In this document: positions 1-64,000 of the stretch, in pieces
Position numbering within the stretch: position 1 is the stretch's first letter
Layout of the letters: each line of letters opens with the position of its first letter
From: Chlorobiota bacterium
Lineage (GTDB): Bacteria > Bacteroidota > Ignavibacteria > Kapaibacteriales > UBA961
Assembly: GCA_039810485.1 (NCBI GenBank)
Contig: JBDHXA010000002.1
Coordinates: 8,597-72,596, forward strand
Length of the DNA: 64,000 nucleotides
Direction of reading: 5' to 3'
The notes under the pieces: generated by a model
What the model saw: only the letters and a program-made list of their open reading frames with translations
The model's database searches: none
Told to the model about the DNA's origin: nothing
Made by a program: the position numbers and the translations under genes

Positions 1-1
1 C

Positions 2-664
2 AGTGACAACGCTTTTATCAGTTCAGGTCTTGCTACAATTAATCCAGCAATAACTTTGCCGTATATCATAGGATTGGAAGAGCGCGCACGAAATTTATAT
101 TTTCATGTTCCAATGTCATGGATTTCCATCCTTGCATACATGTATGCTCTTGTCTTTGGAGTTAAGTATTTTGGGTCAAAAGATTTGCACCATGATATTC
201 ATTCATCGAGCGCCGCAATATTAGGAACAGTATTTTGCGTATTGGCAACGGCCACCGGTGCAATTTGGGCAAAATTTAATTGGGGTAGTTTTTGGAATTG
301 GGACCCGCGACAAACTTCAATATTTGTTTTGCTGCTTATCTATGCCGCTTATTTTGTGCTGCGTTCTTCTATCGAAAACGAACATCAGCGAGCTAAACTA
401 AGCGCTGCTTATGCGATAATTGCCGGGATTGCAGCAATATTTTTTGTCTATGTTGCCCCTCGACTTTACGAAGGACTGCACCCCGGCTCAGCCGGCGATG
501 TAAATTCCGGCCCAGTAATTAGCTCTCAGACGGATTCTCTTAACTTATTAAAACAAGTTATACTCAGCTTTTCTTTTGCCAGTTTTACCGCTTTGTTTTT
601 TTGGCTGTTAGGACTTACAATCCGCATTCGCAGACTTAATTCGTTAGCAGTTTCAGATGAATAA
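2..664 (+). CDS. ccmC: Cytochrome c biogenesis protein, CcmC/CcsA family (WWD-domain heme-handling membrane protein). The frame is open to the window edge, so the 5' end is probably truncated; the first in-window start is a TTG at 56.
   Basis: Translated ORF contains the W-rich motif WGSFWNWDPRQT (WWD domain) with conserved His residues, and multiple TM helices. Codons 2..55 contain no stop in the same frame. Confidence 0.6.
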   Translation, partial: SDNAFISSGLATINPAITLPYIIGLEERARNLYFHVPMSWISILAYMYALVFGVKYFGSKDLHHDIHSSSAAILGTVFCVLATATGAIWAKFNWGSFWNWDPRQTSIFVLLLIYAAYFVLRSSIENEHQRAKLSAAYAIIAGIAAIFFVYVAPRLYEGLHPGSAGDVNSGPVISSQTDSLNLLKQVILSFSFASFTALFFWLLGLTIRIRRLNSLAVSDE

Positions 665-859
665 CATAGATTATTGCTCTTTTCATCGCTAACTTCAGCA
701 CAAAGTCCAAATGCTTTCTCCGGCAATATTTTATTGATTATTTGCAGAATAACTTCTACAATGAAAGAGCGACGAGTTGCGTCTCTTTGCGAAGAATTAC
801 TTGTAATTTCACAAATCTTTCGTGTGTTTTTCTACTTTTTACCATTTTCTTTTGACAAA

Positions 860-1687
860 ATGACAGTTAGAAATGTTAAAGCTCTTTTTATCGCAACTCT
901 ATTATTTATCTTCTTAATTTCCGCTTCATCGCTCGATATTTTTTCTCAGACCACTTCATCTCGTCCATCATCATCTGTTTTACAAGCTGGCGAAGAGCTT
1001 GAATATGATGTTTCATTTCTCGGCATTAAACTTGGCTCCATAAAAATGACTACCGAGCAGCAAATGAATTCTGTCGGACAGCCGGTTTTTGTATGCAAAT
1101 CCTTCATAGATTCACGACCCGGAATTCCTTTTATCGAATTACATTCAATTTTTTCTGCTTGGATGGATAAATCTTGCACATTTACACACCAATTCACTGC
1201 AAATACTAAAGAAAGCGACAACACTTGGACGTTTGATAAATATGTATTCGATTATGAATCTGGAAAATTTACAACTGAAAAATATAAAAACAAACAGCTA
1301 GCTGAACGCAAGGAGTTTATAACTTCTAAAAAATGGAACGACGGTTGCTCGCTATTTTTCACTGCGCGTCAGCTTCTTTTTTCGAAACGAAATGTGCGCA
1401 TTCCAACAGTAATGATGTCTGATACCGTTGCCACAACTATTGCTTTTTCAGGTAAAGAGGAAAGCATCGACATTGACGCTGTAAATTATCCGATAAAAAC
1501 GACGTATTTCAACGGCGAAGCCACATGGACAGGCATTTATGGCGTAACAGGCAAATTTGAAGGATGGTTCAGCAGCGATGATGCGCGTGTGCCAATCCGA
1601 GCAAAAATGAAATTGTATGTCGGCAATGCAAATATCGAGTTAGTACGATGGAAACGATCCGGTTGGACGCCACCGAAAGGAGATTAA
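860..1687 (+). CDS. Hypothetical secreted protein, possibly DUF3108-like. A signal peptide begins at the internal Met (MTVRNVKALFIATLLFIFLISASS).
   Basis: The ORF 674..1687 contains an internal ATG at 860 followed by a typical n-h-c signal peptide. The upstream 62 codons look non-coding. No recognisable catalytic motifs. Confidence 0.45.
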   Translation: MTVRNVKALFIATLLFIFLISASSLDIFSQTTSSRPSSSVLQAGEELEYDVSFLGIKLGSIKMTTEQQMNSVGQPVFVCKSFIDSRPGIPFIELHSIFSAWMDKSCTFTHQFTANTKESDNTWTFDKYVFDYESGKFTTEKYKNKQLAERKEFITSKKWNDGCSLFFTARQLLFSKRNVRIPTVMMSDTVATTIAFSGKEESIDIDAVNYPIKTTYFNGEATWTGIYGVTGKFEGWFSSDDARVPIRAKMKLYVGNANIELVRWKRSGWTPPKGD

Positions 1688-1689
1688 TC

Positions 1690-2904
1690 TTATTCGCAGG
1701 AATCTTGAGCCGACATTTGAGCTTCAGTGTCTGTTTTACGAATTTTCCTGCTGCCTTGGTACAATTCATATTCAATAAGCCGACAATCTATGTCGGCGTT
1801 ATAAAATTCAATGCGGCGTTTGGGGCGAAGCCCGATATGCTTGGCTAAATCCAAATTTCCGGTAAAAATGTATCCGATTTTTCCATTGCATTGCCGCTTG
1901 AAAAAATCGCCAATTTGTTTATACGTATCTTCCAGCGTTCTAAAATCTCCAAGGCGCATTCCATATTCCGGATTAAGCACAACAACTCCATGGTCCGCAG
2001 GAATATGCGTGTCGGAAAAATTGCATATTTCCGTTTGTATAATTGTGTCGACTCCTGCTGTTGCAGCATTTTTCCTGGCGCATTCAATTGCTCTCGGAGC
2101 AATATCTGAAGCAATAAAGCGACGAGAATCTATATGGCGGAACAAACTCTTTGCCTGTGTTCGCAGCGCTTGCCATGTCTCAATGCTATATCCTCGAAGA
2201 TGCATAAAACCAAAATTAGGTCGCATCCATACAGATGGTTTATTTTGGGCTATAAGCACAGCTTCGATGGCAAGAGTGCCGGAACCGCACATTGGATTGA
2301 TAAAAACATCTGAATCTGAATTCCAAAGCATAGAACGGATTACTGCGGCTGCTAAATTTTCTCTCATTGGAGCAAAACAAGGCATTGTTCGCCATCCTCG
2401 TTTTGAAAGCGGCTCGCCGGAAGTATCAATATAAACGGCGCAAGTTGAACCATGCCAATACAAAAAAACAACGGTCCGCGAAGTGTCGGATCCAGAATCG
2501 GGACGATGCCCAAACCGCGAGCGAATTCGATCTGCAATTGCATCTTTGCATTTGACATTAGCAAACATTGAATTATCTATCGAATGAGTGTCAATCGAAG
2601 AAATAACACTGAAATAGCCATGCGAAGGGATCAATGCCTCCCATTCAATTTTTGCAACAAGGCGATACATATCATCCGGTGTTGCAGCTCGGCCTGCGGC
2701 AAGCCGGAATAAAACTCTTGTTCCTATTCTCAGATGCAAATTTAATCGAAGTGTATCAGCAAGAGTCGCTTCTGTTTCAACTCCTGCCGGATATTGTTTA
2801 TGCACCGGAAAACCCAAAGCGGCAACTTCGTCAGCAAGCAAGCTGGCAACGCGAAGCGGACATGTAATAAGAACCGGAGCCGAAATATTGAAGAATGAAT
2901 CCAT
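1690..2904 (-). CDS. THUMP-domain class I SAM-dependent RNA methyltransferase (RlmL N-terminal half / COG0116 family).
   Basis: N-terminal THUMP-like region, methyltransferase motif I (INPMCGSGTLAIEA) and an (N/D)PPY-type motif LNPEYG. 404 aa. Confidence 0.8.
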   Translation of the reverse strand: MDSFFNISAPVLITCPLRVASLLADEVAALGFPVHKQYPAGVETEATLADTLRLNLHLRIGTRVLFRLAAGRAATPDDMYRLVAKIEWEALIPSHGYFSVISSIDTHSIDNSMFANVKCKDAIADRIRSRFGHRPDSGSDTSRTVVFLYWHGSTCAVYIDTSGEPLSKRGWRTMPCFAPMRENLAAAVIRSMLWNSDSDVFINPMCGSGTLAIEAVLIAQNKPSVWMRPNFGFMHLRGYSIETWQALRTQAKSLFRHIDSRRFIASDIAPRAIECARKNAATAGVDTIIQTEICNFSDTHIPADHGVVVLNPEYGMRLGDFRTLEDTYKQIGDFFKRQCNGKIGYIFTGNLDLAKHIGLRPKRRIEFYNADIDCRLIEYELYQGSRKIRKTDTEAQMSAQDSCE

Positions 2905-3008
2905 ATTTTAGATGATGAAAACTTAATATTTTGATGCAAAGATACGCTGTTGTTTGGGTCAAGGTGAATTTATGCTCAAAGATTTTACTTCATATAAAAC
3001 TCAAGTTT

Positions 3009-3548
3009 ATGCAATTTTCAGAATATTGGATTGAACGCTTAGGACTTATTCCGCATCCGGAGGGCGGCTATTATAAAGAGATGTATCGTTCGAATGGCAT
3101 AATACCAAAATCAGCTCTGCCAGAAAGTTTTTCCGGTTCGCGCAATTATGCCACGTCAATTTATTATTTGTTAACACAAAATGCTTTTTCTGCATTTCAT
3201 CGGATTCTGCAAGATGAAATTTGGCATTTCTATTACGGCTCGTCGATCATCTTGCACTGCATAACTCCTCAATCACACTACTATACTGAAATATTAGGTG
3301 TTAAAGATGATGCTTCTCCGATGGCAATAATTCCAGCCGGCACATTTTTCGCTGCTGAATCAACCGGTGGCAGACAAAATACACACGCTGATTTTTCTTT
3401 AGCAGGCTGCACAGTTGCGCCGGGATTTGATTTTCAGGACTTTGTGATGCCAACTGGTTTTGAACTAATTGAACTTTTTCCTCAGCATACAAGCATTATC
3501 AACCGCTTCACTCAATGCGCAAAGAATAAAAGCGATGGCAGCAAGTGA
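3009..3548 (+). CDS. Cupin-fold protein, DUF985 / cupin_5 family.
   Basis: HPEGGYYKE motif near the N-terminus is typical of DUF985 cupins. Internal ATG at 3009 is the likely start (MQFSEYWIERLGL...). Confidence 0.6.
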   Translation: MQFSEYWIERLGLIPHPEGGYYKEMYRSNGIIPKSALPESFSGSRNYATSIYYLLTQNAFSAFHRILQDEIWHFYYGSSIILHCITPQSHYYTEILGVKDDASPMAIIPAGTFFAAESTGGRQNTHADFSLAGCTVAPGFDFQDFVMPTGFELIELFPQHTSIINRFTQCAKNKSDGSK

Positions 3549-3675
3549 ATTTATTGTCAGATACTCATATTCACAATTTTATGATATTTCTGTACATACA
3601 GCGTAAATATTTCAAGATTATTTGTATTTTTGCATCGTTATATCATTTTTTATTTATAATATTTCAAATTACTCT

Positions 3676-5409
3676 ATGAGTGTTTTGGTTAATTCGAATT
3701 CGCGTGTATTGGTTCAGGGTATAACCGGTTCCGAAGGCACATTTCACACAAGCCAAATGTTGGAATACGGCACAAATGTAGTTGCCGGAGTTACTCCCGG
3801 TAAATCCGGTTTGCAATACGAAGGAAAAGGCGATGATAAGTTTAACCGTTCAGTTCCGGTTTTTAATACTGTAAGCGAAGCTGTTTCAGCAACTAGAGCG
3901 AATGTTTCAATAATATTTGTTCCTGCGCCTGTGGCTGCCGACGCTATTTTAGAGGCAATTACTGCAAAAATCCCTGTAATTATTTGTATTACAGAAGGAA
4001 TACCGGTAAAGGATATGATTGCCGTAAAAACTGCTCTAAGCCAATCTGAATCACGGCTAATAGGACCGAATTGCCCCGGAATAATTACGCCGGGCGAATG
4101 TAAAATAGGTATTATGCCGGGATTTATCCATGCAGTTGGTTCTATTGGTGTAGTTTCACGAAGCGGCACATTAACGTATGAAGCCGTAAAGCAATTGACT
4201 GATATTGGATTAGGTCAGTCAACATGCATAGGCATAGGCGGCGATCCAATTATCGGCACGCAATTTATTGATGCTATCAAACTATTCAATGCTGATCCTA
4301 AAACAAAAGCAATCGTGATGATTGGCGAAATTGGAGGCAGCGCTGAAGAAGAAGCAGCTGATTACATAAAAGCCAATGTAAGAAAACCAGTTATCGGTTT
4401 TATTGCAGGTAGAACAGCGCCTCCGGGCAGAAGAATGGGACATGCTGGAGCTATAATATCGGGTGGCAAAGGAACTGCCGCAGAAAAAGTAACAGCAATG
4501 CGCAAAGCCGGAATACACGTAGTTGACTCACCTGCAAATATTGGATTGACTGTCGCTCAAGTATTAAGTATTGACGGCAAAAATCGTGCGTCTTCAAATA
4601 TTGAACAACTAACAAATAGCACCTCAACAACATCAACCAAGAAACCGATTGGCCGCCCAAAGGGAACTGTAAAGAACAAATCTGTCCATCATAATTTTTC
4701 ACATTTAAACGACAGTATGGCATCATTCTATGATGAAACTCAAACCGAATTGCAAAATGCGGCTGAAGGCAAATTAAAACGCGGAAGACCAAAAGGTTCG
4801 CTCGGCAAAACTAAAAACAAAAAATCTGCAAAACCTTCTGCCGCATTCGATGAGAACGGCAACCCAATCGTAAAACAACGCGGAAGACCAAAAGGTTCGC
4901 TCGGCAAACATAAAAAAAATACAAAACCTGCTGCCGCATTCGACGATAACGGCAACCCAATCGTAAAACAACGCGGAAGACCAAAAGGTTCGCTCGGCAA
5001 ACATAAAAAAACTGCAAAACCTGCTGCCGCATTCGACGATAACGGCAACCCAATCGTAAAACAACGCGGAAGACCAAAAGGTTCGCTCGGCAAACATAAA
5101 AAAACTGCAAAACCTGCTATCGCATTCGACGATAACGGCAACCCAATCGTAAGACAACGCGGAAGACCCAAAGGTTCGCTCGGCAAACATAAAAAAACTG
5201 CAAAACCTATAATCGCTTTTGATGCTGCAGGCGAGCCAATCATTAGGCAGCGCGGAAGACCAAAAGGTTCGCTTGGCAAACAAAAAGATAATAAATCCAA
5301 GAAACAAAAAGCAGCCAAGCCTGAATCCGCCGAAACATTAGTAAAACAACGCGGAAGACCAAAAGGAGCGAAGAATAAACCGAAACGCAAGAATAATAAA
5401 AGAAGGTAA
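3676..5409 (+). CDS. sucD: Succinyl-CoA synthetase alpha subunit (SucD) fused in frame to a C-terminal tail of about 8 canonical AT-hook motifs (RGRPKGS). No sucC is adjacent.
   Basis: Residues 1 to about 300 match SucD (CoA-binding NAD(P) fold, GITGSEG, phospho-His loop [16 protein letters not shown]). This is followed by a low-complexity linker and repeated [30 protein letters not shown] units, then a KR-rich C-terminus. Likely start is the ATG at 3676 ([15 protein letters not shown]). Confidence 0.8.
4775..5310 (+). repeat. About 6 tandem copies of a 90-bp coding repeat (30-aa AT-hook unit). Copies 3 and 4 are identical at DNA level.
   Basis: Direct reading: the unit aacccaatcgtaaaacaacgcggaagaccaaaaggttcgctcggcaaacataaaaaaactgcaaaacctgctgccgcattcgacgataacggc recurs at about 4861, 4951, 5041 and 5131, with diverged copies at about 4775 and 5221. 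Confidence 0.85.
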
Positions 5410-5637
5410 ATTAAAATACCTGATTTAAAAACATAACACTTTGTTGATAAATATAATTTCTTGAATGTCAGCAATAACGAAATCCACGTATCTAATCCAT
5501 TGCTTACAATTTAATTATATCAGACGTTTATTCATAAGACATGAGCGTCTTTCAATGCGTTAATATTTCAAAGAATTATCAGCAATAAACGATAAGAAAA
5601 TAACACCATAATTTTATTTACTTTGGAAACGAACATT

Positions 5638-6069
5638 ATGATAAAAGAACGGACGCTTGCAATCATTAAACCTGATGCAACACGCAAAAATGTAGTAGGA
5701 GAAATTATTGCAGCCATAACGCAGGACGGCTTTACCGTCCTAGCTATGAAAATGACACGAATCAGCCGCGAACAAGCTTCTGAATTTTATGCTGTTCATC
5801 GCGACCGAGGTTTTTTTGGCGAACTTGTTGATTTTATGAGCAGCGGAGCCATCGTGCCCATAGCGCTCGAAAAAGAGAATGCTGTAGCTGACTATCGCTC
5901 TTTAATCGGCGCTACAGATCCGACAGAAGCTGCCGAAGGAACAATTCGTAAAAGATTTGCTTCCTCAAAAGGTGAGAATGCCGTCCATGGCTCAGATTCA
6001 GTAGAAAATGGGAACAAAGAAATATCATTTTTCTTTGCAGAAAGTGAAATTGTCGGAAACCGCTCGTAA
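5638..6069 (+). CDS. ndk: Nucleoside diphosphate kinase.
   Basis: Start [14 protein letters not shown], active-site region NAVHGSDS, about 143 aa. Classic NDK. ATG at 5638 is preferred over the upstream TTG. Confidence 0.9.
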
Positions 6070-6114
6070 TACAAAATATAGAAGTATTTAAAACTTAAGA
6101 TCGCTCCATAATTC

Positions 6115-6157
6115 AGCCCCGCTTTTATTATTATAAATGAAGCGGGGCTTATTTTCC
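6115..6157 (+). terminator. Rho-independent terminator downstream of ndk.
   Basis: GC stem agccccgctt...aagcggggct followed by tattttcc. Confidence 0.6.
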
Positions 6158-6195
6158 ACAGATTATCAGTATGTTGTTGGAACTTTTTTGCCTTT

Positions 6196-6738
6196 ATGAA
6201 AGTATTAGAACATAGTGATACAAGAATTCTCGACTCCAATCCTTATTGGAATTATGCTCTCGACGAATACACTCTTCCAGATGGGTCATTTGCGCCTTAT
6301 TACTATGTTCAATCTCACGGCTCAGTTATCGTTATTCCAAAATTAGACAATGGATTGTACGTAATGGTCAGACAATTTCGGTATCTTAGCGGCAGAGTTA
6401 GCGTAGAGTTTCCAGGCGGAGGAAGAAAGGCAGGAAAAACTTCGATTGATGCCGCCAGAGAAGAATTGTTAGAGGAGGCAGGAATAACTGAATCTAATTT
6501 ATCGTTTATCGGAGTGTTTAGCCCTTGTGTTGGCATTACAGACGAAGAATGCGCAGTATTTTACGCGACGGTGATAACACAATCTGTTCCGCAGCCGGAA
6601 CGTTCAGAAGAATTTGAATTGCTCGCCATATCAGATCATGAAATTGATAATTTAATCATAAAAGGAGAATTATGGAACGGAATGAGTTTGGCCGCTTGGA
6701 CTCTGTTTCGATTACGTCAATCATCACTAAAATGCTGA
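6196..6738 (+). CDS. NUDIX hydrolase (ADP-ribose/NDP-sugar pyrophosphatase-like).
   Basis: Nudix box GGGRKAGKTSIDAAREELLEEAGI (GX5EX7REUXEEXGU). Confidence 0.8.
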   Translation: MKVLEHSDTRILDSNPYWNYALDEYTLPDGSFAPYYYVQSHGSVIVIPKLDNGLYVMVRQFRYLSGRVSVEFPGGGRKAGKTSIDAAREELLEEAGITESNLSFIGVFSPCVGITDEECAVFYATVITQSVPQPERSEEFELLAISDHEIDNLIIKGELWNGMSLAAWTLFRLRQSSLKC

Positions 6739-7721
6739 TTGTTGCATTTAGCTTCACTGCAATGACTTTTGCTTCAAAAGCGCAATATACGGCTCCAAGC
6801 ACAGGAAAGCCGCTGCCTAAAAAATATTCAATAAAAGTGGATTATCCATCACATGTAGCCAGCAGCTATGCTTTGACAGAAAAAACAATCGTCAAGCGCG
6901 ATTACCGCGATGATCAGCATAAAAATTATGAACGAGAGGTTACATACTATTTTACGATGGGAAAAGTTGGAGAAACCGACAATGGTTTAACAAAAATATT
7001 ATGCAATATTGATTCGCTTCGTTATACGTTTAAAGAAAACAATAAAACTTTGCATTATGATTCGCAAGAGCCACGAAATTCGAATATCAAGGGAGAATTT
7101 GCCGATCTCACCTATACTCAAGCTCCGCTCAATCATATGTTTGTCATGCTGTTAGACAATAAGAACACAATTGTTGATATAAATGGTAATAATGAAGATA
7201 ACGATATAGAATGGCTGCGAAAGTATATTTTAGTGGATGGCGCTGACGTGATGGACACAGCGCAAAAATTTCTATGGTTGGACGGCATTTCTCGTAATCG
7301 TCTGCAAACTCTCGTTGATTTGAATGGCGGTTTAATCAGAGAAAGAATGTTGGTTGGTGAGGATTCAACATGGTCGCAACCCTCGCTTGTTCGACTTGAC
7401 GGAATTGAATTTTCTGATACGCTCACTGCCAAAGTTGCCACCGTATCACGCGGAGTATATTCAGTGGAAACTATAGTGTCAGGACTAAAAGCTGATAGAG
7501 ATCGAGAACACCGAATGTTTGGCATACCAGCGCCGGCTTCGGTTGACTCAACAATTTCAGGAAGCGGCAAAACAAAGCTTAAGCTTAACAAAGAGGGCTC
7601 TATTCGAGCTTATGACGCTGATTATTCGGCAGTCATACAAGGACATTATCAACACGAAAAATTTGTTCAATCTATAAACACTTCAATACGATGCATCATT
7701 TTGAGTCAATTCGAGTGGTAA
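6732..7721 (+). CDS. Hypothetical secreted protein or lipoprotein, paralog of the next gene.
   Basis: Internal ATG at 6732 followed by signal peptide MLIVAFSFTAMTFASKAQ. Shares a C-terminal ISGSGKT motif and overall architecture with ORF 7691..8773. Confidence 0.5.
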   Translation: MLIVAFSFTAMTFASKAQYTAPSTGKPLPKKYSIKVDYPSHVASSYALTEKTIVKRDYRDDQHKNYEREVTYYFTMGKVGETDNGLTKILCNIDSLRYTFKENNKTLHYDSQEPRNSNIKGEFADLTYTQAPLNHMFVMLLDNKNTIVDINGNNEDNDIEWLRKYILVDGADVMDTAQKFLWLDGISRNRLQTLVDLNGGLIRERMLVGEDSTWSQPSLVRLDGIEFSDTLTAKVATVSRGVYSVETIVSGLKADRDREHRMFGIPAPASVDSTISGSGKTKLKLNKEGSIRAYDADYSAVIQGHYQHEKFVQSINTSIRCIILSQFEW

Positions 7722-8773
7722 AATTAGCCCAATTATCGTTTATTTGCTGTTTTTTAGCAGTAATTTGGAGCTGCGGCGATTCACAGCAGCAAACAATTGA
7801 AAAGCAACTGCCGGAGTCGAACGCAACACAAGTGCCTCATACTTCCGAACTTGCTTCAGCACAGCAGCTTAACGGTAATGAAGCGAAAATAACCTCCTTG
7901 CTTTATCGAGTGCAAGCAGGCGATGTATTCCGATATAAGTTTAGCCAAGATGACAAGTTAAATCAAGACGGAATGAATGCAGAAACAAGTCAGACGCTGT
8001 ATTATACAAAGAAAATTAAATCAATAAAGTCAGACGGCTCAATAGAAATGACTGTGCGGTACGATTCGATTCGCCTTAATAATAATTACCCTGATTTACG
8101 CGACTCAACTAAGCGCATCACAACGTCTTATAACTCATCGAACCCAAAAGACCGCGAAAACAAGGATTTTAATCAATACAATGGCATTCTTGGCGAAGAA
8201 ATCACAGCACTTGTTTCGAAAGACGGACATATTTCTGAAATAAGCGGACTCACTCCTCTCCTTTCAAAAATATTTGGAGATATGAAAGATTCACTCAATC
8301 CAAAGATGCGCGAGCAAGCATTGGAACAAATAAAAGTGCAGTTGTATCAGCGTCCATTGCAACAAGAATATCAAAATTTTCCTGATGGCGGCACAATAGA
8401 TTCTACAAATACTTGGCAGTTCAAAGAGCGATCTCCATTGTCAGGAATTTTTCTTGTAGATAATTCTATAACCTATCATCTCGATGCTGTAAAGCAAGTT
8501 GGCAGTCGAAAAACTGCTTTTATTTCCGCAAAGCTCGTTTCTTCTATTGACAATCCGGCGCAAAAGCAAGGCATAGTAGCTTTTAAACTTAATAAATCGG
8601 AGATTTCAGGCAGCGGCGAAACAATTCTAGACGTCGAAAAGGGATATACAATTCAAAAGAAAAATACAATCCGTACTTTTATAGACGCGACCATGAGCGA
8701 TGCTAAAACCAAACAGTCAAAGCGCGCTGTTCAATCGCTCGTATCCACCATGAAAATTGAGTTAATTAAGTGA
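7691..8773 (+). CDS. Hypothetical lipoprotein, paralog of the previous gene.
   Basis: N-terminal hydrophobic segment ending in a Cys (LAVIWSCGDS). C-terminal ISGSGET motif is shared with the upstream ORF. Confidence 0.5.
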   Translation: MHHFESIRVVKLAQLSFICCFLAVIWSCGDSQQQTIEKQLPESNATQVPHTSELASAQQLNGNEAKITSLLYRVQAGDVFRYKFSQDDKLNQDGMNAETSQTLYYTKKIKSIKSDGSIEMTVRYDSIRLNNNYPDLRDSTKRITTSYNSSNPKDRENKDFNQYNGILGEEITALVSKDGHISEISGLTPLLSKIFGDMKDSLNPKMREQALEQIKVQLYQRPLQQEYQNFPDGGTIDSTNTWQFKERSPLSGIFLVDNSITYHLDAVKQVGSRKTAFISAKLVSSIDNPAQKQGIVAFKLNKSEISGSGETILDVEKGYTIQKKNTIRTFIDATMSDAKTKQSKRAVQSLVSTMKIELIK

Positions 8774-8823
8774 TTTATTTATAGATCTGCTATATACTAC
8801 ACAATTTTTCCCGACAAATCATA

Positions 8824-8875
8824 CGGCTTGCTTTGAATCAAAAAAATGAAATATAGCAAGCCGCTATCTTTTTAT
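8824..8875 (+). terminator. Rho-independent terminator between convergent genes.
   Basis: 9-bp stem cggcttgct / agcaagccg followed by ctatcttttta. Confidence 0.5.
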
Positions 8876-8891
8876 ATCTACAAGGAAGTAT

Positions 8892-9605
8892 TTAGAAATT
8901 CTTGAAAAATAGTTCGTAAATCACTATTGAAGAATCTGATTTTTGAGTGCGCAGATTAGTTGTTACATCTACTGACTCTTGCTTCACCAAAAAATGACCG
9001 ACTGCAAGATAATTCTCAAATAGTATGTCGCGTCTTATGCTGTCAATTTCAGAAGTAAAACGCCTTGACGTTTTTACAGTATAAAATCTGCGCAATTCAG
9101 TATTAAGAGAATAATTTACTGACTCAATTTTTACGTTACTCGATGGCAACGAATCATTAGTTCGCTTAAAACTGGCACCAGATTTAATAGGATCGGCAAG
9201 CAAACAGCGCCCAATAGAATCGGCATAATACGTTGATAGTCGAATCTCTCCATTTTTTTTGAAGGCAAATATGCTGTCATAACTATATGTATTTCCATAT
9301 TTATCAGTACCTCCTGCCAAAATCAAAGTTGCTTGCAAATTAGGAGAAAATTGATACGCCGTATCAGCCATCTTATAGATGAGTGTTCCATTTATAGTTG
9401 TATCACACACGCCATTAGTATCAACCGTGATTTGAACAATCCTAAACATAGTTTGCGAACCATAACGGGACGGCAGCATGAAATCACTCGCATGTAATAC
9501 TTTGTCTTGCTCAAAAAACGATGAGTTTTCAGCACATGATGAAATTATCAACAACAACAAGACAGATAAAAAACGGAAAATTACAATTAATACACTTCGT
9601 TTCAT
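8892..9605 (-). CDS. Hypothetical secreted lipoprotein.
   Basis: Likely start MKRSVLIVIFRFLSVLLLLIISSCAENSS (lipoprotein-type signal). No recognisable domain. Confidence 0.45.
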   Translation of the reverse strand: MKRSVLIVIFRFLSVLLLLIISSCAENSSFFEQDKVLHASDFMLPSRYGSQTMFRIVQITVDTNGVCDTTINGTLIYKMADTAYQFSPNLQATLILAGGTDKYGNTYSYDSIFAFKKNGEIRLSTYYADSIGRCLLADPIKSGASFKRTNDSLPSSNVKIESVNYSLNTELRRFYTVKTSRRFTSEIDSIRRDILFENYLAVGHFLVKQESVDVTTNLRTQKSDSSIVIYELFFKNF

Positions 9606-9733
9606 ACTTTGTGCCACAACCAAAATAATGTGTAAAAGATAATTATTTCTATCCAATCTCTCGAAACTACGATTATTTTTGACTATTACAGTAGTTTTGC
9701 AGAGTATTTGTTTTAATTCTATATCGAACTGCT

Positions 9734-12727
9734 ATGAAATTTTTAGTTACAGCAATCCTTTTCTGTTTTTCTGTTTCTTATTCTCTTTTTAGCCAAGACC
9801 TTACTTGGGTAAAAAACGTGTCGCACGAGATTGGACTCGACTCTGCCAATGGTTCGCGAGTAGTGAATGTTGATATCAACAATGATGATTATCCTGATCT
9901 TGTATGGGGAACAGGCAATGCTGGCAAAAACCATTTTTTCATTTATCTGAATGTGCCAAATCCAGATAAGAACAGTCAAAACAAACGAATATATAAGGAT
10001 TTTACAGAAGAATCGGGAATAAATGCAAATAGAACTCCGGGCAAAGGTCCAAGAATTATTGACGTGGCAGTTTTGGCAGATATTGACAATGATGGCGATG
10101 TTGATTTAGTAACAAGCGTTTATTATCATCGCTGGGAATACTACAATACGCCTGAACTTGACCCCGGAGATAGATCGGAAGTCATGCTGAATGACGGTCA
10201 GGGGCATTTTACTTTAGTGCAAAACAATGGATTGTACAATCTTGATTTACCACAATTTATGACCAAAGCACTTACTAATACGACAGGTATGTCGCTATTT
10301 GATTACGATCTCGACGGGAAACTTGACTTATATATGTCACAATGGTTTCGCGACTATGCAAATGATTCAAAAATGAAAGATATTTTGATGAAAGGCAATG
10401 GCGATGGAACATTTACGTATGTGCCTAACAGCGGCATTAACGTAAGCGAACCAATGTACGGCATGAATGTAACAGATTGGAACAACGACGGTTTGATTGA
10501 TGTTGTAACATCCGCTTACTGTCGTAGCGGAGGCAGTTTATTTATGAACAACGGCAACGGCACTTTCACAGATGTTGCTCCAATAATTGGATACACCGGA
10601 CAGCTTATGGGCGGTGATAATGGTCAGAACCTATGTCAATGGGAGGCACAACCGGCAGATTTCGACAATGACGGCGATATTGATTTGCTTCAAGTTGATG
10701 TGCATGGCGGCTATGATGCAGGCGAAGGGCGCACGCATGTTACCATAAATCAGGGTACAGAAAAAAACTATGCTTTGGAATGGGATATGCCCCGTATTCG
10801 ACGAGATGCTCCTGTTAATTCACATCTTGGCGATCAAGGAGGCCAATGGTTTGATCTTGATAATGATGGATTTCAAGATATCGCCATCGGACAAATGGCA
10901 TATCCGCAGGCGAATTCTGCCGGACAAGAGCGCTTGTATATTTTGCGACAAAATAAGGACGGATATTTTGACGATATTTCCAAAGCAATTGGAATATTTG
11001 CCACAGAAAAAGAAGCTCATTCGATGGAACCGGTAGATTATGATATGGATGGCGATCTTGATTTGATGTTCAGCAGACAAGTGCGTCCTACGGTAGGCAC
11101 TCCTTATATGCAAGTCATGCTTTTGCGCAATGATATTGGCAATAAAAACAATTTTATATCTATAAAGCTAAATCCGCCTTCCGGCGTTAACCGCAATGCC
11201 GTAGGAGCAAGAATTACAGTTCACACCGGCAAAATGCATCAAATTCGAGAAATTTCGGCAGGCGGCGGCCATTTTGCAGGACAGCAGCATTTTATTCAAT
11301 TATTCGGATTAGGCAAATACGAACATGTTGATTCAATCACCGTTCGCTGGCCCAAAAAAGATAATAATATCGCAGTATTTTATAATGTTCCAGTTAATAC
11401 ATTCATCCAAATTGACTCAAATTCGCATTGGGAATTTCTCCCTATTCAATCACAAAAACGCGCTATTATCGGTCTTGACAAACCTTTACTCTCTCTTGGA
11501 GTTGTAGATACTGGAAAAGTCAAAGAAGAACAAATCAATGTTATTAATTATGGCAATTTGAATTTAACAATAGCAACCATCGCACTACAAGATCAAAACA
11601 ATGTTTTTTCATTAACGAATTCCCCACAACTTCCAATAGTGATTGAGCCGGGCAAATCAATTCCTCTTACTGTTACGTTCTCACCCCAAATTCGCAAAGA
11701 ATATCGCGCTAATATTATTGTTCGTTCAGATGCTGAGAACCAATCTGTTAAAAATATACCTATTTCCGGATTCGGAAATTCTCCAAAACCTATTATTGCG
11801 CTTTCTACTCAACGACTTGGTTTTGATAGCGCATGGGTTGGTTTTCCTAAAAATGCTAAGTTTTCAGTAAAAAATATAGGCGAGAAACCATTGACAATTT
11901 CGTCTGTTTCGCTAAAAAATAATAATGATGCAGCATTTTCAATTTCTGGTCAAACGAACTCTATTGAACCCGGCTCATCTTTCGATTATATTCTGAATTT
12001 TACTGCAAAAAGCCGTAAAAACTATAATGATACAATTATAATTGTTTCAAATGCACACAACGATACGCTTAATTCTATTACCGTGTTTAGTACAGTGACA
12101 GGTCCAAATCCAAGAATATCTGTAAGTAGTGCTCTTTTTTTTCCCAAAACAGACGTTGGACAAACATCAACAAAAGAGCTTTCTATTGAAAACACCGGCG
12201 ATTACACTTTAACTATAACTTCAATGAAACCAGAAGAGTATAATGATATTTTCTTACAAAATTCCGAATCTCCATTAATTATTCCTGCAGGACAAAGCAA
12301 AGTTATTAACATTGATTTCAAGCCAAAAGAAGAAGGAAAAACGTATTCAACTAAGTTGGCTATTAACTCCGATGCCGTTAATACACCACAACAAACAGTT
12401 ATGATGCGAGGCGTGGCTGGAAGCACCACCGGCATTGAATGGGATGAAATTATCGCAGATGTAATACCAATAGAAATGAATGTGTTTCCACAACCGGCCA
12501 CAAGTACTGCAACTGTGAAGTTAATTTTGAATAAATCATCAAAATCGAGAGTGTGGATAACAGATGCTTTCGGTCGCCCTGCATTTGAATTTTTTAATAA
12601 AGAAACAGCCGAAGCCGGCGAATACACACTTACAATAGATATATCAAGTTTATCTAGCGGTCAATATAGAATACTAGCTGAAACCAATGGAATTATCAGC
12701 CATCTTCCTTTAACTGTTGCACGTTGA
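9734..12727 (+). CDS. CRTAC1/ASPIC-UnbV family protein with FG-GAP/VCBS-like repeats and three Ig/ASH-like domains, ending in a T9SS C-terminal sorting domain.
   Basis: Signal peptide. Repeated Dx(D/N)xDGxxD calcium-binding FG-GAP motifs. UnbV/ASPIC-like segment (ISAGGGHFAGQQHF...GLGK...VRWP). Three repeats of about 100 aa of Ig-like type. C-terminal roughly 80 aa beta-rich CTD (…GEYTLTIDISSLSSGQYRILAETNG…). Confidence 0.65.
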   Translation: MKFLVTAILFCFSVSYSLFSQDLTWVKNVSHEIGLDSANGSRVVNVDINNDDYPDLVWGTGNAGKNHFFIYLNVPNPDKNSQNKRIYKDFTEESGINANRTPGKGPRIIDVAVLADIDNDGDVDLVTSVYYHRWEYYNTPELDPGDRSEVMLNDGQGHFTLVQNNGLYNLDLPQFMTKALTNTTGMSLFDYDLDGKLDLYMSQWFRDYANDSKMKDILMKGNGDGTFTYVPNSGINVSEPMYGMNVTDWNNDGLIDVVTSAYCRSGGSLFMNNGNGTFTDVAPIIGYTGQLMGGDNGQNLCQWEAQPADFDNDGDIDLLQVDVHGGYDAGEGRTHVTINQGTEKNYALEWDMPRIRRDAPVNSHLGDQGGQWFDLDNDGFQDIAIGQMAYPQANSAGQERLYILRQNKDGYFDDISKAIGIFATEKEAHSMEPVDYDMDGDLDLMFSRQVRPTVGTPYMQVMLLRNDIGNKNNFISIKLNPPSGVNRNAVGARITVHTGKMHQIREISAGGGHFAGQQHFIQLFGLGKYEHVDSITVRWPKKDNNIAVFYNVPVNTFIQIDSNSHWEFLPIQSQKRAIIGLDKPLLSLGVVDTGKVKEEQINVINYGNLNLTIATIALQDQNNVFSLTNSPQLPIVIEPGKSIPLTVTFSPQIRKEYRANIIVRSDAENQSVKNIPISGFGNSPKPIIALSTQRLGFDSAWVGFPKNAKFSVKNIGEKPLTISSVSLKNNNDAAFSISGQTNSIEPGSSFDYILNFTAKSRKNYNDTIIIVSNAHNDTLNSITVFSTVTGPNPRISVSSALFFPKTDVGQTSTKELSIENTGDYTLTITSMKPEEYNDIFLQNSESPLIIPAGQSKVINIDFKPKEEGKTYSTKLAINSDAVNTPQQTVMMRGVAGSTTGIEWDEIIADVIPIEMNVFPQPATSTATVKLILNKSSKSRVWITDAFGRPAFEFFNKETAEAGEYTLTIDISSLSSGQYRILAETNGIISHLPLTVAR

Positions 12728-12736
12728 CATATCAGC

Positions 12737-13051
12737 ATGAAGGTCAAAATAATAGCTGCTACAATATTTATTGCTTTTTGCGCCTGCAACGACTCCGGCT
12801 TATGGACTGAGGAAGATGAAAAATTCGCAATAACATATTCAGCAATTTTATTTGAGCGAGAAAAAGTAAACGATTCGACAATTATAGAGCACAAAATTGA
12901 TTCAATCTTACAAAGAGTCGGATTAACTGAATCATCTTTTCGAGCAAAATTTGATTATTATTCAAAAGATCCTAAATTATTGCATCGTTTAATTGATTCT
13001 ACGCAGGCAATAGCTCAACGCTCGCTGCAGAAAGTAAAAAGCAGAAAATAA
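12737..13051 (+). CDS. Small hypothetical lipoprotein.
   Basis: MKVKIIAATIFIAFCACNDSG lipobox-like N-terminus. 104 aa. Confidence 0.4.
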   Translation: MKVKIIAATIFIAFCACNDSGLWTEEDEKFAITYSAILFEREKVNDSTIIEHKIDSILQRVGLTESSFRAKFDYYSKDPKLLHRLIDSTQAIAQRSLQKVKSRK

Positions 13052-13080
13052 TCACCGCGATATCTAAACAGTTTAACACT

Positions 13081-13125
13081 CAATGCGGCTATCAAGTTAT
13101 ACTTCGACGCCGCATTGTTTTTTTT
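13081..13125 (+). terminator. Rho-independent terminator.
   Basis: Stem caatgcggc / gccgcattg followed by a T8 run. Confidence 0.65.
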
Positions 13126-13170
13126 GACATTAACACGTTATTTGCAGGAAGCTATATTTTAACTTAATAC

Positions 13171-14037
13171 ATGTCCATTTACTTTTTATTTATTTTTCAA
13201 CAATTTATTGCTTCAAGTGCTCATCTTTTTGCAAAAGATATTGTGATGAGCATGCACCCTGTCAATGTAGTATTTTATCGAGGCGCTTTTTCTGTGCTGC
13301 CTTATGCCTTGTGGATGTGGTTCAACAGAGCTAAATCTCAGCCCATAGTGCGCAGCGACCTATGGCGCTATTTCCTTTTGGGAATAGTTAATATGCCTTT
13401 GAATCAGCTTCTATTTATTTGGGGTTTAACTTATACCACTCCTGCAAATGCTGCGCTCGCTTATGCATTATCACCGGCTTTTGTTGCGGTAATCAGTGCA
13501 ATCTTCTATAACGAACGTCTTGGCAGTCAATCTGTTACAGGAATTTTTATTGCTATTGCAGGCACATTTATTGTCTTATTTGAAAAGGGCTTCAATACAT
13601 CGTCTGAATTCTTAGCCGGCAATATAATTGAATTATGCGCAAGTTTATCATGGGCAATATTCACGATTTTAGGACGTTCTCTTTCAATTAAATATGGCGC
13701 TATTCGTACTACCTGCATGGCTATGTTCACCGGATTTATTGCGTTTATTCCTATTGTGATATTCGCTCCCATTCCATTTATTGAACCCCAAGAGCTTACA
13801 TCGCATCAGTGGTTCGACCTTGCATATTTAGGTGTTATTATCTCTGGAATTGGCTTTGGGTTATGGAAATATCTCCTAACTAAGCGCTCTTCTGTTCAAG
13901 TTTCTGTGTTTAACAATTTACAGCCGGTGATAACGACAATTCTTGCAATATTTATTTTTGGATTAAAACCATCGTTTATTTTTATTATTGGAGGAATTGT
14001 CACATTAGCAGGCGTATTGATAACTCAACGAAAATAA
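13171..14037 (+). CDS. DMT-superfamily (EamA-like) transporter.
   Basis: About 10 predicted TM helices in two EamA-like halves. 288 aa. Confidence 0.7.
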   Translation: MSIYFLFIFQQFIASSAHLFAKDIVMSMHPVNVVFYRGAFSVLPYALWMWFNRAKSQPIVRSDLWRYFLLGIVNMPLNQLLFIWGLTYTTPANAALAYALSPAFVAVISAIFYNERLGSQSVTGIFIAIAGTFIVLFEKGFNTSSEFLAGNIIELCASLSWAIFTILGRSLSIKYGAIRTTCMAMFTGFIAFIPIVIFAPIPFIEPQELTSHQWFDLAYLGVIISGIGFGLWKYLLTKRSSVQVSVFNNLQPVITTILAIFIFGLKPSFIFIIGGIVTLAGVLITQRK

Positions 14038-14058
14038 TGCTAATTAGAAATAAAAACT

Positions 14059-14976
14059 ATGAATAATTCAACAAGCGGTATATATGCCGATGGTACTCTC
14101 ATCGCAACAGAACGAGTTCAGCCATCGAAATCACAATTCAACATTGCACAGCGATTGATGAATACAGAAGATTTCGAGCGGTTTTCATCTGTTCAGCTTT
14201 ACTCGATAACATATATTAGCGACAATCTTAAAATCAAAGGTTTTATGGCTTTGCCGGCTGCAACAGAAAAATTATTGCCTGCAATTATTTTTAATCGCGG
14301 AGGAATAGGTGAGCGCGGAGCTTTAACCCCAGATTCTGCTATGAATTATGCAGGTCTATATGCAAGCTGGGGATATGTTTGCTTGGCAAGCCAATATCGC
14401 GGACAAGGCGGCAGCGAAGGAATAGAAGAATGGGGCGGTCGCGATGTCGACGACGCAATGAACTTAATGCCGCTTCTTGATTCATTAGATTACGTCGACA
14501 AAAACCGCATTGGCCTTATTGGCGGCAGTCGCGGCGGCATGATGGCTCTGCAAATGCTAAAGCGCACTAATTACTTTCAAGCAGCGGTAACTATTGGAGC
14601 GCCATCGGCGATTCACAAAGTTTCCAAACAATCATACATATACAAAACTTTTGCAAAATTGTTGGATAATGGTCATGATGTGCAATCGGAAGCAATAGCT
14701 CGGTCTGCGGCAGCATTTGCAGATGATTTATGCAAAACTACACCGCTGTTGGTTCTGCATGGCACAGGCGACAAACGAGTTGATCCTGAGCATAGTTATC
14801 AACTTGGAATAGCATTGCAGCAATGCAATCATCCCTATAAACTTGTAATGTACGATAATGCAGATCACGTATTGGCAGGGCGCAGAGCGGAAAGCAATGA
14901 AGAAATTCGCAATTGGGTTGATCGTTATGTAAAACGCCGTGAGCCACTTCCAAAGGTTGGTCCTCACGGCGCATAA
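14059..14976 (+). CDS. Alpha/beta hydrolase (S9 prolyl-oligopeptidase / dienelactone-hydrolase-like).
   Basis: Nucleophile elbow GGSRGG (GxSxG), downstream Asp (HGTGDKRVD) and His (NADHV) consistent with a catalytic triad. Confidence 0.7.
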   Translation: MNNSTSGIYADGTLIATERVQPSKSQFNIAQRLMNTEDFERFSSVQLYSITYISDNLKIKGFMALPAATEKLLPAIIFNRGGIGERGALTPDSAMNYAGLYASWGYVCLASQYRGQGGSEGIEEWGGRDVDDAMNLMPLLDSLDYVDKNRIGLIGGSRGGMMALQMLKRTNYFQAAVTIGAPSAIHKVSKQSYIYKTFAKLLDNGHDVQSEAIARSAAAFADDLCKTTPLLVLHGTGDKRVDPEHSYQLGIALQQCNHPYKLVMYDNADHVLAGRRAESNEEIRNWVDRYVKRREPLPKVGPHGA

Positions 14977-15014
14977 TAATTCTAAAAAATTGAGATCTTC
15001 AATAACGCAGAATA

Positions 15015-17015
<2,001 letters not shown>

Positions 17016-17413
17016 TTATTGGAAATTTCTTGGTAGAGTTGGTCCCTTCTGCTGCAAGAAAGGCATTGCAAAAATACGAATTTTTTTGCAAACAACAATA
17101 CAGAACAAATAATGAAATTACAATATATTTCATTAAGTTACAGGTGATTAAATACTCTGTGAAACTGCTTTGATAAACAGCGGTTTCCAATTATTTTCCA
17201 TCTGTTTCTAATCCAAGTTGAATACCGCAAAACAATTCGTAGAATTTTGTTGCAAGCATGAGGAATTTTTGAATATCTGCCTTCATTAAAACATGCTTCA
17301 AAGTTTTTTTTGTTGTTCAGTAAGAATAGGGTAATTTCGCAATTGAAATATTGACACTGTGATAATAAGCGATTACAGCAGTTTAGAAGATATATAATTA
17401 TGAAAGATACGCC

Positions 17414-17917
17414 ATGTCTGAAACTTTAAACATTTCTCACGTTTTTATGCCAAGGCATCAGGAAGAAGCCCAAAAAGAAGATTTCAGCGTGTTTCGCCAT
17501 ATTATTCAAAGCCGCGTCCGCATCTACGATGTCGACCGTCAAAGTATAGTGCATAACGCTGTATATCTTTATTGGCTTGAGGCGGCGCGTGTGGAATATT
17601 TTCGCGGGATAGGATTGCCTATTGATTTGCAAACTTTTGTTACAAAGCATCGCTTCGTAGTAGCGCGTACAGAGATAGACTACATATATCCTGCTTTTTT
17701 TGATCAGGAATACGAAGTTCTCACACGCGTTTCAAACATGAAAAACACGTCTTTTATTTGCGAGCAAGTTGTTCGGCTTTTAGATGGTGCTATTGTTATC
17801 AAAGCCAATAGTGTAATGGTTCACCTGAACGCAGCGCATCACAAACCAGAGCATATTCCCGAAAGCTACCGTGTACTTATTCGCGAATATGAAGGAGACA
17901 ATGTTCAAATCGTTTAA
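17414..17917 (+). CDS. Acyl-CoA thioesterase, hotdog fold (YbgC/4HBT family).
   Basis: Hotdog-fold pattern with conserved Asp in RIYDVDRQSIVHNAVYLYWLEAARVE. Confidence 0.7.
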   Translation: MSETLNISHVFMPRHQEEAQKEDFSVFRHIIQSRVRIYDVDRQSIVHNAVYLYWLEAARVEYFRGIGLPIDLQTFVTKHRFVVARTEIDYIYPAFFDQEYEVLTRVSNMKNTSFICEQVVRLLDGAIVIKANSVMVHLNAAHHKPEHIPESYRVLIREYEGDNVQIV

Positions 17918-17935
17918 AAAATAGTATAATTTGGT

Positions 17936-20900
17936 TTAGCCAATGGCGCGATGAATGGCCTCCAATAATTTATCCGATGTATATGGCTTCCCAAGAAACC
18001 ATACATTGTCGCCTTGATCCACGCGATTGCCATTTTGCTTAAAGCCGCTTACAGCAATAATTTTAACCAGCGGGTTGATAGTTTGCAATGCTCTAATTGT
18101 GGCATTTCCATCCATATAGGGCATCATCATATCAGTAATTACAAGAGCTATATAATCCTTTTGCGTGGCATACATAGCCAATGCACTTGCGCCGTCATTT
18201 GCAGTTAGAACAGCATAACCGTTCAATTGCAAGGTTTGCCTTGTTACTTCAAGTATTGCAGATTCGTCGTCAATTACCATAATAAGCTGTCCGTTTCCGC
18301 TATAGTTGCGTTCTGTCGCTTGTTTTTCAGATCTCATTTCTTTCTGAGATACTGGCAAATATACTTTGAAAGTTGATCCCTTTCCAACCTCGCTATATAC
18401 ATTAATAAATCCTCCATGTCCTTTGATAATTGCTAGTGCTGTTGGCAGCCCCATGCCGGTACCTTTTCCGAACTCTTTTGTTGTAAAAAATGGCTCGTAC
18501 AAACGGTCTACAACTGCCGCGCTCATCCCAATTCCTTGATCGGCAACTGATATGACAACATAGTAACCCGGATCTACACCAAATTGCATTTTTGCATATT
18601 GTTCGTCGAGAAAAAGCGACTCAGCCGTAATAGTGAGAGCTCCGCCATTCGGCATTGCGTCGCGCGCATTTACACAAAGGTTCATCATAATTTGATGAAT
18701 CTGAGTGGAATCGGCAAATACTGCAGGCAAATCATCTGAAATTTTACTATAATAAACAATATTTTTTGGAAATACTTCTTTGATTATTCTGCCAATTTCA
18801 TTAATGACATGACTGAGTTGAATAGAGAAACGCTCGCCTTCAATACCACGCGCAAAACCAAGCACTTGCTTAACCATATCAGAGCCGCGATTGACCGAAG
18901 ATTTTAACATGGATAGCAGTACGGCTGATTTTTCATCGGGAAATTTTTTGCTTAATATCTCTAAGGACAGCATTATAGGCGTAAGGATATTATTTAAATC
19001 ATGAGCAATTCCGCCTGCTAAAGTGCCAATACTTTCCAAGCGTTGCGAACGTTGAATTTGTTTTTCTATGCGCTTCTGCTCAGTTACATCGCGCGCAACA
19101 ACCACAATTTGTTGCACTTTGCTCTTAGTTTCATCGAAAACTGGATTGGCAACAGCATCAATAAACCTCGTTTCACCGTCCTTAGTTACTATGCGTGATG
19201 TTGCAAATTGGCTTTCGCCAGTTGACACTACTTGGTGAAGAAGTTTAACAATATGCTCTCTGTCATTAGGATGTTGTGTGTCAAGTGATGATGTTTCAAT
19301 TGCGTTACCATATATTTTTTGCAGCGAAGGACTAATATATAATCTCTTACCCTCTGTGTCAATAACGCTGATATAATCCGTAGTATTTTCTGCAATAAGA
19401 CGAAATTGTTCTTCAGTTTTGCGCAATGCTTCTTCGGCAATTTTACGAGTAGTAATATTCATTACAGTCCCTACCATTTTAACAGGTGTTCCCGTTTCAT
19501 CATATTCGGCGCTTCCATTGCTAGCCATCCACTGCGGATTATCTTGTAAAGAATATTTGCTTCGATATTCAACAGAAAGTATTGTACGCTCTTTTAGCGA
19601 AATTGATAATGCTCTGCGAACCATTGGAACATCATCTGGATGAACTGTATTAGCTATAGCATCTTTAATAGGAAGGATATGATCATTTTTATTTATTCTA
19701 AAAATATCATAACAGCGCTCCGACCATTCAACAGTATCGGTTTCAACATTCCATTCCCAAACTCCCATTCCTGCAATTTCGAGTGCAAAATCCAAACGCC
19801 GCTGGCTTTCTACAAATGCTTGCTGGGCAGTAATTCTCTCGGTTATATCTCGTATCAGCAGCAATACTTTATCATCGGCAAGAAATATGGAACGAGCTTC
19901 TGAATGCATGACGATATTATTTATAAGCAAGCTGTATTCGAATTTTTCTAATTTCCTGGTTTGCAATGTCTTGCGTATAGTTTCTTTAGTTTGCTCAGCA
20001 ACATTAGTTGGCAATATTTCACTAATATTTTTTTGAAGGAAATTACTTGGTGAATCGTAAAGAATTGTATCGGAAGGCGCATGAAAATCTAGAAATACTC
20101 CATCGGAATTTAATTCGAACATAAGGTCAGGAATTGCTTCTACAATTGCTCGATTTCTTTCTTCGCTGACTCTGAGGGCTTCTTCTGCCTGTTTCGCTTC
20201 CGTCATATTTGAGAATAATGCAACAAAATACTCTTTTTCAGGGCTGAATAACGATAAACTATACCATCCGTTTGTTTGAGGCAAATACGTTTCAAATCGT
20301 TCTTGTATGCCTGTTATCGCCACTCGCGCATAACGTTGCAATATTTCAGGATTCTGCTCAAGAACTCCCGGAATTACTTCATTAAACGTTTTTCCTACAA
20401 TATTGTCTATCCCAAACAATGATTTAAACGAAGGATTAACTGCTATATATTCAAAATCAATAGGTTTACCATCGCTATCATATTTAATCCGACAAAGCGC
20501 ATACCCCTCAAGTAAATTCTCAAATAATGCATTGTACCGCTCACCGCTTTTACGTAGTGACTGCTCCTTTTGTAATAATTCAGATTTATCGCGAACTATT
20601 ATAGAAAATCCTGTAACTTTTTTTGCATCATCAGTAATTGGAGATGCGCTGATAGACACTGCCAGACGCGCGCCATTGCGATGAATGCGTTCTGTTTCAA
20701 AATTTGTGATGCTTTTGCCGCTTAGAAGAATATTGCCGATTTGTTGAACTTCTTCAATCTTGTCTGCAGGTATTATGAATGATGTTGGCTGCCCAATTGC
20801 TTCTTTCTCTGTGTAACCATAAATTCTCTCGGCACCTTTGTTCCAAGTGAGTATTCTCTTTTCGGTATCTGTGCTGATAATTCCATCAGTTGAAGATTCA

Positions 20901-22183
20901 ACTATTGCCGCAAGGCGCTGCATCATTATTCTGCTTTGTTTACGGTTAGTTACATCACGAAAAATAATATTTATCAGATTTTGTCCTTCTACTACGGTTT
21001 TGGACAGAGCGCCTTCTATTATTATTTCTCTTCCGTCCGAGCAAACTCCTCGCATTTCTCTAAGAATATCATCTTTAATTTCTTGAGTTTTATATTTATT
21101 CACATATACTTGATGAGTCGCTCGTCTATTTTCCGGCAATAACACGTCAAGTTTTTTCCCATACAAATCAACTTCTTTGTAGCCAAATATTTCTTCTGCC
21201 GATGGATTTACAAGTATAATATTTTGGTCTTCATCTATGCTTATTATGCCACCAATGGATGAATCTATGATGCTTTTTATTCGACGCTCGCTCGTTTGCA
21301 GCTTTTCGACATGGTTGAGAGAGCGAGCATTATAAAAGAGCAGGATGCTGAATACAATCATTATGAGCGATGCTGTTACTAACGGTTCACTATTAATATC
21401 TAATAAGCCAGAATTCATATATACTATTTCCAAACAAAGAGGAAATATTACAGCTACAGGAAGCATCAGTCGTAGTGTTCGACCTGCTGATGTATTTTCT
21501 GTCAGGATTTTCATAAGACCTATTTTAGGTCGGCTAATAAATGCTCCTATGCCTATTAACATTAGTGCAATTGAAGCATTGAAAGGAATGGGTGGAGAAT
21601 TTTTACTAAAAACACTAATTTCCGTTTGTAAAAAATATCCAGAAACAGCAGTTATACCCAAAAAGAATACTGAAAGGAAGAGTATTTGGCTCTTATAAGA
21701 ATGCAATCGGAATATTCCAATGCTCATTAATAGCAGAGATGACGCCGTCAAGGCAGACATGCTGCCAGACAATACTATATTCTTTATAGTGTCGTATTTA
21801 ATATAAATGTCATCAATCCCTAATTCCAAATTGAAAATTATTTCTAACAACGTAATAAAACAATATATTAGAACAGTTATTGAAATTAGGTTTGCAAAGT
21901 AATTAGCATATTTGTTGCTCGGTATAAATATTTTGATAATATATGCTATGCTAATGAGAAAAAATCCAATTGAAGCGTTAAATCGTATTGGATGTGCGCC
22001 TAATCCAAAATTCACAAGAAAAGGAATATCCCAAAGCCAGCCAACAATTCCAAATAGTCCGATAATTAATGAGCATAAAATTAGCGACGCGCACAACCGT
22101 CGCAGAATCGTAAAAGTTCTCTCTGTAACAGTTAGCAAATCTTTCATATTTCTTCTTGAAATGGTTGGTAAATTTACGCACAA
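17936..22183 (-). CDS. Hybrid sensor histidine kinase: polytopic N-terminal membrane sensor, about 6 PAS/PAC domains, HisKA, HATPase_c and a C-terminal receiver.
   Basis: About 8 N-terminal TM helices. Repeated PAS signatures. H-box IAHDLNNILTPI. G-boxes (DQGIGM, GTGMGL). C-terminal REC (VIDDES...ITDMMMPYMDG...K). Confidence 0.85.
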   Translation of the reverse strand: MCVNLPTISRRNMKDLLTVTERTFTILRRLCASLILCSLIIGLFGIVGWLWDIPFLVNFGLGAHPIRFNASIGFFLISIAYIIKIFIPSNKYANYFANLISITVLIYCFITLLEIIFNLELGIDDIYIKYDTIKNIVLSGSMSALTASSLLLMSIGIFRLHSYKSQILFLSVFFLGITAVSGYFLQTEISVFSKNSPPIPFNASIALMLIGIGAFISRPKIGLMKILTENTSAGRTLRLMLPVAVIFPLCLEIVYMNSGLLDINSEPLVTASLIMIVFSILLFYNARSLNHVEKLQTSERRIKSIIDSSIGGIISIDEDQNIILVNPSAEEIFGYKEVDLYGKKLDVLLPENRRATHQVYVNKYKTQEIKDDILREMRGVCSDGREIIIEGALSKTVVEGQNLINIIFRDVTNRKQSRIMMQRLAAIVESSTDGIISTDTEKRILTWNKGAERIYGYTEKEAIGQPTSFIIPADKIEEVQQIGNILLSGKSITNFETERIHRNGARLAVSISASPITDDAKKVTGFSIIVRDKSELLQKEQSLRKSGERYNALFENLLEGYALCRIKYDSDGKPIDFEYIAVNPSFKSLFGIDNIVGKTFNEVIPGVLEQNPEILQRYARVAITGIQERFETYLPQTNGWYSLSLFSPEKEYFVALFSNMTEAKQAEEALRVSEERNRAIVEAIPDLMFELNSDGVFLDFHAPSDTILYDSPSNFLQKNISEILPTNVAEQTKETIRKTLQTRKLEKFEYSLLINNIVMHSEARSIFLADDKVLLLIRDITERITAQQAFVESQRRLDFALEIAGMGVWEWNVETDTVEWSERCYDIFRINKNDHILPIKDAIANTVHPDDVPMVRRALSISLKERTILSVEYRSKYSLQDNPQWMASNGSAEYDETGTPVKMVGTVMNITTRKIAEEALRKTEEQFRLIAENTTDYISVIDTEGKRLYISPSLQKIYGNAIETSSLDTQHPNDREHIVKLLHQVVSTGESQFATSRIVTKDGETRFIDAVANPVFDETKSKVQQIVVVARDVTEQKRIEKQIQRSQRLESIGTLAGGIAHDLNNILTPIMLSLEILSKKFPDEKSAVLLSMLKSSVNRGSDMVKQVLGFARGIEGERFSIQLSHVINEIGRIIKEVFPKNIVYYSKISDDLPAVFADSTQIHQIMMNLCVNARDAMPNGGALTITAESLFLDEQYAKMQFGVDPGYYVVISVADQGIGMSAAVVDRLYEPFFTTKEFGKGTGMGLPTALAIIKGHGGFINVYSEVGKGSTFKVYLPVSQKEMRSEKQATERNYSGNGQLIMVIDDESAILEVTRQTLQLNGYAVLTANDGASALAMYATQKDYIALVITDMMMPYMDGNATIRALQTINPLVKIIAVSGFKQNGNRVDQGDNVWFLGKPYTSDKLLEAIHRAIG

Positions 22184-22603
22184 ATTTTTGCGGTGAATAG
22201 CTCTGCTCTTTACTTCATCTTTAGTTCAGCAAATTTACAAAAAAAACATTTCGATTAGATTGAATACACAACTTATTTTACTACGACAACGAGTGTAATT
22301 AAAAATCAGTTCAAAACGAAGTTGTCAAAAAATTTGCCCGTTGCTTCAACTCATCAACATAAGCAATTTATTATTTAAGCACTTAGCATTTATTCCAAAT
22401 ATAAATTTGTTAAATTTTGTTTATCCCAACAGATTTGCTAAAATTTTTTCCTATTGAATGATTGGTGATTACTTTACTTAGTTATAATAAAACAATGAGT
22501 ACAGCTTTTCGTTGTAAATAATTAGTTGCAGATTTGAATTGCATTAATACCTTTGAATGAAAAATTCAGTTAAACCATCTACACCAATCTAAATAATTTT
22601 TTA

Positions 22604-23548
22604 ATGGAAGAAAGTAAATATATTCCCATAAGACCTGCTTTTTTAGGTGTTCACATTTTTGAAGATGTGCCGCTTGACGAATTACGAAATTACATTGATT
22701 GGACGCCGTTTTTTTTGTCATGGGAATTGCGAGGCAAATATCCAGCTATCTTTGATGACGCGCAATGCGGAGATGCAGCACAGAAGCTGTTTGAAGACGC
22801 CAATCAGATTCTCAATAAAATTATAAACGAAAAACTATTGACATCAAAAGCCGTTTGCGGTTTTTTTTCTGCAAATAGCGTCAATCACGATGATATTGAA
22901 ATATATACAGATGATAAAAGAAATGAAGTTCTGATAACTCTTAATATGCTACGTCAACAAATTAAACGAGGGCAAAATCTTCCGAATCTTTGCTTGTCAG
23001 ATTTTATTGCACCAAAAGAAACAGGCATTTCTGACTATATTGGCGCATTTGTGGTTACAGCCGGTATAGGCACAATCGAATTATGCAAAAAATACGAAGA
23101 GTTGCATGATGATTATTCGGCAATACTAGTCAAAGCATTGGCAGATCGTCTTGCAGAAGCAGCCGCAGAGTGGCTGCATGAACAGGTTCGCAGAAAGCTT
23201 TGGGGATTTGCTTCGAATGAAATACTAACAAATGAAGAACGCATAGCCGAGCAATATCAAGGAATTCGACCGGCGCCAGGTTATCCTGCATGTCCAGACC
23301 ACACAGAAAAGAAAAAATTATTCGATTTGCTCGATGCTACAAACCACACAAATGTCATATTAACAGAAGGCTATGCAATGACGCCTGCTGCATCAGTAAG
23401 CGGATGGTACTTTGCTCATCCGAGTTCTCATTATTTTGGAGTTGGCAAAATAACTCGTGAGCAACTAGATGATTACGCACAAAGGAAAAGTTGGACAAAT
23501 GAAGAAGCGGAACACTGGCTTGCAGCAAATTTGGAATACAACAGCTAA
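22604..23548 (+). CDS. Stand-alone methionine synthase reactivation domain (AdoMet-binding, Met_synt_B12). It corresponds to roughly E. coli MetH residues 900-1227 only.
   Basis: Near-collinear match to the MetH C-terminus: RNYIDWTPFF, GKYP, DDIEIY, DYIGAFVVTAG, HDDYSAILVKALADRLAEA, QGIRPAPGYPACPDHTEK, ASVSGWYFAHP. Confidence 0.85.
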   Translation: MEESKYIPIRPAFLGVHIFEDVPLDELRNYIDWTPFFLSWELRGKYPAIFDDAQCGDAAQKLFEDANQILNKIINEKLLTSKAVCGFFSANSVNHDDIEIYTDDKRNEVLITLNMLRQQIKRGQNLPNLCLSDFIAPKETGISDYIGAFVVTAGIGTIELCKKYEELHDDYSAILVKALADRLAEAAAEWLHEQVRRKLWGFASNEILTNEERIAEQYQGIRPAPGYPACPDHTEKKKLFDLLDATNHTNVILTEGYAMTPAASVSGWYFAHPSSHYFGVGKITREQLDDYAQRKSWTNEEAEHWLAANLEYNS

Positions 23549-23710
23549 ATTGTTTTGCATATCAATTCCAATATTTTTATTGATTATCTGACTTGTAAAT
23601 CGCTGAGTATCACAGTAGAATGGCAAAGTCAAGAGTAAAGCGAAAAAATTCAATCATTCTGTTGCTAATAAGCAACATACATCAATAATTAATCATAAAG
23701 GAATAATTCA

Positions 23711-24055
23711 ATGGCAATATATATAACTTCCGATTGTATTAACTGCGGCGCTTGCGAGCCGGAATGCCCAAACACTGCTATTTATGAAGCAGGATCGCCT
23801 TGGCAGCTAAATGGTAAAGAATATGATGATTCAACTTCGCCTGGCGGATATAAACGAGATTTTTGGTCTGCTGAATACTATTACATAGTTCCGGACAAAT
23901 GCACAGAATGTAAAACTTACTATGACGAGCCGCAATGTGCGGCAGTTTGCCCTGTAGATTGTTGCTTGCCTGATCCTTTAAACGTTGAAACTGACGAACA
24001 GTTAATAGCAAAAGTAAAATATTTAGACAAAATTGAACCCGGGCGCAGACGTTAA
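23711..24055 (+). CDS. 2x[4Fe-4S] ferredoxin.
   Basis: CxxCxxCxxxCP (CINCGACEPECP) and a second cluster CTECKTY...CAAVCPVDC. Confidence 0.8.
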   Translation: MAIYITSDCINCGACEPECPNTAIYEAGSPWQLNGKEYDDSTSPGGYKRDFWSAEYYYIVPDKCTECKTYYDEPQCAAVCPVDCCLPDPLNVETDEQLIAKVKYLDKIEPGRRR

Positions 24056-24254
24056 TAAAAGGAGAATGGATATATTATATGCATTAGGAGCAGTAATTGT
24101 CAATAAATTGAAAGTAATTTTTTCGGACTTCGCTAATACTTTTATTGACGATTATTTTTTTACGCAATTTGGAACAACGACCTAATAAACCTGTAAAATA
24201 GATGAAGATTAATATCGTCACGCAAGTTATATTACATTTTATTATCAAATATAC

Positions 24255-25319
24255 ATGCCCTCGCAATTTTACCCTATTCGCATAAAAGACATTAGGTCTG
24301 AAACTGAAAACTCGGCTTCCATAATCTTCGACATACCTGCGGAACTTCAAGATACATTTCGCTATAAGTCCGGTCAATATATAACTTTAAAAGTGTCAAT
24401 TGACGGTAAAAGCTATAATCGAGCATATTCTCTTGGCAGCAGTCCCTTTGTAGATCAATATCCATTCGTTACTATTAAGAAAACAGAATATGGATTTGTA
24501 TCACGATATATCATAGAGAAGCTTAAAATCGGAGATACTGTCCATTTAATGCCGCCTCTAGGAAATTTTACCATAGAAACAAACTCAAACTCGCAACGAT
24601 TGATTATTATGTTTGGCGGTGGCAGCGGGATCATTCCCTTGTTTTCGCTTACAAAAACAATAATTTCTCAAGAACCTCGCAGCAACATAGTGCTATACTA
24701 TGCTAACCGTAACGATAAAAATGTTATTTACGAACTAGAACTGAAAAAATTAGCAGAGCAATCTGGAGCCAGATTTCGTATTGTTTATTTTTTTGAAACG
24801 CCAAGCGATCGAATTGATGCTCATACAGGCAACATTACTGTAGAATATATGCACAATTTGCTCGCTGAAATTTACAACAAGGATTCACATTCCGCACAAT
24901 TCTTCATTTGCGGACCTGCGCAAATGATGCAATTAATTGAAAATGTGCTTGCTTCGGAGGGTGTAGCCGGATCACAAATTCATCGTGAACAATTTGTAGC
25001 TCAACACGATCCTCCTGCCGAACTTGCTCCCGCTCCGCCGAAAGAGCGAGAAATATGCGTTTTTTTATACGGCAAAAAATATCAGATATCTGTTGCAACC
25101 GGCGCAACAATACTTGAAGCCGCTATAGATCAAAATCTGGATCCGCCTTATGCATGTCAAGTTGCAGCTTGTTGCACATGTCGTGCTAAACTGCTTACCG
25201 GCAATGTTCACATGGATAATAGAGAAGCATTAACAGACGAAGAGCTTGATGATGGATATATTCTAACATGTCAATCACATCCCATTAGTGATGATGTAGT
25301 CGTTGATTATGATCAATAA
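24255..25319 (+). CDS. FNR-type FAD/NAD(P)-binding oxidoreductase with C-terminal plant-type 2Fe-2S ferredoxin domain (PaaE/PaaK-like reductase).
   Basis: RxYS FAD motif (RYKSGQYITLKV), GGGSGIIP NAD(P) motif, C-terminal Cys cluster (CQVAACCTCRAKL...LTCQSHP). Confidence 0.75.
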   Translation: MPSQFYPIRIKDIRSETENSASIIFDIPAELQDTFRYKSGQYITLKVSIDGKSYNRAYSLGSSPFVDQYPFVTIKKTEYGFVSRYIIEKLKIGDTVHLMPPLGNFTIETNSNSQRLIIMFGGGSGIIPLFSLTKTIISQEPRSNIVLYYANRNDKNVIYELELKKLAEQSGARFRIVYFFETPSDRIDAHTGNITVEYMHNLLAEIYNKDSHSAQFFICGPAQMMQLIENVLASEGVAGSQIHREQFVAQHDPPAELAPAPPKEREICVFLYGKKYQISVATGATILEAAIDQNLDPPYACQVAACCTCRAKLLTGNVHMDNREALTDEELDDGYILTCQSHPISDDVVVDYDQ

Positions 25320-25365
25320 TTGACAGATGCTATTTTTTTCTATCAATCAATTTTATTTACGCCTA

Positions 25366-26562
25366 TTATTTATAGACGTAAATATTTCCCAAGATTGGAT
25401 CGCGCGCATGATGGTTGGTTATTTGATTAATAACCTCTTGAGAAAATACTACTCCTGCAGAAAGAAGCTTTAAGCCGGAATTTGCATATAAATCTCGAAA
25501 AAGCGTCATTCCTTGCTGCACATCTTTTAATTCAATTGTTGTTACTTTTGATGATCGCAAAGTGCCATCTTCATTGGCTCGATATTCTTCGTGCAGCAAT
25601 ACAACACGTGGATCGTATAGGTGATTCATGCCATTGAATAATGAATCAGAAGCACCTTTTGCTCCTTTTGGCAAAAATATTGATAACTCTTCATAGTCGA
25701 GAACAACTCGAAGAATGCGAGAGCCAAGAGGCAGTTGCCACGCCTTTTTTCCTTGTGGAAATCCTGATCCGTCAAAATTTTCATACAACGACTCCAACAA
25801 CACTCCTGCTTCTTTAAGCAATCTTGCTTTATTGAGTATTGCTGCCGCAGAGCTTGAAATTTGTTTAAGAGCCGAATGAACAACTTGTCCTTCTTGCATA
25901 ACGGGCTGTAATTGTAAGCTTTCTGGCAAAAGTAAACGTCCTAAATAGCAGAATTTTGAAGCTAAACCGATATTTTGCAAATCACTTTTTCCAAGATCAA
26001 TAAAATGCTTCGCAATCCACAGAGAAATGCTCTCAACGCGTTCAAACATTGTTATCAAAGTTGGAAATCTTGATTGCAATAAATCAGCGGCCAGATTAGC
26101 AATTTCAAGTAATTCTTCATCCTCAGATTCTTTCTGTGTTTTCTGATTTAGTATCTGACGCTGCAATGCCGCGGCACGCAATCCAACTTTCAATCTTGCA
26201 TTTAAATCGTCAATTGTAAAGGGTTTCCCAATAAAATCATCAGCTCCAGCTTTAAATGCCTGAGTGCGAATTTCCGGCGTGGAAGTTGGAGAAGCGGCAA
26301 CAACAATGCAGTAAATTGAAGACGTATGTGAATAGGTTTTTATAGAGCTGCATAGCTCTAAGCCAAATGTCGGCGTAATATTTGTATTTATGAGAACTAA
26401 ATCAATATGAGATTTATCAGCAATTTTCCAAGCATCGTTTCCGGTTTTTGTTTTATAAATGCGAGAATTAGGCGCGATCCGAAGAATGTATTTTTCAAAT
26501 GCATCCAACACTAATTGTTCGCTCTCTACAATCAGTATCTTTAACTCGTCTGTAATTTGCAT
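25366..26562 (-). CDS. Response regulator: N-terminal receiver domain plus a degenerate HD-GYP domain. The metal-ligand HD/HH residues are replaced, so it is probably non-catalytic.
   Basis: REC (ILIVESEQ...DLVLIN...K). The C-terminal domain is collinear with HD-GYP, but the HD position reads FCYLGRLL and HHERWDGSGYP reads LYENFDGSGFP. Start reassigned to the ATG at 26562 (MQITDELKILIVE) because upstream codons overlap motB. Confidence 0.65.
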   Translation of the reverse strand: MQITDELKILIVESEQLVLDAFEKYILRIAPNSRIYKTKTGNDAWKIADKSHIDLVLINTNITPTFGLELCSSIKTYSHTSSIYCIVVAASPTSTPEIRTQAFKAGADDFIGKPFTIDDLNARLKVGLRAAALQRQILNQKTQKESEDEELLEIANLAADLLQSRFPTLITMFERVESISLWIAKHFIDLGKSDLQNIGLASKFCYLGRLLLPESLQLQPVMQEGQVVHSALKQISSSAAAILNKARLLKEAGVLLESLYENFDGSGFPQGKKAWQLPLGSRILRVVLDYEELSIFLPKGAKGASDSLFNGMNHLYDPRVVLLHEEYRANEDGTLRSSKVTTIELKDVQQGMTLFRDLYANSGLKLLSAGVVFSQEVINQITNHHARDPILGNIYVYK

Positions 26563-26578
26563 ACAAATTAAAAAATAA

Positions 26579-27430
26579 TTATAACGGTCGTTGATTTCTA
26601 TATCGGACAAGTATGCTAACGCGACGATTGCTTGTATCGAAAGGATTGGAAGGAACTCGTAACTTGCGATCTGCATAACCGGTAACGCTAACGATTTGTC
26701 CTTCCCAAAGTTTGTCGCTTTGTTCTAAGATTCTGCGCACTGCATTAGCTCGCTCATTCGATAATTCCCAATTAGAATAATTCCGTCCCTTTCCATATGG
26801 TCTGCTGTCAGTATGACCTTCCACTTCTATAAAATTAGGCATTGTGCCTAATTCGAAAGCAAGTTTTTGTATTAAGTCAACTGCATCTTTTGTAGGGCGC
26901 GAGCTTCCCACCTGAAAAAACTCTGTTGAATCAGATTCCAGCATTTCAATACGCAATCCCTCTTCTGTCAATTCAATTTTTAAAGATGAAAGAAGTTTTT
27001 TGATTCCGGGCTTTTCCTCAACTTGCTCTTTTAATATCTCATCAATTTTACTTCGCAATTCCTCCATGTTAGTGCTGTCTTTTGCAAATTCTATTTTTAT
27101 TTTCGCCGAATCAGATACGCTCACTTCTATATCGGATTTTGCTCCCGGATTATTTCCTTCGCCGCGCGGAGGCAAAGGGGTAAATTTCATGTCTATCGGG
27201 ACTCCTTTGCCAGTTGTAAAGCTAAAGACACCCGGTTCTTTAAAGAATTGCGCTATTCCCTTTTTTGTAGCATCGCTCAGACCAAGTATCCACATAACCA
27301 AAAAAAACGCCATCATGGCAGTTACGAAATCAGCATAAGCTACTTTCCATGCTCCTCCATGATGTCCTCCATGACCATGCTTTTTCTTTTTCTTTATAAT
27401 AATCGGCTGTTCTGGATTATGTTCCGACAT
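26579..27430 (-). CDS. motB: Flagellar motor stator protein MotB (OmpA-like peptidoglycan-binding C-terminus). No motA is adjacent.
   Basis: N-terminus KKKKHGHGGHHGGAWKVAYADFVTAMMAFFLVMWIL (MotB plug and TM region with conserved Asp). C-terminal OmpA-like NERANAVRRIL. Confidence 0.75.
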   Translation of the reverse strand: MSEHNPEQPIIIKKKKKHGHGGHHGGAWKVAYADFVTAMMAFFLVMWILGLSDATKKGIAQFFKEPGVFSFTTGKGVPIDMKFTPLPPRGEGNNPGAKSDIEVSVSDSAKIKIEFAKDSTNMEELRSKIDEILKEQVEEKPGIKKLLSSLKIELTEEGLRIEMLESDSTEFFQVGSSRPTKDAVDLIQKLAFELGTMPNFIEVEGHTDSRPYGKGRNYSNWELSNERANAVRRILEQSDKLWEGQIVSVTGYADRKLRVPSNPFDTSNRRVSILVRYRNQRPL

Positions 27431-27602
27431 AACTTCTCGATGTATGTTATTTAAATCAGATTATAATTCGCAAAATATCTACATTACCATTTAGCAATAC
27501 AAATCTACGATAATTGCTCGAAAATACTCGATACATTTATCTTCGCAATTCGTTAGTGACGAACATAAATAATAATATATGCTCCGTCAACTTGCATTTT
27601 GT

Positions 27603-28316
27603 TTAACAATGTTGATTTAGTAATGAAGAAATGACTGAGTGTATTTCCCTCGTAAGCGATTTTTCAACCAAGCGATCACAATTATCAGGCGGATTTAATT
27701 GCTTAGAAGCAAATAACGATACTATTCCCGTATTAAATTTCAATGCTTTTTTTGGCAATATTAAATGAGTTCCCATTATTGCAATCGGTGCAATCGGCTT
27801 GCCTGAGCGCAACGCTATAGAAACGGCTCCACGACGAAATTCTCCTAAAACGCCATTTTCTGATCGCGTGCCTTCAGGAAATATAATTACAGAACCGCCT
27901 TTGCGAATTGATTCTGCTGCTATTTCTATGCTTTCCATTGCATTGCGAGGATCTTCGCGCGTTATCGCAATAAATGGTGAAAGTCGAAGACACCACCCCA
28001 AAAAAGGTATTTTTTCTAATTCGCGTTTATACATAATATCCGCTTCACAAGGTAATGAAGCCAACAGAACCGGAATATCAAACAAACTTTGATGATTGCT
28101 TACGTAGACGCGAGAAACACCATCAGCATACTGTTCAAGCCCTTCTGTATGGATCTTAACTCCGCAAACAAACAGCAGTAGCCTTGACCAATTGCGAGCA
28201 AATTTATAAAATATCTTTTTTCCCATTATCAGCATTGCAAGCATTACAGCAGTTGCATAAACTATTGTAAGCAGCACAACGGCCGTTACTTGCAAAATAA
28301 ATAATAGTTTTCTCAT
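27603..28316 (-). CDS. plsC: 1-acyl-sn-glycerol-3-phosphate acyltransferase.
   Basis: N-terminal TM segment, HxxxxD motif (NHQSLFDIPVL) and FPEGTRS motif. Confidence 0.8.
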   Translation of the reverse strand: MRKLLFILQVTAVVLLTIVYATAVMLAMLIMGKKIFYKFARNWSRLLLFVCGVKIHTEGLEQYADGVSRVYVSNHQSLFDIPVLLASLPCEADIMYKRELEKIPFLGWCLRLSPFIAITREDPRNAMESIEIAAESIRKGGSVIIFPEGTRSENGVLGEFRRGAVSIALRSGKPIAPIAIMGTHLILPKKALKFNTGIVSLFASKQLNPPDNCDRLVEKSLTREIHSVISSLLNQHC

Positions 28317-28399
28317 TGTATAATGTCAGCCAAAAACATTCGCAAATTTATAAATATTTTCATATAAACTCGTGAAATGGTTTTATGTTGAGTTAAATA

Positions 28400-28437
28400 T
28401 AAAAATAAACAGCCCTATCCGATTGTGGGACGGGCTG
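28400..28437 (-). terminator. Putative rho-independent terminator downstream of gdh.
   Basis: Stem cagccc...gggctg preceded on the + strand by aaaaataaa (a U-run on the - strand). Confidence 0.4.
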
Positions 28438-28470
28438 TTAATGTTGTGATCGAAGAAAAGTGAGAATTTC

Positions 28471-29895
28471 TTATGGAAATATCCCAAGTTGTTGATAAGA
28501 AACAGCAATTTTATTAATTGCGCTCACAAAAGCTGCAGTTCGCATATCGGTTATTTTGGGATTGTTGCGCCAAATTGACATAATTTCGAGATACGAGGAA
28601 ATCATTGTGTCTTCAAGACCAGAATTAACCAAATCCTCTTCATCGGCTCCTCGAATAATTATGTTTCTTTCTTCAACGGTTAGAGATTTTCCTGTCATTT
28701 TCTCCACCATCGAAACAAGCTGCAAAGTGCTCCGCTCTTCAAAGCGCTTATCCATACGCCCAAAACGAACATGCGATATATTTTTAAGCCATTCAAAATA
28801 TGATACAACAACACCGCCTCCATTTAGGTACATATCAGGAATGATAAGTATTCCTTTTTGTAAAAGAATTTCTTCGGCGTTGGCGGTTACAGGACCATTT
28901 GCGCCTTCAGCAACAATTTTACATTTCAGGTTAGGAGCATTAAATTTATGAATCTGCGATTCTAAAGCACAAGGAGCGAGAATATCACATTCCCATTCAA
29001 GCATGGAGTTTCCGTCTTTTATTGTTTCGCCGCCGGCAAAGCCGACAATGCTTCCGGTTTGATTACGATGTTCTAAAAGTGCTTGAATATCAATTCCATT
29101 CGGATTGTGGACTGCTCCATCCCATTCAATAATCCCAATTATTACTCCGCCTCCTTCATTGAGAAATTTGGCTGCATGATAGCCGACATTGCCAAAACCT
29201 TGCACAATAATACGCTTGCCTTCAAGTCCCGGTGTCATGCCGAGTTTTTTCATCAATTCAAGATCATTCACAGCTTCACGAACGCCAAAAAACAGACCTC
29301 TGCCAGTTGCTTCGGTTCGACCACGAACTCCACCTTGTGGAATAGGTTTGCCAGTTACACAAGCTAACGCATCCATTTCCTTACCGGAAAAGGCGCGATA
29401 TGTATCAGCGATCCAAGCCATTTCTCGTGGTCCGCTGCCATAATCAGGCGCCGGCACATCCACTGACGGTCCAATAAAATTTTTGTGAATTAGTTCAACT
29501 GTGTAACGTCGTGTAATGCGTTCCAGCTCTTCAACAGTATAATTTTTAGGATTTATTTTAATTCCGCCTTTTCCGCCGCCAAAAGGCACATTTACTACTG
29601 CGCACTTATATGTCATAAGTGCTGCCAGAGCCATTACTTCGTCTTGATTTACCATGTCGCTGTAGCGGATGCCGCCCTTGCATGGCAATTTGTGATGGCT
29701 ATGCTCGCAACGAAAAGCAGAAATTACCTCGATTTCGCCTTTTATTCGAACAGGAAATTGCATATAATACACAGAATTACAAACACGGATTTGGTCAATC
29801 AGCCCTTTTGGATGATCAAGCAAAGCTGCAGCTTTGTCAAAGTTGATATTTACCGATTCAAAGAACGGCAGATTTTCAACAAATTGAGTGCTCAT
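28471..29895 (-). CDS. gdh: Glutamate dehydrogenase (Glu/Leu/Phe/Val dehydrogenase family).
   Basis: Catalytic Lys motif PFGGGKGGI, Rossmann GFGNVG. 474 aa. Confidence 0.9.
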
Positions 29896-29945
29896 TTTAT
29901 CACTTATATTAATTAATAAATTATGAATTAGTCAAGATTAATATA

Positions 29946-31079
29946 TTAAAGATTGCCACGTACTTCTTGCTCGCGTTCCAATGACTCGAAAAGCGCTTTA
30001 AAATTGCCTTTGCCGAATGATTTTGCCCCTTTTCTTTGAATAATTTCATAAAAGAGCGTTGGCCTATCTTGCACTGGTTTTGTAAATATCTGAAGCAAAT
30101 ATCCTTCTTCGTCGCGATCTATAAGAATATTTAAATCTTTAAGAGGCGATAAATCTTCTTCAATAGCGCCGACACGTTCTAAAACTGAATCATAGTACTC
30201 AGAAGGAACGCGAAGAAACTCTACACCTCGTTTGCGAAGCTCTGACACTGTCGAAACTATGTCTTTAGTTGCAACAGCAATATGCTGAACGCCCGGACCA
30301 TGATAAAATTCCAAATATTCATCAACTTGTGACTTACGTTTTCCTTTTGCCGGTTCGTTTATCGGGAATTTTATATATCCTGTTCCATTAGAAACTACTT
30401 TGCTCATTAATGCAGAATATTCTGTAGAAATATCATTGTCATCAAAAGTTAAAAGCAAAGAAAATCCCATCACATCTTCATAAAATTTCACCCATTCATC
30501 CATTTTGCCAAGCTCAACATTTCCAACACAGTGATCTACATACTCTAAGCCAATGGGAGAAACAATCATAGAACTTTCAGCCGCTTGATAGCCGGGCAAG
30601 AAAGCGCCTTTATAGTTTTTTCTTTCTACAAATGTGTGGATCGTATCGCCATACGTATGGATAGAAGCAATTTTAACTTCTCCAAATTCATCATGTAGAG
30701 TTTGTGGTGACGAAGCACTTTTTGCGCCTCGCTTTGTAGTTTCATTCCATGAATACTCAGCATCATCAACCCATAGCGCTAAAACTTTTACTCCGTCGCC
30801 GTGCATTCGTACATGTTCAGAGATCTGAGAGTTTGGATCGAATGGAGACGTAAGCACAAGGCGTATTTTTCCTTGTTGAAGCACATACGAAGTGCGGTCG
30901 CGTACTCCTGTTTCGAGACCTGCATATCCTATCAATTTGAAGCCAAATGCCGACTGATAATAATACGCGGCTTGTTTCGCATTACCGACATAAAACTCAA
31001 TATAATCAGTGCCGTTAATAGGCAAAAAATCTTGCGCTGCAACATGTCCTTCTTTGGCTAACTCCGATTTTGTTTGCAT
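29946..31079 (-). CDS. hppD: 4-hydroxyphenylpyruvate dioxygenase.
   Basis: Two VOC modules. The C-terminal signature FGKGNFKALFESLEREQ is diagnostic of HPPD. Confidence 0.9.
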   Translation of the reverse strand: MQTKSELAKEGHVAAQDFLPINGTDYIEFYVGNAKQAAYYYQSAFGFKLIGYAGLETGVRDRTSYVLQQGKIRLVLTSPFDPNSQISEHVRMHGDGVKVLALWVDDAEYSWNETTKRGAKSASSPQTLHDEFGEVKIASIHTYGDTIHTFVERKNYKGAFLPGYQAAESSMIVSPIGLEYVDHCVGNVELGKMDEWVKFYEDVMGFSLLLTFDDNDISTEYSALMSKVVSNGTGYIKFPINEPAKGKRKSQVDEYLEFYHGPGVQHIAVATKDIVSTVSELRKRGVEFLRVPSEYYDSVLERVGAIEEDLSPLKDLNILIDRDEEGYLLQIFTKPVQDRPTLFYEIIQRKGAKSFGKGNFKALFESLEREQEVRGNL

Positions 31080-31166
31080 GTTATATCCTTTTGTTTTAAA
31101 TACGTTAAATAATGATTATTAATATGTGTGCATATTCAATTTGCTCAGTTATTTATTATAATTATT

Positions 31167-32327
31167 TTATTGATTTATCTTTCTTATTGAGGGAATTTCT
31201 TCTGCTACTTCTTTCATTGCATTGCAAAAATTTGCATTACTTTTATCAGCGCCTGTGCTGACACGAATACAATGAGACAAAGAAAAACCTCCGGCGAGAG
31301 GCCGAGTAATAAATCCTTTTTTCAATAATGCGAGAAACACCGACTGAGCTGTTTCTTGCGTATTGCAATCAAGCATGATAAAATTACCAGCGGTCTCTGG
31401 ACTATAAACTCCAATTTCTTGCAACATATATTGATAAAGTTTCAAACCACGTGCATTCAATTCAAGCGTTCTCTTTAAAAATTCTTTGTCTTGTAACGCT
31501 GCAATTGCCGCTGTTTGACCTGCTATATTCGGCTCAAATGGCAATTTTGCTTTAATCATTGAAGCAATCACATTTTTATCGCCTATTCCATATCCAACAC
31601 GAAGCCCAGCAAGCCCGTAACATTTGGAAAATGTTCGCAGTATCAGAACATTTGGCCGTCGCAATAACATGGCATCAGGATATTGCTCCGACAGATAAGC
31701 ACTATATTCAAAATATGCTTCATCGAGTATTACCAATGTTGTTTCAGGAACATTATCCAATATATAAATCAATTCATCACGACGCAAATATGTGCCTGTT
31801 GGATTATTTACATTTGCAATGTAAAGGATTTTAGTTTTTGGAGTTACCGCATCAGTAAGCGCTTTAGCATCATATCTGTAATCTTTAGTTAGAGGCGTGT
31901 ATGTTGTTTTTGCTCCAGAAAGAGATGCTGCCACTTGAAAACCAATAAATGTCCCTTGTGAAGAAACAATCGTATCGCCGTTATCTATAAATGTTCGATG
32001 TGCAAGATGCAGAATTGCGTCGGAACCGCTATGACTTATAACATTCTCAACTCCTACGCTAAGATGCTCCGCCAAAGCTATTCGCAATCGCATTCCGCCA
32101 TCAGGATACAGCGAGAAGTCATTATCATGTAACGAACGAAGAGCATATGCTGCAAACGGAGATATTCCAAGCGGATTTTCATTGGAAGCGAGCTTGACTG
32201 CTTGTGTAATTCCATACAATCGTGCGATGTCTTCAGGTGTTTGTCCGGGTTTGTAGGGTATTAACTTATCAATGTTAGAAGTTGGCTTGATCATATTTCG
32301 TTTCATTGCTTGTATAACTAAGTGCAA
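31167..32327 (-). CDS. hisC: Histidinol-phosphate/aromatic aminotransferase (class II PLP aminotransferase, HisC family).
   Basis: LASNENPLG motif, PLP-Lys region (TFSKCYGLAGLRVGY). Sits adjacent to hppD and gdh. Confidence 0.8.
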   Translation of the reverse strand: MHLVIQAMKRNMIKPTSNIDKLIPYKPGQTPEDIARLYGITQAVKLASNENPLGISPFAAYALRSLHDNDFSLYPDGGMRLRIALAEHLSVGVENVISHSGSDAILHLAHRTFIDNGDTIVSSQGTFIGFQVAASLSGAKTTYTPLTKDYRYDAKALTDAVTPKTKILYIANVNNPTGTYLRRDELIYILDNVPETTLVILDEAYFEYSAYLSEQYPDAMLLRRPNVLILRTFSKCYGLAGLRVGYGIGDKNVIASMIKAKLPFEPNIAGQTAAIAALQDKEFLKRTLELNARGLKLYQYMLQEIGVYSPETAGNFIMLDCNTQETAQSVFLALLKKGFITRPLAGGFSLSHCIRVSTGADKSNANFCNAMKEVAEEIPSIRKINQ

Positions 32328-32636
32328 AACTACGAAAAGACCTTGAACTTTGCCCTATTCGCTGTCGTTCTTAAGTAGTCATCAAAAACAGTTCTTTTCA
32401 CAGTGCATCTAGAGAAAATTGAGCTATCTTCAATATGTCTTTAATCTGTATGATAATGCAAGGGCATTTCTTTAATATTAGAAGCAACAATATAATTATT
32501 TGCAAGGCGGCTGCTAAATGAAAATATATATTATAATTGCATTATATTCATAATTTACTATTATATTTTATATGTTGAAAACTGTAATAAAGAGCAAACT
32601 ATGATCTATAATAACAAGAATTATTAATATAAAATA

Positions 32637-33731
32637 TTATTGTAAAACAGCATCAGCTCCGTAGTCTTCAATTTTACGAACTTTTACAGCAATATCTTCC
32701 CCGGTTTCATTTTTATTTATAGAAAATTCTACTTTATCGCCAACATGTAATTGGCTAAAATCAGAATTTGTCAACTTGCTGAAGTGAAAGAAAAGATTGT
32801 TCGGCGGATATTTGATAAATCCATATCCATTTTTCAAACTAAGTATATAGCTTATAATGACTGTGTTGCTTGACAAATTTGATTTTTTTTGATCGAAATT
32901 CGCTTCATTAATAAATAAGTTCTCATCATGCAAAATGTTGGATGATTGAGAAAATGACAACTTATTAGAAGTTAAATTGTCGTCTTCACTCGACATATCA
33001 GAATCTATATCAAATATGCTGTCATATTTTTCTGCTTCAAAATTACCAATTACTTCTTTTGCGTCGGATTTAATAGATCCTTGTACAAATATGTTTTTTA
33101 TAATACTTGCATATTCTTCATCAGGATTTTCTATAATTTTATGCATGGCAATAGGATAACTGGCTTCGTTAAGTAATTCATGCGATGTTCGTGTATAAAC
33201 TGTATTGCCTTCTTCATTGATAAAATCAAATTCCCAGCTTAACACCATCATTCTGCTTCCCAATGAATTTACTTTCCGAATCAACGGCGCATAATCTCCG
33301 TCTGAAGCGATAAGTACTACAACATCAAAATGTTTTAGCACACATAATTCATACGCTTCTAACGCAAGCCAAACGTCAATTCCTTTCTCCATTTTTTTCC
33401 CGCTCCACGAGCTTCTCAAGGGAAGGTAATGTGTTACAACACCTTCACTCATTAATATATCGTCAAAAACACGGTCATAGTATATCTGATTCTCAGTTGC
33501 TTCACCTGCATAAAGCCGACCTTTGAATAAGTGACAGTCGACAATCTGACAATTTCGCACATCACGATTTTCTTCATCTGCAACAACATGACGAATAAAA
33601 TCATGCAAGCCAGAAATTCGAATTCTGCTATGTCGCGGATGATTGAAATAGTAATAATTGCTTACATGTTGGAAAAAACTTCCATCATAGAACACTCCAA
33701 TTTTAACTAAAGAAGCAGAATTATGCAACAC
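32637..33731 (-). CDS. NYN (LabA/PIN-like RNase) domain protein fused to a C-terminal cold-shock domain by a Ser/Asp/Asn-rich linker.
   Basis: N-terminal IGVFYDGSFF...DVVVLIASDGDYAPL (NYN acidic residues). C-terminal NGYGFIKYPP...GDKVEFSI (CSD RNP-like motifs). Confidence 0.7.
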   Translation of the reverse strand: MLHNSASLVKIGVFYDGSFFQHVSNYYYFNHPRHSRIRISGLHDFIRHVVADEENRDVRNCQIVDCHLFKGRLYAGEATENQIYYDRVFDDILMSEGVVTHYLPLRSSWSGKKMEKGIDVWLALEAYELCVLKHFDVVVLIASDGDYAPLIRKVNSLGSRMMVLSWEFDFINEEGNTVYTRTSHELLNEASYPIAMHKIIENPDEEYASIIKNIFVQGSIKSDAKEVIGNFEAEKYDSIFDIDSDMSSEDDNLTSNKLSFSQSSNILHDENLFINEANFDQKKSNLSSNTVIISYILSLKNGYGFIKYPPNNLFFHFSKLTNSDFSQLHVGDKVEFSINKNETGEDIAVKVRKIEDYGADAVLQ

Positions 33732-33890
33732 TATTATTCTCCAATATCTTATAATTTATCTTAATAATATTTGTCAAACTATAACTCTAACTGCATATAT
33801 TTAAACTTACAATATTTTATATTAACTAAACTGACTATATTTATTTATTAGATACGACAACAACTTCAATTCTTTGTTATTTCATCATAC

Positions 33891-35609
33891 TTAACGATTC
33901 GTATCAGGAACACGCCAAAAGAAAACAAATCCAGCCTTTTCACCTATTTCGTGAATATTCTTGTGTTGCCTGCATATATGAGCATCTTGCATTTTACAAA
34001 CGAAATAAGCGGGCTTGTCAATGTCGCCATCAAACAACCAGTTCTCGAAATCATCAGGCAAAATATCGAGCGATGAAGGCGCAAGACAGCGAGGCTTTTT
34101 AGTATAAAACAAATGTGCGTAGCTCTTGAATCCTACGGGTTTAACATAGCAGTCCTTATCTTGTAAAGATTGATAGAATTCAACAGCCGATGCTTGTGTA
34201 TATCCTTCAATTTTAGGAGCAATAATCGGTAAAAATAACCAAGATGAGATTACTGTCGAAGCAAAAAGCACAATTATTTTTGAACGGTTTGGCAGAAACA
34301 AAGAAACTATAATTGCAAATCCAAACGTTATCCCTATAGTAGTTTCCCATTTTCCCCATTGTACTGGAGCCGTTAAATTTGCTCTTGCAAATTCATCGTT
34401 GATAAATGGAAGCAAATTGTCTTTAAATAGACCAATAACCGGAATTGCTGAAAAAGCCAAAGCCCATAAAATGCCAAATATGCCTACTATTGCTGAATGT
34501 ATTTTTTTCCACTTTATCGTACCTGATAATATTTCATCTAACCAATTGGCAGCTAAAAATGCAATAGGAAAATAACAAAGAGATGAATAATGCACTATTT
34601 TTGTTTTTACGATTGAAAATATTGCTAAGACGACAATTAGCAGAACTATATTCCATAGGCGAACTATTTTAAAAGAATAATTCTTTTCAGCTGTAAAAAA
34701 TGACCATAATGCAAAAACCGAAGCAGGAAAGCAGCCGAACAATAATACAATAAAATGATAATAAAACGGGCCGCTGTGTCCAGCATCGCCTGTAGTAAGT
34801 AGTCGTATTTGATACCGAATAAATTCTGATACGAACCATGTTCCATTACGCAAAATATCAATCCCAAACCATAACCCTGCGGTTAATAAAGAACAAATAA
34901 GAAAAACAGCCCAAAATGGAAGCGAAGAAATTAGATATTTTCCATAAATCTGAAAAAATTTTCGTTGCAATGCCGAATGTTGTATTGTATTTTCAGTTAC
35001 AGAAGAATAAGCATTCTGTTTAAAAAATACAATACTCATCACAATTAGCATTGCAGTGCTTGAAACCAACAAAGCAACTGGTCCCTTTGTCAGCATTGCT
35101 AAACCAATAAGAATGCCTGCTAATGCTGAATTTCGAAGTTTTTTATCCTCTTTTCCTATGGCTAATGTCATTATCCCTGAAAAGATAAGAAGATTAAATA
35201 AAGGATCTATAATAGCCGAACGAAAATATAAATACGGCAAAAATGATCCACAATAGGAAGCTACCCATAGATATCCAAATCTTCTTGAACGAATGTGCTT
35301 TCCCCAAAGAAATAGTAGAGGCAGCGTAATAATGCCAATTAAAGCATTTGGCAAACGCGCCGCAAATTCATTCACTCCAAATATAGACATCAAACTGGCT
35401 TGCAGCCATATAAATAATGGCGGTTTTTCCCAAAAAGGTGAATAATCAATCTGAACACGCAAATAATCGCCCGTTGTCAGCATTTCTCGAGCGCATTCAG
35501 CAAAATTTATTTCATCCCAATCAAACAGCCGTACATTACCCAAAAATGGTATAAATAATATGGCTGCAACAGCCATAATCAATAGCACATCTTTTTTTAC
35601 GCTCATCAA
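33891..35609 (-). CDS. GT-C fold glycosyltransferase, family 39 / ArnT-like (dolichyl-phosphate-mannose-protein mannosyltransferase-like), with C-terminal soluble domain.
   Basis: About 11-12 TM helices. An N-terminal DE motif in the first loop (FDWDEINFAE) is typical of PMT/ArnT GT-C enzymes. 572 aa. Confidence 0.65.
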   Translation of the reverse strand: MMSVKKDVLLIMAVAAILFIPFLGNVRLFDWDEINFAECAREMLTTGDYLRVQIDYSPFWEKPPLFIWLQASLMSIFGVNEFAARLPNALIGIITLPLLFLWGKHIRSRRFGYLWVASYCGSFLPYLYFRSAIIDPLFNLLIFSGIMTLAIGKEDKKLRNSALAGILIGLAMLTKGPVALLVSSTAMLIVMSIVFFKQNAYSSVTENTIQHSALQRKFFQIYGKYLISSLPFWAVFLICSLLTAGLWFGIDILRNGTWFVSEFIRYQIRLLTTGDAGHSGPFYYHFIVLLFGCFPASVFALWSFFTAEKNYSFKIVRLWNIVLLIVVLAIFSIVKTKIVHYSSLCYFPIAFLAANWLDEILSGTIKWKKIHSAIVGIFGILWALAFSAIPVIGLFKDNLLPFINDEFARANLTAPVQWGKWETTIGITFGFAIIVSLFLPNRSKIIVLFASTVISSWLFLPIIAPKIEGYTQASAVEFYQSLQDKDCYVKPVGFKSYAHLFYTKKPRCLAPSSLDILPDDFENWLFDGDIDKPAYFVCKMQDAHICRQHKNIHEIGEKAGFVFFWRVPDTNR

Positions 35610-35632
35610 ATATCACCGCCAATTAAATAATG

Positions 35633-36991
35633 CTAAAATTCAATAGATGCCGAAGCAATTGCCAGTAATCTGTCGGTCTCTTCTGCTACTGATGATTCAG
35701 CAATCAATCTGATTATCGGCTCAGTGTTAGAAAGCCGCGCATGAATCCACGAATTTTCAAATTTGAAATATCGTCCATCTTCACGACTAATCACAGCGTT
35801 AGGAAAAGTTTGTTCTAAGCGTCTGAAAATCTCGGCTTCATCTCCTTTGATTGAGGTTTTTATTTTTTTCATCTTATATTGAGGCATTGTGGCTAATAAT
35901 TCTGATAATGTGCCTCCAAATTCTGTAAGCAAATGTATTATTAGAGCTGAACCAACCAAAGAATCGCGCCCATAATGGCATGAAGGAAAAATTACGCCTC
36001 CGCTTCCTTCGCCTCCTATTGCTGCATTAAGACGCTGCATAGCACGAACAACATTAATTTCTCCGACAGGAGATCTAAATGTTTTGCCGTAATATTTACG
36101 TACAATCGTGTCTACAGCGCTTGTTGTCGAGTAATTTACCACACAAATAGGGTCATATCCCTTTGTCATTCTGGCTGAGAATACCGAAGCTGCTGCCAAC
36201 GTTATTGTCATTTCTTCATTTATAGGATTTCCCTTTTCATCAATAAGCGCCAATCGGTCTGCATCAGGATCAACAGCAATTCCGAAATCAGCGTTGTGTT
36301 TTTTTACTGCTTCAGCAATATCTTGTAGATGAATTGGCAGCGGTTCAGGCGTATGTGGGAAAATGCCAGTTCCATCACAATATAATGGTATTACTTCGCA
36401 ATTCAAAGCTTCTAACAGCGAAGGTATTGCAACGGAACCTGCAGCGTTTACAGCATCTACCACTATGCGATATTGCTTTTTTTGCATATGCTGAAGCGCT
36501 TCATTAGAAAATAATTTTACTACTTCAGAAATATGGCGATTGATAATATTTGGAATGGAATATTGTACAACGGAAGCTGTAATTATTGGAAATTCTAAAG
36601 GCTTATCTAAGTATGACCAAAATGTATGGTTTTCATCGTCATCTAAAAATACTCCGTCGCTTCCAAGAAATTTCATTCCATTCCATTCAGAAGGATTGTG
36701 AGAAGCCGTTAGAACAATGCAGCCTGCAACATCATTAGTCATTTCTGCGTAGATTTGTGCTGTTGGTGTTGGCGCTATTCCTAAAATATGGACTTGGCGT
36801 CCCATTGCTGTCAAAGTGCCGACAGCAATATTTTCCATCCATTTTCCCGACGGTCTGCCATCGCGAGCAATGGCAATTATACCGTCCGGAAGATACTTAG
36901 CAAAAGCGGCACTGTAACTTGATATTATATTGGGTGTTAACGCATCCCCTTGAGTGGCGCGAACTCCTGATATTGAGCGTATAAACGGCAT
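35633..36991 (-). CDS. Phosphohexomutase (phosphoglucosamine mutase / phosphomannomutase family).
   Basis: Active-site Ser loop TASHNPSEWNGMKF, metal-binding DPDADR, sugar-binding GEGSGG. Confidence 0.85.
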   Translation of the reverse strand: MPFIRSISGVRATQGDALTPNIISSYSAAFAKYLPDGIIAIARDGRPSGKWMENIAVGTLTAMGRQVHILGIAPTPTAQIYAEMTNDVAGCIVLTASHNPSEWNGMKFLGSDGVFLDDDENHTFWSYLDKPLEFPIITASVVQYSIPNIINRHISEVVKLFSNEALQHMQKKQYRIVVDAVNAAGSVAIPSLLEALNCEVIPLYCDGTGIFPHTPEPLPIHLQDIAEAVKKHNADFGIAVDPDADRLALIDEKGNPINEEMTITLAAASVFSARMTKGYDPICVVNYSTTSAVDTIVRKYYGKTFRSPVGEINVVRAMQRLNAAIGGEGSGGVIFPSCHYGRDSLVGSALIIHLLTEFGGTLSELLATMPQYKMKKIKTSIKGDEAEIFRRLEQTFPNAVISREDGRYFKFENSWIHARLSNTEPIIRLIAESSVAEETDRLLAIASASIEF

Positions 36992-37047
36992 AGTATTCCA
37001 AAATACGTTAGTTAATTTTATTCAAAAATACCTTGAAAGCACGGCAA

Positions 37048-37329
37048 ATGGCAACAATTCACAAAAAATTTTCGACTGATAAAAATGCCTTAGAAATTAA
37101 ACAGTATATTGATGAAACATTTCTATCACGCAAAGAAGTAAAAACTCTGATTGAATCGGCAATTTGGGTTGGATTTACACTTCATATTTCTTCAAAATTC
37201 GGCAAAGGCACTTTAGAAGCACGAGACAATGAGGCAGAAATTAATATTGAGCTGTCTTTATTTGGCAGTGCTGCAAAGAAAGCAATTGAATCAACAATAG
37301 AAAACAATTTTAAGGAACTAGGGCCATAA
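37048..37329 (+). CDS. Small conserved protein, possibly polyhydroxyalkanoic-acid-system family (PHA_gran_rgn-like).
   Basis: 93 aa. The pattern W.G.TL......G.KGTLEA...E..I.IELS.FG.A....IES.IE.N resembles the TIGR02610-type small proteins as I recall them. Weak, memory-based. Confidence 0.35.
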   Translation: MATIHKKFSTDKNALEIKQYIDETFLSRKEVKTLIESAIWVGFTLHISSKFGKGTLEARDNEAEINIELSLFGSAAKKAIESTIENNFKELGP

Positions 37330-37490
37330 TACTCTCTTTATGGCTCCATAACTTTTAATTTTGCCTTATTGCATCTTGACAACCGATTTCCTTTCATTTG
37401 GCATAATTATTGAGTAATGATTGAGTGTATTTTACACAAATATCACTTACATTGTAATTAATTATTATGGTTACAGTATTTTCATACCGA

Positions 37491-38630
37491 ATGTCAACTA
37501 TGCTTGTAGTAGTTTTTTCTGCATTTATTTTTGCTGCAAAACTATTGCAAGCAGCCGAACCGGCAACAAAATTAGCGCCCTATCCTACCAAAGCGGAGTT
37601 GGAACGATACGAAGATAATGAAGAAATGTACGCTTCCCTACTCTTGGAATACTATCGTACAGCATCTGTTCTGGAAGCTCAGCTTCATTACTGGGGAGTC
37701 GCACCTAATACTACAGTTGTCATGCCAACGCTTGACGAGATCACTTCGCAAGAGACAAAAACACTCAAGAAATTTCATTCGATAGCGTCGAAGCTCCTAA
37801 AACAAATTGAACAGCTGCCCGAAGAAGAATTGCACGCCCATTTATACGATATTGAAAAACGTTTGATTGACGAACGCAAGACAAACGCTGAATTGCACGT
37901 CAAGAATTTTGAGTTGGAACTTAAATCGCAAAGCGCTGAGTCGTATGCCACACGAATTTATGAAATAATCAAGCAATTCGACGGAATGAAACGCGAATTA
38001 GATTCAATTTCTTATCTATACTATATGCTTAAATTTTCATCAAATTCAGCAATGGTACGTGCTTTAGACGATAGTTTTATTCCATCTATTATGCTTTCCA
38101 ATTCTGGGCAAATTCTCTCTTTTGGCGCTGATGGAATAAATACTGATCTATCTTATGGCGCTAAAGCAGAAGTTAATCTAAATACATTCTCAAATATCGG
38201 AAAATACCTTGATGTATGGTTTGCATATTTAATGCCGCAAATAAAATCGAATTCACTTTATAAAACAACAGGCACGCCTTGGAGAGAGTGGAATTCAAAC
38301 ATCTATTCTTTAGGCGTAAATTTAAATTTTCACGATATTATTGATCTCTATCATTCAAAAGCAGGGATTAAAATCGGCGGCGGATACTATTGGGGCAGTG
38401 CCACTTCGCCAAATATCGGCCTGCCGAAGGTTGACTATAAAGGTGGAACTTTAAATTTAGAGTTAAATTTTTCGAAATTAACAACGATTAGCCCTGCAAA
38501 TTTATATTTTAATTTTGGCGTATTATTCCCGACGCGACAGATGATATACTCTGATCCTGTGCAGCCATTAAACATATATAAATCAACAATTACTACCTAT
38601 GGAATTGGCTTGCGATTTAACGTGTTGTAA
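37491..38630 (+). CDS. Putative outer-membrane protein: signal peptide, N-terminal coiled-coil/helical region, C-terminal beta-rich domain ending in ...RFNVL.
   Basis: Signal peptide MSTMLVVVFSAFIFAAKLLQAAEP. C-terminal alternating hydrophobic beta-strand pattern with aromatic girdle residues and a hydrophobic terminus. Confidence 0.4.
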   Translation: MSTMLVVVFSAFIFAAKLLQAAEPATKLAPYPTKAELERYEDNEEMYASLLLEYYRTASVLEAQLHYWGVAPNTTVVMPTLDEITSQETKTLKKFHSIASKLLKQIEQLPEEELHAHLYDIEKRLIDERKTNAELHVKNFELELKSQSAESYATRIYEIIKQFDGMKRELDSISYLYYMLKFSSNSAMVRALDDSFIPSIMLSNSGQILSFGADGINTDLSYGAKAEVNLNTFSNIGKYLDVWFAYLMPQIKSNSLYKTTGTPWREWNSNIYSLGVNLNFHDIIDLYHSKAGIKIGGGYYWGSATSPNIGLPKVDYKGGTLNLELNFSKLTTISPANLYFNFGVLFPTRQMIYSDPVQPLNIYKSTITTYGIGLRFNVL

Positions 38631-38653
38631 TAACATATATTTGGAGAATAATT

Positions 38654-39580
38654 ATGTTTAATGTAAAATATATTGCATCGCTCGCATTGTGTTTGTTTGC
38701 GCTTAGTAATTTATCAAATGCAAACGAACTTGGCAAGCGGTATTTGAAACTTGGAAATACATATCGCGAATCGTCAAAATATGATAAATCAGAAGAATAC
38801 CTAAAACGAGGTGAAAAACTCGTGAAAGGCGACAGTTATTGGTCGGCGGCGGCAGATGAATATTTCGGCTATCTCTACAGAGACATGGCAAAATCAGGAG
38901 AATATTCTTCGAATACACAATATTTTTATGCTCTTGCCAAAGAACATTTAGAAAATGCCTTGTCTAAATACCGTAAAATTATAAAACAATCCGATGGAAG
39001 TCCTTCTGCTCTCAATGGCTTACAAAATGCCATTGATGATATAAACAATATGATGACAAACGATAAATTGCCCACAACTGGAATTGCCAATAATTATGGG
39101 CGAGATAGTAAAATTGTTAATCTTGACAATTCAAAACTTAAAAATATTCCAAATGATTTGCCTACGACAATGGAAAACTTTAGCGCGGTCAATAATCGGC
39201 TAAAAGATTTTCAAACGTTGAACACGCGATATCCTAAACTACAGGCAATTAACTTAAAAAATAACCGCATATCTTCGATTGCCAATGGGTTGGGCAATAT
39301 TGTCAATTTGAAATATCTTAATATGTCAGGAAACCGTATTAAAACTATGTCCGACGACTTATCCTCCCTAAAAAAAATTGAGGTTCTTGATTTGTCGAAC
39401 AATAAACTTCGTAGTATTCCAACTACATTAACAGCTTTGCAATCGTTAAAAGTATTAGATATTTCAGGCAATAACATACCTTTTTCACAAATTGCCACAC
39501 TCATAAAAAATATGCCTTCAACAAACATTGTTTTCGATCGCTATATTCGCGAATCTGACGAAGATAACAGCGGTGAATAA
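38654..39580 (+). CDS. Secreted leucine-rich-repeat (LRR) protein with N-terminal TPR-like helical region.
   Basis: Signal peptide. About 6 LxxLxLxxNxI(k/s) repeats (LKYLNMSGNRIKTM, LDLSNNKLRSIPT, LDISGNNI). Confidence 0.7.
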   Translation: MFNVKYIASLALCLFALSNLSNANELGKRYLKLGNTYRESSKYDKSEEYLKRGEKLVKGDSYWSAAADEYFGYLYRDMAKSGEYSSNTQYFYALAKEHLENALSKYRKIIKQSDGSPSALNGLQNAIDDINNMMTNDKLPTTGIANNYGRDSKIVNLDNSKLKNIPNDLPTTMENFSAVNNRLKDFQTLNTRYPKLQAINLKNNRISSIANGLGNIVNLKYLNMSGNRIKTMSDDLSSLKKIEVLDLSNNKLRSIPTTLTALQSLKVLDISGNNIPFSQIATLIKNMPSTNIVFDRYIRESDEDNSGE

Positions 39581-39598
39581 TTCATTATTGCCGCCAAT

Positions 39599-40006
39599 TT
39601 ATTCTTTCGTTTCAACAAATACTTTGTCATTTTCAATACCCATATATGGGCCTTGTTTTACACTGATGCATTGCATATCCTCAGTAACACGTATTGCATG
39701 AACACCATGAATCAACACAATTCCATCGCCTTTTCTTAATGTTATTTCTTCGAGCATTTCACCATTGTCTGCATAAAGCTCGACTATCACCTCTCCTCGC
39801 TGAACTACAAACATCTGCTGTAAATCCGTTATTTCTCTTCTAAATGGCTTATGGTAATGAGGCGGCTCAACAAAACCTGCTTTATGCGCTAATATACCAA
39901 ACTGGAAAGAAGATTCAGCCGGCGAATAAAATGTAGTTTGATCTACACGAACATCTGAGCGAAGCACTTCTGCATATCGAACTCCGTTATAAACTATACT
40001 TTGCAT
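39599..40006 (-). CDS. WxcM-like cupin (FdtA-type sugar 3,4-ketoisomerase-like).
   Basis: 135 aa single-domain cupin: FQFGILAHKAGFVEPPHYHK...VVQRGEVIVELY matches the WxcM C-terminal / FdtA fold pattern. Confidence 0.6.
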   Translation of the reverse strand: MQSIVYNGVRYAEVLRSDVRVDQTTFYSPAESSFQFGILAHKAGFVEPPHYHKPFRREITDLQQMFVVQRGEVIVELYADNGEMLEEITLRKGDGIVLIHGVHAIRVTEDMQCISVKQGPYMGIENDKVFVETKE

Positions 40007-42975
40007 TATTGTATTTCCGTAAATTGCAAATGACTGACAACTGAAAATTGCGATTCATGTGTGCCATGTCTAAAACGCGGCTTGGCTGGATAATATGCCT
40101 CTTCAGGAGGCAATTCCCTCAATACTCCTTCGGCAACATCGCTTCTTACAAAAAAAGCATTATAACCATTGGAATCGCAGCCAACAAGTATAAAACCTTT
40201 TTTGCACATCAATTTCGTTAATGCAGTAAGCGATGCTCCGTGATACCAGCCGCTTTTATGATAATCCATGCAATAAAACTTTGGATCGTATGGAATAGTA
40301 ATAGAGCGTTCCGGACCAAATGAAGGATTGTATTCTAAAATAACAATGCGTGGTTTTATTACATTTAATCGTTCCATAATCCAATAATCATTGCCGTCAA
40401 TATCAAGCGAGAATACGTCAAGCTCTCCTGTGGCTCTCATCTGAATAAACAATTCATTGATATTGTCAATTGTTACAAAGGATTGCTCTACTCGCACTTG
40501 TGGCAAATGCGCATAGAATTTTCGAGCAGCATCCACTTGCTGGCTATTAGCGTCTATCAACAGACCTTTCCATCCATGATTTAAAGATAAATTTGCTGTG
40601 TTGCATTCATCGCCGCTGCCTATGCCTATTTTAATAAAGCGTTTATGTACTACGCCTACACGTGAAAGCAACCCCAAGAGAATACCGTCCTCTCCACTTT
40701 TAGAATAAATTTTAAATTCAAAATTGCGAAGCATGTCAACTTGATATTTTATCTCATCTGTATTTATTAAAGCGCTTTCAATAAATGGTTTTATGGATCT
40801 CGATGCCATTGAGGTAGCATAGAGCGCCATTGGATTGTGAGGCATAATTTTCAGTTCGCCTTGCAAAGCGACAAATGCCTCGTCAATGCGTCCTAATCGC
40901 CATAGACAAAGAGAACGAAGATATTGCACATTCGGCAGTTGAGAATGGGTAATCATTGCTTCATCGAGATAGTACAAAGCTTCAGTAAAATTATTATTCT
41001 GCATTGCATTTTGAGCTTTTTCAACAAATCCATAAGCTCGTTTTTGCAATATTTCTTCAGGCATCATATCATTGGGATATGGCGCAGTGGCATTTTGATT
41101 ATCCATTGCAGCGTGATTCGTTTTTATGTATTCTTCTTTTATTTCTTTTATGGATTTATCTTTATTTGATAAAATTATATCGTCATGAGAATTACGATAA
41201 AATATAAAAGTTTTTTCAACATAATCAGATTGCATATTCTCTGCAATTGTCAATGCGTTTTTTAGAATAAATCCATGGTTAATAAATTCATTAACAAATT
41301 CTTTCTCATTAAATAGTAATTCCATTATTTCGATTGAATAAGCTTTCTTTTTAATGTATTGTGTTTGTCTATTTAAGCAAAGCGGAGTTCTATGAGCCAA
41401 AACCCATGTTTTGGCAACACGACATGTTTCGGCAATTTGTGAAGAATATTCTGTTGAATATTGCAAAACTCCCGCAGAAAATACCGCATCGAATTGCTCG
41501 TTTGCGAAAGGAAGCGAAGCGCCATCGGCCACAATAAATTCACATTTTGGATAGTAGTTTTCCGCCATTTTAATAAAATCAGGAGAAATATCTGCTCCTA
41601 TATAATTTATATTTTTACCGGTAGAATATTCCAATACTTCAGAATAATAACCGCTCGAACAGCCAATTTCCAATACATTTATTCCATTGAAAGCAATTTC
41701 TTGGAATGCTTCGGCTGCAATTTTATATGGCAATGGCATATTGCCTTTATACATCTGAGCAAGTTCCTGCTGCACCAAAGCTCTTTGTTTTCGCGGAATT
41801 TCCTTGTCAAGCCAGCCATGCCGCAATGAAGCAGTAATATCTGATTTTTTAATTAGGGTATGATCTGTTGAAATATTATAGGTGGAAATGCCTTTGAAAT
41901 ATTCAGTTTCGCGTTTATAGCGCAGATGGCGCTCAAATCGCTCGGCAGTTTGTTTCATTCTTTCTGAATAGGTATGTTCAGAAAGTGTTCTACGCTGTCC
42001 GGCAGCAGCAATTGCGGCAGTTTCGGTGGGATGTGCTTCGTAATATCGAATCATTTCCACACATTCTAACGGAGATGAATATTCAATTATTTCTTTGCCC
42101 GATTCAAACAATTCGCCTTGATTTTCCTTAGCATCCGTTATAAGTAAAGCGCCACATCCTGTGGCTTCAAACAAACGCATATTATTTGCATAATTAGCTG
42201 AAACAGCAACCACATGCCGATTTATAGTAATATTTGAGCGATTAAGAAGTTCAAACATTTCCAAGCCCCAAGATTCTCCATTGTGCTTCGGTAGTATCGG
42301 CGAATTTTTTGCAAGGTTCTCAACGCCATAGCCCCAGAATTTAATATCTGTTTCAACTGCCAAATATTCTAGCAAAGGCGTGTATTTGCTGTGAACAGGA
42401 GAAATTCCGCCGATAAAGCTGCAGTCAATATCACGATATTGTTTATCTGTAAGTTCACAGAGTATTCGTTTTTCAAAGGCAAGCGGTTGATAATATGCCG
42501 TTATTCCTAATTTTCTGAAGTGTTTTACGTAGTGGGGCAGCGAAGATATAATAATGTCAAAACCTTGAAAATGTACATTTTCAGGAATTACTGTTGCTAT
42601 TTGACCGGCTATAATATTTACGTGCGGACGAATTGTGTCTAAAAAATCTTTCGACGCAATTGATAAATCATGGAAGTATATTACATCGGGTTTGTAGTGT
42701 GCAATTTGATCAAGAGCAAGATGCAACCCATGTGTAGTTTTCGAATTCTCTTTTGCCCAGGCAGATTGGAGCGGTACTGCATTCAAAATCAGATCATCTG
42801 TTTTCCAGCCATTTTGCCCTAGATTGTAGGAATAAAAATCGCTGTCTCCAAAACGAGCATTTCGCAGCACATTTAACTGTTCGTTGTATGAAGCACTTGC
42901 TAATAATGGATTTGCAGCATACGCCGATTGTAAAAACGCTGGATAATAAAGATTAAGAAATAAACAAGAATGCAT
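40006..42975 (-). CDS. Multidomain glycan-modifying enzyme: N-terminal GT-B-like glycosyltransferase, class I SAM-methyltransferase, TPR repeats and C-terminal FkbM-family methyltransferase-like domain.
   Basis: Residues about 1-350 have a GT1 C-lobe pattern (EATGCGALLITD...GELFESGKEIIEY). About 420-560 carry methyltransferase motif I VLEIGCSSGYYS and the D/E acidic loop. About 640-720 are TPR-like. About 760-989 are FkbM-like (IGIGSGDE...LDIDGNDYW...ILEYNP). Confidence 0.65.
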   Translation of the reverse strand: MHSCLFLNLYYPAFLQSAYAANPLLASASYNEQLNVLRNARFGDSDFYSYNLGQNGWKTDDLILNAVPLQSAWAKENSKTTHGLHLALDQIAHYKPDVIYFHDLSIASKDFLDTIRPHVNIIAGQIATVIPENVHFQGFDIIISSLPHYVKHFRKLGITAYYQPLAFEKRILCELTDKQYRDIDCSFIGGISPVHSKYTPLLEYLAVETDIKFWGYGVENLAKNSPILPKHNGESWGLEMFELLNRSNITINRHVVAVSANYANNMRLFEATGCGALLITDAKENQGELFESGKEIIEYSSPLECVEMIRYYEAHPTETAAIAAAGQRRTLSEHTYSERMKQTAERFERHLRYKRETEYFKGISTYNISTDHTLIKKSDITASLRHGWLDKEIPRKQRALVQQELAQMYKGNMPLPYKIAAEAFQEIAFNGINVLEIGCSSGYYSEVLEYSTGKNINYIGADISPDFIKMAENYYPKCEFIVADGASLPFANEQFDAVFSAGVLQYSTEYSSQIAETCRVAKTWVLAHRTPLCLNRQTQYIKKKAYSIEIMELLFNEKEFVNEFINHGFILKNALTIAENMQSDYVEKTFIFYRNSHDDIILSNKDKSIKEIKEEYIKTNHAAMDNQNATAPYPNDMMPEEILQKRAYGFVEKAQNAMQNNNFTEALYYLDEAMITHSQLPNVQYLRSLCLWRLGRIDEAFVALQGELKIMPHNPMALYATSMASRSIKPFIESALINTDEIKYQVDMLRNFEFKIYSKSGEDGILLGLLSRVGVVHKRFIKIGIGSGDECNTANLSLNHGWKGLLIDANSQQVDAARKFYAHLPQVRVEQSFVTIDNINELFIQMRATGELDVFSLDIDGNDYWIMERLNVIKPRIVILEYNPSFGPERSITIPYDPKFYCMDYHKSGWYHGASLTALTKLMCKKGFILVGCDSNGYNAFFVRSDVAEGVLRELPPEEAYYPAKPRFRHGTHESQFSVVSHLQFTEIQ

Positions 42976-42993
42976 AGCAGCATTTATAAAATT

Positions 42994-52167: not shown

Positions 52168-52836
52168 TCAAAGGAACGACACATTCAGCTCCGTATAATC
52201 ATGCAACAATAACCGCGCATTGTCACCGGATGTTACGCTGCCGACTCCTGAAGGAGTGCCGGTAAAGATGCAGTCGCCTGCACGAAGCTCGAAAATTGAC
52301 GACAAATATGCGATAATTTGCGCTGTGGATCTTTCCATTTTTTTGGAGTCGCCATATTGACGCTTCTCGTCATTTAGAAATAAAGAGAATGTCAAATGCG
52401 GTTCTTTATCTCCATATTTTTCTATAGGTACAATACTAGAAATTGGCGCCGAATGTCTGAATCCTTTGGACACTGCCCATGGCTCGCCGCATTGCTTGGC
52501 GCGTTGCTGTGCGTCGCGCGCAGTCAGATCGAGGCCAACGCCATAACCAGCAACAACTTGAAAAGCATTTTCAGTAGCAATATCTTTGCAGTCACTGCCA
52601 ATGAGCACAACAAGTTCTGCCTCAAAATGCACTTCCGATGAAAATTTTGGAAGTTCTACGACGGCGCCGTTAGGCGAATAAGCCGATGGCGGCTTAATGA
52701 AAATAATTGGCTCGCTTGGCACAACCGCGCCCATTTCACTTGCGTGGTCGGCATAATTGCGCCCAGCGCAATACATTGTGCCGACCTGCATTGTTCGACC
52801 ATCGGTAAATACATAATTTCTATAATCGAGATTCAT
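52168..52836 (-). CDS. Fumarylacetoacetate-hydrolase (FAH) family protein, short single-domain type (oxaloacetate decarboxylase / acylpyruvase-like).
   Basis: FAH-domain pattern …GRNYADHASEMG…EAELVVLIG…GYGVGLDLTARD…. Confidence 0.75.
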   Translation of the reverse strand: MNLDYRNYVFTDGRTMQVGTMYCAGRNYADHASEMGAVVPSEPIIFIKPPSAYSPNGAVVELPKFSSEVHFEAELVVLIGSDCKDIATENAFQVVAGYGVGLDLTARDAQQRAKQCGEPWAVSKGFRHSAPISSIVPIEKYGDKEPHLTFSLFLNDEKRQYGDSKKMERSTAQIIAYLSSIFELRAGDCIFTGTPSGVGSVTSGDNARLLLHDYTELNVSFL

Positions 52837-52893
52837 TTCTATATTGAAGATCGTCGAATGTTAATTTTCCTTTATTAATTACAACAAAATTAC

Positions 52894-52941
52894 AAAAAAA
52901 AGCCCCTGTTTTCGAGATAAAATATACTCGCAAACAAGGGC
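52894..52941 (-). terminator. Rho-independent terminator downstream of ctpA.
   Basis: Stem gcccctgtt / aacaagggc with an A8 run on the + strand immediately 5' (a U-run on the - strand). Confidence 0.55.
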
Positions 52942-52962
52942 TTTGGCAGTTAGGAGGTTATT

Positions 52963-54573
52963 CTATTTCAATCGTGCTATTTTCATTGCTTCTGGGAAAA
53001 GTGAAATTGCTTTCAGGGTTTGCTTGTCATTTTCGAAGGCAATGGGATAGAAAGCCGAATTTCCCCATAATGCTCGTGCAATATAGGCGCGCATCATAGT
53101 AATAATGAACGTTTTATCTTTGGCGTAGTCATCATTATTCCAAGTTATTTCCTTCGATTCCGCCATTTTTTTGAAACTAGCAAGCTGATGCTCGTTTACA
53201 GTAAATTTTTGCTGAAATTTCGCGTTGTCAGATCCATATTGCACACGAAGTCCGGAGCCTTCGCCGGCGAGAAATTCTTCAGACCAAAGCCAAAAGAGGT
53301 TTTTACTTCGAATTTGCCTGCTTAACGGCGTTATAGTGTCTGGCTTTACAATATAATCGGGTGTTATGCCGCCGCCGCCATAAACAGTGCGGCCGCCTTT
53401 TGTTTTGAACTTTGGATGCAAGCTGTCGGAAGCGGTAACATCCGATTCATGCTCAAGATTATCGCCCTCTTCACCTTCGTCGCGTCCTTCGCCCTTGTAA
53501 TATTTCGACTTATCGCTGTACGGTCGCTGTATCAAGCGACCTGAAGGCGTGTAATATCGCGAAATAGTAAGTCGAAAAGCAGAGCCGTCCGCAAGAGAAA
53601 ATTGCTGCTGCACCAATCCTTTTCCAAATGATGTTTGCCCAACGATTAGACCACGGTCGAGATCTTGAATTGCGCCGGACACAATTTCGCTGGCCGAGGC
53701 GGAGCCGCCATTGATGAGAACTATCAGTGGAATATTTTCAAACTCGCCATTGGCAGTTGCCACATATTCTTCACTTAGCTCTTCGCGCCGCGCTTTTGTG
53801 AATACAATTTTATTGCCAGTAGTTAGAAATTCATCAGCTAAACGCTTAGCTTGATCGAGATAGCCACCCGGATTGCCGCGCAAATCGAGTATCATTTTTT
53901 TCATGCCCTGATCGCGCAATTTATGAGCTGCCTCCACAAATTCACGATGAGTGTTTTCGGCAAAACGATTGATGGTTATCATTCCGACATCGGATCCGTT
54001 GATTATAAAAGCGGCATCAACAGTATAAATCGGTATTTTATCGCGAGTTATATCAAAATCGAGAAGACCGCTTACGCCGCTGCGCTTTATGCTGACTCGC
54101 ACAATAGTGCCTTTTGCGCCGCGCAATTTTTTCGGCACATCGTCGCGACTAAGTCCAATTGACAGCTGATTGTCAATTTTTACGATTTTATCGCCGGACT
54201 GGATGCCAAGAGCTTCGCTTGGACCGCCTGCTATGGGTGTTACAATGGTGATTGTATCCTGCACAATGTCATATTCTACACCGATTCCTTCGAAACTGCC
54301 GCGAAAATCCTCATTGACCTTTTTCATGGCATCGGCGGAAATATATACCGAGTGCGGATCTAACTCATTGAGCATGCCTTTTATAGCTGATTCGGTGAGT
54401 TTCTGAGTATCAACGTTATCCACATAATTTTTTGACGTTATGTTCAGCACGTCGTTAAACTTTTTTACTTGCTCGTAGATATTATCGCCGGAAATGAGTG
54501 GCGCAGCCCATATTCCGGCCAATGCTCCTATGGCGGCTGCAGCAATAATGACTATCAATTGGCTTTTTTTCAT
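52963..54573 (-). CDS. ctpA: Carboxyl-terminal processing protease (S41 family, PDZ-containing).
   Basis: PDZ (GGPSEALGIQSGDKIVKIDN), S41 motifs LDLRGNPGGY, catalytic Ser/Lys region (GGSASASEIVSGA…TSFGKGLVQ). Confidence 0.85.
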   Translation of the reverse strand: MKKSQLIVIIAAAAIGALAGIWAAPLISGDNIYEQVKKFNDVLNITSKNYVDNVDTQKLTESAIKGMLNELDPHSVYISADAMKKVNEDFRGSFEGIGVEYDIVQDTITIVTPIAGGPSEALGIQSGDKIVKIDNQLSIGLSRDDVPKKLRGAKGTIVRVSIKRSGVSGLLDFDITRDKIPIYTVDAAFIINGSDVGMITINRFAENTHREFVEAAHKLRDQGMKKMILDLRGNPGGYLDQAKRLADEFLTTGNKIVFTKARREELSEEYVATANGEFENIPLIVLINGGSASASEIVSGAIQDLDRGLIVGQTSFGKGLVQQQFSLADGSAFRLTISRYYTPSGRLIQRPYSDKSKYYKGEGRDEGEEGDNLEHESDVTASDSLHPKFKTKGGRTVYGGGGITPDYIVKPDTITPLSRQIRSKNLFWLWSEEFLAGEGSGLRVQYGSDNAKFQQKFTVNEHQLASFKKMAESKEITWNNDDYAKDKTFIITMMRAYIARALWGNSAFYPIAFENDKQTLKAISLFPEAMKIARLK

Positions 54574-54618
54574 GCAATCAGCTGAATAACAAGAAAATCA
54601 AATTTCAAAATACGTGCA

Positions 54619-55341
54619 TCAAAATTTAGGGAACCAATACACTGTAAATCGCGGAATAGAATACATGCGCGACAATAATCCTGACGAACCTGAGCAAAAA
54701 GTGGGATTATTGCTTATTTGTTCGCTACCAAAAGGAATTATAACACGCCATTCGGCAGTTGGAACAATCATTCCTGCGCCCGTTTCCAAATGTACTTCAA
54801 ATCCAACGCCTACATCCAAGCCAAATTTTTGGACAGAAGAAGGAGCATCGGAATCAATTACTCTTTGACCGAGCTTTTCCCACTGCATCGAAGCGCCGGC
54901 GAGCGCAAACAAGCCAATGCGTTTGTTTGAGTTTGCTACAAATCGCGCGCCTATGGAAGCAAAATTATAATGATCGCCCTCCGGACGATATTTCGTTACT
55001 TTTATATTGTTGTTGTGCGAATATATGTAGCTGGCATCAATTGTTAAAAAATCGAACAATCCGTAGTTTAATGAGCCGCCAAATGATAAAATACCATCAT
55101 AGCTTACTGATATTCTTCTGCTATCTGTACATTCTTGAAAATCAATAATCGTATTAGTTGCAACTGTGGCTCCAATACCTAACGATTTTTTGTATGGATT
55201 TGGCGGCTGCACTTCTTCATTATCATACTCTTCATCACGAGGATTACCAGAATTCTGCGCACATATCGGCGCGGCTGCTAACAATAGAAATGCTATAAGA
55301 ATAGGAATACGAAAAAGTTTTTTTGCAGTGGATGTTGTCAT
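54619..55341 (-). other. Outer-membrane beta-barrel (OmpW/porin-family-like) domain or gene embedded in the TatD reading frame.
   Basis: Candidate start MTTSTAKKLFRIPILIAFLLLAAAPICAQ at 55341. Alternating amphipathic beta-strands and a C-terminal aromatic residue (…YWFPKF). Confidence 0.45.
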
Positions 55342-56061
55342 TGAATAGATATTTTCGAGAGTTGTTGAATGTATCTCGGCAATTTTTTCAGCTATAAGCC
55401 GAACATGCGAAGGCTCGTTGCGCTTGCCGCGATATGGAACCGGAGACATATAAGGCGCATCTGTTTCTAACATTAACTTATTCAGCGGCGCTGCAGCAAC
55501 CGTATCGCCAAGGATTGATTTCTTATAGGTTATATTGCCGGTAAAAGAAACGTGCATTCTTAGACGAATTATTTCATTGAGCATTGCCGGATAGCCAGAA
55601 AAGCAATGCATGACGCCGGATAAGGAGCCATCCTGCTCCTCGGTTAGAATTTTCAGCATGTCATCGTCAGAATCTCGGTTATGCACTATAACAGGTTTAC
55701 CGACCCGTTTTGCAATTCGCAATTGCCTGCGAAACACTTCTTGCTGAGTTTCTCGCGGAGCAAAATTATAATAATAATCCAGTCCAATTTCACCGATTGC
55801 AACAACTTTCGAATCGGCGGTTTCATTTTCTATTCTCTCAAAATCAACGTACTTCGCTTCGTGTGCATGATGTGGATGAATGCCTATGCCGCGATAGATT
55901 TGAGTATGCTTTTCGGTTAATCGCTTCACAGCGTCAAAATTTCCGGGATCAATCGAAGGAATGATAATGGCTTCCACGCCGGAGTTAAAAGCTCGAGCAA
56001 TAACTTCGTCGCGGTCATTGTCAAATTGTTCGTTATCGAGATGCGAATGAGTGTCTATCAT
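54619..56061 (-). CDS. tatD: TatD-family metal-dependent hydrolase (about 253 aa) running without a stop codon into a downstream outer-membrane beta-barrel (OmpW/porin-like) ORF that retains its own signal peptide. Apparent in-frame fusion, possibly a lost stop or an indel at an A7T5 homopolymer.
   Basis: TatD motifs (MIDTHSHLD…, EIGLDYY, HCFSG, ETDAPYM, C-terminal KKLFRIP). This is immediately followed by ILIAFLLLAAAPICAQ and a roughly 200-aa beta-rich domain ending YWFPKF. The Met of MTTSTAKKLF at 55341 would give a perfect signal peptide. Confidence 0.55.
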   Translation of the reverse strand: MIDTHSHLDNEQFDNDRDEVIARAFNSGVEAIIIPSIDPGNFDAVKRLTEKHTQIYRGIGIHPHHAHEAKYVDFERIENETADSKVVAIGEIGLDYYYNFAPRETQQEVFRRQLRIAKRVGKPVIVHNRDSDDDMLKILTEEQDGSLSGVMHCFSGYPAMLNEIIRLRMHVSFTGNITYKKSILGDTVAAAPLNKLMLETDAPYMSPVPYRGKRNEPSHVRLIAEKIAEIHSTTLENIYSMTTSTAKKLFRIPILIAFLLLAAAPICAQNSGNPRDEEYDNEEVQPPNPYKKSLGIGATVATNTIIDFQECTDSRRISVSYDGILSFGGSLNYGLFDFLTIDASYIYSHNNNIKVTKYRPEGDHYNFASIGARFVANSNKRIGLFALAGASMQWEKLGQRVIDSDAPSSVQKFGLDVGVGFEVHLETGAGMIVPTAEWRVIIPFGSEQISNNPTFCSGSSGLLSRMYSIPRFTVYWFPKF

Positions 56062-56092
56062 ATTGAAAACATTAATGCTTGGCAAGCATTTT

Positions 56093-56551
56093 TTAGTTGT
56101 CGTTAATATGCCGAATGGAGATAATGCGATTATTGTCGTTTTCAGCATCGAAAACGATGCTTATTTCCCATTGAGATTGAGGCATTAGTTCACCGGCATT
56201 TTCCGGCCATTCCACAATTTTTATAGCATTTTCGGTGTACATGCATTCTTGGAAGCCGATTTCTGCCAATTCGCCTGCCGAACTGATTCGGTACAAATCA
56301 ACGTGGTAAATTGTTATTTCTTCGTCGTCGGCATCGTTTCCGAAATACTGATTTATAATGGTAAACGTTGGGCTTGACACAATGCCTTCAACGCCAAAAT
56401 AATCGCAAATACCTTTGGTAAATTCGGTTTTTCCGGCTCCTAATTCACCGGAAAGAGACACAATATCGCCCGGATGCAAACTCTCGGCAAATGTTTTACC
56501 GATATGATTCGTATCATCTTCGCTTATAGAATGGTAGCTGTTAATTTCCAT
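56093..56551 (-). CDS. tsaE: tRNA threonylcarbamoyladenosine biosynthesis ATPase TsaE (YjeE).
   Basis: P-loop LSGELGAGKTEFTKGI and a conserved HVDLYR-like segment. Start placed at the ATG at 56551 (MEINSYH...), giving 153 aa. Confidence 0.75.
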   Translation of the reverse strand: MEINSYHSISEDDTNHIGKTFAESLHPGDIVSLSGELGAGKTEFTKGICDYFGVEGIVSSPTFTIINQYFGNDADDEEITIYHVDLYRISSAGELAEIGFQECMYTENAIKIVEWPENAGELMPQSQWEISIVFDAENDNNRIISIRHINDN

Positions 56552-56636
56552 GAGCGCTGCCAAATGTGAAACATAGTAAAGTAAATTTTTATGTTCTGCA
56601 TGAGAGGAAAACTCCCCTTTTTTCGACAAAATCGAA

Positions 56637-56660
56637 GGCGAGGCATTTGTTCTCCTCGCC
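56637..56660 (-). terminator. Candidate intrinsic terminator hairpin downstream of the PorX-like gene.
   Basis: Stem ggcgagg / cctcgcc. The minus-strand 3' flank ttcgattttgtcg is U-rich. Confidence 0.35.
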
Positions 56661-56691
56661 TATTCTCGATAATTCTCTTGAAATCTTCGCC

Positions 56692-58251
56692 CTATTTTGG
56701 CTCCAATGTAATCACGGGAAGCATCATTTCCTCTAGCGAGATGCCGCCATGCTGAAAACTGTCGCGATAGCGCTGCACATAATGATGATAATCTGTAGGA
56801 TACACAAAGTAATAATCCTCTTTTGCAATTATGTAATTATCAGAAACTCCCGATCCGGGCAGTTTATACTCTTCAGGATTGCGTATGTACAAAGCTGTTT
56901 TACTGTCGGCTTTTACATTTTTGCCATGCTTAAAGCGCAAACAAGTTGAAGTTTCGCGATCGCCTAATGCTTTTACAGCTCTCATGCAGCGAACCGATCC
57001 ATGATCTGTGGTTATTACAATTTTTACTTTTGGAATGCCCGATAGAGTTTTCAACATTCCGAAAAAGCTAGAATGTTGAAACCATGAACGAGTAAGCGAG
57101 CGATAAGCTGCTTCATCGGGCGCAATCTCTTTGAGTATCGGATAATCAGAACGCGAATGAGCTATCATATCTACTGCATTTACCACAATGGCAGTCAGAT
57201 GTTGCTTGGCATATCGTAAAATATCATTTTCAATTCTCTTGCCAAAATCTGTGTCTATGATTTTAATATAAGCGAGTTCGTTTTTTAACGATATTCTTCG
57301 GCGCTTAAGCAAAGCGTTGAGCAATTCTTTTTCATTTGCATTTTGGCTATGCTCCGAAGCGCTCATATCTGGCGCTAATTGCGGATAGTGCTTTTTAAGA
57401 TCCGAAGGAAATAAACCGGAAAATATTGCGTTTCTTGCATAAGGCGTCGAAGTTGGCAAAATACCGCTGTAATATTCTTTTTGTACGCTAAAATACGGAC
57501 GAATTAGATCTTCTATTATCAGCCATTGATCCAAGCGCATGCAGTCAATCACAAAGAAAAATACTGGATCACCAGATTGGAGATGCGGAATTATATGTTT
57601 GTCCACAATATTTGGAGATAGCGCCGGACCTTCGCCCGCGATCCATCGGCGATAATTATGCTCTACGTATTTGCCAAACTCAGCATTGCACTCGCGCCAT
57701 TGGTCGCTAAGAGTTTGGAGAAATCCGAGCTCCGGATGACGGTCTAAATCAATGCTCCAATTTACAAGTTTCATATAAATGTCGAGCCAATCATCCCAAT
57801 CCATAAAATCAAAAAGGCGCCTGCTTATTTCGGCAAAGCCCTGAGTGTAGTCCTGCGTCAATTTTTTTTCGGTAATACGGCGCGATTCCAAAAACTTTTT
57901 ACAAGCTGCTAATATTTGCGCAGGATTTACAGGCTTCGTCAAATAGTCGTCAATTTTCCGCCCGATCGCCTCCTCCATCAAACTCTCAGCCTCATTCTTC
58001 GTTACCATTACCACTGGCGCCGAAGGGTCGACTTCTTTGAGTTGCGCTAATGTTTCCAATCCGCTCATGCCAACCATTGATTCGTCAAGAAAAAACAAGT
58101 CATAGCGTTCGCGCTTTGCCATTTCAACAGCATCGCTGCCATTGGCTGCTGTGCTGACAATGTAGCCGCGCTGTTTCAGAAGAATAATATGCGGTTTCAG
58201 CAATTCAATTTCATCATCAATCCAAAGGATATTGCCTTTGTTTTGTTCCAT
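56692..58251 (-). CDS. porX: PorX-like response regulator: N-terminal CheY-like receiver fused to a PglZ (alkaline-phosphatase-superfamily) effector domain. Putative T9SS regulator.
   Basis: REC (ILWIDDEIELL…LFFLDESMVGMSG…K). The C-terminal domain has the PglZ-like hallmark …ITTDHGS… and is about 519 aa. The architecture and length match PorX of Porphyromonas/Flavobacterium, and T9SS cargo genes are abundant in this window. Confidence 0.6.
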   Translation of the reverse strand: MEQNKGNILWIDDEIELLKPHIILLKQRGYIVSTAANGSDAVEMAKRERYDLFFLDESMVGMSGLETLAQLKEVDPSAPVVMVTKNEAESLMEEAIGRKIDDYLTKPVNPAQILAACKKFLESRRITEKKLTQDYTQGFAEISRRLFDFMDWDDWLDIYMKLVNWSIDLDRHPELGFLQTLSDQWRECNAEFGKYVEHNYRRWIAGEGPALSPNIVDKHIIPHLQSGDPVFFFVIDCMRLDQWLIIEDLIRPYFSVQKEYYSGILPTSTPYARNAIFSGLFPSDLKKHYPQLAPDMSASEHSQNANEKELLNALLKRRRISLKNELAYIKIIDTDFGKRIENDILRYAKQHLTAIVVNAVDMIAHSRSDYPILKEIAPDEAAYRSLTRSWFQHSSFFGMLKTLSGIPKVKIVITTDHGSVRCMRAVKALGDRETSTCLRFKHGKNVKADSKTALYIRNPEEYKLPGSGVSDNYIIAKEDYYFVYPTDYHHYVQRYRDSFQHGGISLEEMMLPVITLEPK

Positions 58252-58434
58252 GCATACTCCTATTCAGTGAACATACTGTCATAACTGACGCTTTGACGTA
58301 ATAGCAGCGACTTTTCGTATCTTATTATAAATATTCAGAATTTTTCTCTTTCACGTCAATCTGTATAATTCTGTATATAAACATCGGCAATCTTATCATA
58401 ACTTATATGATTTCAGATGAGTTGCAACGTAGCT

Positions 58435-58968
58435 TCAGTTGCCAAGCAACTTTCTGTAAGTCATCGCAACATCAATATAATGCAGCGCTGACTGTCGTAT
58501 CGCTTCACGCTCGGCATCGGTCAATTCTCGCACTATTTTTGCAGGCGTTCCCGCCGCAAGAGTTCCTTCCGGCACCACAAATCCTTCGCGCACAACTGAA
58601 CCGGCTGCTACTAAAGAATACGACTGAACTACGGCGCGGTCGAGTACACGAGAGCCCATTCCTATAAGACAACAGTCCAGCACAGTGCAGCCGTGCAAAA
58701 CAGTCGAGTGTCCAACAGTTACATCGCTTCCTATCATAAGAGGATATTTTGCCGTAGTTACATGCAGCATTGAAAGATCTTGAATATTAGTTCTTTTTCC
58801 AATGCTTATGCTATGCACATCGCCGCGTATCACGCTGTTAAACCAAATTGACGATTGGTCGCCGATTGACACATCGCCGGCAATAACAACACCCGGACAC
58901 ACTAATACTTCATCGTCTATTCGAGGATACATTTCGTTATATGGCAGAATTATTGGCGTTCCGTTCAT
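58435..58968 (-). CDS. Gamma-carbonic-anhydrase-like left-handed beta-helix protein (CaiE/PaaY/YrdA family).
   Basis: Hexapeptide repeats with conserved His (…VIRGDVHSISIG…MLHVT…). Confidence 0.8.
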   Translation of the reverse strand: MNGTPIILPYNEMYPRIDDEVLVCPGVVIAGDVSIGDQSSIWFNSVIRGDVHSISIGKRTNIQDLSMLHVTTAKYPLMIGSDVTVGHSTVLHGCTVLDCCLIGMGSRVLDRAVVQSYSLVAAGSVVREGFVVPEGTLAAGTPAKIVRELTDAEREAIRQSALHYIDVAMTYRKLLGN

Positions 58969-58989
58969 AAAATTTTAGTATATAGAAAT

Positions 58990-59180
58990 GAGCCCAATCC
59001 GAAAAGGTATTTTATAAAAATTGCAGACGAAAGATTCGCTGTTTTTCAAAAAAACATCTCTTCTAAGAGCTAAAAAAGTCGCTTTTTTGCCGTTTTTCTC
59101 TTATAAAACGAGTAAAAACTGTACATTTTCACCATGTTTTCTTTGATTTGAAATATATCCGACTTTTCGGAGTGGGCTCA
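58990..59180. repeat. Long-range inverted repeat (17/18 bp, one mismatch) whose arms are about 156 bp apart, inside a 478-bp divergent intergenic region.
   Basis: gagcccaatccgaaaag (58990-59006) against cttttcggagtgggctc (59164-59180), which is the reverse complement with a single mismatch. Confidence 0.6.
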
Positions 59181-59445
59181 GAAATAGAATTTTAGATCGC
59201 TTTTGAAATAATTATTGCGATAATTTGTATAAATTTCTCACAAAAATACCGAAGGTTAAGCAGCCGTAGATTGCATTTATGCCTATATTCCAATTTTGCA
59301 TTTGCTTGCGGCAAAGCTAAACTGCATTCAATTTGTCGAACAACATGCTACAATGCCTCACATTAAATTATTAAACGTTGAAAAAGAGGTATTTTTGCAA
59401 TAGTTCATTTTGAAGCAAAACATTTATTCACATCACTAATTTTAT

Positions 59446-60696
59446 ATGGCTATGGAAACAACCGAACGTCCGGTAGCGGCGCCGGTTTTCGAAGAATTAG
59501 CGCCCCCCGCTTTTACTCTGGGAATTGAAGAAGAATATATGGTGATGGATCCGCAAACATTTGATTTGCGATCACATGTCAATATGGAGCTTATATCGAA
59601 AGGCCGGACCCTGCTTCACGAGCATATCAAGCCGGAAATGCATGGCTCTATGCTCGAAATCGGCACAGGAATTTGTAAAAACATACGCGAAGCACGATTT
59701 GAAATAACTAAAATGCGTTCAATGATTTGGCAGCTCTCCCGACAAAACGGGCTGCTGTTTGGCGCGGCAAGCACTCACCCATTTGCAAAATGGCAAGAGC
59801 AGGAGATTTATCCCGATGAGCGCTATAAAATTCTGATCGAAGACATGCAGGTTCTCGCTCGCTCTCTTCTAATTTTCGGAATGCATATTCACATTGGCAT
59901 AGCCGATAGAGAATTGCAGATTCAAATTATGAATGAAATGCGATATTTTTTACCGCATATTCTTGCCATTTCTACAAATTCTCCTTTCTGGATGAGTGAA
60001 AACACGGGATTAAAATCATATCGCTCAAAGATTTTCGAGACATTTCCACGCACAAACCTGCCCGATGAATTTTCCAGTTGGGCTGAATATGAAAACTACT
60101 TGAAACTGCTCATACGCACCGGCTGCATTGACAATGGAAAGAAAATATGGTGGGATGTGCGTCCTCATCCATTCTTCCCAACGCTTGAAATACGAATTTG
60201 CGATATTCCAATGCGTGTTGATGAAACTATTGCAATTGCGGCTCTCTGTCAGGCAGTCGCAAAAAAACTATATATGCTTTACAAAGAAAACCTCAGCTTT
60301 CGCCGCTATTCCCGCGCTTTGCTCATGGAAAATAAATGGCGCGCCGTACGTTATGGACTAGATGGCAAAATGATTGATTTCGGCAAGCAAAAAGAACTTC
60401 ATACGCGCGATCTCATAGGAGAACTAATCAGCTTCGTAGACGATGTGCTGGACGGTCTTGGCTCGCGGCGCGAGGTTGAGTACATCTATCAGATTTTAGA
60501 TATGGGAAGCGGCGCGGATCGTCAAATCAAAGAGTTCAACAAAAGGCAAAATCTGCAAGATGTGGCGGAATATATTCATCATGAAACAACAGTCGGACTA
60601 CAGAGCGACGCCTCGATGTATTTGACCAATATCCATAAGCCGTCTGATGATGCTATTCGTGAAAAAATGTCTTCGATGAAGCTACCTAAATTATAA
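59446..60696 (+). CDS. Carboxylate-amine ligase, GCS2 / YbdK family (putative glutamate-cysteine ligase 2).
   Basis: N-terminal FTLGIEEEYMVMDP and overall collinearity with YbdK-type ligases. Confidence 0.75.
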   Translation: MAMETTERPVAAPVFEELAPPAFTLGIEEEYMVMDPQTFDLRSHVNMELISKGRTLLHEHIKPEMHGSMLEIGTGICKNIREARFEITKMRSMIWQLSRQNGLLFGAASTHPFAKWQEQEIYPDERYKILIEDMQVLARSLLIFGMHIHIGIADRELQIQIMNEMRYFLPHILAISTNSPFWMSENTGLKSYRSKIFETFPRTNLPDEFSSWAEYENYLKLLIRTGCIDNGKKIWWDVRPHPFFPTLEIRICDIPMRVDETIAIAALCQAVAKKLYMLYKENLSFRRYSRALLMENKWRAVRYGLDGKMIDFGKQKELHTRDLIGELISFVDDVLDGLGSRREVEYIYQILDMGSGADRQIKEFNKRQNLQDVAEYIHHETTVGLQSDASMYLTNIHKPSDDAIREKMSSMKLPKL

Positions 60697-60762
60697 TCTC
60701 ATTTATTAGTCAGTTTTTTGTGCGTCTTCTTGCGTGTAATTTGACAATTATTCTACTGTAAA

Positions 60763-64000: not shown

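Follow-up and report, generated by a model that had tools for sequence, protein, structure and literature searches.

A succinyl-CoA synthetase alpha subunit with a C-terminal array of AT-hooks, and basic SucD tails in Ignavibacteria/Kapabacteria-type bacteria

The sucD locus, the enzyme domain and the hook array

The window, i.e., the whole 64-kb stretch of DNA that was analysed, contains on its + strand a complete open reading frame of 577 aa (3676..5409; ATG at 3676, TAA at 5407–5409), encoding the succinate–CoA ligase (succinyl-CoA synthetase, SCS) alpha subunit SucD followed by a C-terminal AT-hook tail. The protein is identical to P0001 in the public collection, where it occurs once. A TTG at 3622 was rejected as the sucD start, since all close homologues begin with MSVLVN in the alignment. 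The gene upstream encodes a Cupin_5 (DUF985) protein (2931..3548, +; Pfam Cupin_5, 152 bits), and its position upstream of sucD is conserved in the AT-hook lineages (L001, L082 and L083). Downstream lies ndk for nucleoside diphosphate kinase (5623..6069, +; Pfam NDK, 178 bits), the conserved start of which is probably Met at 5638. In the clade loci ndk directly follows sucD, and this adjacency is also found in other phyla; a promoter/terminator scan revealed no + strand terminator between the two genes. The gene of the partner subunit, sucC, is absent from the 64-kb window. It is unlinked from sucD in all clade loci L001–L012, whereas in almost all other phyla it directly precedes sucD. Both neighbours and the lack of an adjacent sucC had been named in a sequence-only reading of this DNA; Pfam confirms the former, and the latter turns out to be a trait of the clade as well. 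Scans of the whole window with Rfam (at gathering thresholds) and for tRNAs returned nothing.

Residues 1–298 (3676..4569, +) form the enzyme domain. They score 460 bits against the NCBIfam SucD equivalog NF004230 (cutoff 336) and 452 bits against TIGR01019 (cutoff 353), and both Pfam CoA_binding and Ligase_CoA match. The SucD motifs GITG15, GPNCPG130, SRSGTL161, GEIGG217 and GHAGA255 are intact, and three of them, GITG (CoA-binding Rossmann motif), GEIGG (catalytic Glu motif) and GHAGA (phosphohistidine loop), are invariant across an alignment of 40 SucD sequences. The AF2 model is superimposable on E. coli SCS alpha (1jkj_A; TM 0.88, 62% identity, E 1.5e-35). The first roughly 300 residues had been described as an ordinary, complete SucD; judged by family models, motifs and the predicted fold, they are one, with intact predicted catalytic motifs.

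The reading frame then runs on for 279 aa (residues 299–577) up to the TAA, in agreement with the in-frame continuation of about 280 residues noticed before. The tail starts with a non-repetitive S/T/N-rich linker (residues 299–368; 4570..4779, +), which includes one degenerate hook (a 14-residue segment, 4636–4677, +) and a low-confidence helix predicted by AF2 at residues 347–363. The linker is followed by six hook units in tandem (4780..5349, +; TRF), which measure 33, 31, 31, 31, 31 and 33 aa, and by a terminal hook with a basic C-terminus (19 residues; 5350..5406, +), the C-terminal 12-residue stretch of the protein being basic. The earlier description of the tail as composed wholly of repeat units is therefore valid for the array and fails for the first ~68 tail residues.

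Eight GRP cores are located at residues 326, 370, 403, 434, 465, 496, 527 and 560. Seven of the eight hooks contain a perfect RGRPKG and fit [KR]-Q/L-R-G-R-P-K-G; the first is degenerate (I-G-R-P-K-G). An AT-hook is characterized by a G-R-P core with basic residues within 1–5 positions (PMC4615771), and basic residues are found 1–5 aa from every GRP core of the window tail. Pfam AT_hook (PF02178) matches the tail marginally, at 18.3 bits against a gathering threshold of 17.4, single hooks each scoring below threshold. The core RGRPKGS(K) is identical to the core of hook II of HMGA1. The best external matches of the tail are eukaryotic multi-AT-hook proteins, e.g., the fish ‘chromosomal protein D1-like’, of the satellite-binding D1 type; others are bacterial DDE transposases, a Ros/MucR regulator and a TrbI protein, all with arrays of a 10-residue hook segment, and all these nearest proteins act on DNA. 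The assignment to canonical HMGA-type hooks is borne out by the basic-flanked cores, by the Pfam search that had been proposed as a check and by the eukaryotic best matches. Within the 64-kb window, the motif [RK]GRP[RK] occurs in this reading frame only. The hooks with their neighbouring K patches also loosely fit the extended, RNA-binding AT-hook pattern. A PDB sequence search with the tail yielded only one spurious repeat-protein match (E 0.05), and matches to the NCBIfam archaeal uL14 and PlpA models lay far below their cutoffs and were set aside as coincidences of composition or motif.

Most of residues 301–577 have pLDDT below 50 in the AF2 model, which places the hooks in a predicted disordered segment. 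The only tail parts with pLDDT around 72–78 are five spacer motifs F-D-[DEA]-[NA]-G-[NE]-P-I-[VI] (4846–4872, 4939–4965, 5032–5058, 5125–5151 and 5218–5244, +), for which a small turn or hairpin is predicted. The tail consists of 19% K, 10% G, 9% A and 7.5% P and carries a net charge of +53, compared with +2 for the enzyme domain.

According to TRF, the repeat has a period of 93 nt (31 aa) with 5.4 copies at 4778–5286 and 91% matches; this replaces the unit of 90 bp and 30 aa given previously. The RGRP codons of the array start at 4780, 4879, 4972, 5065, 5158 and 5251, and the hook-to-hook spacings of 99, 93, 93, 93, 93 and 99 nt keep all units in frame. Each unit includes the 10-residue hook, the basic patch HKKTAKP and then a 13-residue spacer. 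The 30 nt encoding the hook are nearly invariant, and the spacers diverge. The three central units are only 2–5 nt apart, which indicates very recent duplication, and the outer units differ by 17–22 nt, so that the near identity ascribed to the repeats applies to the central units and not to the outer ones. All differences among the central, most recent copies are nonsynonymous; hence purifying selection on the spacers is not demonstrable. The 93-nt repeats contain exact matches of 104 nt, so that short-read assembly could have given a wrong number of copies.

Several other signals in this region were considered and rejected. The − strand reading frames 4740–5474, 4774–5307 and 4811–5110 are mirror products of the repeat, and the − strand ‘terminator-like’ matches inside each repeat are by-products of its sequence. 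A stand-alone AT-hook protein starting from the internal Met346 (4717) was also rejected: the sole promoter-like match overlaps this ATG instead of lying upstream, and the sister tails lack an equivalent Met.

The basic tail in sister lineages and across the clade

The fusion of SucD with AT-hooks is not specific to one assembly, because two sister lineages, represented by three further independent assemblies (ENA, JGI and NCBI), share both the fused architecture and the cupin–sucD–ndk–NUDIX synteny. Confinement to a single assembly had been named as the observation that would speak against the fusion, and comparison of these loci shows the opposite; the fusion is not an assembly artefact. In the tree, the window protein groups with P0003/P0122 and P0005/P0123 in a single clade. 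Their array units measure 93, 66 and 168 nt, all multiples of 3, and the arrays of all three lineages retain GRP with basic flanks. The three expansions are independent, each keeping the frame and the GRP hook. To judge from these comparisons, the hook itself is under selection, since three differing arrays preserve GRP and frame and the hook codons are nearly invariant relative to the spacers.

The number of hooks varies: near-identical genomes have 3 vs. 8 and 4 vs. 10, and the protein length within 90%-identity clusters is 426 vs. 537 aa and 457 vs. 625 aa, with flanks 99.85% identical. The variability of copy number that had been suspected from the repeats is thus seen in relatives. As for the window species itself, an exact-sequence lookup found its protein on no other contig, leaving this species represented by a single contig, and scanning of the JGI metagenome collection with the unique linker and a 30-nt repeat-core pattern gave no relatives. 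The occurrence of AT-hooks had also been connected with an AT-rich genome. The window does contain 60.6% A+T, with ~24 runs of at least 6 A/T bases per kb, but the connection is weak because the sister arrays lie in DNA of 45% and 54% GC.

The search for SucD homologues with C-terminal extensions, recommended on the basis of the sequence, gave a broad answer. A C-terminal tail is present in all 113 colinear close SucD homologues, which come from Ignavibacteria/Kapabacteria-type MAGs; it is 19–279 aa long (median 36) and net positive in 112 of them (median +10). The SucD domains of these proteins span about 25% divergence, the tail being kept throughout. The tails do not align with one another. 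Most are histone-H1-like, made of K/A/T/P (26% K, 22% A, 13% T and 9% P), and their composition tracks genome GC, from K-rich at 33% GC to A/P-rich at 66%, while remaining basic. Among SucDs from other phyla, 66 of 68 end within 0–16 aa; the two exceptions have K/A-rich tails gained independently, i.e., by convergence. In 164 kb of clade DNA with 196 ORFs of at least 120 aa, hardly any termini other than those of SucD are strongly basic.

Judged from homologue comparison, the window protein is the extreme form of a clade-wide basic SucD tail and not a one-off fusion. By the same comparison the tail is under selection, since it is kept in 113/113 homologues and is net positive in 112/113 although the sequences do not align; its presence and positive charge are conserved and its sequence is not. 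In the small lineage of the window, canonical AT-hooks have taken the place of the H1-like K/A/T/P tail; they were multiplied by in-frame tandem duplication, reaching eight in the window.

Proposed function and alternative explanations

On balance, the SucD tail is probably a disordered polycationic tether binding nucleic acid, by which SCS could be held on nucleoid DNA via AT-hooks. A polyanion-binding tether is the best reading of the tail, its ligand most probably being nucleoid DNA. DNA is the likely ligand because the hooks are canonical, the nearest matches act on DNA and precedents are provided by CarD, AlgP and PhaF. Either type of domain, HMGA-type AT-hook or H1-like, makes CarD bind DNA, and the one can be exchanged for the other, according to the part of PMC2919716 that relays Garcia-Heras 2009. 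AlgP and PhaF have H1-like KPAA tails that bind DNA and link granules to the nucleoid (PMC9239181). Further points in favour are the predicted disorder and strong positive charge of the tail, the conserved sucD–ndk adjacency and the description of an SCS–NDPK complex connected with mtDNA maintenance (PMC3917248); the marginal Pfam score and the weak connection with A/T richness weigh against it.

In such a mechanism, the hooks would insert into the minor groove of A/T tracts, and eight weak sites on one flexible chain could provide avid but dynamic attachment. The SCS alpha subunit would then ride on the nucleoid, accompanied by its beta subunit, the gene of which is unlinked, and perhaps by Ndk from the same locus. 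The benefit could be local generation of NTP/dNTP (substrate-level phosphorylation by SCS, then Ndk) and/or control of succinyl-CoA near chromatin.

A more elaborate scheme could be imagined as a chromosome-stationed NTP module, in which SCS and co-transcribed Ndk are held by the SucD tail and released by succinylation. Succinylation of the tail would flip its charges and free SCS from the nucleoid, so that occupancy would report the TCA-cycle flux. This switch is proposed because the tail is lysine-rich and belongs to an enzyme that makes and consumes succinyl-CoA and succinyl-phosphate. The scheme is a speculative one and is considered distinctly unlikely.

Alternatively, the tail could bind another polyanion (RNA or ribosomes, polyphosphate granules, acidic membranes) so that SCS would be concentrated at that site and not on the chromosome. 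The majority of the clade tails are generic polycations of K/A/T/P, the similar tail of AlgP also sits on polyphosphate granules, and Ndk has been linked to polyphosphate and nucleotide pools (PMC9239181). Extended AT-hooks bind RNA ~10 times better than DNA, and some canonical hooks bind RNA as well (PMC4615771); the window hooks with their K patches conform loosely to the extended pattern. Polycationic tails are promiscuous, the AlgP tail on polyphosphate granules being an example, which counts against a DNA-specific reading. However, the basic residues in the window tail directly flank the GRP core, as in canonical hooks of the DNA type, and the same type of array is attached to transposases, Ros/MucR and TrbI, all of them DNA-acting. 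Moreover, the H1-like and AT-hook tails of CarD appear as equivalent DNA binders in the relevant part of PMC2919716, and even for AlgP and PhaF a bridging of granules to DNA is assumed (PMC9239181). A ligand other than DNA is therefore regarded as unlikely, though it is the strongest of the alternatives.

The tail could also act on the enzyme, as an electrostatic element of assembly, solubility or regulation, e.g., by recruiting SucC (unlinked and probably acidic) or Ndk or by providing lysines that absorb succinylation. This would agree with the separation of sucC from sucD in L001–L012, in contrast to the adjoining genes of almost all other phyla, and with ndk as the conserved downstream neighbour. 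It would agree also with the lysine-rich composition of a tail on an enzyme handling succinyl-CoA and succinyl-phosphate; in yeast, loss of SCS alpha raises protein succinylation about threefold (PMC8477199). Linkage and tail are nevertheless separable, since a locus of Chlorobiales (L009) has unlinked sucC and no tail, and that of Steroidobacter (L042) has linked sucC and a tail of 92 aa. A specific protein interface would not survive total sequence turnover and lengths of 19–327 aa, nor does this explanation account for the preference for the minor-groove-specific RGRP motif. A role of the tail within the enzyme thus seems improbable.

Another explanation is that replication slippage gave rise to a low-complexity extension without function, which the permissive C-terminus tolerates. 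The tails do differ widely in sequence, length and copy number, even between genomes with 99.85% identical flanks, and the very recent central repeats, 2–5 nt apart, differ only by nonsynonymous changes. Yet the tail persists in every one of the 113 homologues, with positive charge in all but one, in genomes of 33%–66% GC; it is absent from 66 of the 68 SucDs outside the clade, both exceptions being convergent gains; it is specific to SucD among the neighbouring genes; and both frame and GRP hook were retained in three expansions that arose independently. A tail without function is accordingly quite improbable. Finally, an artefact of assembly or annotation (chimeric joining, an overlooked stop or frameshift between SucD and a separate AT-hook gene, or a repeat that was collapsed or expanded) might be suspected from the single contig, the absence of linker and repeat core from the JGI metagenome collection and the exact 104-nt matches, but it is very improbable and is refuted for the fusion, as the same fusion and synteny exist in three other independent assemblies, in 113/113 relatives the frame continues past the point at which other SucDs end and the repeat units carry distinguishing substitutions, so that only the copy number is concerned.

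The presence of a basic tail in every close relative suggests that bacteria of this clade anchor a central metabolic enzyme to the chromosome. SucD as such and AT-hook and H1-like tails are already known; what is new is a DNA-binding-type tail on a TCA-cycle enzyme and a clade-wide basic tail on one enzyme, of which no published description was found. The literature likewise yielded no report of an H1-like or AT-hook tail on succinyl-CoA synthetase or another TCA enzyme, and the tailed proteins are currently labelled plainly as ‘succinate--CoA ligase subunit alpha’. Should SCS indeed be tethered to the nucleoid by the tail, this would provide clear genetic evidence for a spatial organisation of bacterial central metabolism relative to the chromosome, and it would bear on the question of why SCS deficiency depletes mitochondrial DNA. 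Were the NTP module real, it would represent a free-living bacterial counterpart of the mitochondrial SCS–NDPK–mtDNA link and the first core TCA enzyme with a dedicated and evolvable DNA-binding module, the valency of which is tuned by repeat expansion and contraction. The tail is modular, and natural alleles with 3, 4, 8 and 10 hooks, as well as K/A/P and AT-hook versions, offer built-in swaps by which these proposals could easily be tested. Repeat copy numbers of SucD tails in short-read MAGs should be treated with caution.

Relation to known systems

The transcription factor CarD (AT-hook in Myxococcus xanthus, H1-like in Anaeromyxobacter) resembles SucD of this clade in combining a folded N-terminus with two alternating tail types. 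It differs in its CarD_TRCF N-terminal domain, four hooks and an adjacent acidic region; the window SucD, by contrast, has a TCA enzyme at the N-terminus, eight hooks in near-identical tandem repeats, a basic C-terminus and no acidic region. Regarding CarD_TRCF (PF02559), the Pfam matches of the folded domain are to CoA-binding and CoA-ligase families only, AT_hook being the sole other match.

HMGA1/2, Drosophila D1 and the fish D1-like proteins share with the window tail the hook core and the arrangement of many hooks on a disordered chain. These eukaryotic proteins are stand-alone chromatin proteins, HMGA having an acidic tail; the HMGA family consists of small proteins with three hooks and an acidic C-terminus, whereas here the hooks follow a 298-aa enzyme and the tail carries +53. 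The bacterial SucD arrays look like local tandem amplifications, with no sign in their sequences of shared ancestry with the eukaryotic hook proteins. Near-identical C-terminal arrays of the 10-residue hook are carried by DDE_Tnp_1 proteins (P0153, P0157 and P0197), the Ros/MucR protein P0143 and the DUF4282 proteins P0140 and P0142. In P0140 the hooks are even preceded by a spacer-like DPVTGEPVK, which shares D-x-x-G-x-P-[IV]-K with the window. All these proteins have other, mostly DNA-related N-terminal domains, and the likeness seen lies in the repeats.

The KPAA tails of AlgP and PhaF and the lysine-repeat tails of mycobacterial HupB, Ku and TopA are disordered, DNA-binding and variable in copy number, and most SucD tails of the clade are similar to them. 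Short-period KPAA/PAKKA repeats are found in most clade relatives and not in the window tail. The carriers of such tails are nucleoid, granule or DNA-transaction proteins, unlike SucD.

Among TCA enzymes, association with the nucleoid has parallels in mitochondria. The yeast SCS alpha subunit (Lsc1) may be a mitochondrial nucleoid protein. To our knowledge, mitochondrial SCS has no dedicated DNA-binding module and its association is indirect. Aconitase and KGDH are resident in mt-nucleoids (PMC3917248, PMC8477199), and the SCS–NDPK complex has been linked to mtDNA maintenance (PMC3917248). The mitochondrial system couples SCS functionally to NDPK and to upkeep of the organellar genome; in the bacteria considered here, the adjacency of sucD and ndk is conserved, and a tail of DNA-binding type is part of SucD itself.

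The enzyme domain and its repetitive tail

The open reading frame at 3676-5409 (+ strand; ATG at 3676, TAA at 5407-5409) encodes 577 aa, and residues 1-298 form a complete succinate--CoA ligase alpha subunit (SucD). A TTG at 3622 was rejected as the start, because every close homologue begins with MSVLVN. The SucD domain is matched by NF004230 (NCBIfam equivalog, 460 bits, cutoff 336), TIGR01019 (452 bits, cutoff 353) and Pfam CoA_binding and Ligase_CoA. The motifs GITG15, GPNCPG130, SRSGTL161, GEIGG217 and GHAGA255 (phosphohistidine loop) are intact and invariant across 40 aligned relatives, and the AF2 model superimposes on E. coli succinyl-CoA synthetase (SCS) alpha (1jkj_A) with a TM score of 0.88 and 62% identity. 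The sequence-only reading of an ordinary, complete SucD is thereby borne out, and in every testable feature the protein is a member of this family.

The frame runs 279 residues past the point where SucDs of other phyla terminate. A non-repetitive, S/T/N-rich linker (residues 299-366) with one degenerate hook (KKPIGRPKG) is followed by six tandem hook units on the + strand, whose RGRP codons begin at 4780, 4879, 4972, 5065, 5158 and 5251; a terminal hook, a 19-residue segment, is the last element. The period found by Tandem Repeats Finder is 93 nt (5.4 copies, 91% matches, 4778-5286), so the initial estimate of 90 bp, or 30 aa, was slightly off. Each in-frame unit consists of a 10-residue hook, HKKTAKP and a 13-residue stretch. 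The 30 nt encoding the hook are nearly without change. Only 2-5 nt separate the three central units, against 17-22 nt for the outer ones, so the array grew recently, from its middle.

The hook contains RGRPKGS, the core of HMGA1 hook II. Pfam AT_hook scores 18.3 bits, a narrow margin over the gathering score of 17.4, and the motif [RK]GRP[RK] occurs in no other ORF of the 64-kb window. Basic residues stand within 1-5 positions of G-R-P, as in canonical AT-hooks (PMC4615771). The net charge is +53 for the tail vs +2 for the enzyme domain. AF2 pLDDT is below 50 across almost the whole tail, with periodic peaks of ~72-78 at F-D-D-N-G-N-P-I-V, where a small turn is predicted. Open frames on the - strand opposite the array (4740-5474, 4774-5307 and 4811-5110) were rejected as genes, being mirror products of the tandem repeat; a weak hairpin with a T-run on that strand, arising from each unit, was flagged by the terminator scan.

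Sister assemblies and gene neighbourhood

A homology search yielded 120 SucDs whose enzyme domains show 75-87% identity. Almost all derive from Ignavibacteria, Kapabacteria or 'Bacteroidota bacterium' MAGs, and almost all exceed plain SucD length; source databases name them plainly 'succinate--CoA ligase subunit alpha'. AT-hook arrays are also present in the two closest protein clusters, P0003/P0122 (unit ~22 aa, FKVKPATDESAPKRRQGRPKGS) and P0005/P0123 (unit 56 aa, two hooks apiece); the sister DNA repeats have periods of 66 nt (6.8 copies) and 168 nt (4.8 copies, 98% matches). The sister contigs belong to three other assemblies (ENA ERZ27309507, NCBI GCA_013328915.1, JGI 3300056789) and share the order Cupin_5, SucD, NDK, NUDIX, unnamed gene, DUF6263. 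Contigs L001 and L083 have 99.85% identity in the flanking DNA, yet an in-frame block of 66-nt repeats, 333 nt in all, sets their tails apart. The fusion first proposed from one sequence is therefore real: tails and synteny recur in the sister assemblies, and the length variants are in frame.

The suggestion that copy number is variable or mis-assembled holds insofar as hook counts differ among relatives (3 vs 8 in L001 and L083; 4 vs 10 in P0005 and P0123); these differences could reflect either true polymorphism or collapse in some short-read assemblies. The longest exact repeat in the window array is 104 nt, so its count of eight hooks is provisional; an exact-sequence lookup and linker and repeat-core scans of metagenomes found no second copy of the window species.

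Nearly every other phylum sampled has sucC, the gene of the beta subunit, directly upstream of sucD. Here sucC was reported as not adjacent; it is in fact absent from the whole 64-kb window and from every clade locus, and the lack of this partner is thus characteristic of the clade. In the clade, the ndk gene (nucleoside diphosphate kinase, Ndk) is located 3' of sucD and shares its strand (with direct adjacency at L001-L004, L007, L008 and L010), as it does in several unrelated phyla, including Binatia, delta-proteobacterial and other MAGs; direct adjacency is also seen at L011, L019, L024, L028, L035, L044, L050, L055 and L069. The terminator scan found no terminator-like site between sucD and ndk in the window. 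This recurrent adjacency suggests that SCS alpha and Ndk are functionally coupled in a wide range of bacteria.

Overlapping ORFs 6672-7721 and 7691-8773 (+), 3' of NUDIX, comprise one without a Pfam match and one DUF6263, in an order kept in L001, L082 and L083. T9SS-sorted proteins elsewhere in the window are consistent with a Bacteroidota/FCB organism. An intergenic tandem repeat at 48832-49010 (50-bp unit, 3.6 copies, 94% matches) lies immediately upstream of a gene (46646-48814, -) for a peptidyl-arginine deiminase of the Porphyromonas type that has a T9SS sorting domain; the next gene (49278-52184, -) codes for a subtilase bearing a T9SS tail.

A basic tail throughout the clade

All 113 colinear close homologues have a tail (19-279 aa, median 36), net positive in 112 (median +10). 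Outside the AT-hook lineages its composition is histone-H1-like (26% K, 22% A, 13% T, 9% P). In a taxonomically mixed control set of GTDB species genomes, ten Ignavibacteria/Kapabacteria/Chlorobiota-labelled loci encode basic tails (27-127 aa), a single Chlorobiales locus lacks one, and SucD of other phyla terminates within 0-16 aa in 66 of 68 loci. The two exceptions, both K/A-rich with sucC still adjoining upstream, are a Steroidobacter MAG (L042 4001-5150, 92 aa) and a Proteobacteria MAG (L067 2752-end, at least 32 aa, cut off by the end of the contig); they are independent, convergent gains outside the clade. Tail composition tracks genome GC (K-rich at 33-34%, A/P-rich at 51-66%) and is basic throughout, and across 164 kb of clade DNA hardly any protein other than SucD has a strongly basic terminus. 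The tail is therefore conserved in presence and charge but not in sequence, and is enzyme-specific.

In a neighbour-joining tree of enzyme domains, the window protein forms a single clade with P0003/P0122 and P0005/P0123, and the lineages around this clade bear long K/A/P/T tails; the single-hook tail of homologue P0083 has a separate origin elsewhere. AT-hook-like RGRK or RGPKPG (for example, VKRGRKPKA and KKRGPKPGSKRRK) occurs in some K/A/P-type tails (P0020, P0022, P0098, P0107, P0110 and P0072), which may be intermediates between H1-like tails and canonical AT-hooks.

Possible role and related systems

Both the architecture and its conservation across the clade are solid, and surprising on a TCA enzyme. 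The mechanism we infer is that SCS alpha is tethered to nucleoid DNA via A/T tracts, in a multivalent and dynamic way; A/T runs of at least 6 bases number 24 per kb in the window. Tethering is favoured in view of hook-array carriers that act on DNA and the CarD and AlgP/PhaF precedents, and DNA is probably, if by no means certainly, the ligand of the tail. The purpose could be local NTP/dNTP supply with Ndk; SCS-NDPK complexes are described, as is mtDNA depletion when SCS is lost (PMC3917248). Control of succinyl-CoA near chromatin could also be a purpose (PMC8477199).

Such tails are promiscuous and AT-hooks are capable of RNA binding, so another polyanion (RNA, polyP) could be bound instead, which we consider unlikely. 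A role intrinsic to the enzyme (assembly with unlinked SucC or Ndk, or a succinyl-lysine sink) agrees with the separation of sucC from sucD; it is distinctly less probable, since tail and sucC linkage correlate imperfectly and the RGRP motif is left unexplained. Slightly more doubtful still is neutral slippage, which would account for tail variability but not for the retention of the tail and its positive charge in the clade or its convergent gains elsewhere. An artefactual fusion is effectively refuted, and only copy number remains in question.

Among 1.84 billion representatives, searched exhaustively with HMMER, no more than 63 proteins resembled the tail: multi-AT-hook chromatin proteins of eukaryotes (fish D1-like, ORC4) and bacterial carriers of the same arrays. 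The latter include DDE_Tnp_1 transposases with C-terminal arrays (P0153, P0157, P0197), a Ros/MucR regulator (P0143), DUF4282 membrane proteins (P0140, P0142) and a TrbI protein (P0156), and the majority act on DNA. The spacer D-x-x-G-x-P-[IV]-K is common to P0140 and the window units. Full-text searches found no paper that links succinyl-CoA synthetase to AT-hooks or to extensions rich in lysine. Unlike HMGA, the window protein has no acidic tail and does not consist of hooks standing alone, so it is not an HMGA protein.

Myxobacterial CarD is the nearest conceptual precedent. In the account of PMC2919716, citing Garcia-Heras 2009, Myxococcus has an HMGA-type form of its C-terminal domain and Anaeromyxobacter an H1-like one, and the two are reportedly swappable with function kept. 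The SucD clade likewise alternates AT-hook and H1-like tails, but the window protein has no CarD_TRCF domain and is therefore not CarD. AlgP and PhaF have KPAA tails that bind DNA and are believed to anchor polyP and PHA granules on the nucleoid (PMC9239181). With CarD, PhaF and AlgP the window SucD shares a folded domain joined to a disordered tail of DNA-binding type.

Follow-up and report, generated by a model that had tools for sequence, protein, structure and literature searches.

The reactivation domain of cobalamin-dependent methionine synthase (MetH), Pfam family PF02965, can be a separate protein according to the literature. For instance, the MetH of Bacteroides thetaiotaomicron is split between two separate genes, where BT0249 is the reactivation domain and BT0180 contains the other four domains (GapMind paper). 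In E. coli, the electron donor docks on the activation domain. For MetH enzymes without PF02965, RamA-like corrinoid reductive activases (PF14574/DUF4445) serve as a separately encoded alternative. In Thermotoga maritima, the MetH protein TM0268 is said to need a second protein, TM0269, for its reactivation, as reportedly found by Huang et al. in 2007. TM0269 lies directly downstream of TM0268, the MetH core gene.

We analysed a stretch of DNA of 64 kb (the window) from an Ignavibacteria/Kapaibacteria-like MAG. It contains a gene for a stand-alone MetH activation domain (ORF1), which is followed by genes for a ferredoxin (ORF2) and a reductase (ORF3):

22184..22603, no strand: divergent AT-rich intergenic region of 420 bp, between a sensor kinase gene (- strand) and ORF1
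22604..23548, + strand: ORF1, gene for a stand-alone MetH activation / AdoMet-binding (reactivation) domain, 314 aa, PF02965
23711..24055, + strand: ORF2, gene for a YfhL-family (Alvin-type) 2x[4Fe-4S] ferredoxin, 114 aa, NF033683
24094..24161, + strand: AT-rich hairpin followed by T7, terminator-like, detected as inverted repeat and by folding
24255..25319, + strand: ORF3, gene for an FNR-fold NAD(P)H:flavin reductase with a C-terminal plant-type 2Fe-2S domain, 354 aa

With a probability of roughly three in four, we think that a cobalamin-dependent methionine synthase is split in this organism, with ORF1 as its free-standing reactivation subunit, and that the neighbouring ferredoxin and reductase genes are independent of it.

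The first-pass annotation had described the 314-aa ORF as essentially nothing but the AdoMet-binding module of MetH, and we find this description to be correct. ORF1 matches PF02965 (Met_synt_B12) with an E-value of 7.6e-126 and 419.5 bits (cut-off 25), and this match, which spans positions 2-272 of the 273 in the profile, is the single domain of the protein. When compared to the NCBIfam MetH model NF007024 (1234 positions), ORF1 aligns to positions 924-1232 only and thus represents the C-terminal MetH module alone. Its scores are below the cut-offs for whole MetH proteins, with 466 vs 1497 bits for NF007024 and 308 vs 1011 bits for TIGR02082. With the E. coli activation domain (residues 897-1227, structure 1MSK), ORF1 shares 55% identity across some 300 residues (query residues 11-313), and the AdoMet-binding residues are all shared. 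D946, E1097, R1134-Y1139 (RPAPGY, the AdoMet-binding RxxxGY motif), H1145 and Y1189 of E. coli are identical in ORF1. The same AdoMet-binding or otherwise conserved residues are also identical in 62 of 62 proteins with a length of 300-330 aa, which we took as the set of stand-alone candidates. The analysis thereby confirmed ORF1 as a MetH reactivation module that is intact and stands alone.

When comparing ORF1 to the described systems, we find a likeness to BT0249. Both consist of PF02965 only, both are encoded away from a MetH core in a lineage of the FCB group, and both are presumed to act by reactivation in trans. This likeness is one of architecture, and the host is an Ignavibacteria/Kapaibacteria-like MAG and not a Bacteroides. 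TM0269 is similar to ORF1 in principle, as the reactivation module is a separate polypeptide in trans; however, TM0269 adjoins its core gene whereas the ORF1 gene is unlinked. Since no T. maritima chain is among the PDB sequence matches of ORF1, TM0269 is at best distant from ORF1 in sequence. The activation domain of E. coli is fused to the B12 domain whereas ORF1 is unfused. The position of E. coli K959, which we take to be the site of the cross-link to flavodoxin, is a lysine in ORF1 as well. Furthermore, E. coli uses flavodoxin and Fpr, whereas the neighbours of ORF1 are a 2x[4Fe-4S] ferredoxin and a three-domain FNR with a 2Fe-2S domain, and these are not conserved neighbours. The RamA-like activases, lastly, are not homologous to ORF1, depend on ATP and have a ferredoxin domain of their own; nothing of this kind was found in the 64-kb window. 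A split MetH with a separate reactivation gene is thus already known, and the locus adds an Ignavibacteria/Kapaibacteria-like example. Its significance beyond annotation is small. Tools for pathway reconstruction must nevertheless join the pieces of a split MetH, as they would otherwise report a methionine auxotrophy that does not exist, or an "incomplete MetH".

A short protein that matches only the last module of a long one could also be what is left of a full-length metH that was duplicated or broken and then decayed, or it could be an artefact of the assembly. That such cases exist is illustrated by a protein of 303 aa from the scan of reference genomes (L011), which appeared to be stand-alone and proved to be a frameshifted full-length metH; we rejected it because all MetH modules are present upstream in broken frames. 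For ORF1, by contrast, there is no MetH-like sequence upstream in any frame, and the gene starts with ATG after the AT-rich spacer of 420 bp. Of 84 columns with at least 95% conservation in fused MetH, ORF1 retains 81. Because the activation domain is conserved to this extent, we rejected the alternative, named in the first-pass annotation among the findings that would refute its proposal, that ORF1 is a decayed duplicate. Stand-alone proteins of the same length from many samples furthermore form a clade together with ORF1, and altogether we regard a remnant or an artefact as extremely improbable.

This clade is well populated. We found dozens of proteins of 300-330 aa that contain only PF02965 and have 57-70% identity, some of them on contigs of up to 1.58 Mb. 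In a neighbour-joining tree, ORF1 is placed inside a clade of 56 tips, all of which are stand-alone proteins (56/56). The mean pairwise identity is 0.66 among the stand-alone proteins and 0.60 among the fused domains, which indicates that the stand-alone proteins are constrained as much as the fused ones. Stand-alone activation domains of the ORF1 type are thus a coherent and well-conserved clade. Scans of genomes and metagenomes with the activation domain mainly returned full-length MetH (about 1,220-1,400 aa) or MetH of about 880-900 aa; they contributed few further stand-alone loci and served as a negative control for linkage to the ferredoxin and reductase genes.

We next consider the protein on which ORF1 may act. 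It had been noted that no homocysteine, folate or B12-binding modules are nearby, and our searches agree with this. A tblastn search of the 64-kb window, for which the query was a full-length Ignavibacteria MetH cut to residues 1-900, gave nothing at E <= 0.01, and Pfam scans of 35 ORFs in the window detected no S-methyl_trans, Pterin_bind or B12-binding domain. Likewise, none of the stand-alone loci that we fetched contains a MetH core. These observations would also fit a function outside of MetH, where ORF1, in genomes that may lack a MetH core, serves another corrinoid protein (a different B12-dependent methyltransferase) or fulfils some other role that depends on AdoMet. The genomic contexts of the stand-alone genes, which are variable and unrelated to methionine metabolism, point in the same direction. 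However, ORF1 shares 55-62% identity with the activation domains of bona fide fused MetH proteins and has kept the near-invariant positions (81/84), which speaks for an unchanged partner surface and unchanged chemistry. In addition, the one documented case of the ORF1 architecture is paired with a four-domain MetH. We thus consider a function outside of MetH to be unlikely.

Trans-acting reactivation of a split MetH, as proposed in the first-pass annotation, is in our opinion the best reading of a window without a core, given the documented precedents. The target of ORF1 is most likely a MetH core whose gene is located in another part of the genome, and on which ORF1 would act in trans. We infer that such a core exists, that the action is in trans and which electron donor is used; the partner is proposed by analogy because the search covered the 64-kb window, out of a contig of 99 kb. 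In such a split enzyme, the ORF1 protein would bind AdoMet and would dock in trans to the B12-binding domain of the core in its uncapped state. The core would comprise the homocysteine, folate, cap and B12 modules. Once oxidation has turned the cofactor into cob(II)alamin, ORF1 would present AdoMet for reductive remethylation, with the electron probably coming from whichever low-potential carrier the cell uses.

The two genes that follow ORF1 on the same strand were identified as the first-pass annotation had read them, namely as a 2x[4Fe-4S] ferredoxin and as an FNR-fold reductase with its own 2Fe-2S domain. The ferredoxin passes the NCBIfam YfhL model NF033683 (95.2 bits, cut-off 86), also has matches to Fer4 families, and contains both cysteine motifs (CxxCxxCxxxCP and CxxCx8CxxxCP, as read from the sequence). 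Between the cluster motifs there is an insert of about 25-30 aa, due to which the match to NF033683 is found in two stretches. The reductase contains the Pfam domains FAD_binding_6, NAD_binding_1 and Fer2 within 24255-25319. The profile matches of the three ORFs are strong and well outside of what chance would give. The layout of FAD, NAD and C-terminal 2Fe-2S domains is shared with PaaE (TIGR02160), the reductase of phenylacetyl-CoA epoxidase, whose model aligns with ORF3 from end to end. As the score of 296.8 bits is below the cut-off of 420.8, and as there are no PaaABCD-type proteins among the window ORFs scanned, we rejected an assignment as PaaE and call the protein PaaE-like only.

Together with ORF1, these genes had been proposed to form a dedicated cassette for the reductive reactivation of corrinoids, and a lack of co-conservation of the three genes had been named as one of the findings that would refute this proposal. 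We observed that the three genes are not co-conserved. Seven independent stand-alone lineages with 65-70% identity (P0002, P0003, P0004, P0005, P0008, P0016 and P0021) all have different neighbours, and neither a ferredoxin nor an FNR-type reductase is among them (0/7). More generally, a homologue of ORF2 or ORF3 is present in the flanks (up to 10 kb) of none of 175 loci with an activation domain, stand-alone or fused. The homologues of the two redox genes are instead found in unrelated contexts. A ferredoxin from another organism that is 84% identical to ORF2 has a histidine kinase on one side and an amidohydrolase on the other, and neither an activation domain nor an FNR is nearby. The closest homologues of the reductase (65% identity) are located beside THAP4-heme-bd and TIM genes or after NifU_N and DUF59 genes, and they never adjoin an activation domain or a ferredoxin of the ORF2 type. 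Since the three genes are not co-conserved, the reading as a dedicated cassette fails. A conserved or dedicated cassette is not supported, and the ferredoxin and the PaaE-like reductase are probably independent redox genes that are neighbours of ORF1 by chance.

An electron chain might still have been assembled in this organism only, in which case the absence of conservation would be compatible with a lineage-specific link. Electrons would then pass from NAD(P)H to the FAD and the 2Fe-2S cluster of the reductase, further to the 2x[4Fe-4S] ferredoxin and finally to cob(II)alamin, with the ferredoxin in the place of flavodoxin. In line with this, the three genes are adjacent on one strand, and a consensus scan detected no terminator between the genes of the activation domain and the ferredoxin. 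A scan of 35 window ORFs gave no flavodoxin domain, and in the absence of flavodoxin, reduction by a ferredoxin would be plausible chemically. In addition, the activation domain of E. coli is a docking site for an electron donor. However, co-conservation is absent at all of the seven lineages and 175 loci described above, and in the assembly of the closest relative (GCA_026932225.1), the genes for the activation domain (P0002) and the reductase (P0125) are on different contigs and thus unlinked. The chain is also doubtful on general chemical grounds. In reductases of the ORF3 class, electrons go straight from the plant-type 2Fe-2S domain of the reductase itself to a terminal oxygenase. Such a 2Fe-2S cluster typically has a much higher potential than Alvin-type 2x[4Fe-4S] ferredoxins; therefore, the proposed chain would run uphill. 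We give little credence to such a lineage-specific cassette. The more particular scenario of a young operon, in which the reactivation subunit has recently come to lie beside the ferredoxin and the FNR and the ferredoxin replaces flavodoxin in the reduction of cob(II)alamin, appears slightly less probable still. If true, it would constitute a flavodoxin-independent, dedicated electron supply for the repair of MetH. The adjacency of genes in one genome is no evidence for an electron-transfer cassette, and the locus gives no special handle on the MetH reductant in bacteria without flavodoxin.

The spacing of the genes and the signals between them also bear on a lineage-specific cassette. The spacers are long, with 162 bp between ORF1 and the ferredoxin gene and 199 bp between the ferredoxin and reductase genes. 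They rank 24th and 27th among the 31 same-strand gaps of the window and are thus in the upper quartile (median 65 bp). Ahead of the reductase gene, 39 nt past the stop codon of the ferredoxin gene, a hairpin begins that has 14-nt arms (24094-24107 and 24141-24154) with 93% complementarity and is followed by T7 at 24155-24161. Folded alone, it has an energy of -15.6 kcal/mol (z = -2.77), a stability that is reached by 3 of 200 shuffles. Both the long spacers and this terminator-like element speak against such a cassette. The consensus terminator scan, whose sole match is inside ORF1, missed the hairpin because its stem is AT-rich and its loop is large; the same scan gave no clear terminator between ORF1 and the ferredoxin gene. 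Folds of the whole spacers are no more stable than those of shuffles, and it is just the hairpin taken by itself that is conspicuous.

Upstream of ORF1, the first-pass annotation had suggested to search the region 22184-22603 for a cobalamin or SAM riboswitch. No relevant covariance-model match was obtained there: no Rfam family reaches its gathering score anywhere in the 64-kb window, and a permissive search (E <= 10) of 22100-24300 gave two irrelevant chance matches and nothing else. Promoter-like sites occur at chance level (16 found, 13.8 expected), and the Bacteroidetes-type motif TAnnTTTG is not clearly enriched (90 vs 75.8 expected, with 6 of 100 shuffles as high).

Some flanking genes in other genomes resembled parts of the locus at first sight. 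At one locus (L096), a thioesterase-kinase-ferredoxin order is similar to that in the window; we did not accept it as synteny, as its thioesterase has no detectable homology to that of the window and its kinase is similar only in the way of kinases in general. A partial ORF downstream of the closest homologue (L187), considered as a ferredoxin, was by eye the zinc-finger N-terminus of an ISL3-type transposase. The 91-aa ORF that follows P0005 is a small membrane protein.

Three neighbouring ORFs on the same strand were found where the first-pass annotation had placed them:

22604-23548, + strand: ORF1, the MetH activation domain alone, 314 aa
23711-24055, + strand: ORF2, a YfhL-family 2x[4Fe-4S] ferredoxin, 114 aa
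24255-25319, + strand: ORF3, a reductase with FAD_binding_6, NAD_binding_1 and a C-terminal Fer2 domain, 354 aa

When comparing ORF1 to the NCBIfam models of full-length MetH, only the last ~310 positions are aligned (924-1232 of 1234), and the score of 466 bits is far below the whole-protein cut-off of 1497 bits. ORF2 is above the curated cut-off for its family (95.2 vs 86 bits); the model matches in two stretches because an insert of ~25-30 aa separates the two cluster-binding motifs. This insert is also present in P0123, a homologue with 84% identity. The best NCBIfam match of ORF3 is PaaE with 296.8 bits, below the cut-off of 420.8, and we thus consider it PaaE-like, not PaaE.

ORF1 and the crystallised E. 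coli activation domain (1MSK) align over their whole length (query 11-313, chain 30-329, E = 1.5e-107) at 55% identity. The AdoMet-domain residues D946, E1097, RPAPGY (1134-1139), H1145 and Y1189 (E. coli numbering) are all kept, as are 81 of the 84 near-invariant columns, defined as at least 95% conserved among 157 fused domains, i.e. activation domains inside a longer MetH. Thus, ORF1 is not a decayed copy. Furthermore, dozens of proteins in the protein database consist of this domain (PF02965) only, with 300-330 aa and 57-70% identity. They come from metagenome-assembled genomes of Ignavibacteria, Kapaibacteria and Bacteroidota, and some of their contigs span 100 kb to 1.58 Mb. When 62 stand-alone-size proteins and the 157 fused domains were placed in a neighbour-joining tree, ORF1 fell inside a clade of 56 tips that are all stand-alone (56/56). 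The mean pairwise identity is 0.66 for stand-alone proteins vs 0.60 for fused domains, from which we conclude that constraint is not relaxed.

One apparent stand-alone example from a reference genome (locus L011) was discarded as a frameshifted full-length metH. At 7234-10912 of this locus (Ignavibacteriaceae MFD03551.bin.3.181, a reference MAG), the gene is split over many frames, which looks like assembly indel errors that mimic a stand-alone activation domain. The MetH ORFs in four further Ignavibacteria loci (L008, L040, L056, L072) are 1,376-1,404 aa long, ~150-180 aa above the usual ~1,225 aa.

The claim that no other MetH module lies nearby was borne out for the window by both approaches: tblastn detected no MetH core at E <= 0.01 when the query was the first 900 residues of a full-length MetH from the Ignavibacteria locus L026, and Pfam scans of 35 window ORFs detected no Hcy-methyltransferase, pterin-binding or B12-binding domain. 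That ORF1 is a pseudogene or an assembly artefact is extremely improbable, and effectively refuted by the missing core, the all-stand-alone clade and the conserved columns. The same Pfam scans found no flavodoxin. The genes around the three ORFs have no connection with the metabolism of methionine or corrinoids:

17936-22183, - strand: hybrid sensor kinase, 1,415 aa, divergent from ORF1
GyrB (identified by reading the translation)
thioesterase
response regulator with HD domain
MotB
acyltransferase
glutamate dehydrogenase
HPPD-like dioxygenase

The sensor kinase has a multi-pass membrane N-terminus, apparently several PAS-type repeats (judged from the translation), a kinase core and a receiver. 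An AT-rich spacer of 420 bp separates it from ORF1. The riboswitch search that the first-pass annotation had suggested was negative, both at Rfam gathering thresholds across the whole window and at E <= 10 in 22100-24300.

The simplest reading is that ORF1 serves as reactivation subunit in a split MetH. ORF1 would bind AdoMet and, when the cofactor is at cob(II)alamin, dock onto the uncapped B12 domain of a core that another gene encodes and that comprises the Hcy, folate, cap and B12 modules; it would then give the methyl group for reductive remethylation. For the source organism, we infer that a core gene exists, that ORF1 acts in trans and which reductant is used. In Thermotoga maritima, Huang et al. 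2007 reportedly found that reactivation of TM0268 depends on TM0269. MetH is similarly split in B. thetaiotaomicron, where BT0249 is the reactivation domain and BT0180 contains the other four domains (GapMind), and PF02965 "in other bacteria can be a separate protein" (Price et al.). In E. coli, the activation domain is also needed for the interaction between electron donor and enzyme. This part of the earlier interpretation is reasonable but describes an arrangement that is already known. ORF1 might instead serve a different corrinoid enzyme or have another AdoMet-dependent role, but this is unlikely given that its MetH-type residues are completely conserved.

The first-pass annotation had further proposed that the three ORFs form a dedicated cassette for the reductive reactivation of corrinoids. 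To compare neighbourhoods, we used seven different stand-alone homologues with 65-70% identity:

P0002: MiaB-like radical-SAM enzyme, O-methyltransferase, ISL3 transposases
P0003: divergent MiaB-like gene; downstream, an apparent ISL3 transposase N-terminus (by eye)
P0004: cupin upstream, hydrolase downstream
P0005: DUF4437 gene upstream, small membrane protein downstream
P0008: HTH regulator, GSDH-like dehydrogenase
P0016: hydrolase, aldehyde dehydrogenase
P0021: TonB-type outer-membrane proteins

A ferredoxin or FNR-type reductase is found beside none of the seven. Similarly, tblastn detected no homologue of ORF2 or ORF3 in the flanks (up to 10 kb) of 175 activation-domain loci (17 stand-alone, 153 fused, 5 ambiguous). 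The reverse test agrees: the 84%-identical ferredoxin is flanked by a histidine kinase and an amidohydrolase. Of the two closest reductase homologues (both 65%), one sits between the genes of a THAP4-like haem-binding protein and triose-phosphate isomerase, and the other follows NifU and DUF59 genes. GCA_026932225.1 contains both the closest activation-domain homologue (P0002) and, among named reductase homologues, the closest one (P0125), but on different contigs (JAIXKX010000084 and JAIXKX010000082, respectively) and with unrelated neighbours. The three genes are therefore not co-conserved, which the first-pass annotation had itself named as grounds for rejecting the cassette.

Signals between the genes were also inspected. 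The spacers of 162 bp (ORF1-ORF2) and 199 bp (ORF2-ORF3) rank 24th and 27th of the 31 same-strand gaps in the window (median 65 bp). An AT-rich hairpin followed by T7 begins 39 nt past the ferredoxin stop codon (-15.6 kcal/mol, z = -2.77); consensus scans were otherwise uninformative. Co-transcription of ORF1 to ORF3 is possible, but nothing here supports it.

Reductases with FAD, NAD and plant-type 2Fe-2S domains normally pass electrons straight to an oxygenase partner, and their 2Fe-2S potential is typically far above that of 2x[4Fe-4S] ferredoxins of the Alvin type. Electron flow from reductase via ferredoxin to cob(II)alamin would thus run uphill, which further argues against the proposed wiring. 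The ferredoxin alone, reduced by another enzyme, is a plausible donor. The cassette could be specific to this lineage and recently assembled; we consider this improbable, as the adjacency in a single genome is the sole positive evidence. A young lineage-specific operon in which the ferredoxin replaces flavodoxin is quite improbable.

The closest reductase homologue P0124 is encoded on the same strand as NifU_N and DUF59/FeS_assembly_P genes and directly 3' of them (L104-L106; e.g. L104 6985-9068), which hints that the ORF3 subfamily may be tied to the assembly of Fe-S clusters rather than to an oxygenase. The sole recurring neighbour seen of the stand-alone gene is a MiaB/RimO-like gene (UPF0004, Radical_SAM, TRAM) that adjoins it in two lineages (P0002, P0003) and is ~6.5 kb off in P0016 (L081-L086, L187, L094); this may simply be residual synteny. 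The ISL3 transposase genes flank the stand-alone gene in L081, and the apparent ISL3 N-terminus is 3' of it in L187. In the P0004 and P0005 lineages, the small cupin/DUF4437 gene is directly upstream on the same strand, with gaps of 7-17 bp:

L093 7490-7993, same strand as the stand-alone gene: cupin/DUF4437 gene
L188 7384-7866, same strand: cupin/DUF4437 gene
L189 1654-2148, same strand: cupin/DUF4437 gene

Elsewhere in the window, 32637-33731 (- strand) encodes an N-terminal NYN nuclease-like and a C-terminal cold-shock domain with a long low-complexity linker between them. At 3622-5409 (+ strand), the succinyl-CoA ligase alpha subunit (CoA_binding, Ligase_CoA) has a C-terminal tail of ~290 aa that is unusual for a TCA-cycle enzyme. 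The tail is a 93-bp tandem repeat (5.4 copies, 91% matches, array 4778-5286), which encodes an AT-hook-like GRPKG motif.

Follow-up and report, generated by a model that had tools for sequence, protein, structure and literature searches.

The single open reading frame (ORF) lying at 54619-56061 of the window, by which we mean the whole stretch of 64,000 nucleotides analysed here, is very probably a stable two-in-one gene: a TatD-type hydrolase and, nested in the same frame, an outer-membrane (OM) barrel that would be made both from an internal start and by way of the fusion. The preliminary description of this ORF was correct, with one amendment to make: the strand, which it had left unstated, is the minus strand. 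It had seen TatD reading through without a stop into a second module and, indeed, one frame runs without internal stop from the ATG at 56061 (MIDTHSHLD) to the TAA at 54621-54619, i.e., 480 codons on the minus strand. The mechanical upstream limit of the ORF is 56148; the homologues all begin at 56061, including P0001, a protein found in public databases that is identical to the 480-aa product of the window. After TatD come a hydrophobic segment, P253-A268 (IPILIAFLLLAAAPICA), then Q269, an acidic linker, and a beta domain of about 190 aa ending in ...VYWFPKF; AF2 models the whole 480-aa protein with a mean pLDDT of 93. The features referred to below are the following:

54619..56061, minus strand: whole 480-aa ORF (TatD, signal peptide, linker, OM barrel), stop codon included
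55306..56061, minus strand: TatD/YcfH-type metal-dependent hydrolase domain, aa 1-252, from the profile match
55306..55341, minus strand: dual-use segment M241-I252 (MTTSTAKKLFRI), used both as TatD's final helix and as the signal-peptide n-region, inside the TatD profile match
55339..55341, minus strand: internal in-frame ATG (M241), candidate start of the nested barrel gene, from the conservation of this Met in the family
55258..55341, minus strand: Sec-type signal peptide M241-A268 with predicted signal peptidase I (SPase I) cleavage between A268 and Q269, from the n/h/c and -3/-1/+1 features of the family
55312..55324, minus strand: A7-C-T5 tract, codons K247 K248 L249 F250, identical in an independent assembly
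55201..55257, minus strand: acidic disordered linker Q269-P287 (pLDDT about 50 in AF2)
54622..55200, minus strand: N288-F480, 8-stranded outer-membrane beta-barrel whose C-terminus carries an aromatic beta-signal (...YWFPKF)

The TatD half is complete and ends where it was expected to: PF01026 (TatD_DNase) scores 274.4 bits (cut-off 27), its positions 1-253 of 253 aligning with aa 2-251 and the match finishing with ...TAKKLFRI, and TIGR00010 gives 258.8 bits (cut-off 206). The metal/catalytic residues H5, H7, E91, H127, H152, and D201 are all present and are invariant in 119-120 of 120 homologues; the fold is a TIM barrel resembling solved TatDs. By profile, fold, and catalytic residues, this half is a full member of the TatD/YcfH family, for which hydrolase activity is predicted. 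Ordinary TatD/YcfH proteins (PF01026, TIGR00010; PDB 6l25, 1j6o, 1yix), however, stop at about 250-260 aa, whereas the window protein goes on for 228 aa more. The TIGR04038 TatD-linked radical SAM fusion, known from Ignavibacteriaceae and others, involves the same TatD subfamily in the same phylum, likewise with a second module at its C-terminus; its partner is a cytoplasmic radical-SAM module devoid of signal peptide, whereas the partner found here is a barrel that bears one, and it is already catalogued, unlike the TatD-barrel fusion. Profile searches gave no radical-SAM (CxxxCxxC) match in the C-terminal half of the window protein; the Ignavibacteriaceae locus L027 has such a match after TatD, at 211 bits.

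What follows TatD had been taken for a classic signal-peptide core, a reading that holds for the whole family, in which the n-, h-, and c-regions and positions -3, -1, and +1 are conserved. Across 120 fusion proteins, the h-region has a median length of 16.5 aa and contains a Pro close to its end; position -1 of the SPase I site is A, S, G, or T and position -3 is small or aliphatic in every one of them, and position +1 is Q in all except one (119/120). The Q-rule at the signal-peptidase site applies in Ignavibacterium (PMC5837995), and it also fits other secreted proteins encoded in the window. The dual-use segment has a net charge of +1 to +4 across the fusion family, and the h-region is preceded by positive and followed by acidic residues, pointing to an N-in orientation; in the AF2 model, helix 235-250 immediately precedes helix 252-267. 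Directly before the mature barrel stands a Sec signal peptide bearing a predicted SPase I site, internal to the long ORF and N-terminal if the start is M241. The linker that comes next is 7-48 aa long across the family, with 41% Asp+Glu.

The last part of the protein, described beforehand as beta-barrel-like and ending in Phe, does end that way and does form a barrel, closed, antiparallel, and 8-stranded, which resembles solved OM barrels; its fold matches are membrane-embedded OM barrels, not soluble ones. The C-terminus of the fusion proteins is F, W, or Y in 67/120 and L or I in 22/120, the remainder having short tails after [WF][YF]PxF. PF13505 (OMP_b-brl) scores 19.8 bits against the window protein, under its gathering threshold of 28.7, and reaches E < 0.01 in 13 of 28 relatives (best E 1e-9). 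The C-terminal module is an 8-stranded OM barrel, and its location in the outer membrane is predicted. Its sequence is only marginally similar to those of the small OM barrels (OmpA N-domain, OprF-N, NspA, OmpW, PagL; PF13505) and, unlike barrels such as OmpA, its family is restricted to one clade and is nearly always found within a TatD ORF. Among the short barrel matches, P0154 is the sole truly standalone barrel, with a normal N-terminal signal peptide; P0141 and P0158 have their first codons 36-46 nt away from the end of a contig, most of the others start inside TatD, and all these were discarded as fragments.

The same tatD-omp junction in relatives had been named as the outcome that would favour a genuine fused protein, and this is what the comparison returned. 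At least 120 database protein clusters have the fusion, at 40-68% identity and 100% coverage of the 480 aa; about 40 genomic loci from unrelated samples carry it, with 19 loci coming from GTDB species and 18 from metagenomes, and it is also present on MAG contigs of 3-4.5 Mb with different neighbour genes. The fusion is conserved across Kapabacteria/Ignavibacteria-type bacteria, far beyond chance. A stop codon between the modules is absent in every fusion member, and both halves are under purifying selection, the barrel being conserved down to 40% identity. As for the window itself, an independent Logan assembly is identical to it over 10,056 nt. It should be added that the C-terminal 240 aa used alone as a query gave no matches either in a word-seeded protein search or in a search of genome contigs, which is a sensitivity artefact; the fusion family was recovered with the full-length query and exhaustive phmmer. 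Public records label these proteins of about 480 aa just “TatD family hydrolase”, and our literature searches found no description of the TatD-barrel fusion.

The in-frame Met at 55341 had been singled out as an ideal n-region; its position is confirmed, and in most relatives it has the makings of a start codon with its own Shine-Dalgarno (SD). A Met occupies this position in 113/120 fusion proteins, as compared to 1/106 unfused TatDs. Within the 41 fused loci, 28 have the internal ATG and 13 are without canonical ATG+SD; an SD core (mostly GAGGT, with a 7-nt spacer) is found 4-9 nt upstream of the ATG in 25 of the 28 ATG-bearing loci versus none of the 13 ATG-less ones. This SD is written in the synonymous position of a Glu, Lys, or Gln codon: codon -4 ends in G in 25/25 cases for about 24% expected, with a P of about 1e-16 that treats lineages as independent, synonymous sites being expected to be saturated at 40-45% amino-acid identity. 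This is a result for the family, codon -4 being N or T in the window's subclade. Controls are without bias (22/59 G-ending codons for 22.8 expected); ATG-less fused loci and the 106 unfused TatDs show none. Judging from codon choice, SD and ATG are under synonymous constraint in the relatives, and such a conserved pair inside TatD argues that the barrel is an in-frame nested gene.

For the window's own gene, whose internal start is SD-less, initiation at M241 is less certain than in the relatives, and we lean towards it only slightly. The window, like L168 and L169, has kept the internal ATG and has no SD; in its subclade, Met is kept in four of the five members, P0005 having none. Some 85-90% of the genes in this organism likewise have no SD, and only about 10% of those in the clade use a strong one. 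At normal starts, strong SDs show a 4-fold enrichment at spacers 3-8, so the anti-SD is functional; it was deduced in this way, not read directly, as neither the window nor any of the loci contains a 16S gene. The mRNA around the window's internal ATG is unstructured (dG about 0), a dip that is real but confounded by AT-rich Lys, Phe, and Ile codons. A promoter/terminator scan gave no support for an internal sigma-70 promoter (7 found for 5.3 expected, no enrichment), and there is no Rfam element in the region or the whole window. In the ATG-less loci, alternative starts may exist at -7/-8 with GGAG, and they are suggestive at most because ATG-less genes are GC-richer; some members have no convincing internal start.

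We propose the following scheme. A cytoplasmic housekeeping-type TatD/YcfH has lost its stop codon, and the frame continues into the precursor of a small 8-stranded OMP that overlaps TatD by the 12 codons of the dual-use segment. Initiation at M241 would yield a conventional OMP precursor of 240 aa, which Sec would export, SPase I would cut between A268 and Q269, and BAM would insert. Initiation at the TatD ATG, from which no termination is possible before the end of the barrel, would yield the fusion of 480 aa. The signal sequence inside it, N-in by the positive-inside rule, would lead the C-terminal half into and across Sec, and cleavage at the same site would free the barrel, while TatD would stay cytoplasmic with a short hydrophobic C-terminal tail. 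As TatD has no stop codon, the full-length product is presumably cut by SPase I, and this second route seems to be needed because no member has a stop and some have no convincing internal start. Going by precedent, an internal signal peptide may be cleaved behind a folded domain of 250 aa.

Must the covalent link have a role at all? Initiation at the internal ATG could provide essentially all of the barrel, with the 480-aa read-through as an unavoidable by-product of the same-frame overlap whose link is not selected, a possibility that we take seriously while finding it rather improbable. It accounts for the strong SD+ATG that most of the family keeps under synonymous constraint and for the existence of a standalone barrel; TatD's own start, moreover, is mostly without SD, suggesting a higher expression for the barrel than for TatD. 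Each TatD molecule would nevertheless still bear a signal peptide and a barrel for the cell to handle, the loci without canonical ATG+SD would have to be explained, and the fusion has been retained in many different genomic contexts. Such a by-product would act as a plain TatD with a tail, or be degraded.

Conversely, the arrangement itself may be what is selected, which we put forward tentatively: in a true polyprotein, TatD would fold in the cytoplasm, the signal sequence would take the ribosome to SecYEG, and SPase I would cut between A268 and Q269, giving one TatD per barrel, with TatD tail-anchored at the inner membrane by the h-region and the internal SD+ATG topping up the barrel. The sequence has what an FbcH-like polyprotein calls for, i.e., no stop between the modules, an internal n-h-c segment, a -3/-1 site, and an N-in orientation. 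A stricter version, in which the internal ATG would be unused, at least in the window's subclade, and the barrel would come solely from SPase I cleavage as in FbcH, is unlikely in our opinion. The lack of SD in the window, L168, and L169, the missing Met of P0005, the existence of ATG-less fused loci, and the full conservation of the signal-peptide and cleavage-site features agree with it; however, most genes of this organism do without SD anyway, the Met is kept in the rest of the subclade at a completely unstructured site, and the internal start is clear elsewhere in the family.

Very improbable is an uncleaved bitopic inner-membrane protein, with a cytoplasmic TatD, one transmembrane helix, and a periplasmic beta domain. 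AF2 does draw a single helix (252-267) between the domains, and cleavage is a prediction; yet the hydrophobic core is short with its Pro near the end, positions -1, -3, and +1 fit the SPase I and Q rules in 119-120/120 members, the beta domain, with its terminal beta-signal, resembles OM barrels embedded in the membrane and not soluble ones, linkers go down to 7 aa, too short for an uncleaved protein to reach the outer membrane, and in the standalone homologue the signal peptide is a normal N-terminal one.

There remains the junction tract, from which the preliminary description had drawn three other readings. The 7 A and 5 T that it reported are there, the exact tract being A7-C-T5 on the minus strand (plus-strand positions 55312-55324). 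It reflects no more than AT-rich codons for KKLF and is not conserved in relatives: only 2 of 22 loci have the A7 run, the second Lys codon varying between K, N, S, H, R, and A. An indel at this homopolymer, or a recent pseudogenising fusion specific to the window's genome, has next to no chance of being right; homopolymers are error-prone and an OMP attached to a cytoplasmic enzyme does look strange, but the conserved ...AKKLFRI of TatD is read in the present frame before and after the tract, relatives without the homopolymer have the same fusion, the independent assembly agrees, and selection has kept both the catalytic residues and the barrel. Programmed ribosomal slippage on A-AAA-AAA to liberate a separate TatD is just as improbable: GC-A-AAA-AAA-C does have, formally, the form of an X-XXY-YYZ heptamer and lies in the correct phase, with stops after 24 codons in the -1 frame and after 8 in the +1 frame, but the run is not conserved, the region is unstructured and has neither an Rfam element nor a structure downstream, and the tails encoded in the alternative frames show no sequence conservation. 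The two-in-one gene, with both routes to the barrel, is the reading that we retain.

Each of these routes has known counterparts. Thony-Meyer et al. are said to have described FbcH of Bradyrhizobium japonicum, in 1991, as a cytochrome b/c1 precursor, and some viral polyproteins are cut by the host signal peptidase. They resemble our case in that one ORF gives two mature proteins, with an internal signal peptide as the SPase I split site; FbcH, however, provides two membrane subunits of one complex, whereas the TatD-barrel ORF joins a soluble enzyme and an OM barrel without known functional relation, and its cleavage is predicted. On the side of the internal start, in-frame nested genes are known in two-polypeptide phage endolysins (PMC9430671), and E. 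coli has in-frame iTIS in arcB, infB, and the rpn genes (bioRxiv 10.1101/520783). There too, an internal SD and start lie in the same frame, the short and long ORFs share a stop, and the internal start is marked by synonymous-site constraint; but the shorter polypeptide there belongs to the same protein, as an isoform or a subunit, whereas the TatD-barrel ORF encodes unrelated proteins for the cytoplasm and the outer membrane, with an overlap reduced to the 12-codon dual-use segment and an upstream TatD deprived of its own stop.

In terms of annotation, a clade-specific OMP family nearly confined to TatD ORFs is invisible to gene catalogues, those of Kapabacteria, Ignavibacteria, and related “Chlorobiota”/Bacteroidota MAGs being affected. 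In terms of coding, it would be a clean natural case of same-frame dual coding, the same 12 codons serving as terminal helix of an enzyme and as n-region of a signal peptide. As regards protein targeting, a stop-less TatD forces the cell to handle a fusion between a cytoplasmic enzyme and a Sec substrate, and would be a natural case of internal signal-peptide processing, of which, to our knowledge, few examples exist in bacteria. If the polyprotein reading were true, an enzyme of a normally soluble nuclease family would be membrane-localised and its synthesis coupled to that of an envelope protein.

The gene at 54619-56061 is one continuous frame in which a TatD hydrolase runs into a signal-peptide segment and a beta-barrel-like domain.

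Landmarks of the TatD-barrel gene in the window
56061 (ATG, MIDTHSHLD...) to 54621-54619 (TAA), minus strand: whole ORF, a single uninterrupted frame of 480 codons
55341, minus strand: in-frame Met (M241) inside the ORF
55312-55324 in plus-strand coordinates: A7-C-T5 tract in the coding-strand reading

The N-terminal half is a genuine member of the TatD/YcfH family: residues 2-251 match Pfam TatD_DNase from one end of the profile to the other (1-253 of 253 positions; 274 bits), and the TatD part scores 259 bits against NCBIfam TIGR00010 (cut-off 206). On these matches the enzyme is complete at ...TAKKLFRI, after which, as the preliminary description had stated, the frame has no stop codon. It continues into a hydrophobic stretch (PILIAFLLLAAAPICA), Gln269, an acidic linker and a beta-rich domain of about 190 aa ending in ...VYWFPKF, with a weak OMP_b-brl match (E ~1e-3); the signal-peptide core, the barrel-like domain and the homopolymer tract had all been described correctly. 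Mechanical ORF prediction adds 29 codons 5' of the true TatD start (56061-56148, minus strand; MLKTTIIALSPFGILTTTKK...), which overlap the end of TsaE and which, from what homologues show, are noncoding.

The full 480-aa query returned an identical database protein (P0001) and at least 120 other cluster representatives, each at 40-68% identity and 100% query coverage, with lengths of 450-530 aa; those that are named carry only the label “TatD family hydrolase” and come from Ignavibacteriae, Kapabacteria or Bacteroidota MAGs. Fused loci were recovered from genome (19) and metagenome (18) scans, including contigs of 3.3-4.5 Mb. This comparison with the junction of relatives, proposed beforehand as a check, argues for a genuine fused protein. 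Slippage between overlapping genes at the homopolymer can be rejected as a conserved mechanism, since just 2 of 22 loci have the A7 run and the second Lys varies freely; no Rfam element or stable structure was found around the junction. The suggestion of a pseudogenising fusion is likewise rejected. An assembly or frameshift artefact is dismissed as well: over 10,056 nt, homopolymer included, the window and an independent Logan assembly from SRR19427095 do not differ, and the same fusion recurs in at least 120 protein clusters. Four fusion-bearing contigs (L005, L014, L023, L021) are filed as Patescibacteria, Hyphomicrobiales or Armatimonadota MAGs; they are probably mis-binned or mislabelled, as all other carriers are Kapabacteria/Ignavibacteria-like.

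Genes flanking the TatD-barrel gene in the window
56692-58251, minus strand: PorX-like response regulator with PglZ domain
56093-56629, minus strand: TsaE
52963-54573, minus strand: S41 C-terminal processing peptidase
49278-52142, minus strand: S8 peptidase with T9SS Por_Secre_tail

The same-strand run thus reads PorX-like regulator, TsaE, TatD-barrel, S41 peptidase and S8 peptidase; its first four genes are syntenic in L168 and L169, the two closest relatives compared at the DNA level, and gaps of only 31 and 45 nt suggest an operon. Other lineages do not keep this order; the fusion, whose neighbours change between lineages, therefore travels as a unit.

Features computed over 120 fusion proteins, from catalytic residues to chain end
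Six TatD metal/catalytic residues: invariant
Charge of the segment N-terminal of the hydrophobic core: net +1 to +4
Length of the hydrophobic core: 16.5 residues (median)
Position -1: A/S/G/T in 120/120
Position -3: small or aliphatic in all 120
Position +1: Gln in 119/120
Linker: 7-48 residues, Asp/Glu 41%
Chain end: [WF][YF]PxF-type, terminal aromatic residue in most

The family is thus a conserved stop-less fusion with an intact TatD and a signal peptide whose predicted signal peptidase I (SPase I) site is conserved. The Gln after the cleavage site corresponds to the “Q-rule” of Bacteroidetes SPase I substrates, for which Ignavibacterium album has a Q-value of 77% (PMC5837995); 4 of about 7 ordinary SPI-type N-termini encoded in the window are cut before Gln. 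Because this Gln and the -1/-3 residues are conserved, the middle segment is predicted to be a cleavable Sec signal peptide, not a stable anchor. An uncleaved envelope-spanning protein is ruled out by linkers down to 7 residues. Longer variants of 531-623 aa also occur (L019, L020, L099, L100 and the 623-aa protein P0037), in which the region after A|Q differs and is extended (AQPRVPNEDDYDLDSEYDY...); they may have an extra periplasmic segment ahead of the barrel.

The C-terminal half has an outer-membrane-barrel fold with a beta-signal; we likened it to small OmpA/OmpW-class barrels, and in the window protein it scores below the Pfam threshold. With the last 240 aa as query, exhaustive phmmer of 1.84 billion representatives gave only 54 clusters, nearly all of them proteins of 465-520 aa in which the match starts at about residue 241; short matches are mostly fragments, starting within TatD or a few nt from a contig end. 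The only truly standalone copy found, P0154 (L085:2488-3243), is in the middle of its contig. A stop codon precedes its ATG by one codon, the protein begins with a signal peptide of its own (...LSWSIA|Q), and a glycosyltransferase is divergently transcribed upstream; no TatD was found near it on the 3.9-kb contig. From this copy, the barrel can apparently act as an independent exported protein, yet it is nearly always encoded within a TatD ORF. One should add that a word-seeded protein search and a genome scan with the same 240-aa half gave no match, though the sequence is embedded in P0001; negatives from such scans with sub-sequences should not be trusted.

The side remark that the in-frame Met at 55341 could begin a signal peptide was vindicated: this position is Met in 113 of 120 fusions and in 1 of 106 unfused TatDs, which end at 250-260 aa and have I/A/V/T/R... 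there. A Shine-Dalgarno (SD) sequence, complementary to the 16S 3' end, lies 4-9 nt 5' of the ATG in 25 of 28 distinct ATG-bearing fused loci (GAGGT in 19; otherwise AGGAG, AAGGT, AGGT or AAGGTGAT), kept despite different encoded residues (E-V, K-V, Q-V, E-E-I), and at this spacing in 0/13 fused loci lacking the ATG. As any Glu-Val pair has to be written GA-GT, only the third base of codon -4, the fourth upstream of the ATG, offers an unconstrained test. It is G in 25/25 ATG-bearing loci, against an expectation of 0.24 per locus, taken from the E/K/Q codons in those genes (P = 1e-16, Poisson-binomial, treating lineages as independent), in 1/8 ATG-less fused loci (expected 0.33-0.68 per locus) and in 22/59 unfused TatDs (expected 22.8). 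Synonymous sites should be saturated at 40-45% protein identity, and the SD-ATG covariation with its two negative controls argues against inheritance alone; SD and ATG are under selection in most of the family. These genomes seldom use SD (a 4-mer precedes 13-21% of first ATGs vs 6-11% background), and TatD's own start mostly lacks one; strong 5-mers are about 4-fold enriched at 3-8 nt spacers, which shows that the anti-SD works and makes the internal site an unusually strong one. Fused loci without the canonical Met frequently carry another in-frame ATG (L099, L019, L020, L100, L018; L022, L023, L092, L095), in some 7-8 codons upstream with GGAG or GAGGT 4-6 nt before it, in others 6-8 codons downstream (TAMRLFRL, NAMEFFKF, ARMLFRL); evolution may have moved the internal start.

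In the window, L168 and L169, the ATG is present and the SD absent (ENIYS-M, ETVIS-M and ETVTT-M, respectively); in P0005, a protein of the same subclade, Ala replaces Met. In the window the RNA around the ATG is unstructured: folding energy is ~0 for 40-nt windows centred from -10 to +40 and -8 to -10 kcal/mol just upstream, a contrast to which AT-rich codons contribute. As this organism's genes mostly lack an SD, initiation at 55341 is still plausible, with the balance tipping slightly in its favour.

We propose that translation beginning at M241 would give the barrel precursor, as the product of a gene nested in frame. Ribosomes initiating at TatD's ATG would necessarily yield the 480-aa fusion, whose internal signal sequence, oriented N-in according to the positive-inside rule, would export the C-terminal half; SPase I would then split TatD from the barrel, leaving TatD with a short hydrophobic tail. 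That some members have no convincing internal start suggests that this fusion route is functional, and it may matter more for the window's own gene. There are precedents for both routes: the FbcH precursor of cytochrome b/c1 in Bradyrhizobium is reportedly cleaved at an internal signal peptide. In-frame nested ORFs with a common stop codon are described in phage endolysins (PMC9430671), and E. coli has internal starts that are in frame (10.1101/520783).

In Ignavibacteriaceae, of the same phylum, the same TatD subfamily is fused C-terminally to a radical-SAM domain, an arrangement already catalogued (TIGR04038, “TatD family nuclease-associated radical SAM protein”; 211 bits for L027:3001-4356). 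This form (CxxxCxxC, ~452 aa) is found in Ignavibacteriaceae/Ignavibacteriales and some Omnitrophota, at about 20 loci besides L027 (L028-L046, L055, L056, L058, L059; several of L106-L167); TatD therefore has two mutually exclusive C-terminal fusion forms in the phylum. We found no description of the TatD-barrel arrangement in the literature or in family models. The gene belongs with two known kinds, in-frame nested genes and internal-signal-peptide polyproteins, and is unusual in joining unrelated proteins for different compartments, with 12 dual-use codons and an upstream gene that lacks a stop codon. It is a well-founded oddity, open to experimental test, that clearly matters for annotation.

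Follow-up and report, generated by a model that had tools for sequence, protein, structure and literature searches.

A PorX-type response regulator gene, its tsaE neighbour and four predicted type IX secretion cargo genes in a Kapabacteria-like contig

We identified a gene (porX) whose product is, with a probability of roughly 0.88, an orthologue of PorX, i.e. a predicted two-zinc phosphodiesterase that would be switched by phosphorylation and would control the secretion system of type IX (T9SS) in the manner set out below by homology. The gene is an ordinary, clear-cut copy of an already well-studied T9SS switch protein: the assignment is correct and it is not novel, since PorX has already been studied in two species and the host lineage lies inside Bacteroidota, where to our knowledge PorX is reported in all classes. 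Four genes encoding putative T9SS cargo proteins were found in the same window (the whole stretch of 64 000 nucleotides that was analysed), and the gene directly downstream of porX, on the same strand, encodes a protein of the TsaE/UbK family (Table 1). We are confident in naming the ORF porX, and its four neighbour genes can be annotated as encoding T9SS substrates.

The product of porX scores 684.8 bits (cutoff 300) against the NCBIfam equivalog model NF052313 (T9SS_RR_PorX), with residues 7–519 aligned to positions 2–513 of the 513 in the model. A Pfam scan of the protein found a receiver domain (Response_reg, residues 8–117, 87.8 bits) and a PglZ domain (residues 230–425, 64.2 bits, cutoff 25) only, and no HTH or other DNA-binding domain. 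The first-pass annotation, made from the letters alone, had described a 519-aa receiver–PglZ regulator of PorX architecture acting through a non-DNA-binding, phosphodiesterase-like PglZ domain, and had proposed the PglZ model as a check; the family and domain scores bear out this description, and the lack of a DNA-binding Pfam domain agrees with the suggested mode of action. The length of the protein is inside the range of 500–530 aa that we took from the literature (PMC9757075) as the length criterion for PorX. It shares 43% identity over 507 aligned residues (E = 5e-144) with Porphyromonas gingivalis PorX (7PV7), and 42% identity with Flavobacterium johnsoniae PorX (8TED/8P6F) over residues 4–519.

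Table 1. Features discussed in the text (positions in the window; CTD, C-terminal sorting domain; Pg, P. gingivalis)
Feature	Position	Strand	Basis or remarks
Cargo 1: CRTAC1/ASPIC-like FG-GAP protein, Ig-like domains	9734..12727	+	Pfam FG-GAP_3, UnbV_ASPIC
Cargo 1 type-A CTD, residues 917-985	12482..12688	+	Por_Secre_tail (PF18962) 28.0 bits, Pfam cutoff 27
MotB-like gene	26579..27430	-	MotB_plug 67 bits, OmpA 44 bits
Sigma-54 activator	44612..45958	-	Profile scans
Cargo 2: Porphyromonas-type arginine/agmatine deiminase-family (PPAD-like) protein	46646..48814	-	PAD_porph 126.1 bits
Cargo 2 CTD, residues 645-711	46682..46882	-	TIGR04183 29.7 bits, cutoff 23; Por_Secre_tail 32.1 bits
Cargo 3: S8 subtilase, likely start 52142	49278..52184	-	Peptidase_S8 158.1 bits
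Cargo 3 CTD, residues 886-958	49311..49529	-	TIGR04183 33.0 bits, cutoff 23
tsaE / ubK (YjeE/YdiB family P-loop ATPase/kinase)	56093..56629	-	Pfam TsaE 127.2 bits
GC-rich hairpin, then UUUUG	56631..56670	-	22 nt past porX stop
porX	56692..58251	-	519 aa; ATG start; GGAG 5 nt upstream
PglZ / alkaline-phosphatase-superfamily effector domain, ~residues 206-519	56695..57636	-	Pfam PglZ residues 230-425
Predicted catalytic Thr269 codon	57445..57447	-	Aligned to Pg T272
Linker / three-helix bundle, ~residues 122-205	57637..57888	-	Boundaries inferred from homology only
Receiver (CheY-like) domain, residues 8-117	57901..58230	-	Pfam Response_reg 87.8 bits
Phospho-acceptor Asp56 codon	58084..58086	-	Aligned to Pg D58
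Cargo 4: 1039-aa Gly-rich AgmC_N-like / Ig_7 / SprB-repeat protein	60763..63882	+	Pfam Ig_7
Cargo 4 CTD, residues 962-1032	63646..63858	+	TIGR04183 27.2 bits, cutoff 23; Por_Secre_tail 29.9 bits

The residues expected for function are all in place. In the alignment, the receiver active site (D12, D13, D56, T84, Y103 and K106) corresponds to D14, D15, D58, T86, Y105 and K108 of P. gingivalis PorX; the predicted zinc ligands (D236, D361, H365, D416, H417 and H501) correspond to D239, D361, H365, D415, H416 and H500, and the predicted phosphate contacts (R273 and N358) to R276 and N358. Compared with the residue lists of a published study (PMC9757075), identity is complete for the receiver active site (6/6), the metal-binding and catalytic residues (7/7), the fold core (11/11) and the nucleotide contacts (2/2). 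Across 82 PorX sequences (42–89% identity), the metal/catalytic and nucleotide-contact residues are all invariant, and so are five out of the six receiver active-site residues (D, D, D, T and K), the sixth being Tyr or Phe. The helical-bundle region, a domain of PorX described previously (PMC10951265), aligns near-continuously with the solved PorX proteins, with a single 2-residue deletion.

By homology to two PorX proteins that have been crystallised and mutated, from which the enzymatic activity, the partners and the control of the T9SS are all carried over, the following mechanism can be proposed. A histidine kinase of the PorY type, encoded elsewhere, would phosphorylate Asp56 of the receiver, and PorX would dimerise by way of its PglZ domains and the alpha4-beta5-alpha5 face; at the two-zinc PglZ site, where Thr269 would serve as nucleophile, phosphodiesterase activity towards small (oligo)nucleotides (e.g. 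pGpG) would be switched on. Its output would consist of protein contacts (with a SigP-type ECF sigma factor and with the cytoplasmic tail of the motor protein PorL/GldL) together with nucleotide turnover, and proteins tagged with a CTD, like those of the four cargo genes in the window, would be exported by the T9SS. PorX is known to bind PorL (PMC5005315), and its effect on the genes for T9SS components is exerted through SigP in P. gingivalis (PMC4800418, PMC5005315); F. johnsoniae PorX has phosphodiesterase activity and binds GldL (PMC10951265). Loss of porX in F. johnsoniae has modest effects on secretion, affecting some enzymes, and leaves gliding unaffected (PMC11320123), and the label of a T9SS 'master switch' may fail outside P. 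gingivalis. The gene had also been put forward as useful for testing how PorX works, which overstates its value: crystal structures, mutagenesis and phosphodiesterase assays are already published for PorX of two species (PMC9757075, PMC10951265, PMC11320123).

All four cargo proteins carry a type-A CTD that scores above a curated cutoff, and each CTD is at the extreme C-terminus, ending 4–14 residues before the stop codon. TIGR04183 is passed by the PPAD-like, S8 and AgmC-like proteins, and the CTD of the CRTAC1-like protein is above cutoff in Pfam PF18962 (Por_Secre_tail) only. Judged by eye, 4/4 have Sec signal-peptide-like hydrophobic N-termini with an A-x-A or Q-like cleavage context. The AgmC-like protein scores 213.6 bits against NF047640, under the cutoff of 275. 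We looked for a fifth cargo gene among all window ORFs of at least 80 aa, using the four CTDs to build an HMM, which recovered those four only. These are the four genes that the first-pass annotation had named as T9SS cargo; its positions for them are right, and the CTD models it had suggested as a check support its reading.

From porX and the four cargo genes only, we strongly infer that this organism should have a functional T9SS. None of the T9SS core genes (porK/L/M/N, sov/sprA, porU/V/P/Q/T) was found in the 64-kb window, where every ORF of 150 aa or more was searched with Pfam and NCBIfam and unannotated ORFs were scanned at E ≤ 5; the window likewise has no gene for a SigP-like ECF sigma factor or for PorL/GldL, and porX has no gene for a PorY-like kinase beside it (the window's sole histidine kinase, of 1415 aa, is a hybrid PAS kinase encoded ∼34 kb from porX). 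The link between porX and a working T9SS is therefore indirect here. A TatD protein encoded in the window is fused to a C-terminal OM beta-barrel of 225 aa; considered as a PorT-like component, this barrel was rejected, having only weak generic OMP_b-brl matches (E = 8e-4) and no match to a PorT model. The GyrB of the window is 91% identical to that of a Bacteroidetes MAG and 78–80% identical to those of Ca. Kapaibacterium MAGs, and Kapaibacteriota are now placed inside Bacteroidota by NCBI; PorX and a T9SS are thus expected in this Kapabacteria lineage. Our literature search on T9SS in Kapabacteria found nothing specific. The result has little importance beyond annotation; it indicates that the secretion equipment usual in Bacteroidota is also present in an uncultivated lineage resembling Kapabacteria.

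Of the flagellar-type MotB and sigma-54 machinery claimed for the lineage in the first-pass annotation, a sigma-54 activator and a MotB-like gene are present; the MotB-like product is below threshold for the flagellar MotB model (NF006548, 228.1 bits, cutoff 277), and no MotA ORF lies beside its gene, which has PlsC upstream and a REC-HD regulator downstream. Scans of the window for tRNAs and Rfam families found nothing.

The gene next to porX has a likely true start at the ATG at 56551, giving 152 aa, and its product matches YdiB (5NP9) and TsaE (6N9A, 9ZW5) and has Walker A (GELGAGKT), SPT, HVDLYR and EW motifs. The gap between the two genes is 62–140 bp depending on the start. We observed the order porX–tsaE in 60 out of 70 metagenomic PorX loci (typical spacing −69 to +60 bp), plus two loci with 400–550 bp in between (∼86–89% of loci, with PorX at 42–77% identity), and the same order is found in loci L001 and L059–L062; the pair is conserved across the phylum. 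Between the two genes here lies a hairpin, found by eye, that folds as RNA at −29.9 kcal/mol (z = −2.44 versus shuffles) and might act as a weak terminator or attenuator; a scan for sigma-70 promoters and terminators around the porX locus gave nothing above the shuffled expectation. The porX–ubK1 pairing of P. gingivalis was described in a survey of 81 strains, all of that species (Saran et al., J Biol Chem 2026, PMC13241743), and in P. gingivalis UbK1 phosphorylates PorX Y79 in vitro (PMC13241743). The equivalent of Tyr79 is Ser77 in the PorX of the window, and the position is variable among 82 PorX sequences (22 have Ser, 14 Asp, nine Asn and two Tyr). What is new relative to the report of 2026, which concerned P. 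gingivalis only, is that the adjacency holds across very divergent PorX loci, whereas the mapped phosphosite does not, and this brings into sharper focus whether TsaE/UbK acts on PorX at all and, if it does, in what way. We tentatively suggest, while considering it unlikely, that porX–tsaE is an ancient module of the sampled PorX family, in which TsaE/UbK would modify or gate PorX at a lineage-variable receiver site (Ser77 / Tyr79). If so, PorX would have a second input, other than a histidine kinase, conserved far beyond P. gingivalis, and T9SS regulation would be coupled either with the t6A/TsaE machinery, which is universal, or with the cellular nucleotide status.

A broader reading of the same gene pair makes PorX a general nucleotide- or zinc-sensing hub coupled to TsaE/UbK, with porX–tsaE as the module and T9SS control as just one lineage-specific output. 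The adjacency in 60 to 62 out of 70 diverse loci and the retention of all UbK motifs in the TsaE of the window are consistent with it, but since TsaE is a protein of t6A synthesis that occurs universally, its place next to porX may reflect an operon that was inherited and means nothing for signalling; moreover, the two genes are set apart here by the terminator-like hairpin. Phosphorylation of PorX by UbK1 in vitro, reported by authors who propose PorX roles beyond the T9SS (PMC13241743), points the same way as the weak porX phenotype of F. johnsoniae and the reported zinc-induced dimerisation (PMC11320123); however, Y79, the sole mapped UbK1 site, is not conserved (Tyr in 2/82), and changing it to Ala (Y79A) gave no secretion phenotype (PMC13241743). 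PorX is moreover reported to be strictly conserved in, and to co-occur with, T9SS users (PMC9757075, PMC11320123), which speaks against T9SS control being a side branch. We regard this broader role as doubtful.

Far less probable still is that porX and the nearby CTD genes (S8, PPAD-like and AgmC-like) form a co-regulated 'secretion island' in which PorX is sited to control them. The porX, tsaE, tatD, ctpA, FAA-hydrolase, S8-CTD, hc1 and PPAD-like-CTD genes do share the minus strand and are closely spaced, and four CTD genes lie within 64 kb, but CTD proteins are numerous in such genomes anyway, and the proximity of cargo genes to porX is not conserved in relatives: in the closest ones (L060–L062, PorX 89% identical) ctpA is followed by hrcA/surA on the other strand and by no cargo gene, and in L059 the flanking CTD genes encode different proteins and are on the opposite strand. 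PorX has no DNA-binding domain, and that of P. gingivalis works via SigP on T9SS component genes (PMC4800418, PMC5005315), which also speaks against such an island. Model scores and gene context already refute one more reading. BREX has PglZ as its signature domain, and the protein does have a weak match to NF033449 (BREX_PglZ_3), so that it might be taken for a phage-defence protein instead of PorX; at 87.1 bits, however, this match is far under the cutoff of 250 and far under the score of the PorX model, and no brxA/B/C, pglX or brxL-like genes are found in the neighbourhood. With its N-terminal receiver and 519 aa, the protein also differs from BREX PglZ proteins, which have no receiver and at least 600 aa (PMC9757075). 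We give this reading next to no credence, and assignment to PorX stands as the preferred one.

Among known systems, BREX PglZ proteins (e.g. that of BREX-3) have the same PglZ / alkaline-phosphatase-superfamily fold as the porX product and the same metal-binding residues (PMC9757075), but they are encoded in BREX operons and serve phage defence. Much closer is P. gingivalis PorX (PGN_1019; 7PV7, 7PVA and 7PVK), which has the same three-part architecture and nearly the same length (518 aa); the phospho-acceptor Asp, the receiver site, the two-zinc ligands, the catalytic Thr and the nucleotide-phosphate contacts are identical. tsaE/ubK1 is directly downstream of porX in P. gingivalis as well (PMC13241743), and the UbK1–PorX pairing of that species is matched here in gene order, strand and the Walker A, SPT, HxDxYR and EW motifs, but not in the mapped phosphosite. 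In both cases porX is also encoded apart from a cognate kinase: porY is unlinked to porX in P. gingivalis (PMC5005315), and no PorY-like kinase adjoins porX here. The two proteins differ at Tyr79 (Ser77 here) and at I129 of the RD interface (T127 here), and their hosts differ too, P. gingivalis being an oral pathogen and the host here an uncultivated environmental Kapabacteria-like organism. F. johnsoniae, an environmental, non-pathogenic member of Bacteroidota with many CTD cargo proteins, encodes a PorX (8P6F, 8TED, 8TEF, 8TFF, 8TFM and 8THP) with Ala at position 79 (Ser here), and with active sites and domain order as in the protein described here.

The 519-aa receiver–PglZ open reading frame that the first-pass annotation had described as being of PorX type is present with exactly the same boundaries, and it matches the curated PorX equivalog model of NCBIfam (NF052313) with 684.8 bits (cutoff 300) and end to end (residues 7–519 against model positions 2–513 of 513). 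By Pfam, residues 8–117 form a receiver domain (87.8 bits) and residues 230–425 a PglZ domain (64.2 bits, above the gathering score of 25), bearing out the proposed architecture. A BREX assignment was rejected: the runner-up NCBIfam model, BREX-3 PglZ, scores 87 bits, under its cutoff of 250. The full length of the protein aligns with the solved PorX proteins of P. gingivalis (7PV7/7PVA/7PVK; E = 5e-144, 43% identity across 507 aligned residues) and F. johnsoniae (8P6F, 8TED series; E = 4e-135, 42% identity). The residues of defined function listed by Schmitz et al. 2022 (PMC9757075) have these counterparts in the window protein (P. gingivalis residue first): D14/D12, D15/D13, D58/D56, T86/T84, Y105/Y103 and K108/K106 in the receiver active site; D239/D236, T272/T269, D361/D361, H365/H365, D415/D416, H416/H417 and H500/H501 as zinc ligands and nucleophile; and R276/R273 and N358/N358 as phosphate contacts. 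The listed fold-core residues are also identical (11 out of 11). Sequence analysis could not place the protein in the PorX family more securely, because all mapped functional positions are invariant among 82 PorX sequences (77 from metagenomic loci, two from relatives with NCBI assemblies, the two solved ones and that of the window), except that the receiver switch tyrosine is either Tyr or Phe.

The architecture and residues can be read directly from the protein; its activity, partners and regulon in the host we infer by homology with the PorX proteins studied so far (partners and mechanism: PMC9757075, PMC5005315, PMC10951265, PMC11320123). An unlinked PorY-type kinase would phosphorylate Asp56, and PorX would dimerise via its PglZ domains and the alpha4-beta5-alpha5 face of the receiver; the Zn2 site, in which Thr269 is the nucleophile, would then become an active phosphodiesterase for small oligonucleotides (e.g. 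pGpG), and output would pass through protein partners, namely the C-terminus of PorL/GldL and an ECF sigma factor of SigP type.

Features of the window, with coordinates
Feature	Position	Strand	Remarks
porX	56692..58251	-	519 aa; ATG start; GGAG five bases 5' of start
GC-rich hairpin, then UUUUG	56631..56670	-	22 nt after porX stop codon, between porX and tsaE
tsaE/ubK	56093..56629	-	
TatD fusion	54619..56148	-	TatD DNase domain at residues 31-280
S8 protease	49278..52142	-	CTD by TIGR04183, 33.0 bits
hc1	~49038..49259	-	small gene, chlamydial histone H1-like; 9758..9979 of retrieved contig L001
PPAD-like protein	46646..48814	-	CTD by TIGR04183, 29.7 bits
CRTAC1-like protein	9734..12727	+	CTD by Pfam model only, 28.0 bits (cutoff 27)
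1039-aa repeat protein	60763..63882	+	CTD by TIGR04183, 27.2 bits; Gly-rich residues 34-408
Sigma-54 activator	44612..45958	-	
MotB-like gene	26579..27430	-	
MotB-like and REC + HD_5 ORFs	25366..27430	-	overlapping
Hybrid histidine kinase	17936..22183	-	1415 aa; at least four PAS domains, C-terminal receiver
Succinyl-CoA-ligase-alpha-like gene	3622..5409	+	595 aa
Met_synt_B12 ORF	22604..23548	+	314 aa, 419 bits
Multidomain protein gene	40006..42975	-	989 aa
PMT_2 glycosyltransferase	33891..35609		

Four large cargo genes with type IX secretion system (T9SS) C-terminal sorting domains (CTDs) had been proposed, and all four proteins do carry a type-A sorting domain at the extreme C-terminus, three of them by TIGR04183 (cutoff 23 bits) and the CRTAC1-like protein by Pfam alone. 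All four N-termini also resemble signal peptides, and the usual CTD motifs are present (PxP, D..GR, GxY). An HMM built from the four CTDs and run on every window ORF of 80 aa or more found no fifth, so the count in the window is four. The Gly-rich region of the 1039-aa protein matches the N-terminal model of the Myxococcus adventurous-gliding protein AgmC (NF047640; 213.6 bits, under the cutoff of 275); since Ig_7 and SprB-repeat matches follow this region, the protein may be a surface adhesin.

The minus-strand genes run in the order hexapeptide-repeat protein, porX, tsaE, tatD, S41 Ctp protease, FAA hydrolase, S8 cargo, hc1 and PPAD-like cargo, with hc1 lying between the two cargo genes. Relatives whose PorX is 89% identical keep porX-tsaE-tatD-ctpA, followed by hrcA/surA on the opposite strand, and a 4.2-Mb relative (67% identity) shares porX-tsaE alone with the window. 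We therefore rejected a PorX-controlled cargo island, as the proximity of porX to cargo genes is not conserved in relatives. The tatD ORF of the window is fused to a small OM beta-barrel: in the same reading frame, the DNase domain is followed by a segment resembling a signal peptide, RIPILIAFLLLAAAPICAQ, and then by a ~200-aa domain weakly similar to OM beta-barrels, for which neither NCBIfam nor Pfam supports a PorT-like identity. The fusion is not an assembly artefact, because it is kept as a single ORF of 488–489 aa in two relatives (retrieved loci L060, 12135..13598, and L063, 2633..4099); it is an odd pairing of a cytoplasmic nuclease with a barrel that is apparently exported.

PorX and the four CTD proteins together strongly suggest a functional T9SS in the host. 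The window GyrB is 91% identical to that of a 'Bacteroidetes bacterium' MAG and 78–80% identical to those of several Candidatus Kapaibacterium/'Ignavibacteria' MAGs, and the closest PorX homologues are annotated as Kapabacteria or Ignavibacteria (Candidatus Kapaibacteriota falls within phylum Bacteroidota in the NCBI taxonomy); an identical PorX was found only on a 10-kb Logan contig spanning the same region. PorX is reported in all Bacteroidota classes and strictly conserved among T9SS users (PMC9757075; PMC11320123), and T9SS has been described for the entire FCB superphylum, so PorX and CTD cargo are expected in a Kapabacteria-type lineage. Scans of the window ORFs (Pfam on all of at least 150 aa, NCBIfam on most, with unannotated ORFs rescanned at permissive thresholds) turned up neither a T9SS core component nor a SigP-like sigma factor, nor a PorY-like kinase adjoining porX. 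The sole histidine kinase in the window is the hybrid PAS kinase, ~34 kb from porX; in P. gingivalis, likewise, porX has no adjacent kinase. In several distant metagenomic loci (L113, L116, L118, L120, L122 and L138; PorX 43–46% identity) a histidine kinase ORF ends just 5' of porX on the same strand, and these are candidate linked PorY genes.

The first-pass annotation also mentioned sigma-54 machinery, of which an activator is indeed found, and a flagellar-type MotB, which stands in part: the gene encodes MotB_plug and OmpA domains, but scores 228 bits against the flagellar MotB model (cutoff 277) and has no motA beside it. A PlsC acyltransferase gene lies upstream, and the overlapping downstream REC + HD_5 regulator is HD-GYP-like, resembling NosR-family c-di-GMP phosphodiesterases. 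Elsewhere, the succinyl-CoA-ligase-alpha-like protein is extended by an AT-hook-like basic tail, the AT skew of the bin 4001–6000 is unusually high (0.26), and a stand-alone ORF encodes only the B12 activation domain of methionine synthase. In the 989-aa protein a glycosyltransferase-like domain is joined to a class I SAM methyltransferase, TPR repeats and an FkbM methyltransferase. The gene for this protein adjoins those for a phosphomannomutase and the PMT_2 glycosyltransferase, which suggests a cluster for the modification of surface glycans.

The conserved part of the neighbourhood is porX followed by tsaE. We fetched 80 metagenomic PorX loci (42–77% identity), 70 of which extend at least 450 bp downstream of porX: a same-strand TsaE homologue starts -69 to +330 bp from the porX end in 60, two more have one within ~550 bp, and eight have none. 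The window TsaE has the motifs GELGAGKT (Walker A), SPT, HVDLYR and EW; its matches are YdiB of B. subtilis, TsaE of T. maritima and the 9ZW5 chain (141 aa). In P. gingivalis, ubK1, encoding a TsaE/YdiB-family 'ubiquitous bacterial kinase', is downstream of porX in all 81 strains studied (PMC13241743, 2026); the loci fetched here extend the adjacency beyond this single species to PorX genes across the family. The main alternative would make PorX a wider signalling hub, coupled to TsaE/UbK and controlling T9SS as only one of its outputs; it draws on this pairing and on the in vitro phosphorylation of P. gingivalis PorX at Tyr79 by UbK1 (PMC13241743). Against it, the Y79A mutant has no secretion phenotype (PMC13241743), and Tyr79 corresponds to Ser77 in the window protein; counts for this site among the 82 sequences include Ser 22, Asp 14, Asn nine, Thr eight, Ala seven and Tyr only two, confirming the non-conservation remarked on by the same authors. 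The hairpin between the two genes (-29.9 kcal/mol by RNA folding, z = -2.4 against shuffles) may be a partial terminator inside an otherwise conserved pair, so their co-transcription in the window is not certain. We consider the hub unlikely, and favour PorX as the T9SS response regulator.

The window PorX is a textbook orthologue in an expected lineage. Its family, with over 8000 clusters in the databases, is already served by a curated equivalog HMM, by crystal structures for two species and by detailed enzymology. The one aspect that looks ahead, if mildly, is that porX-tsaE/ubK synteny is family-wide and yet the phosphosite known from P. gingivalis is not conserved.
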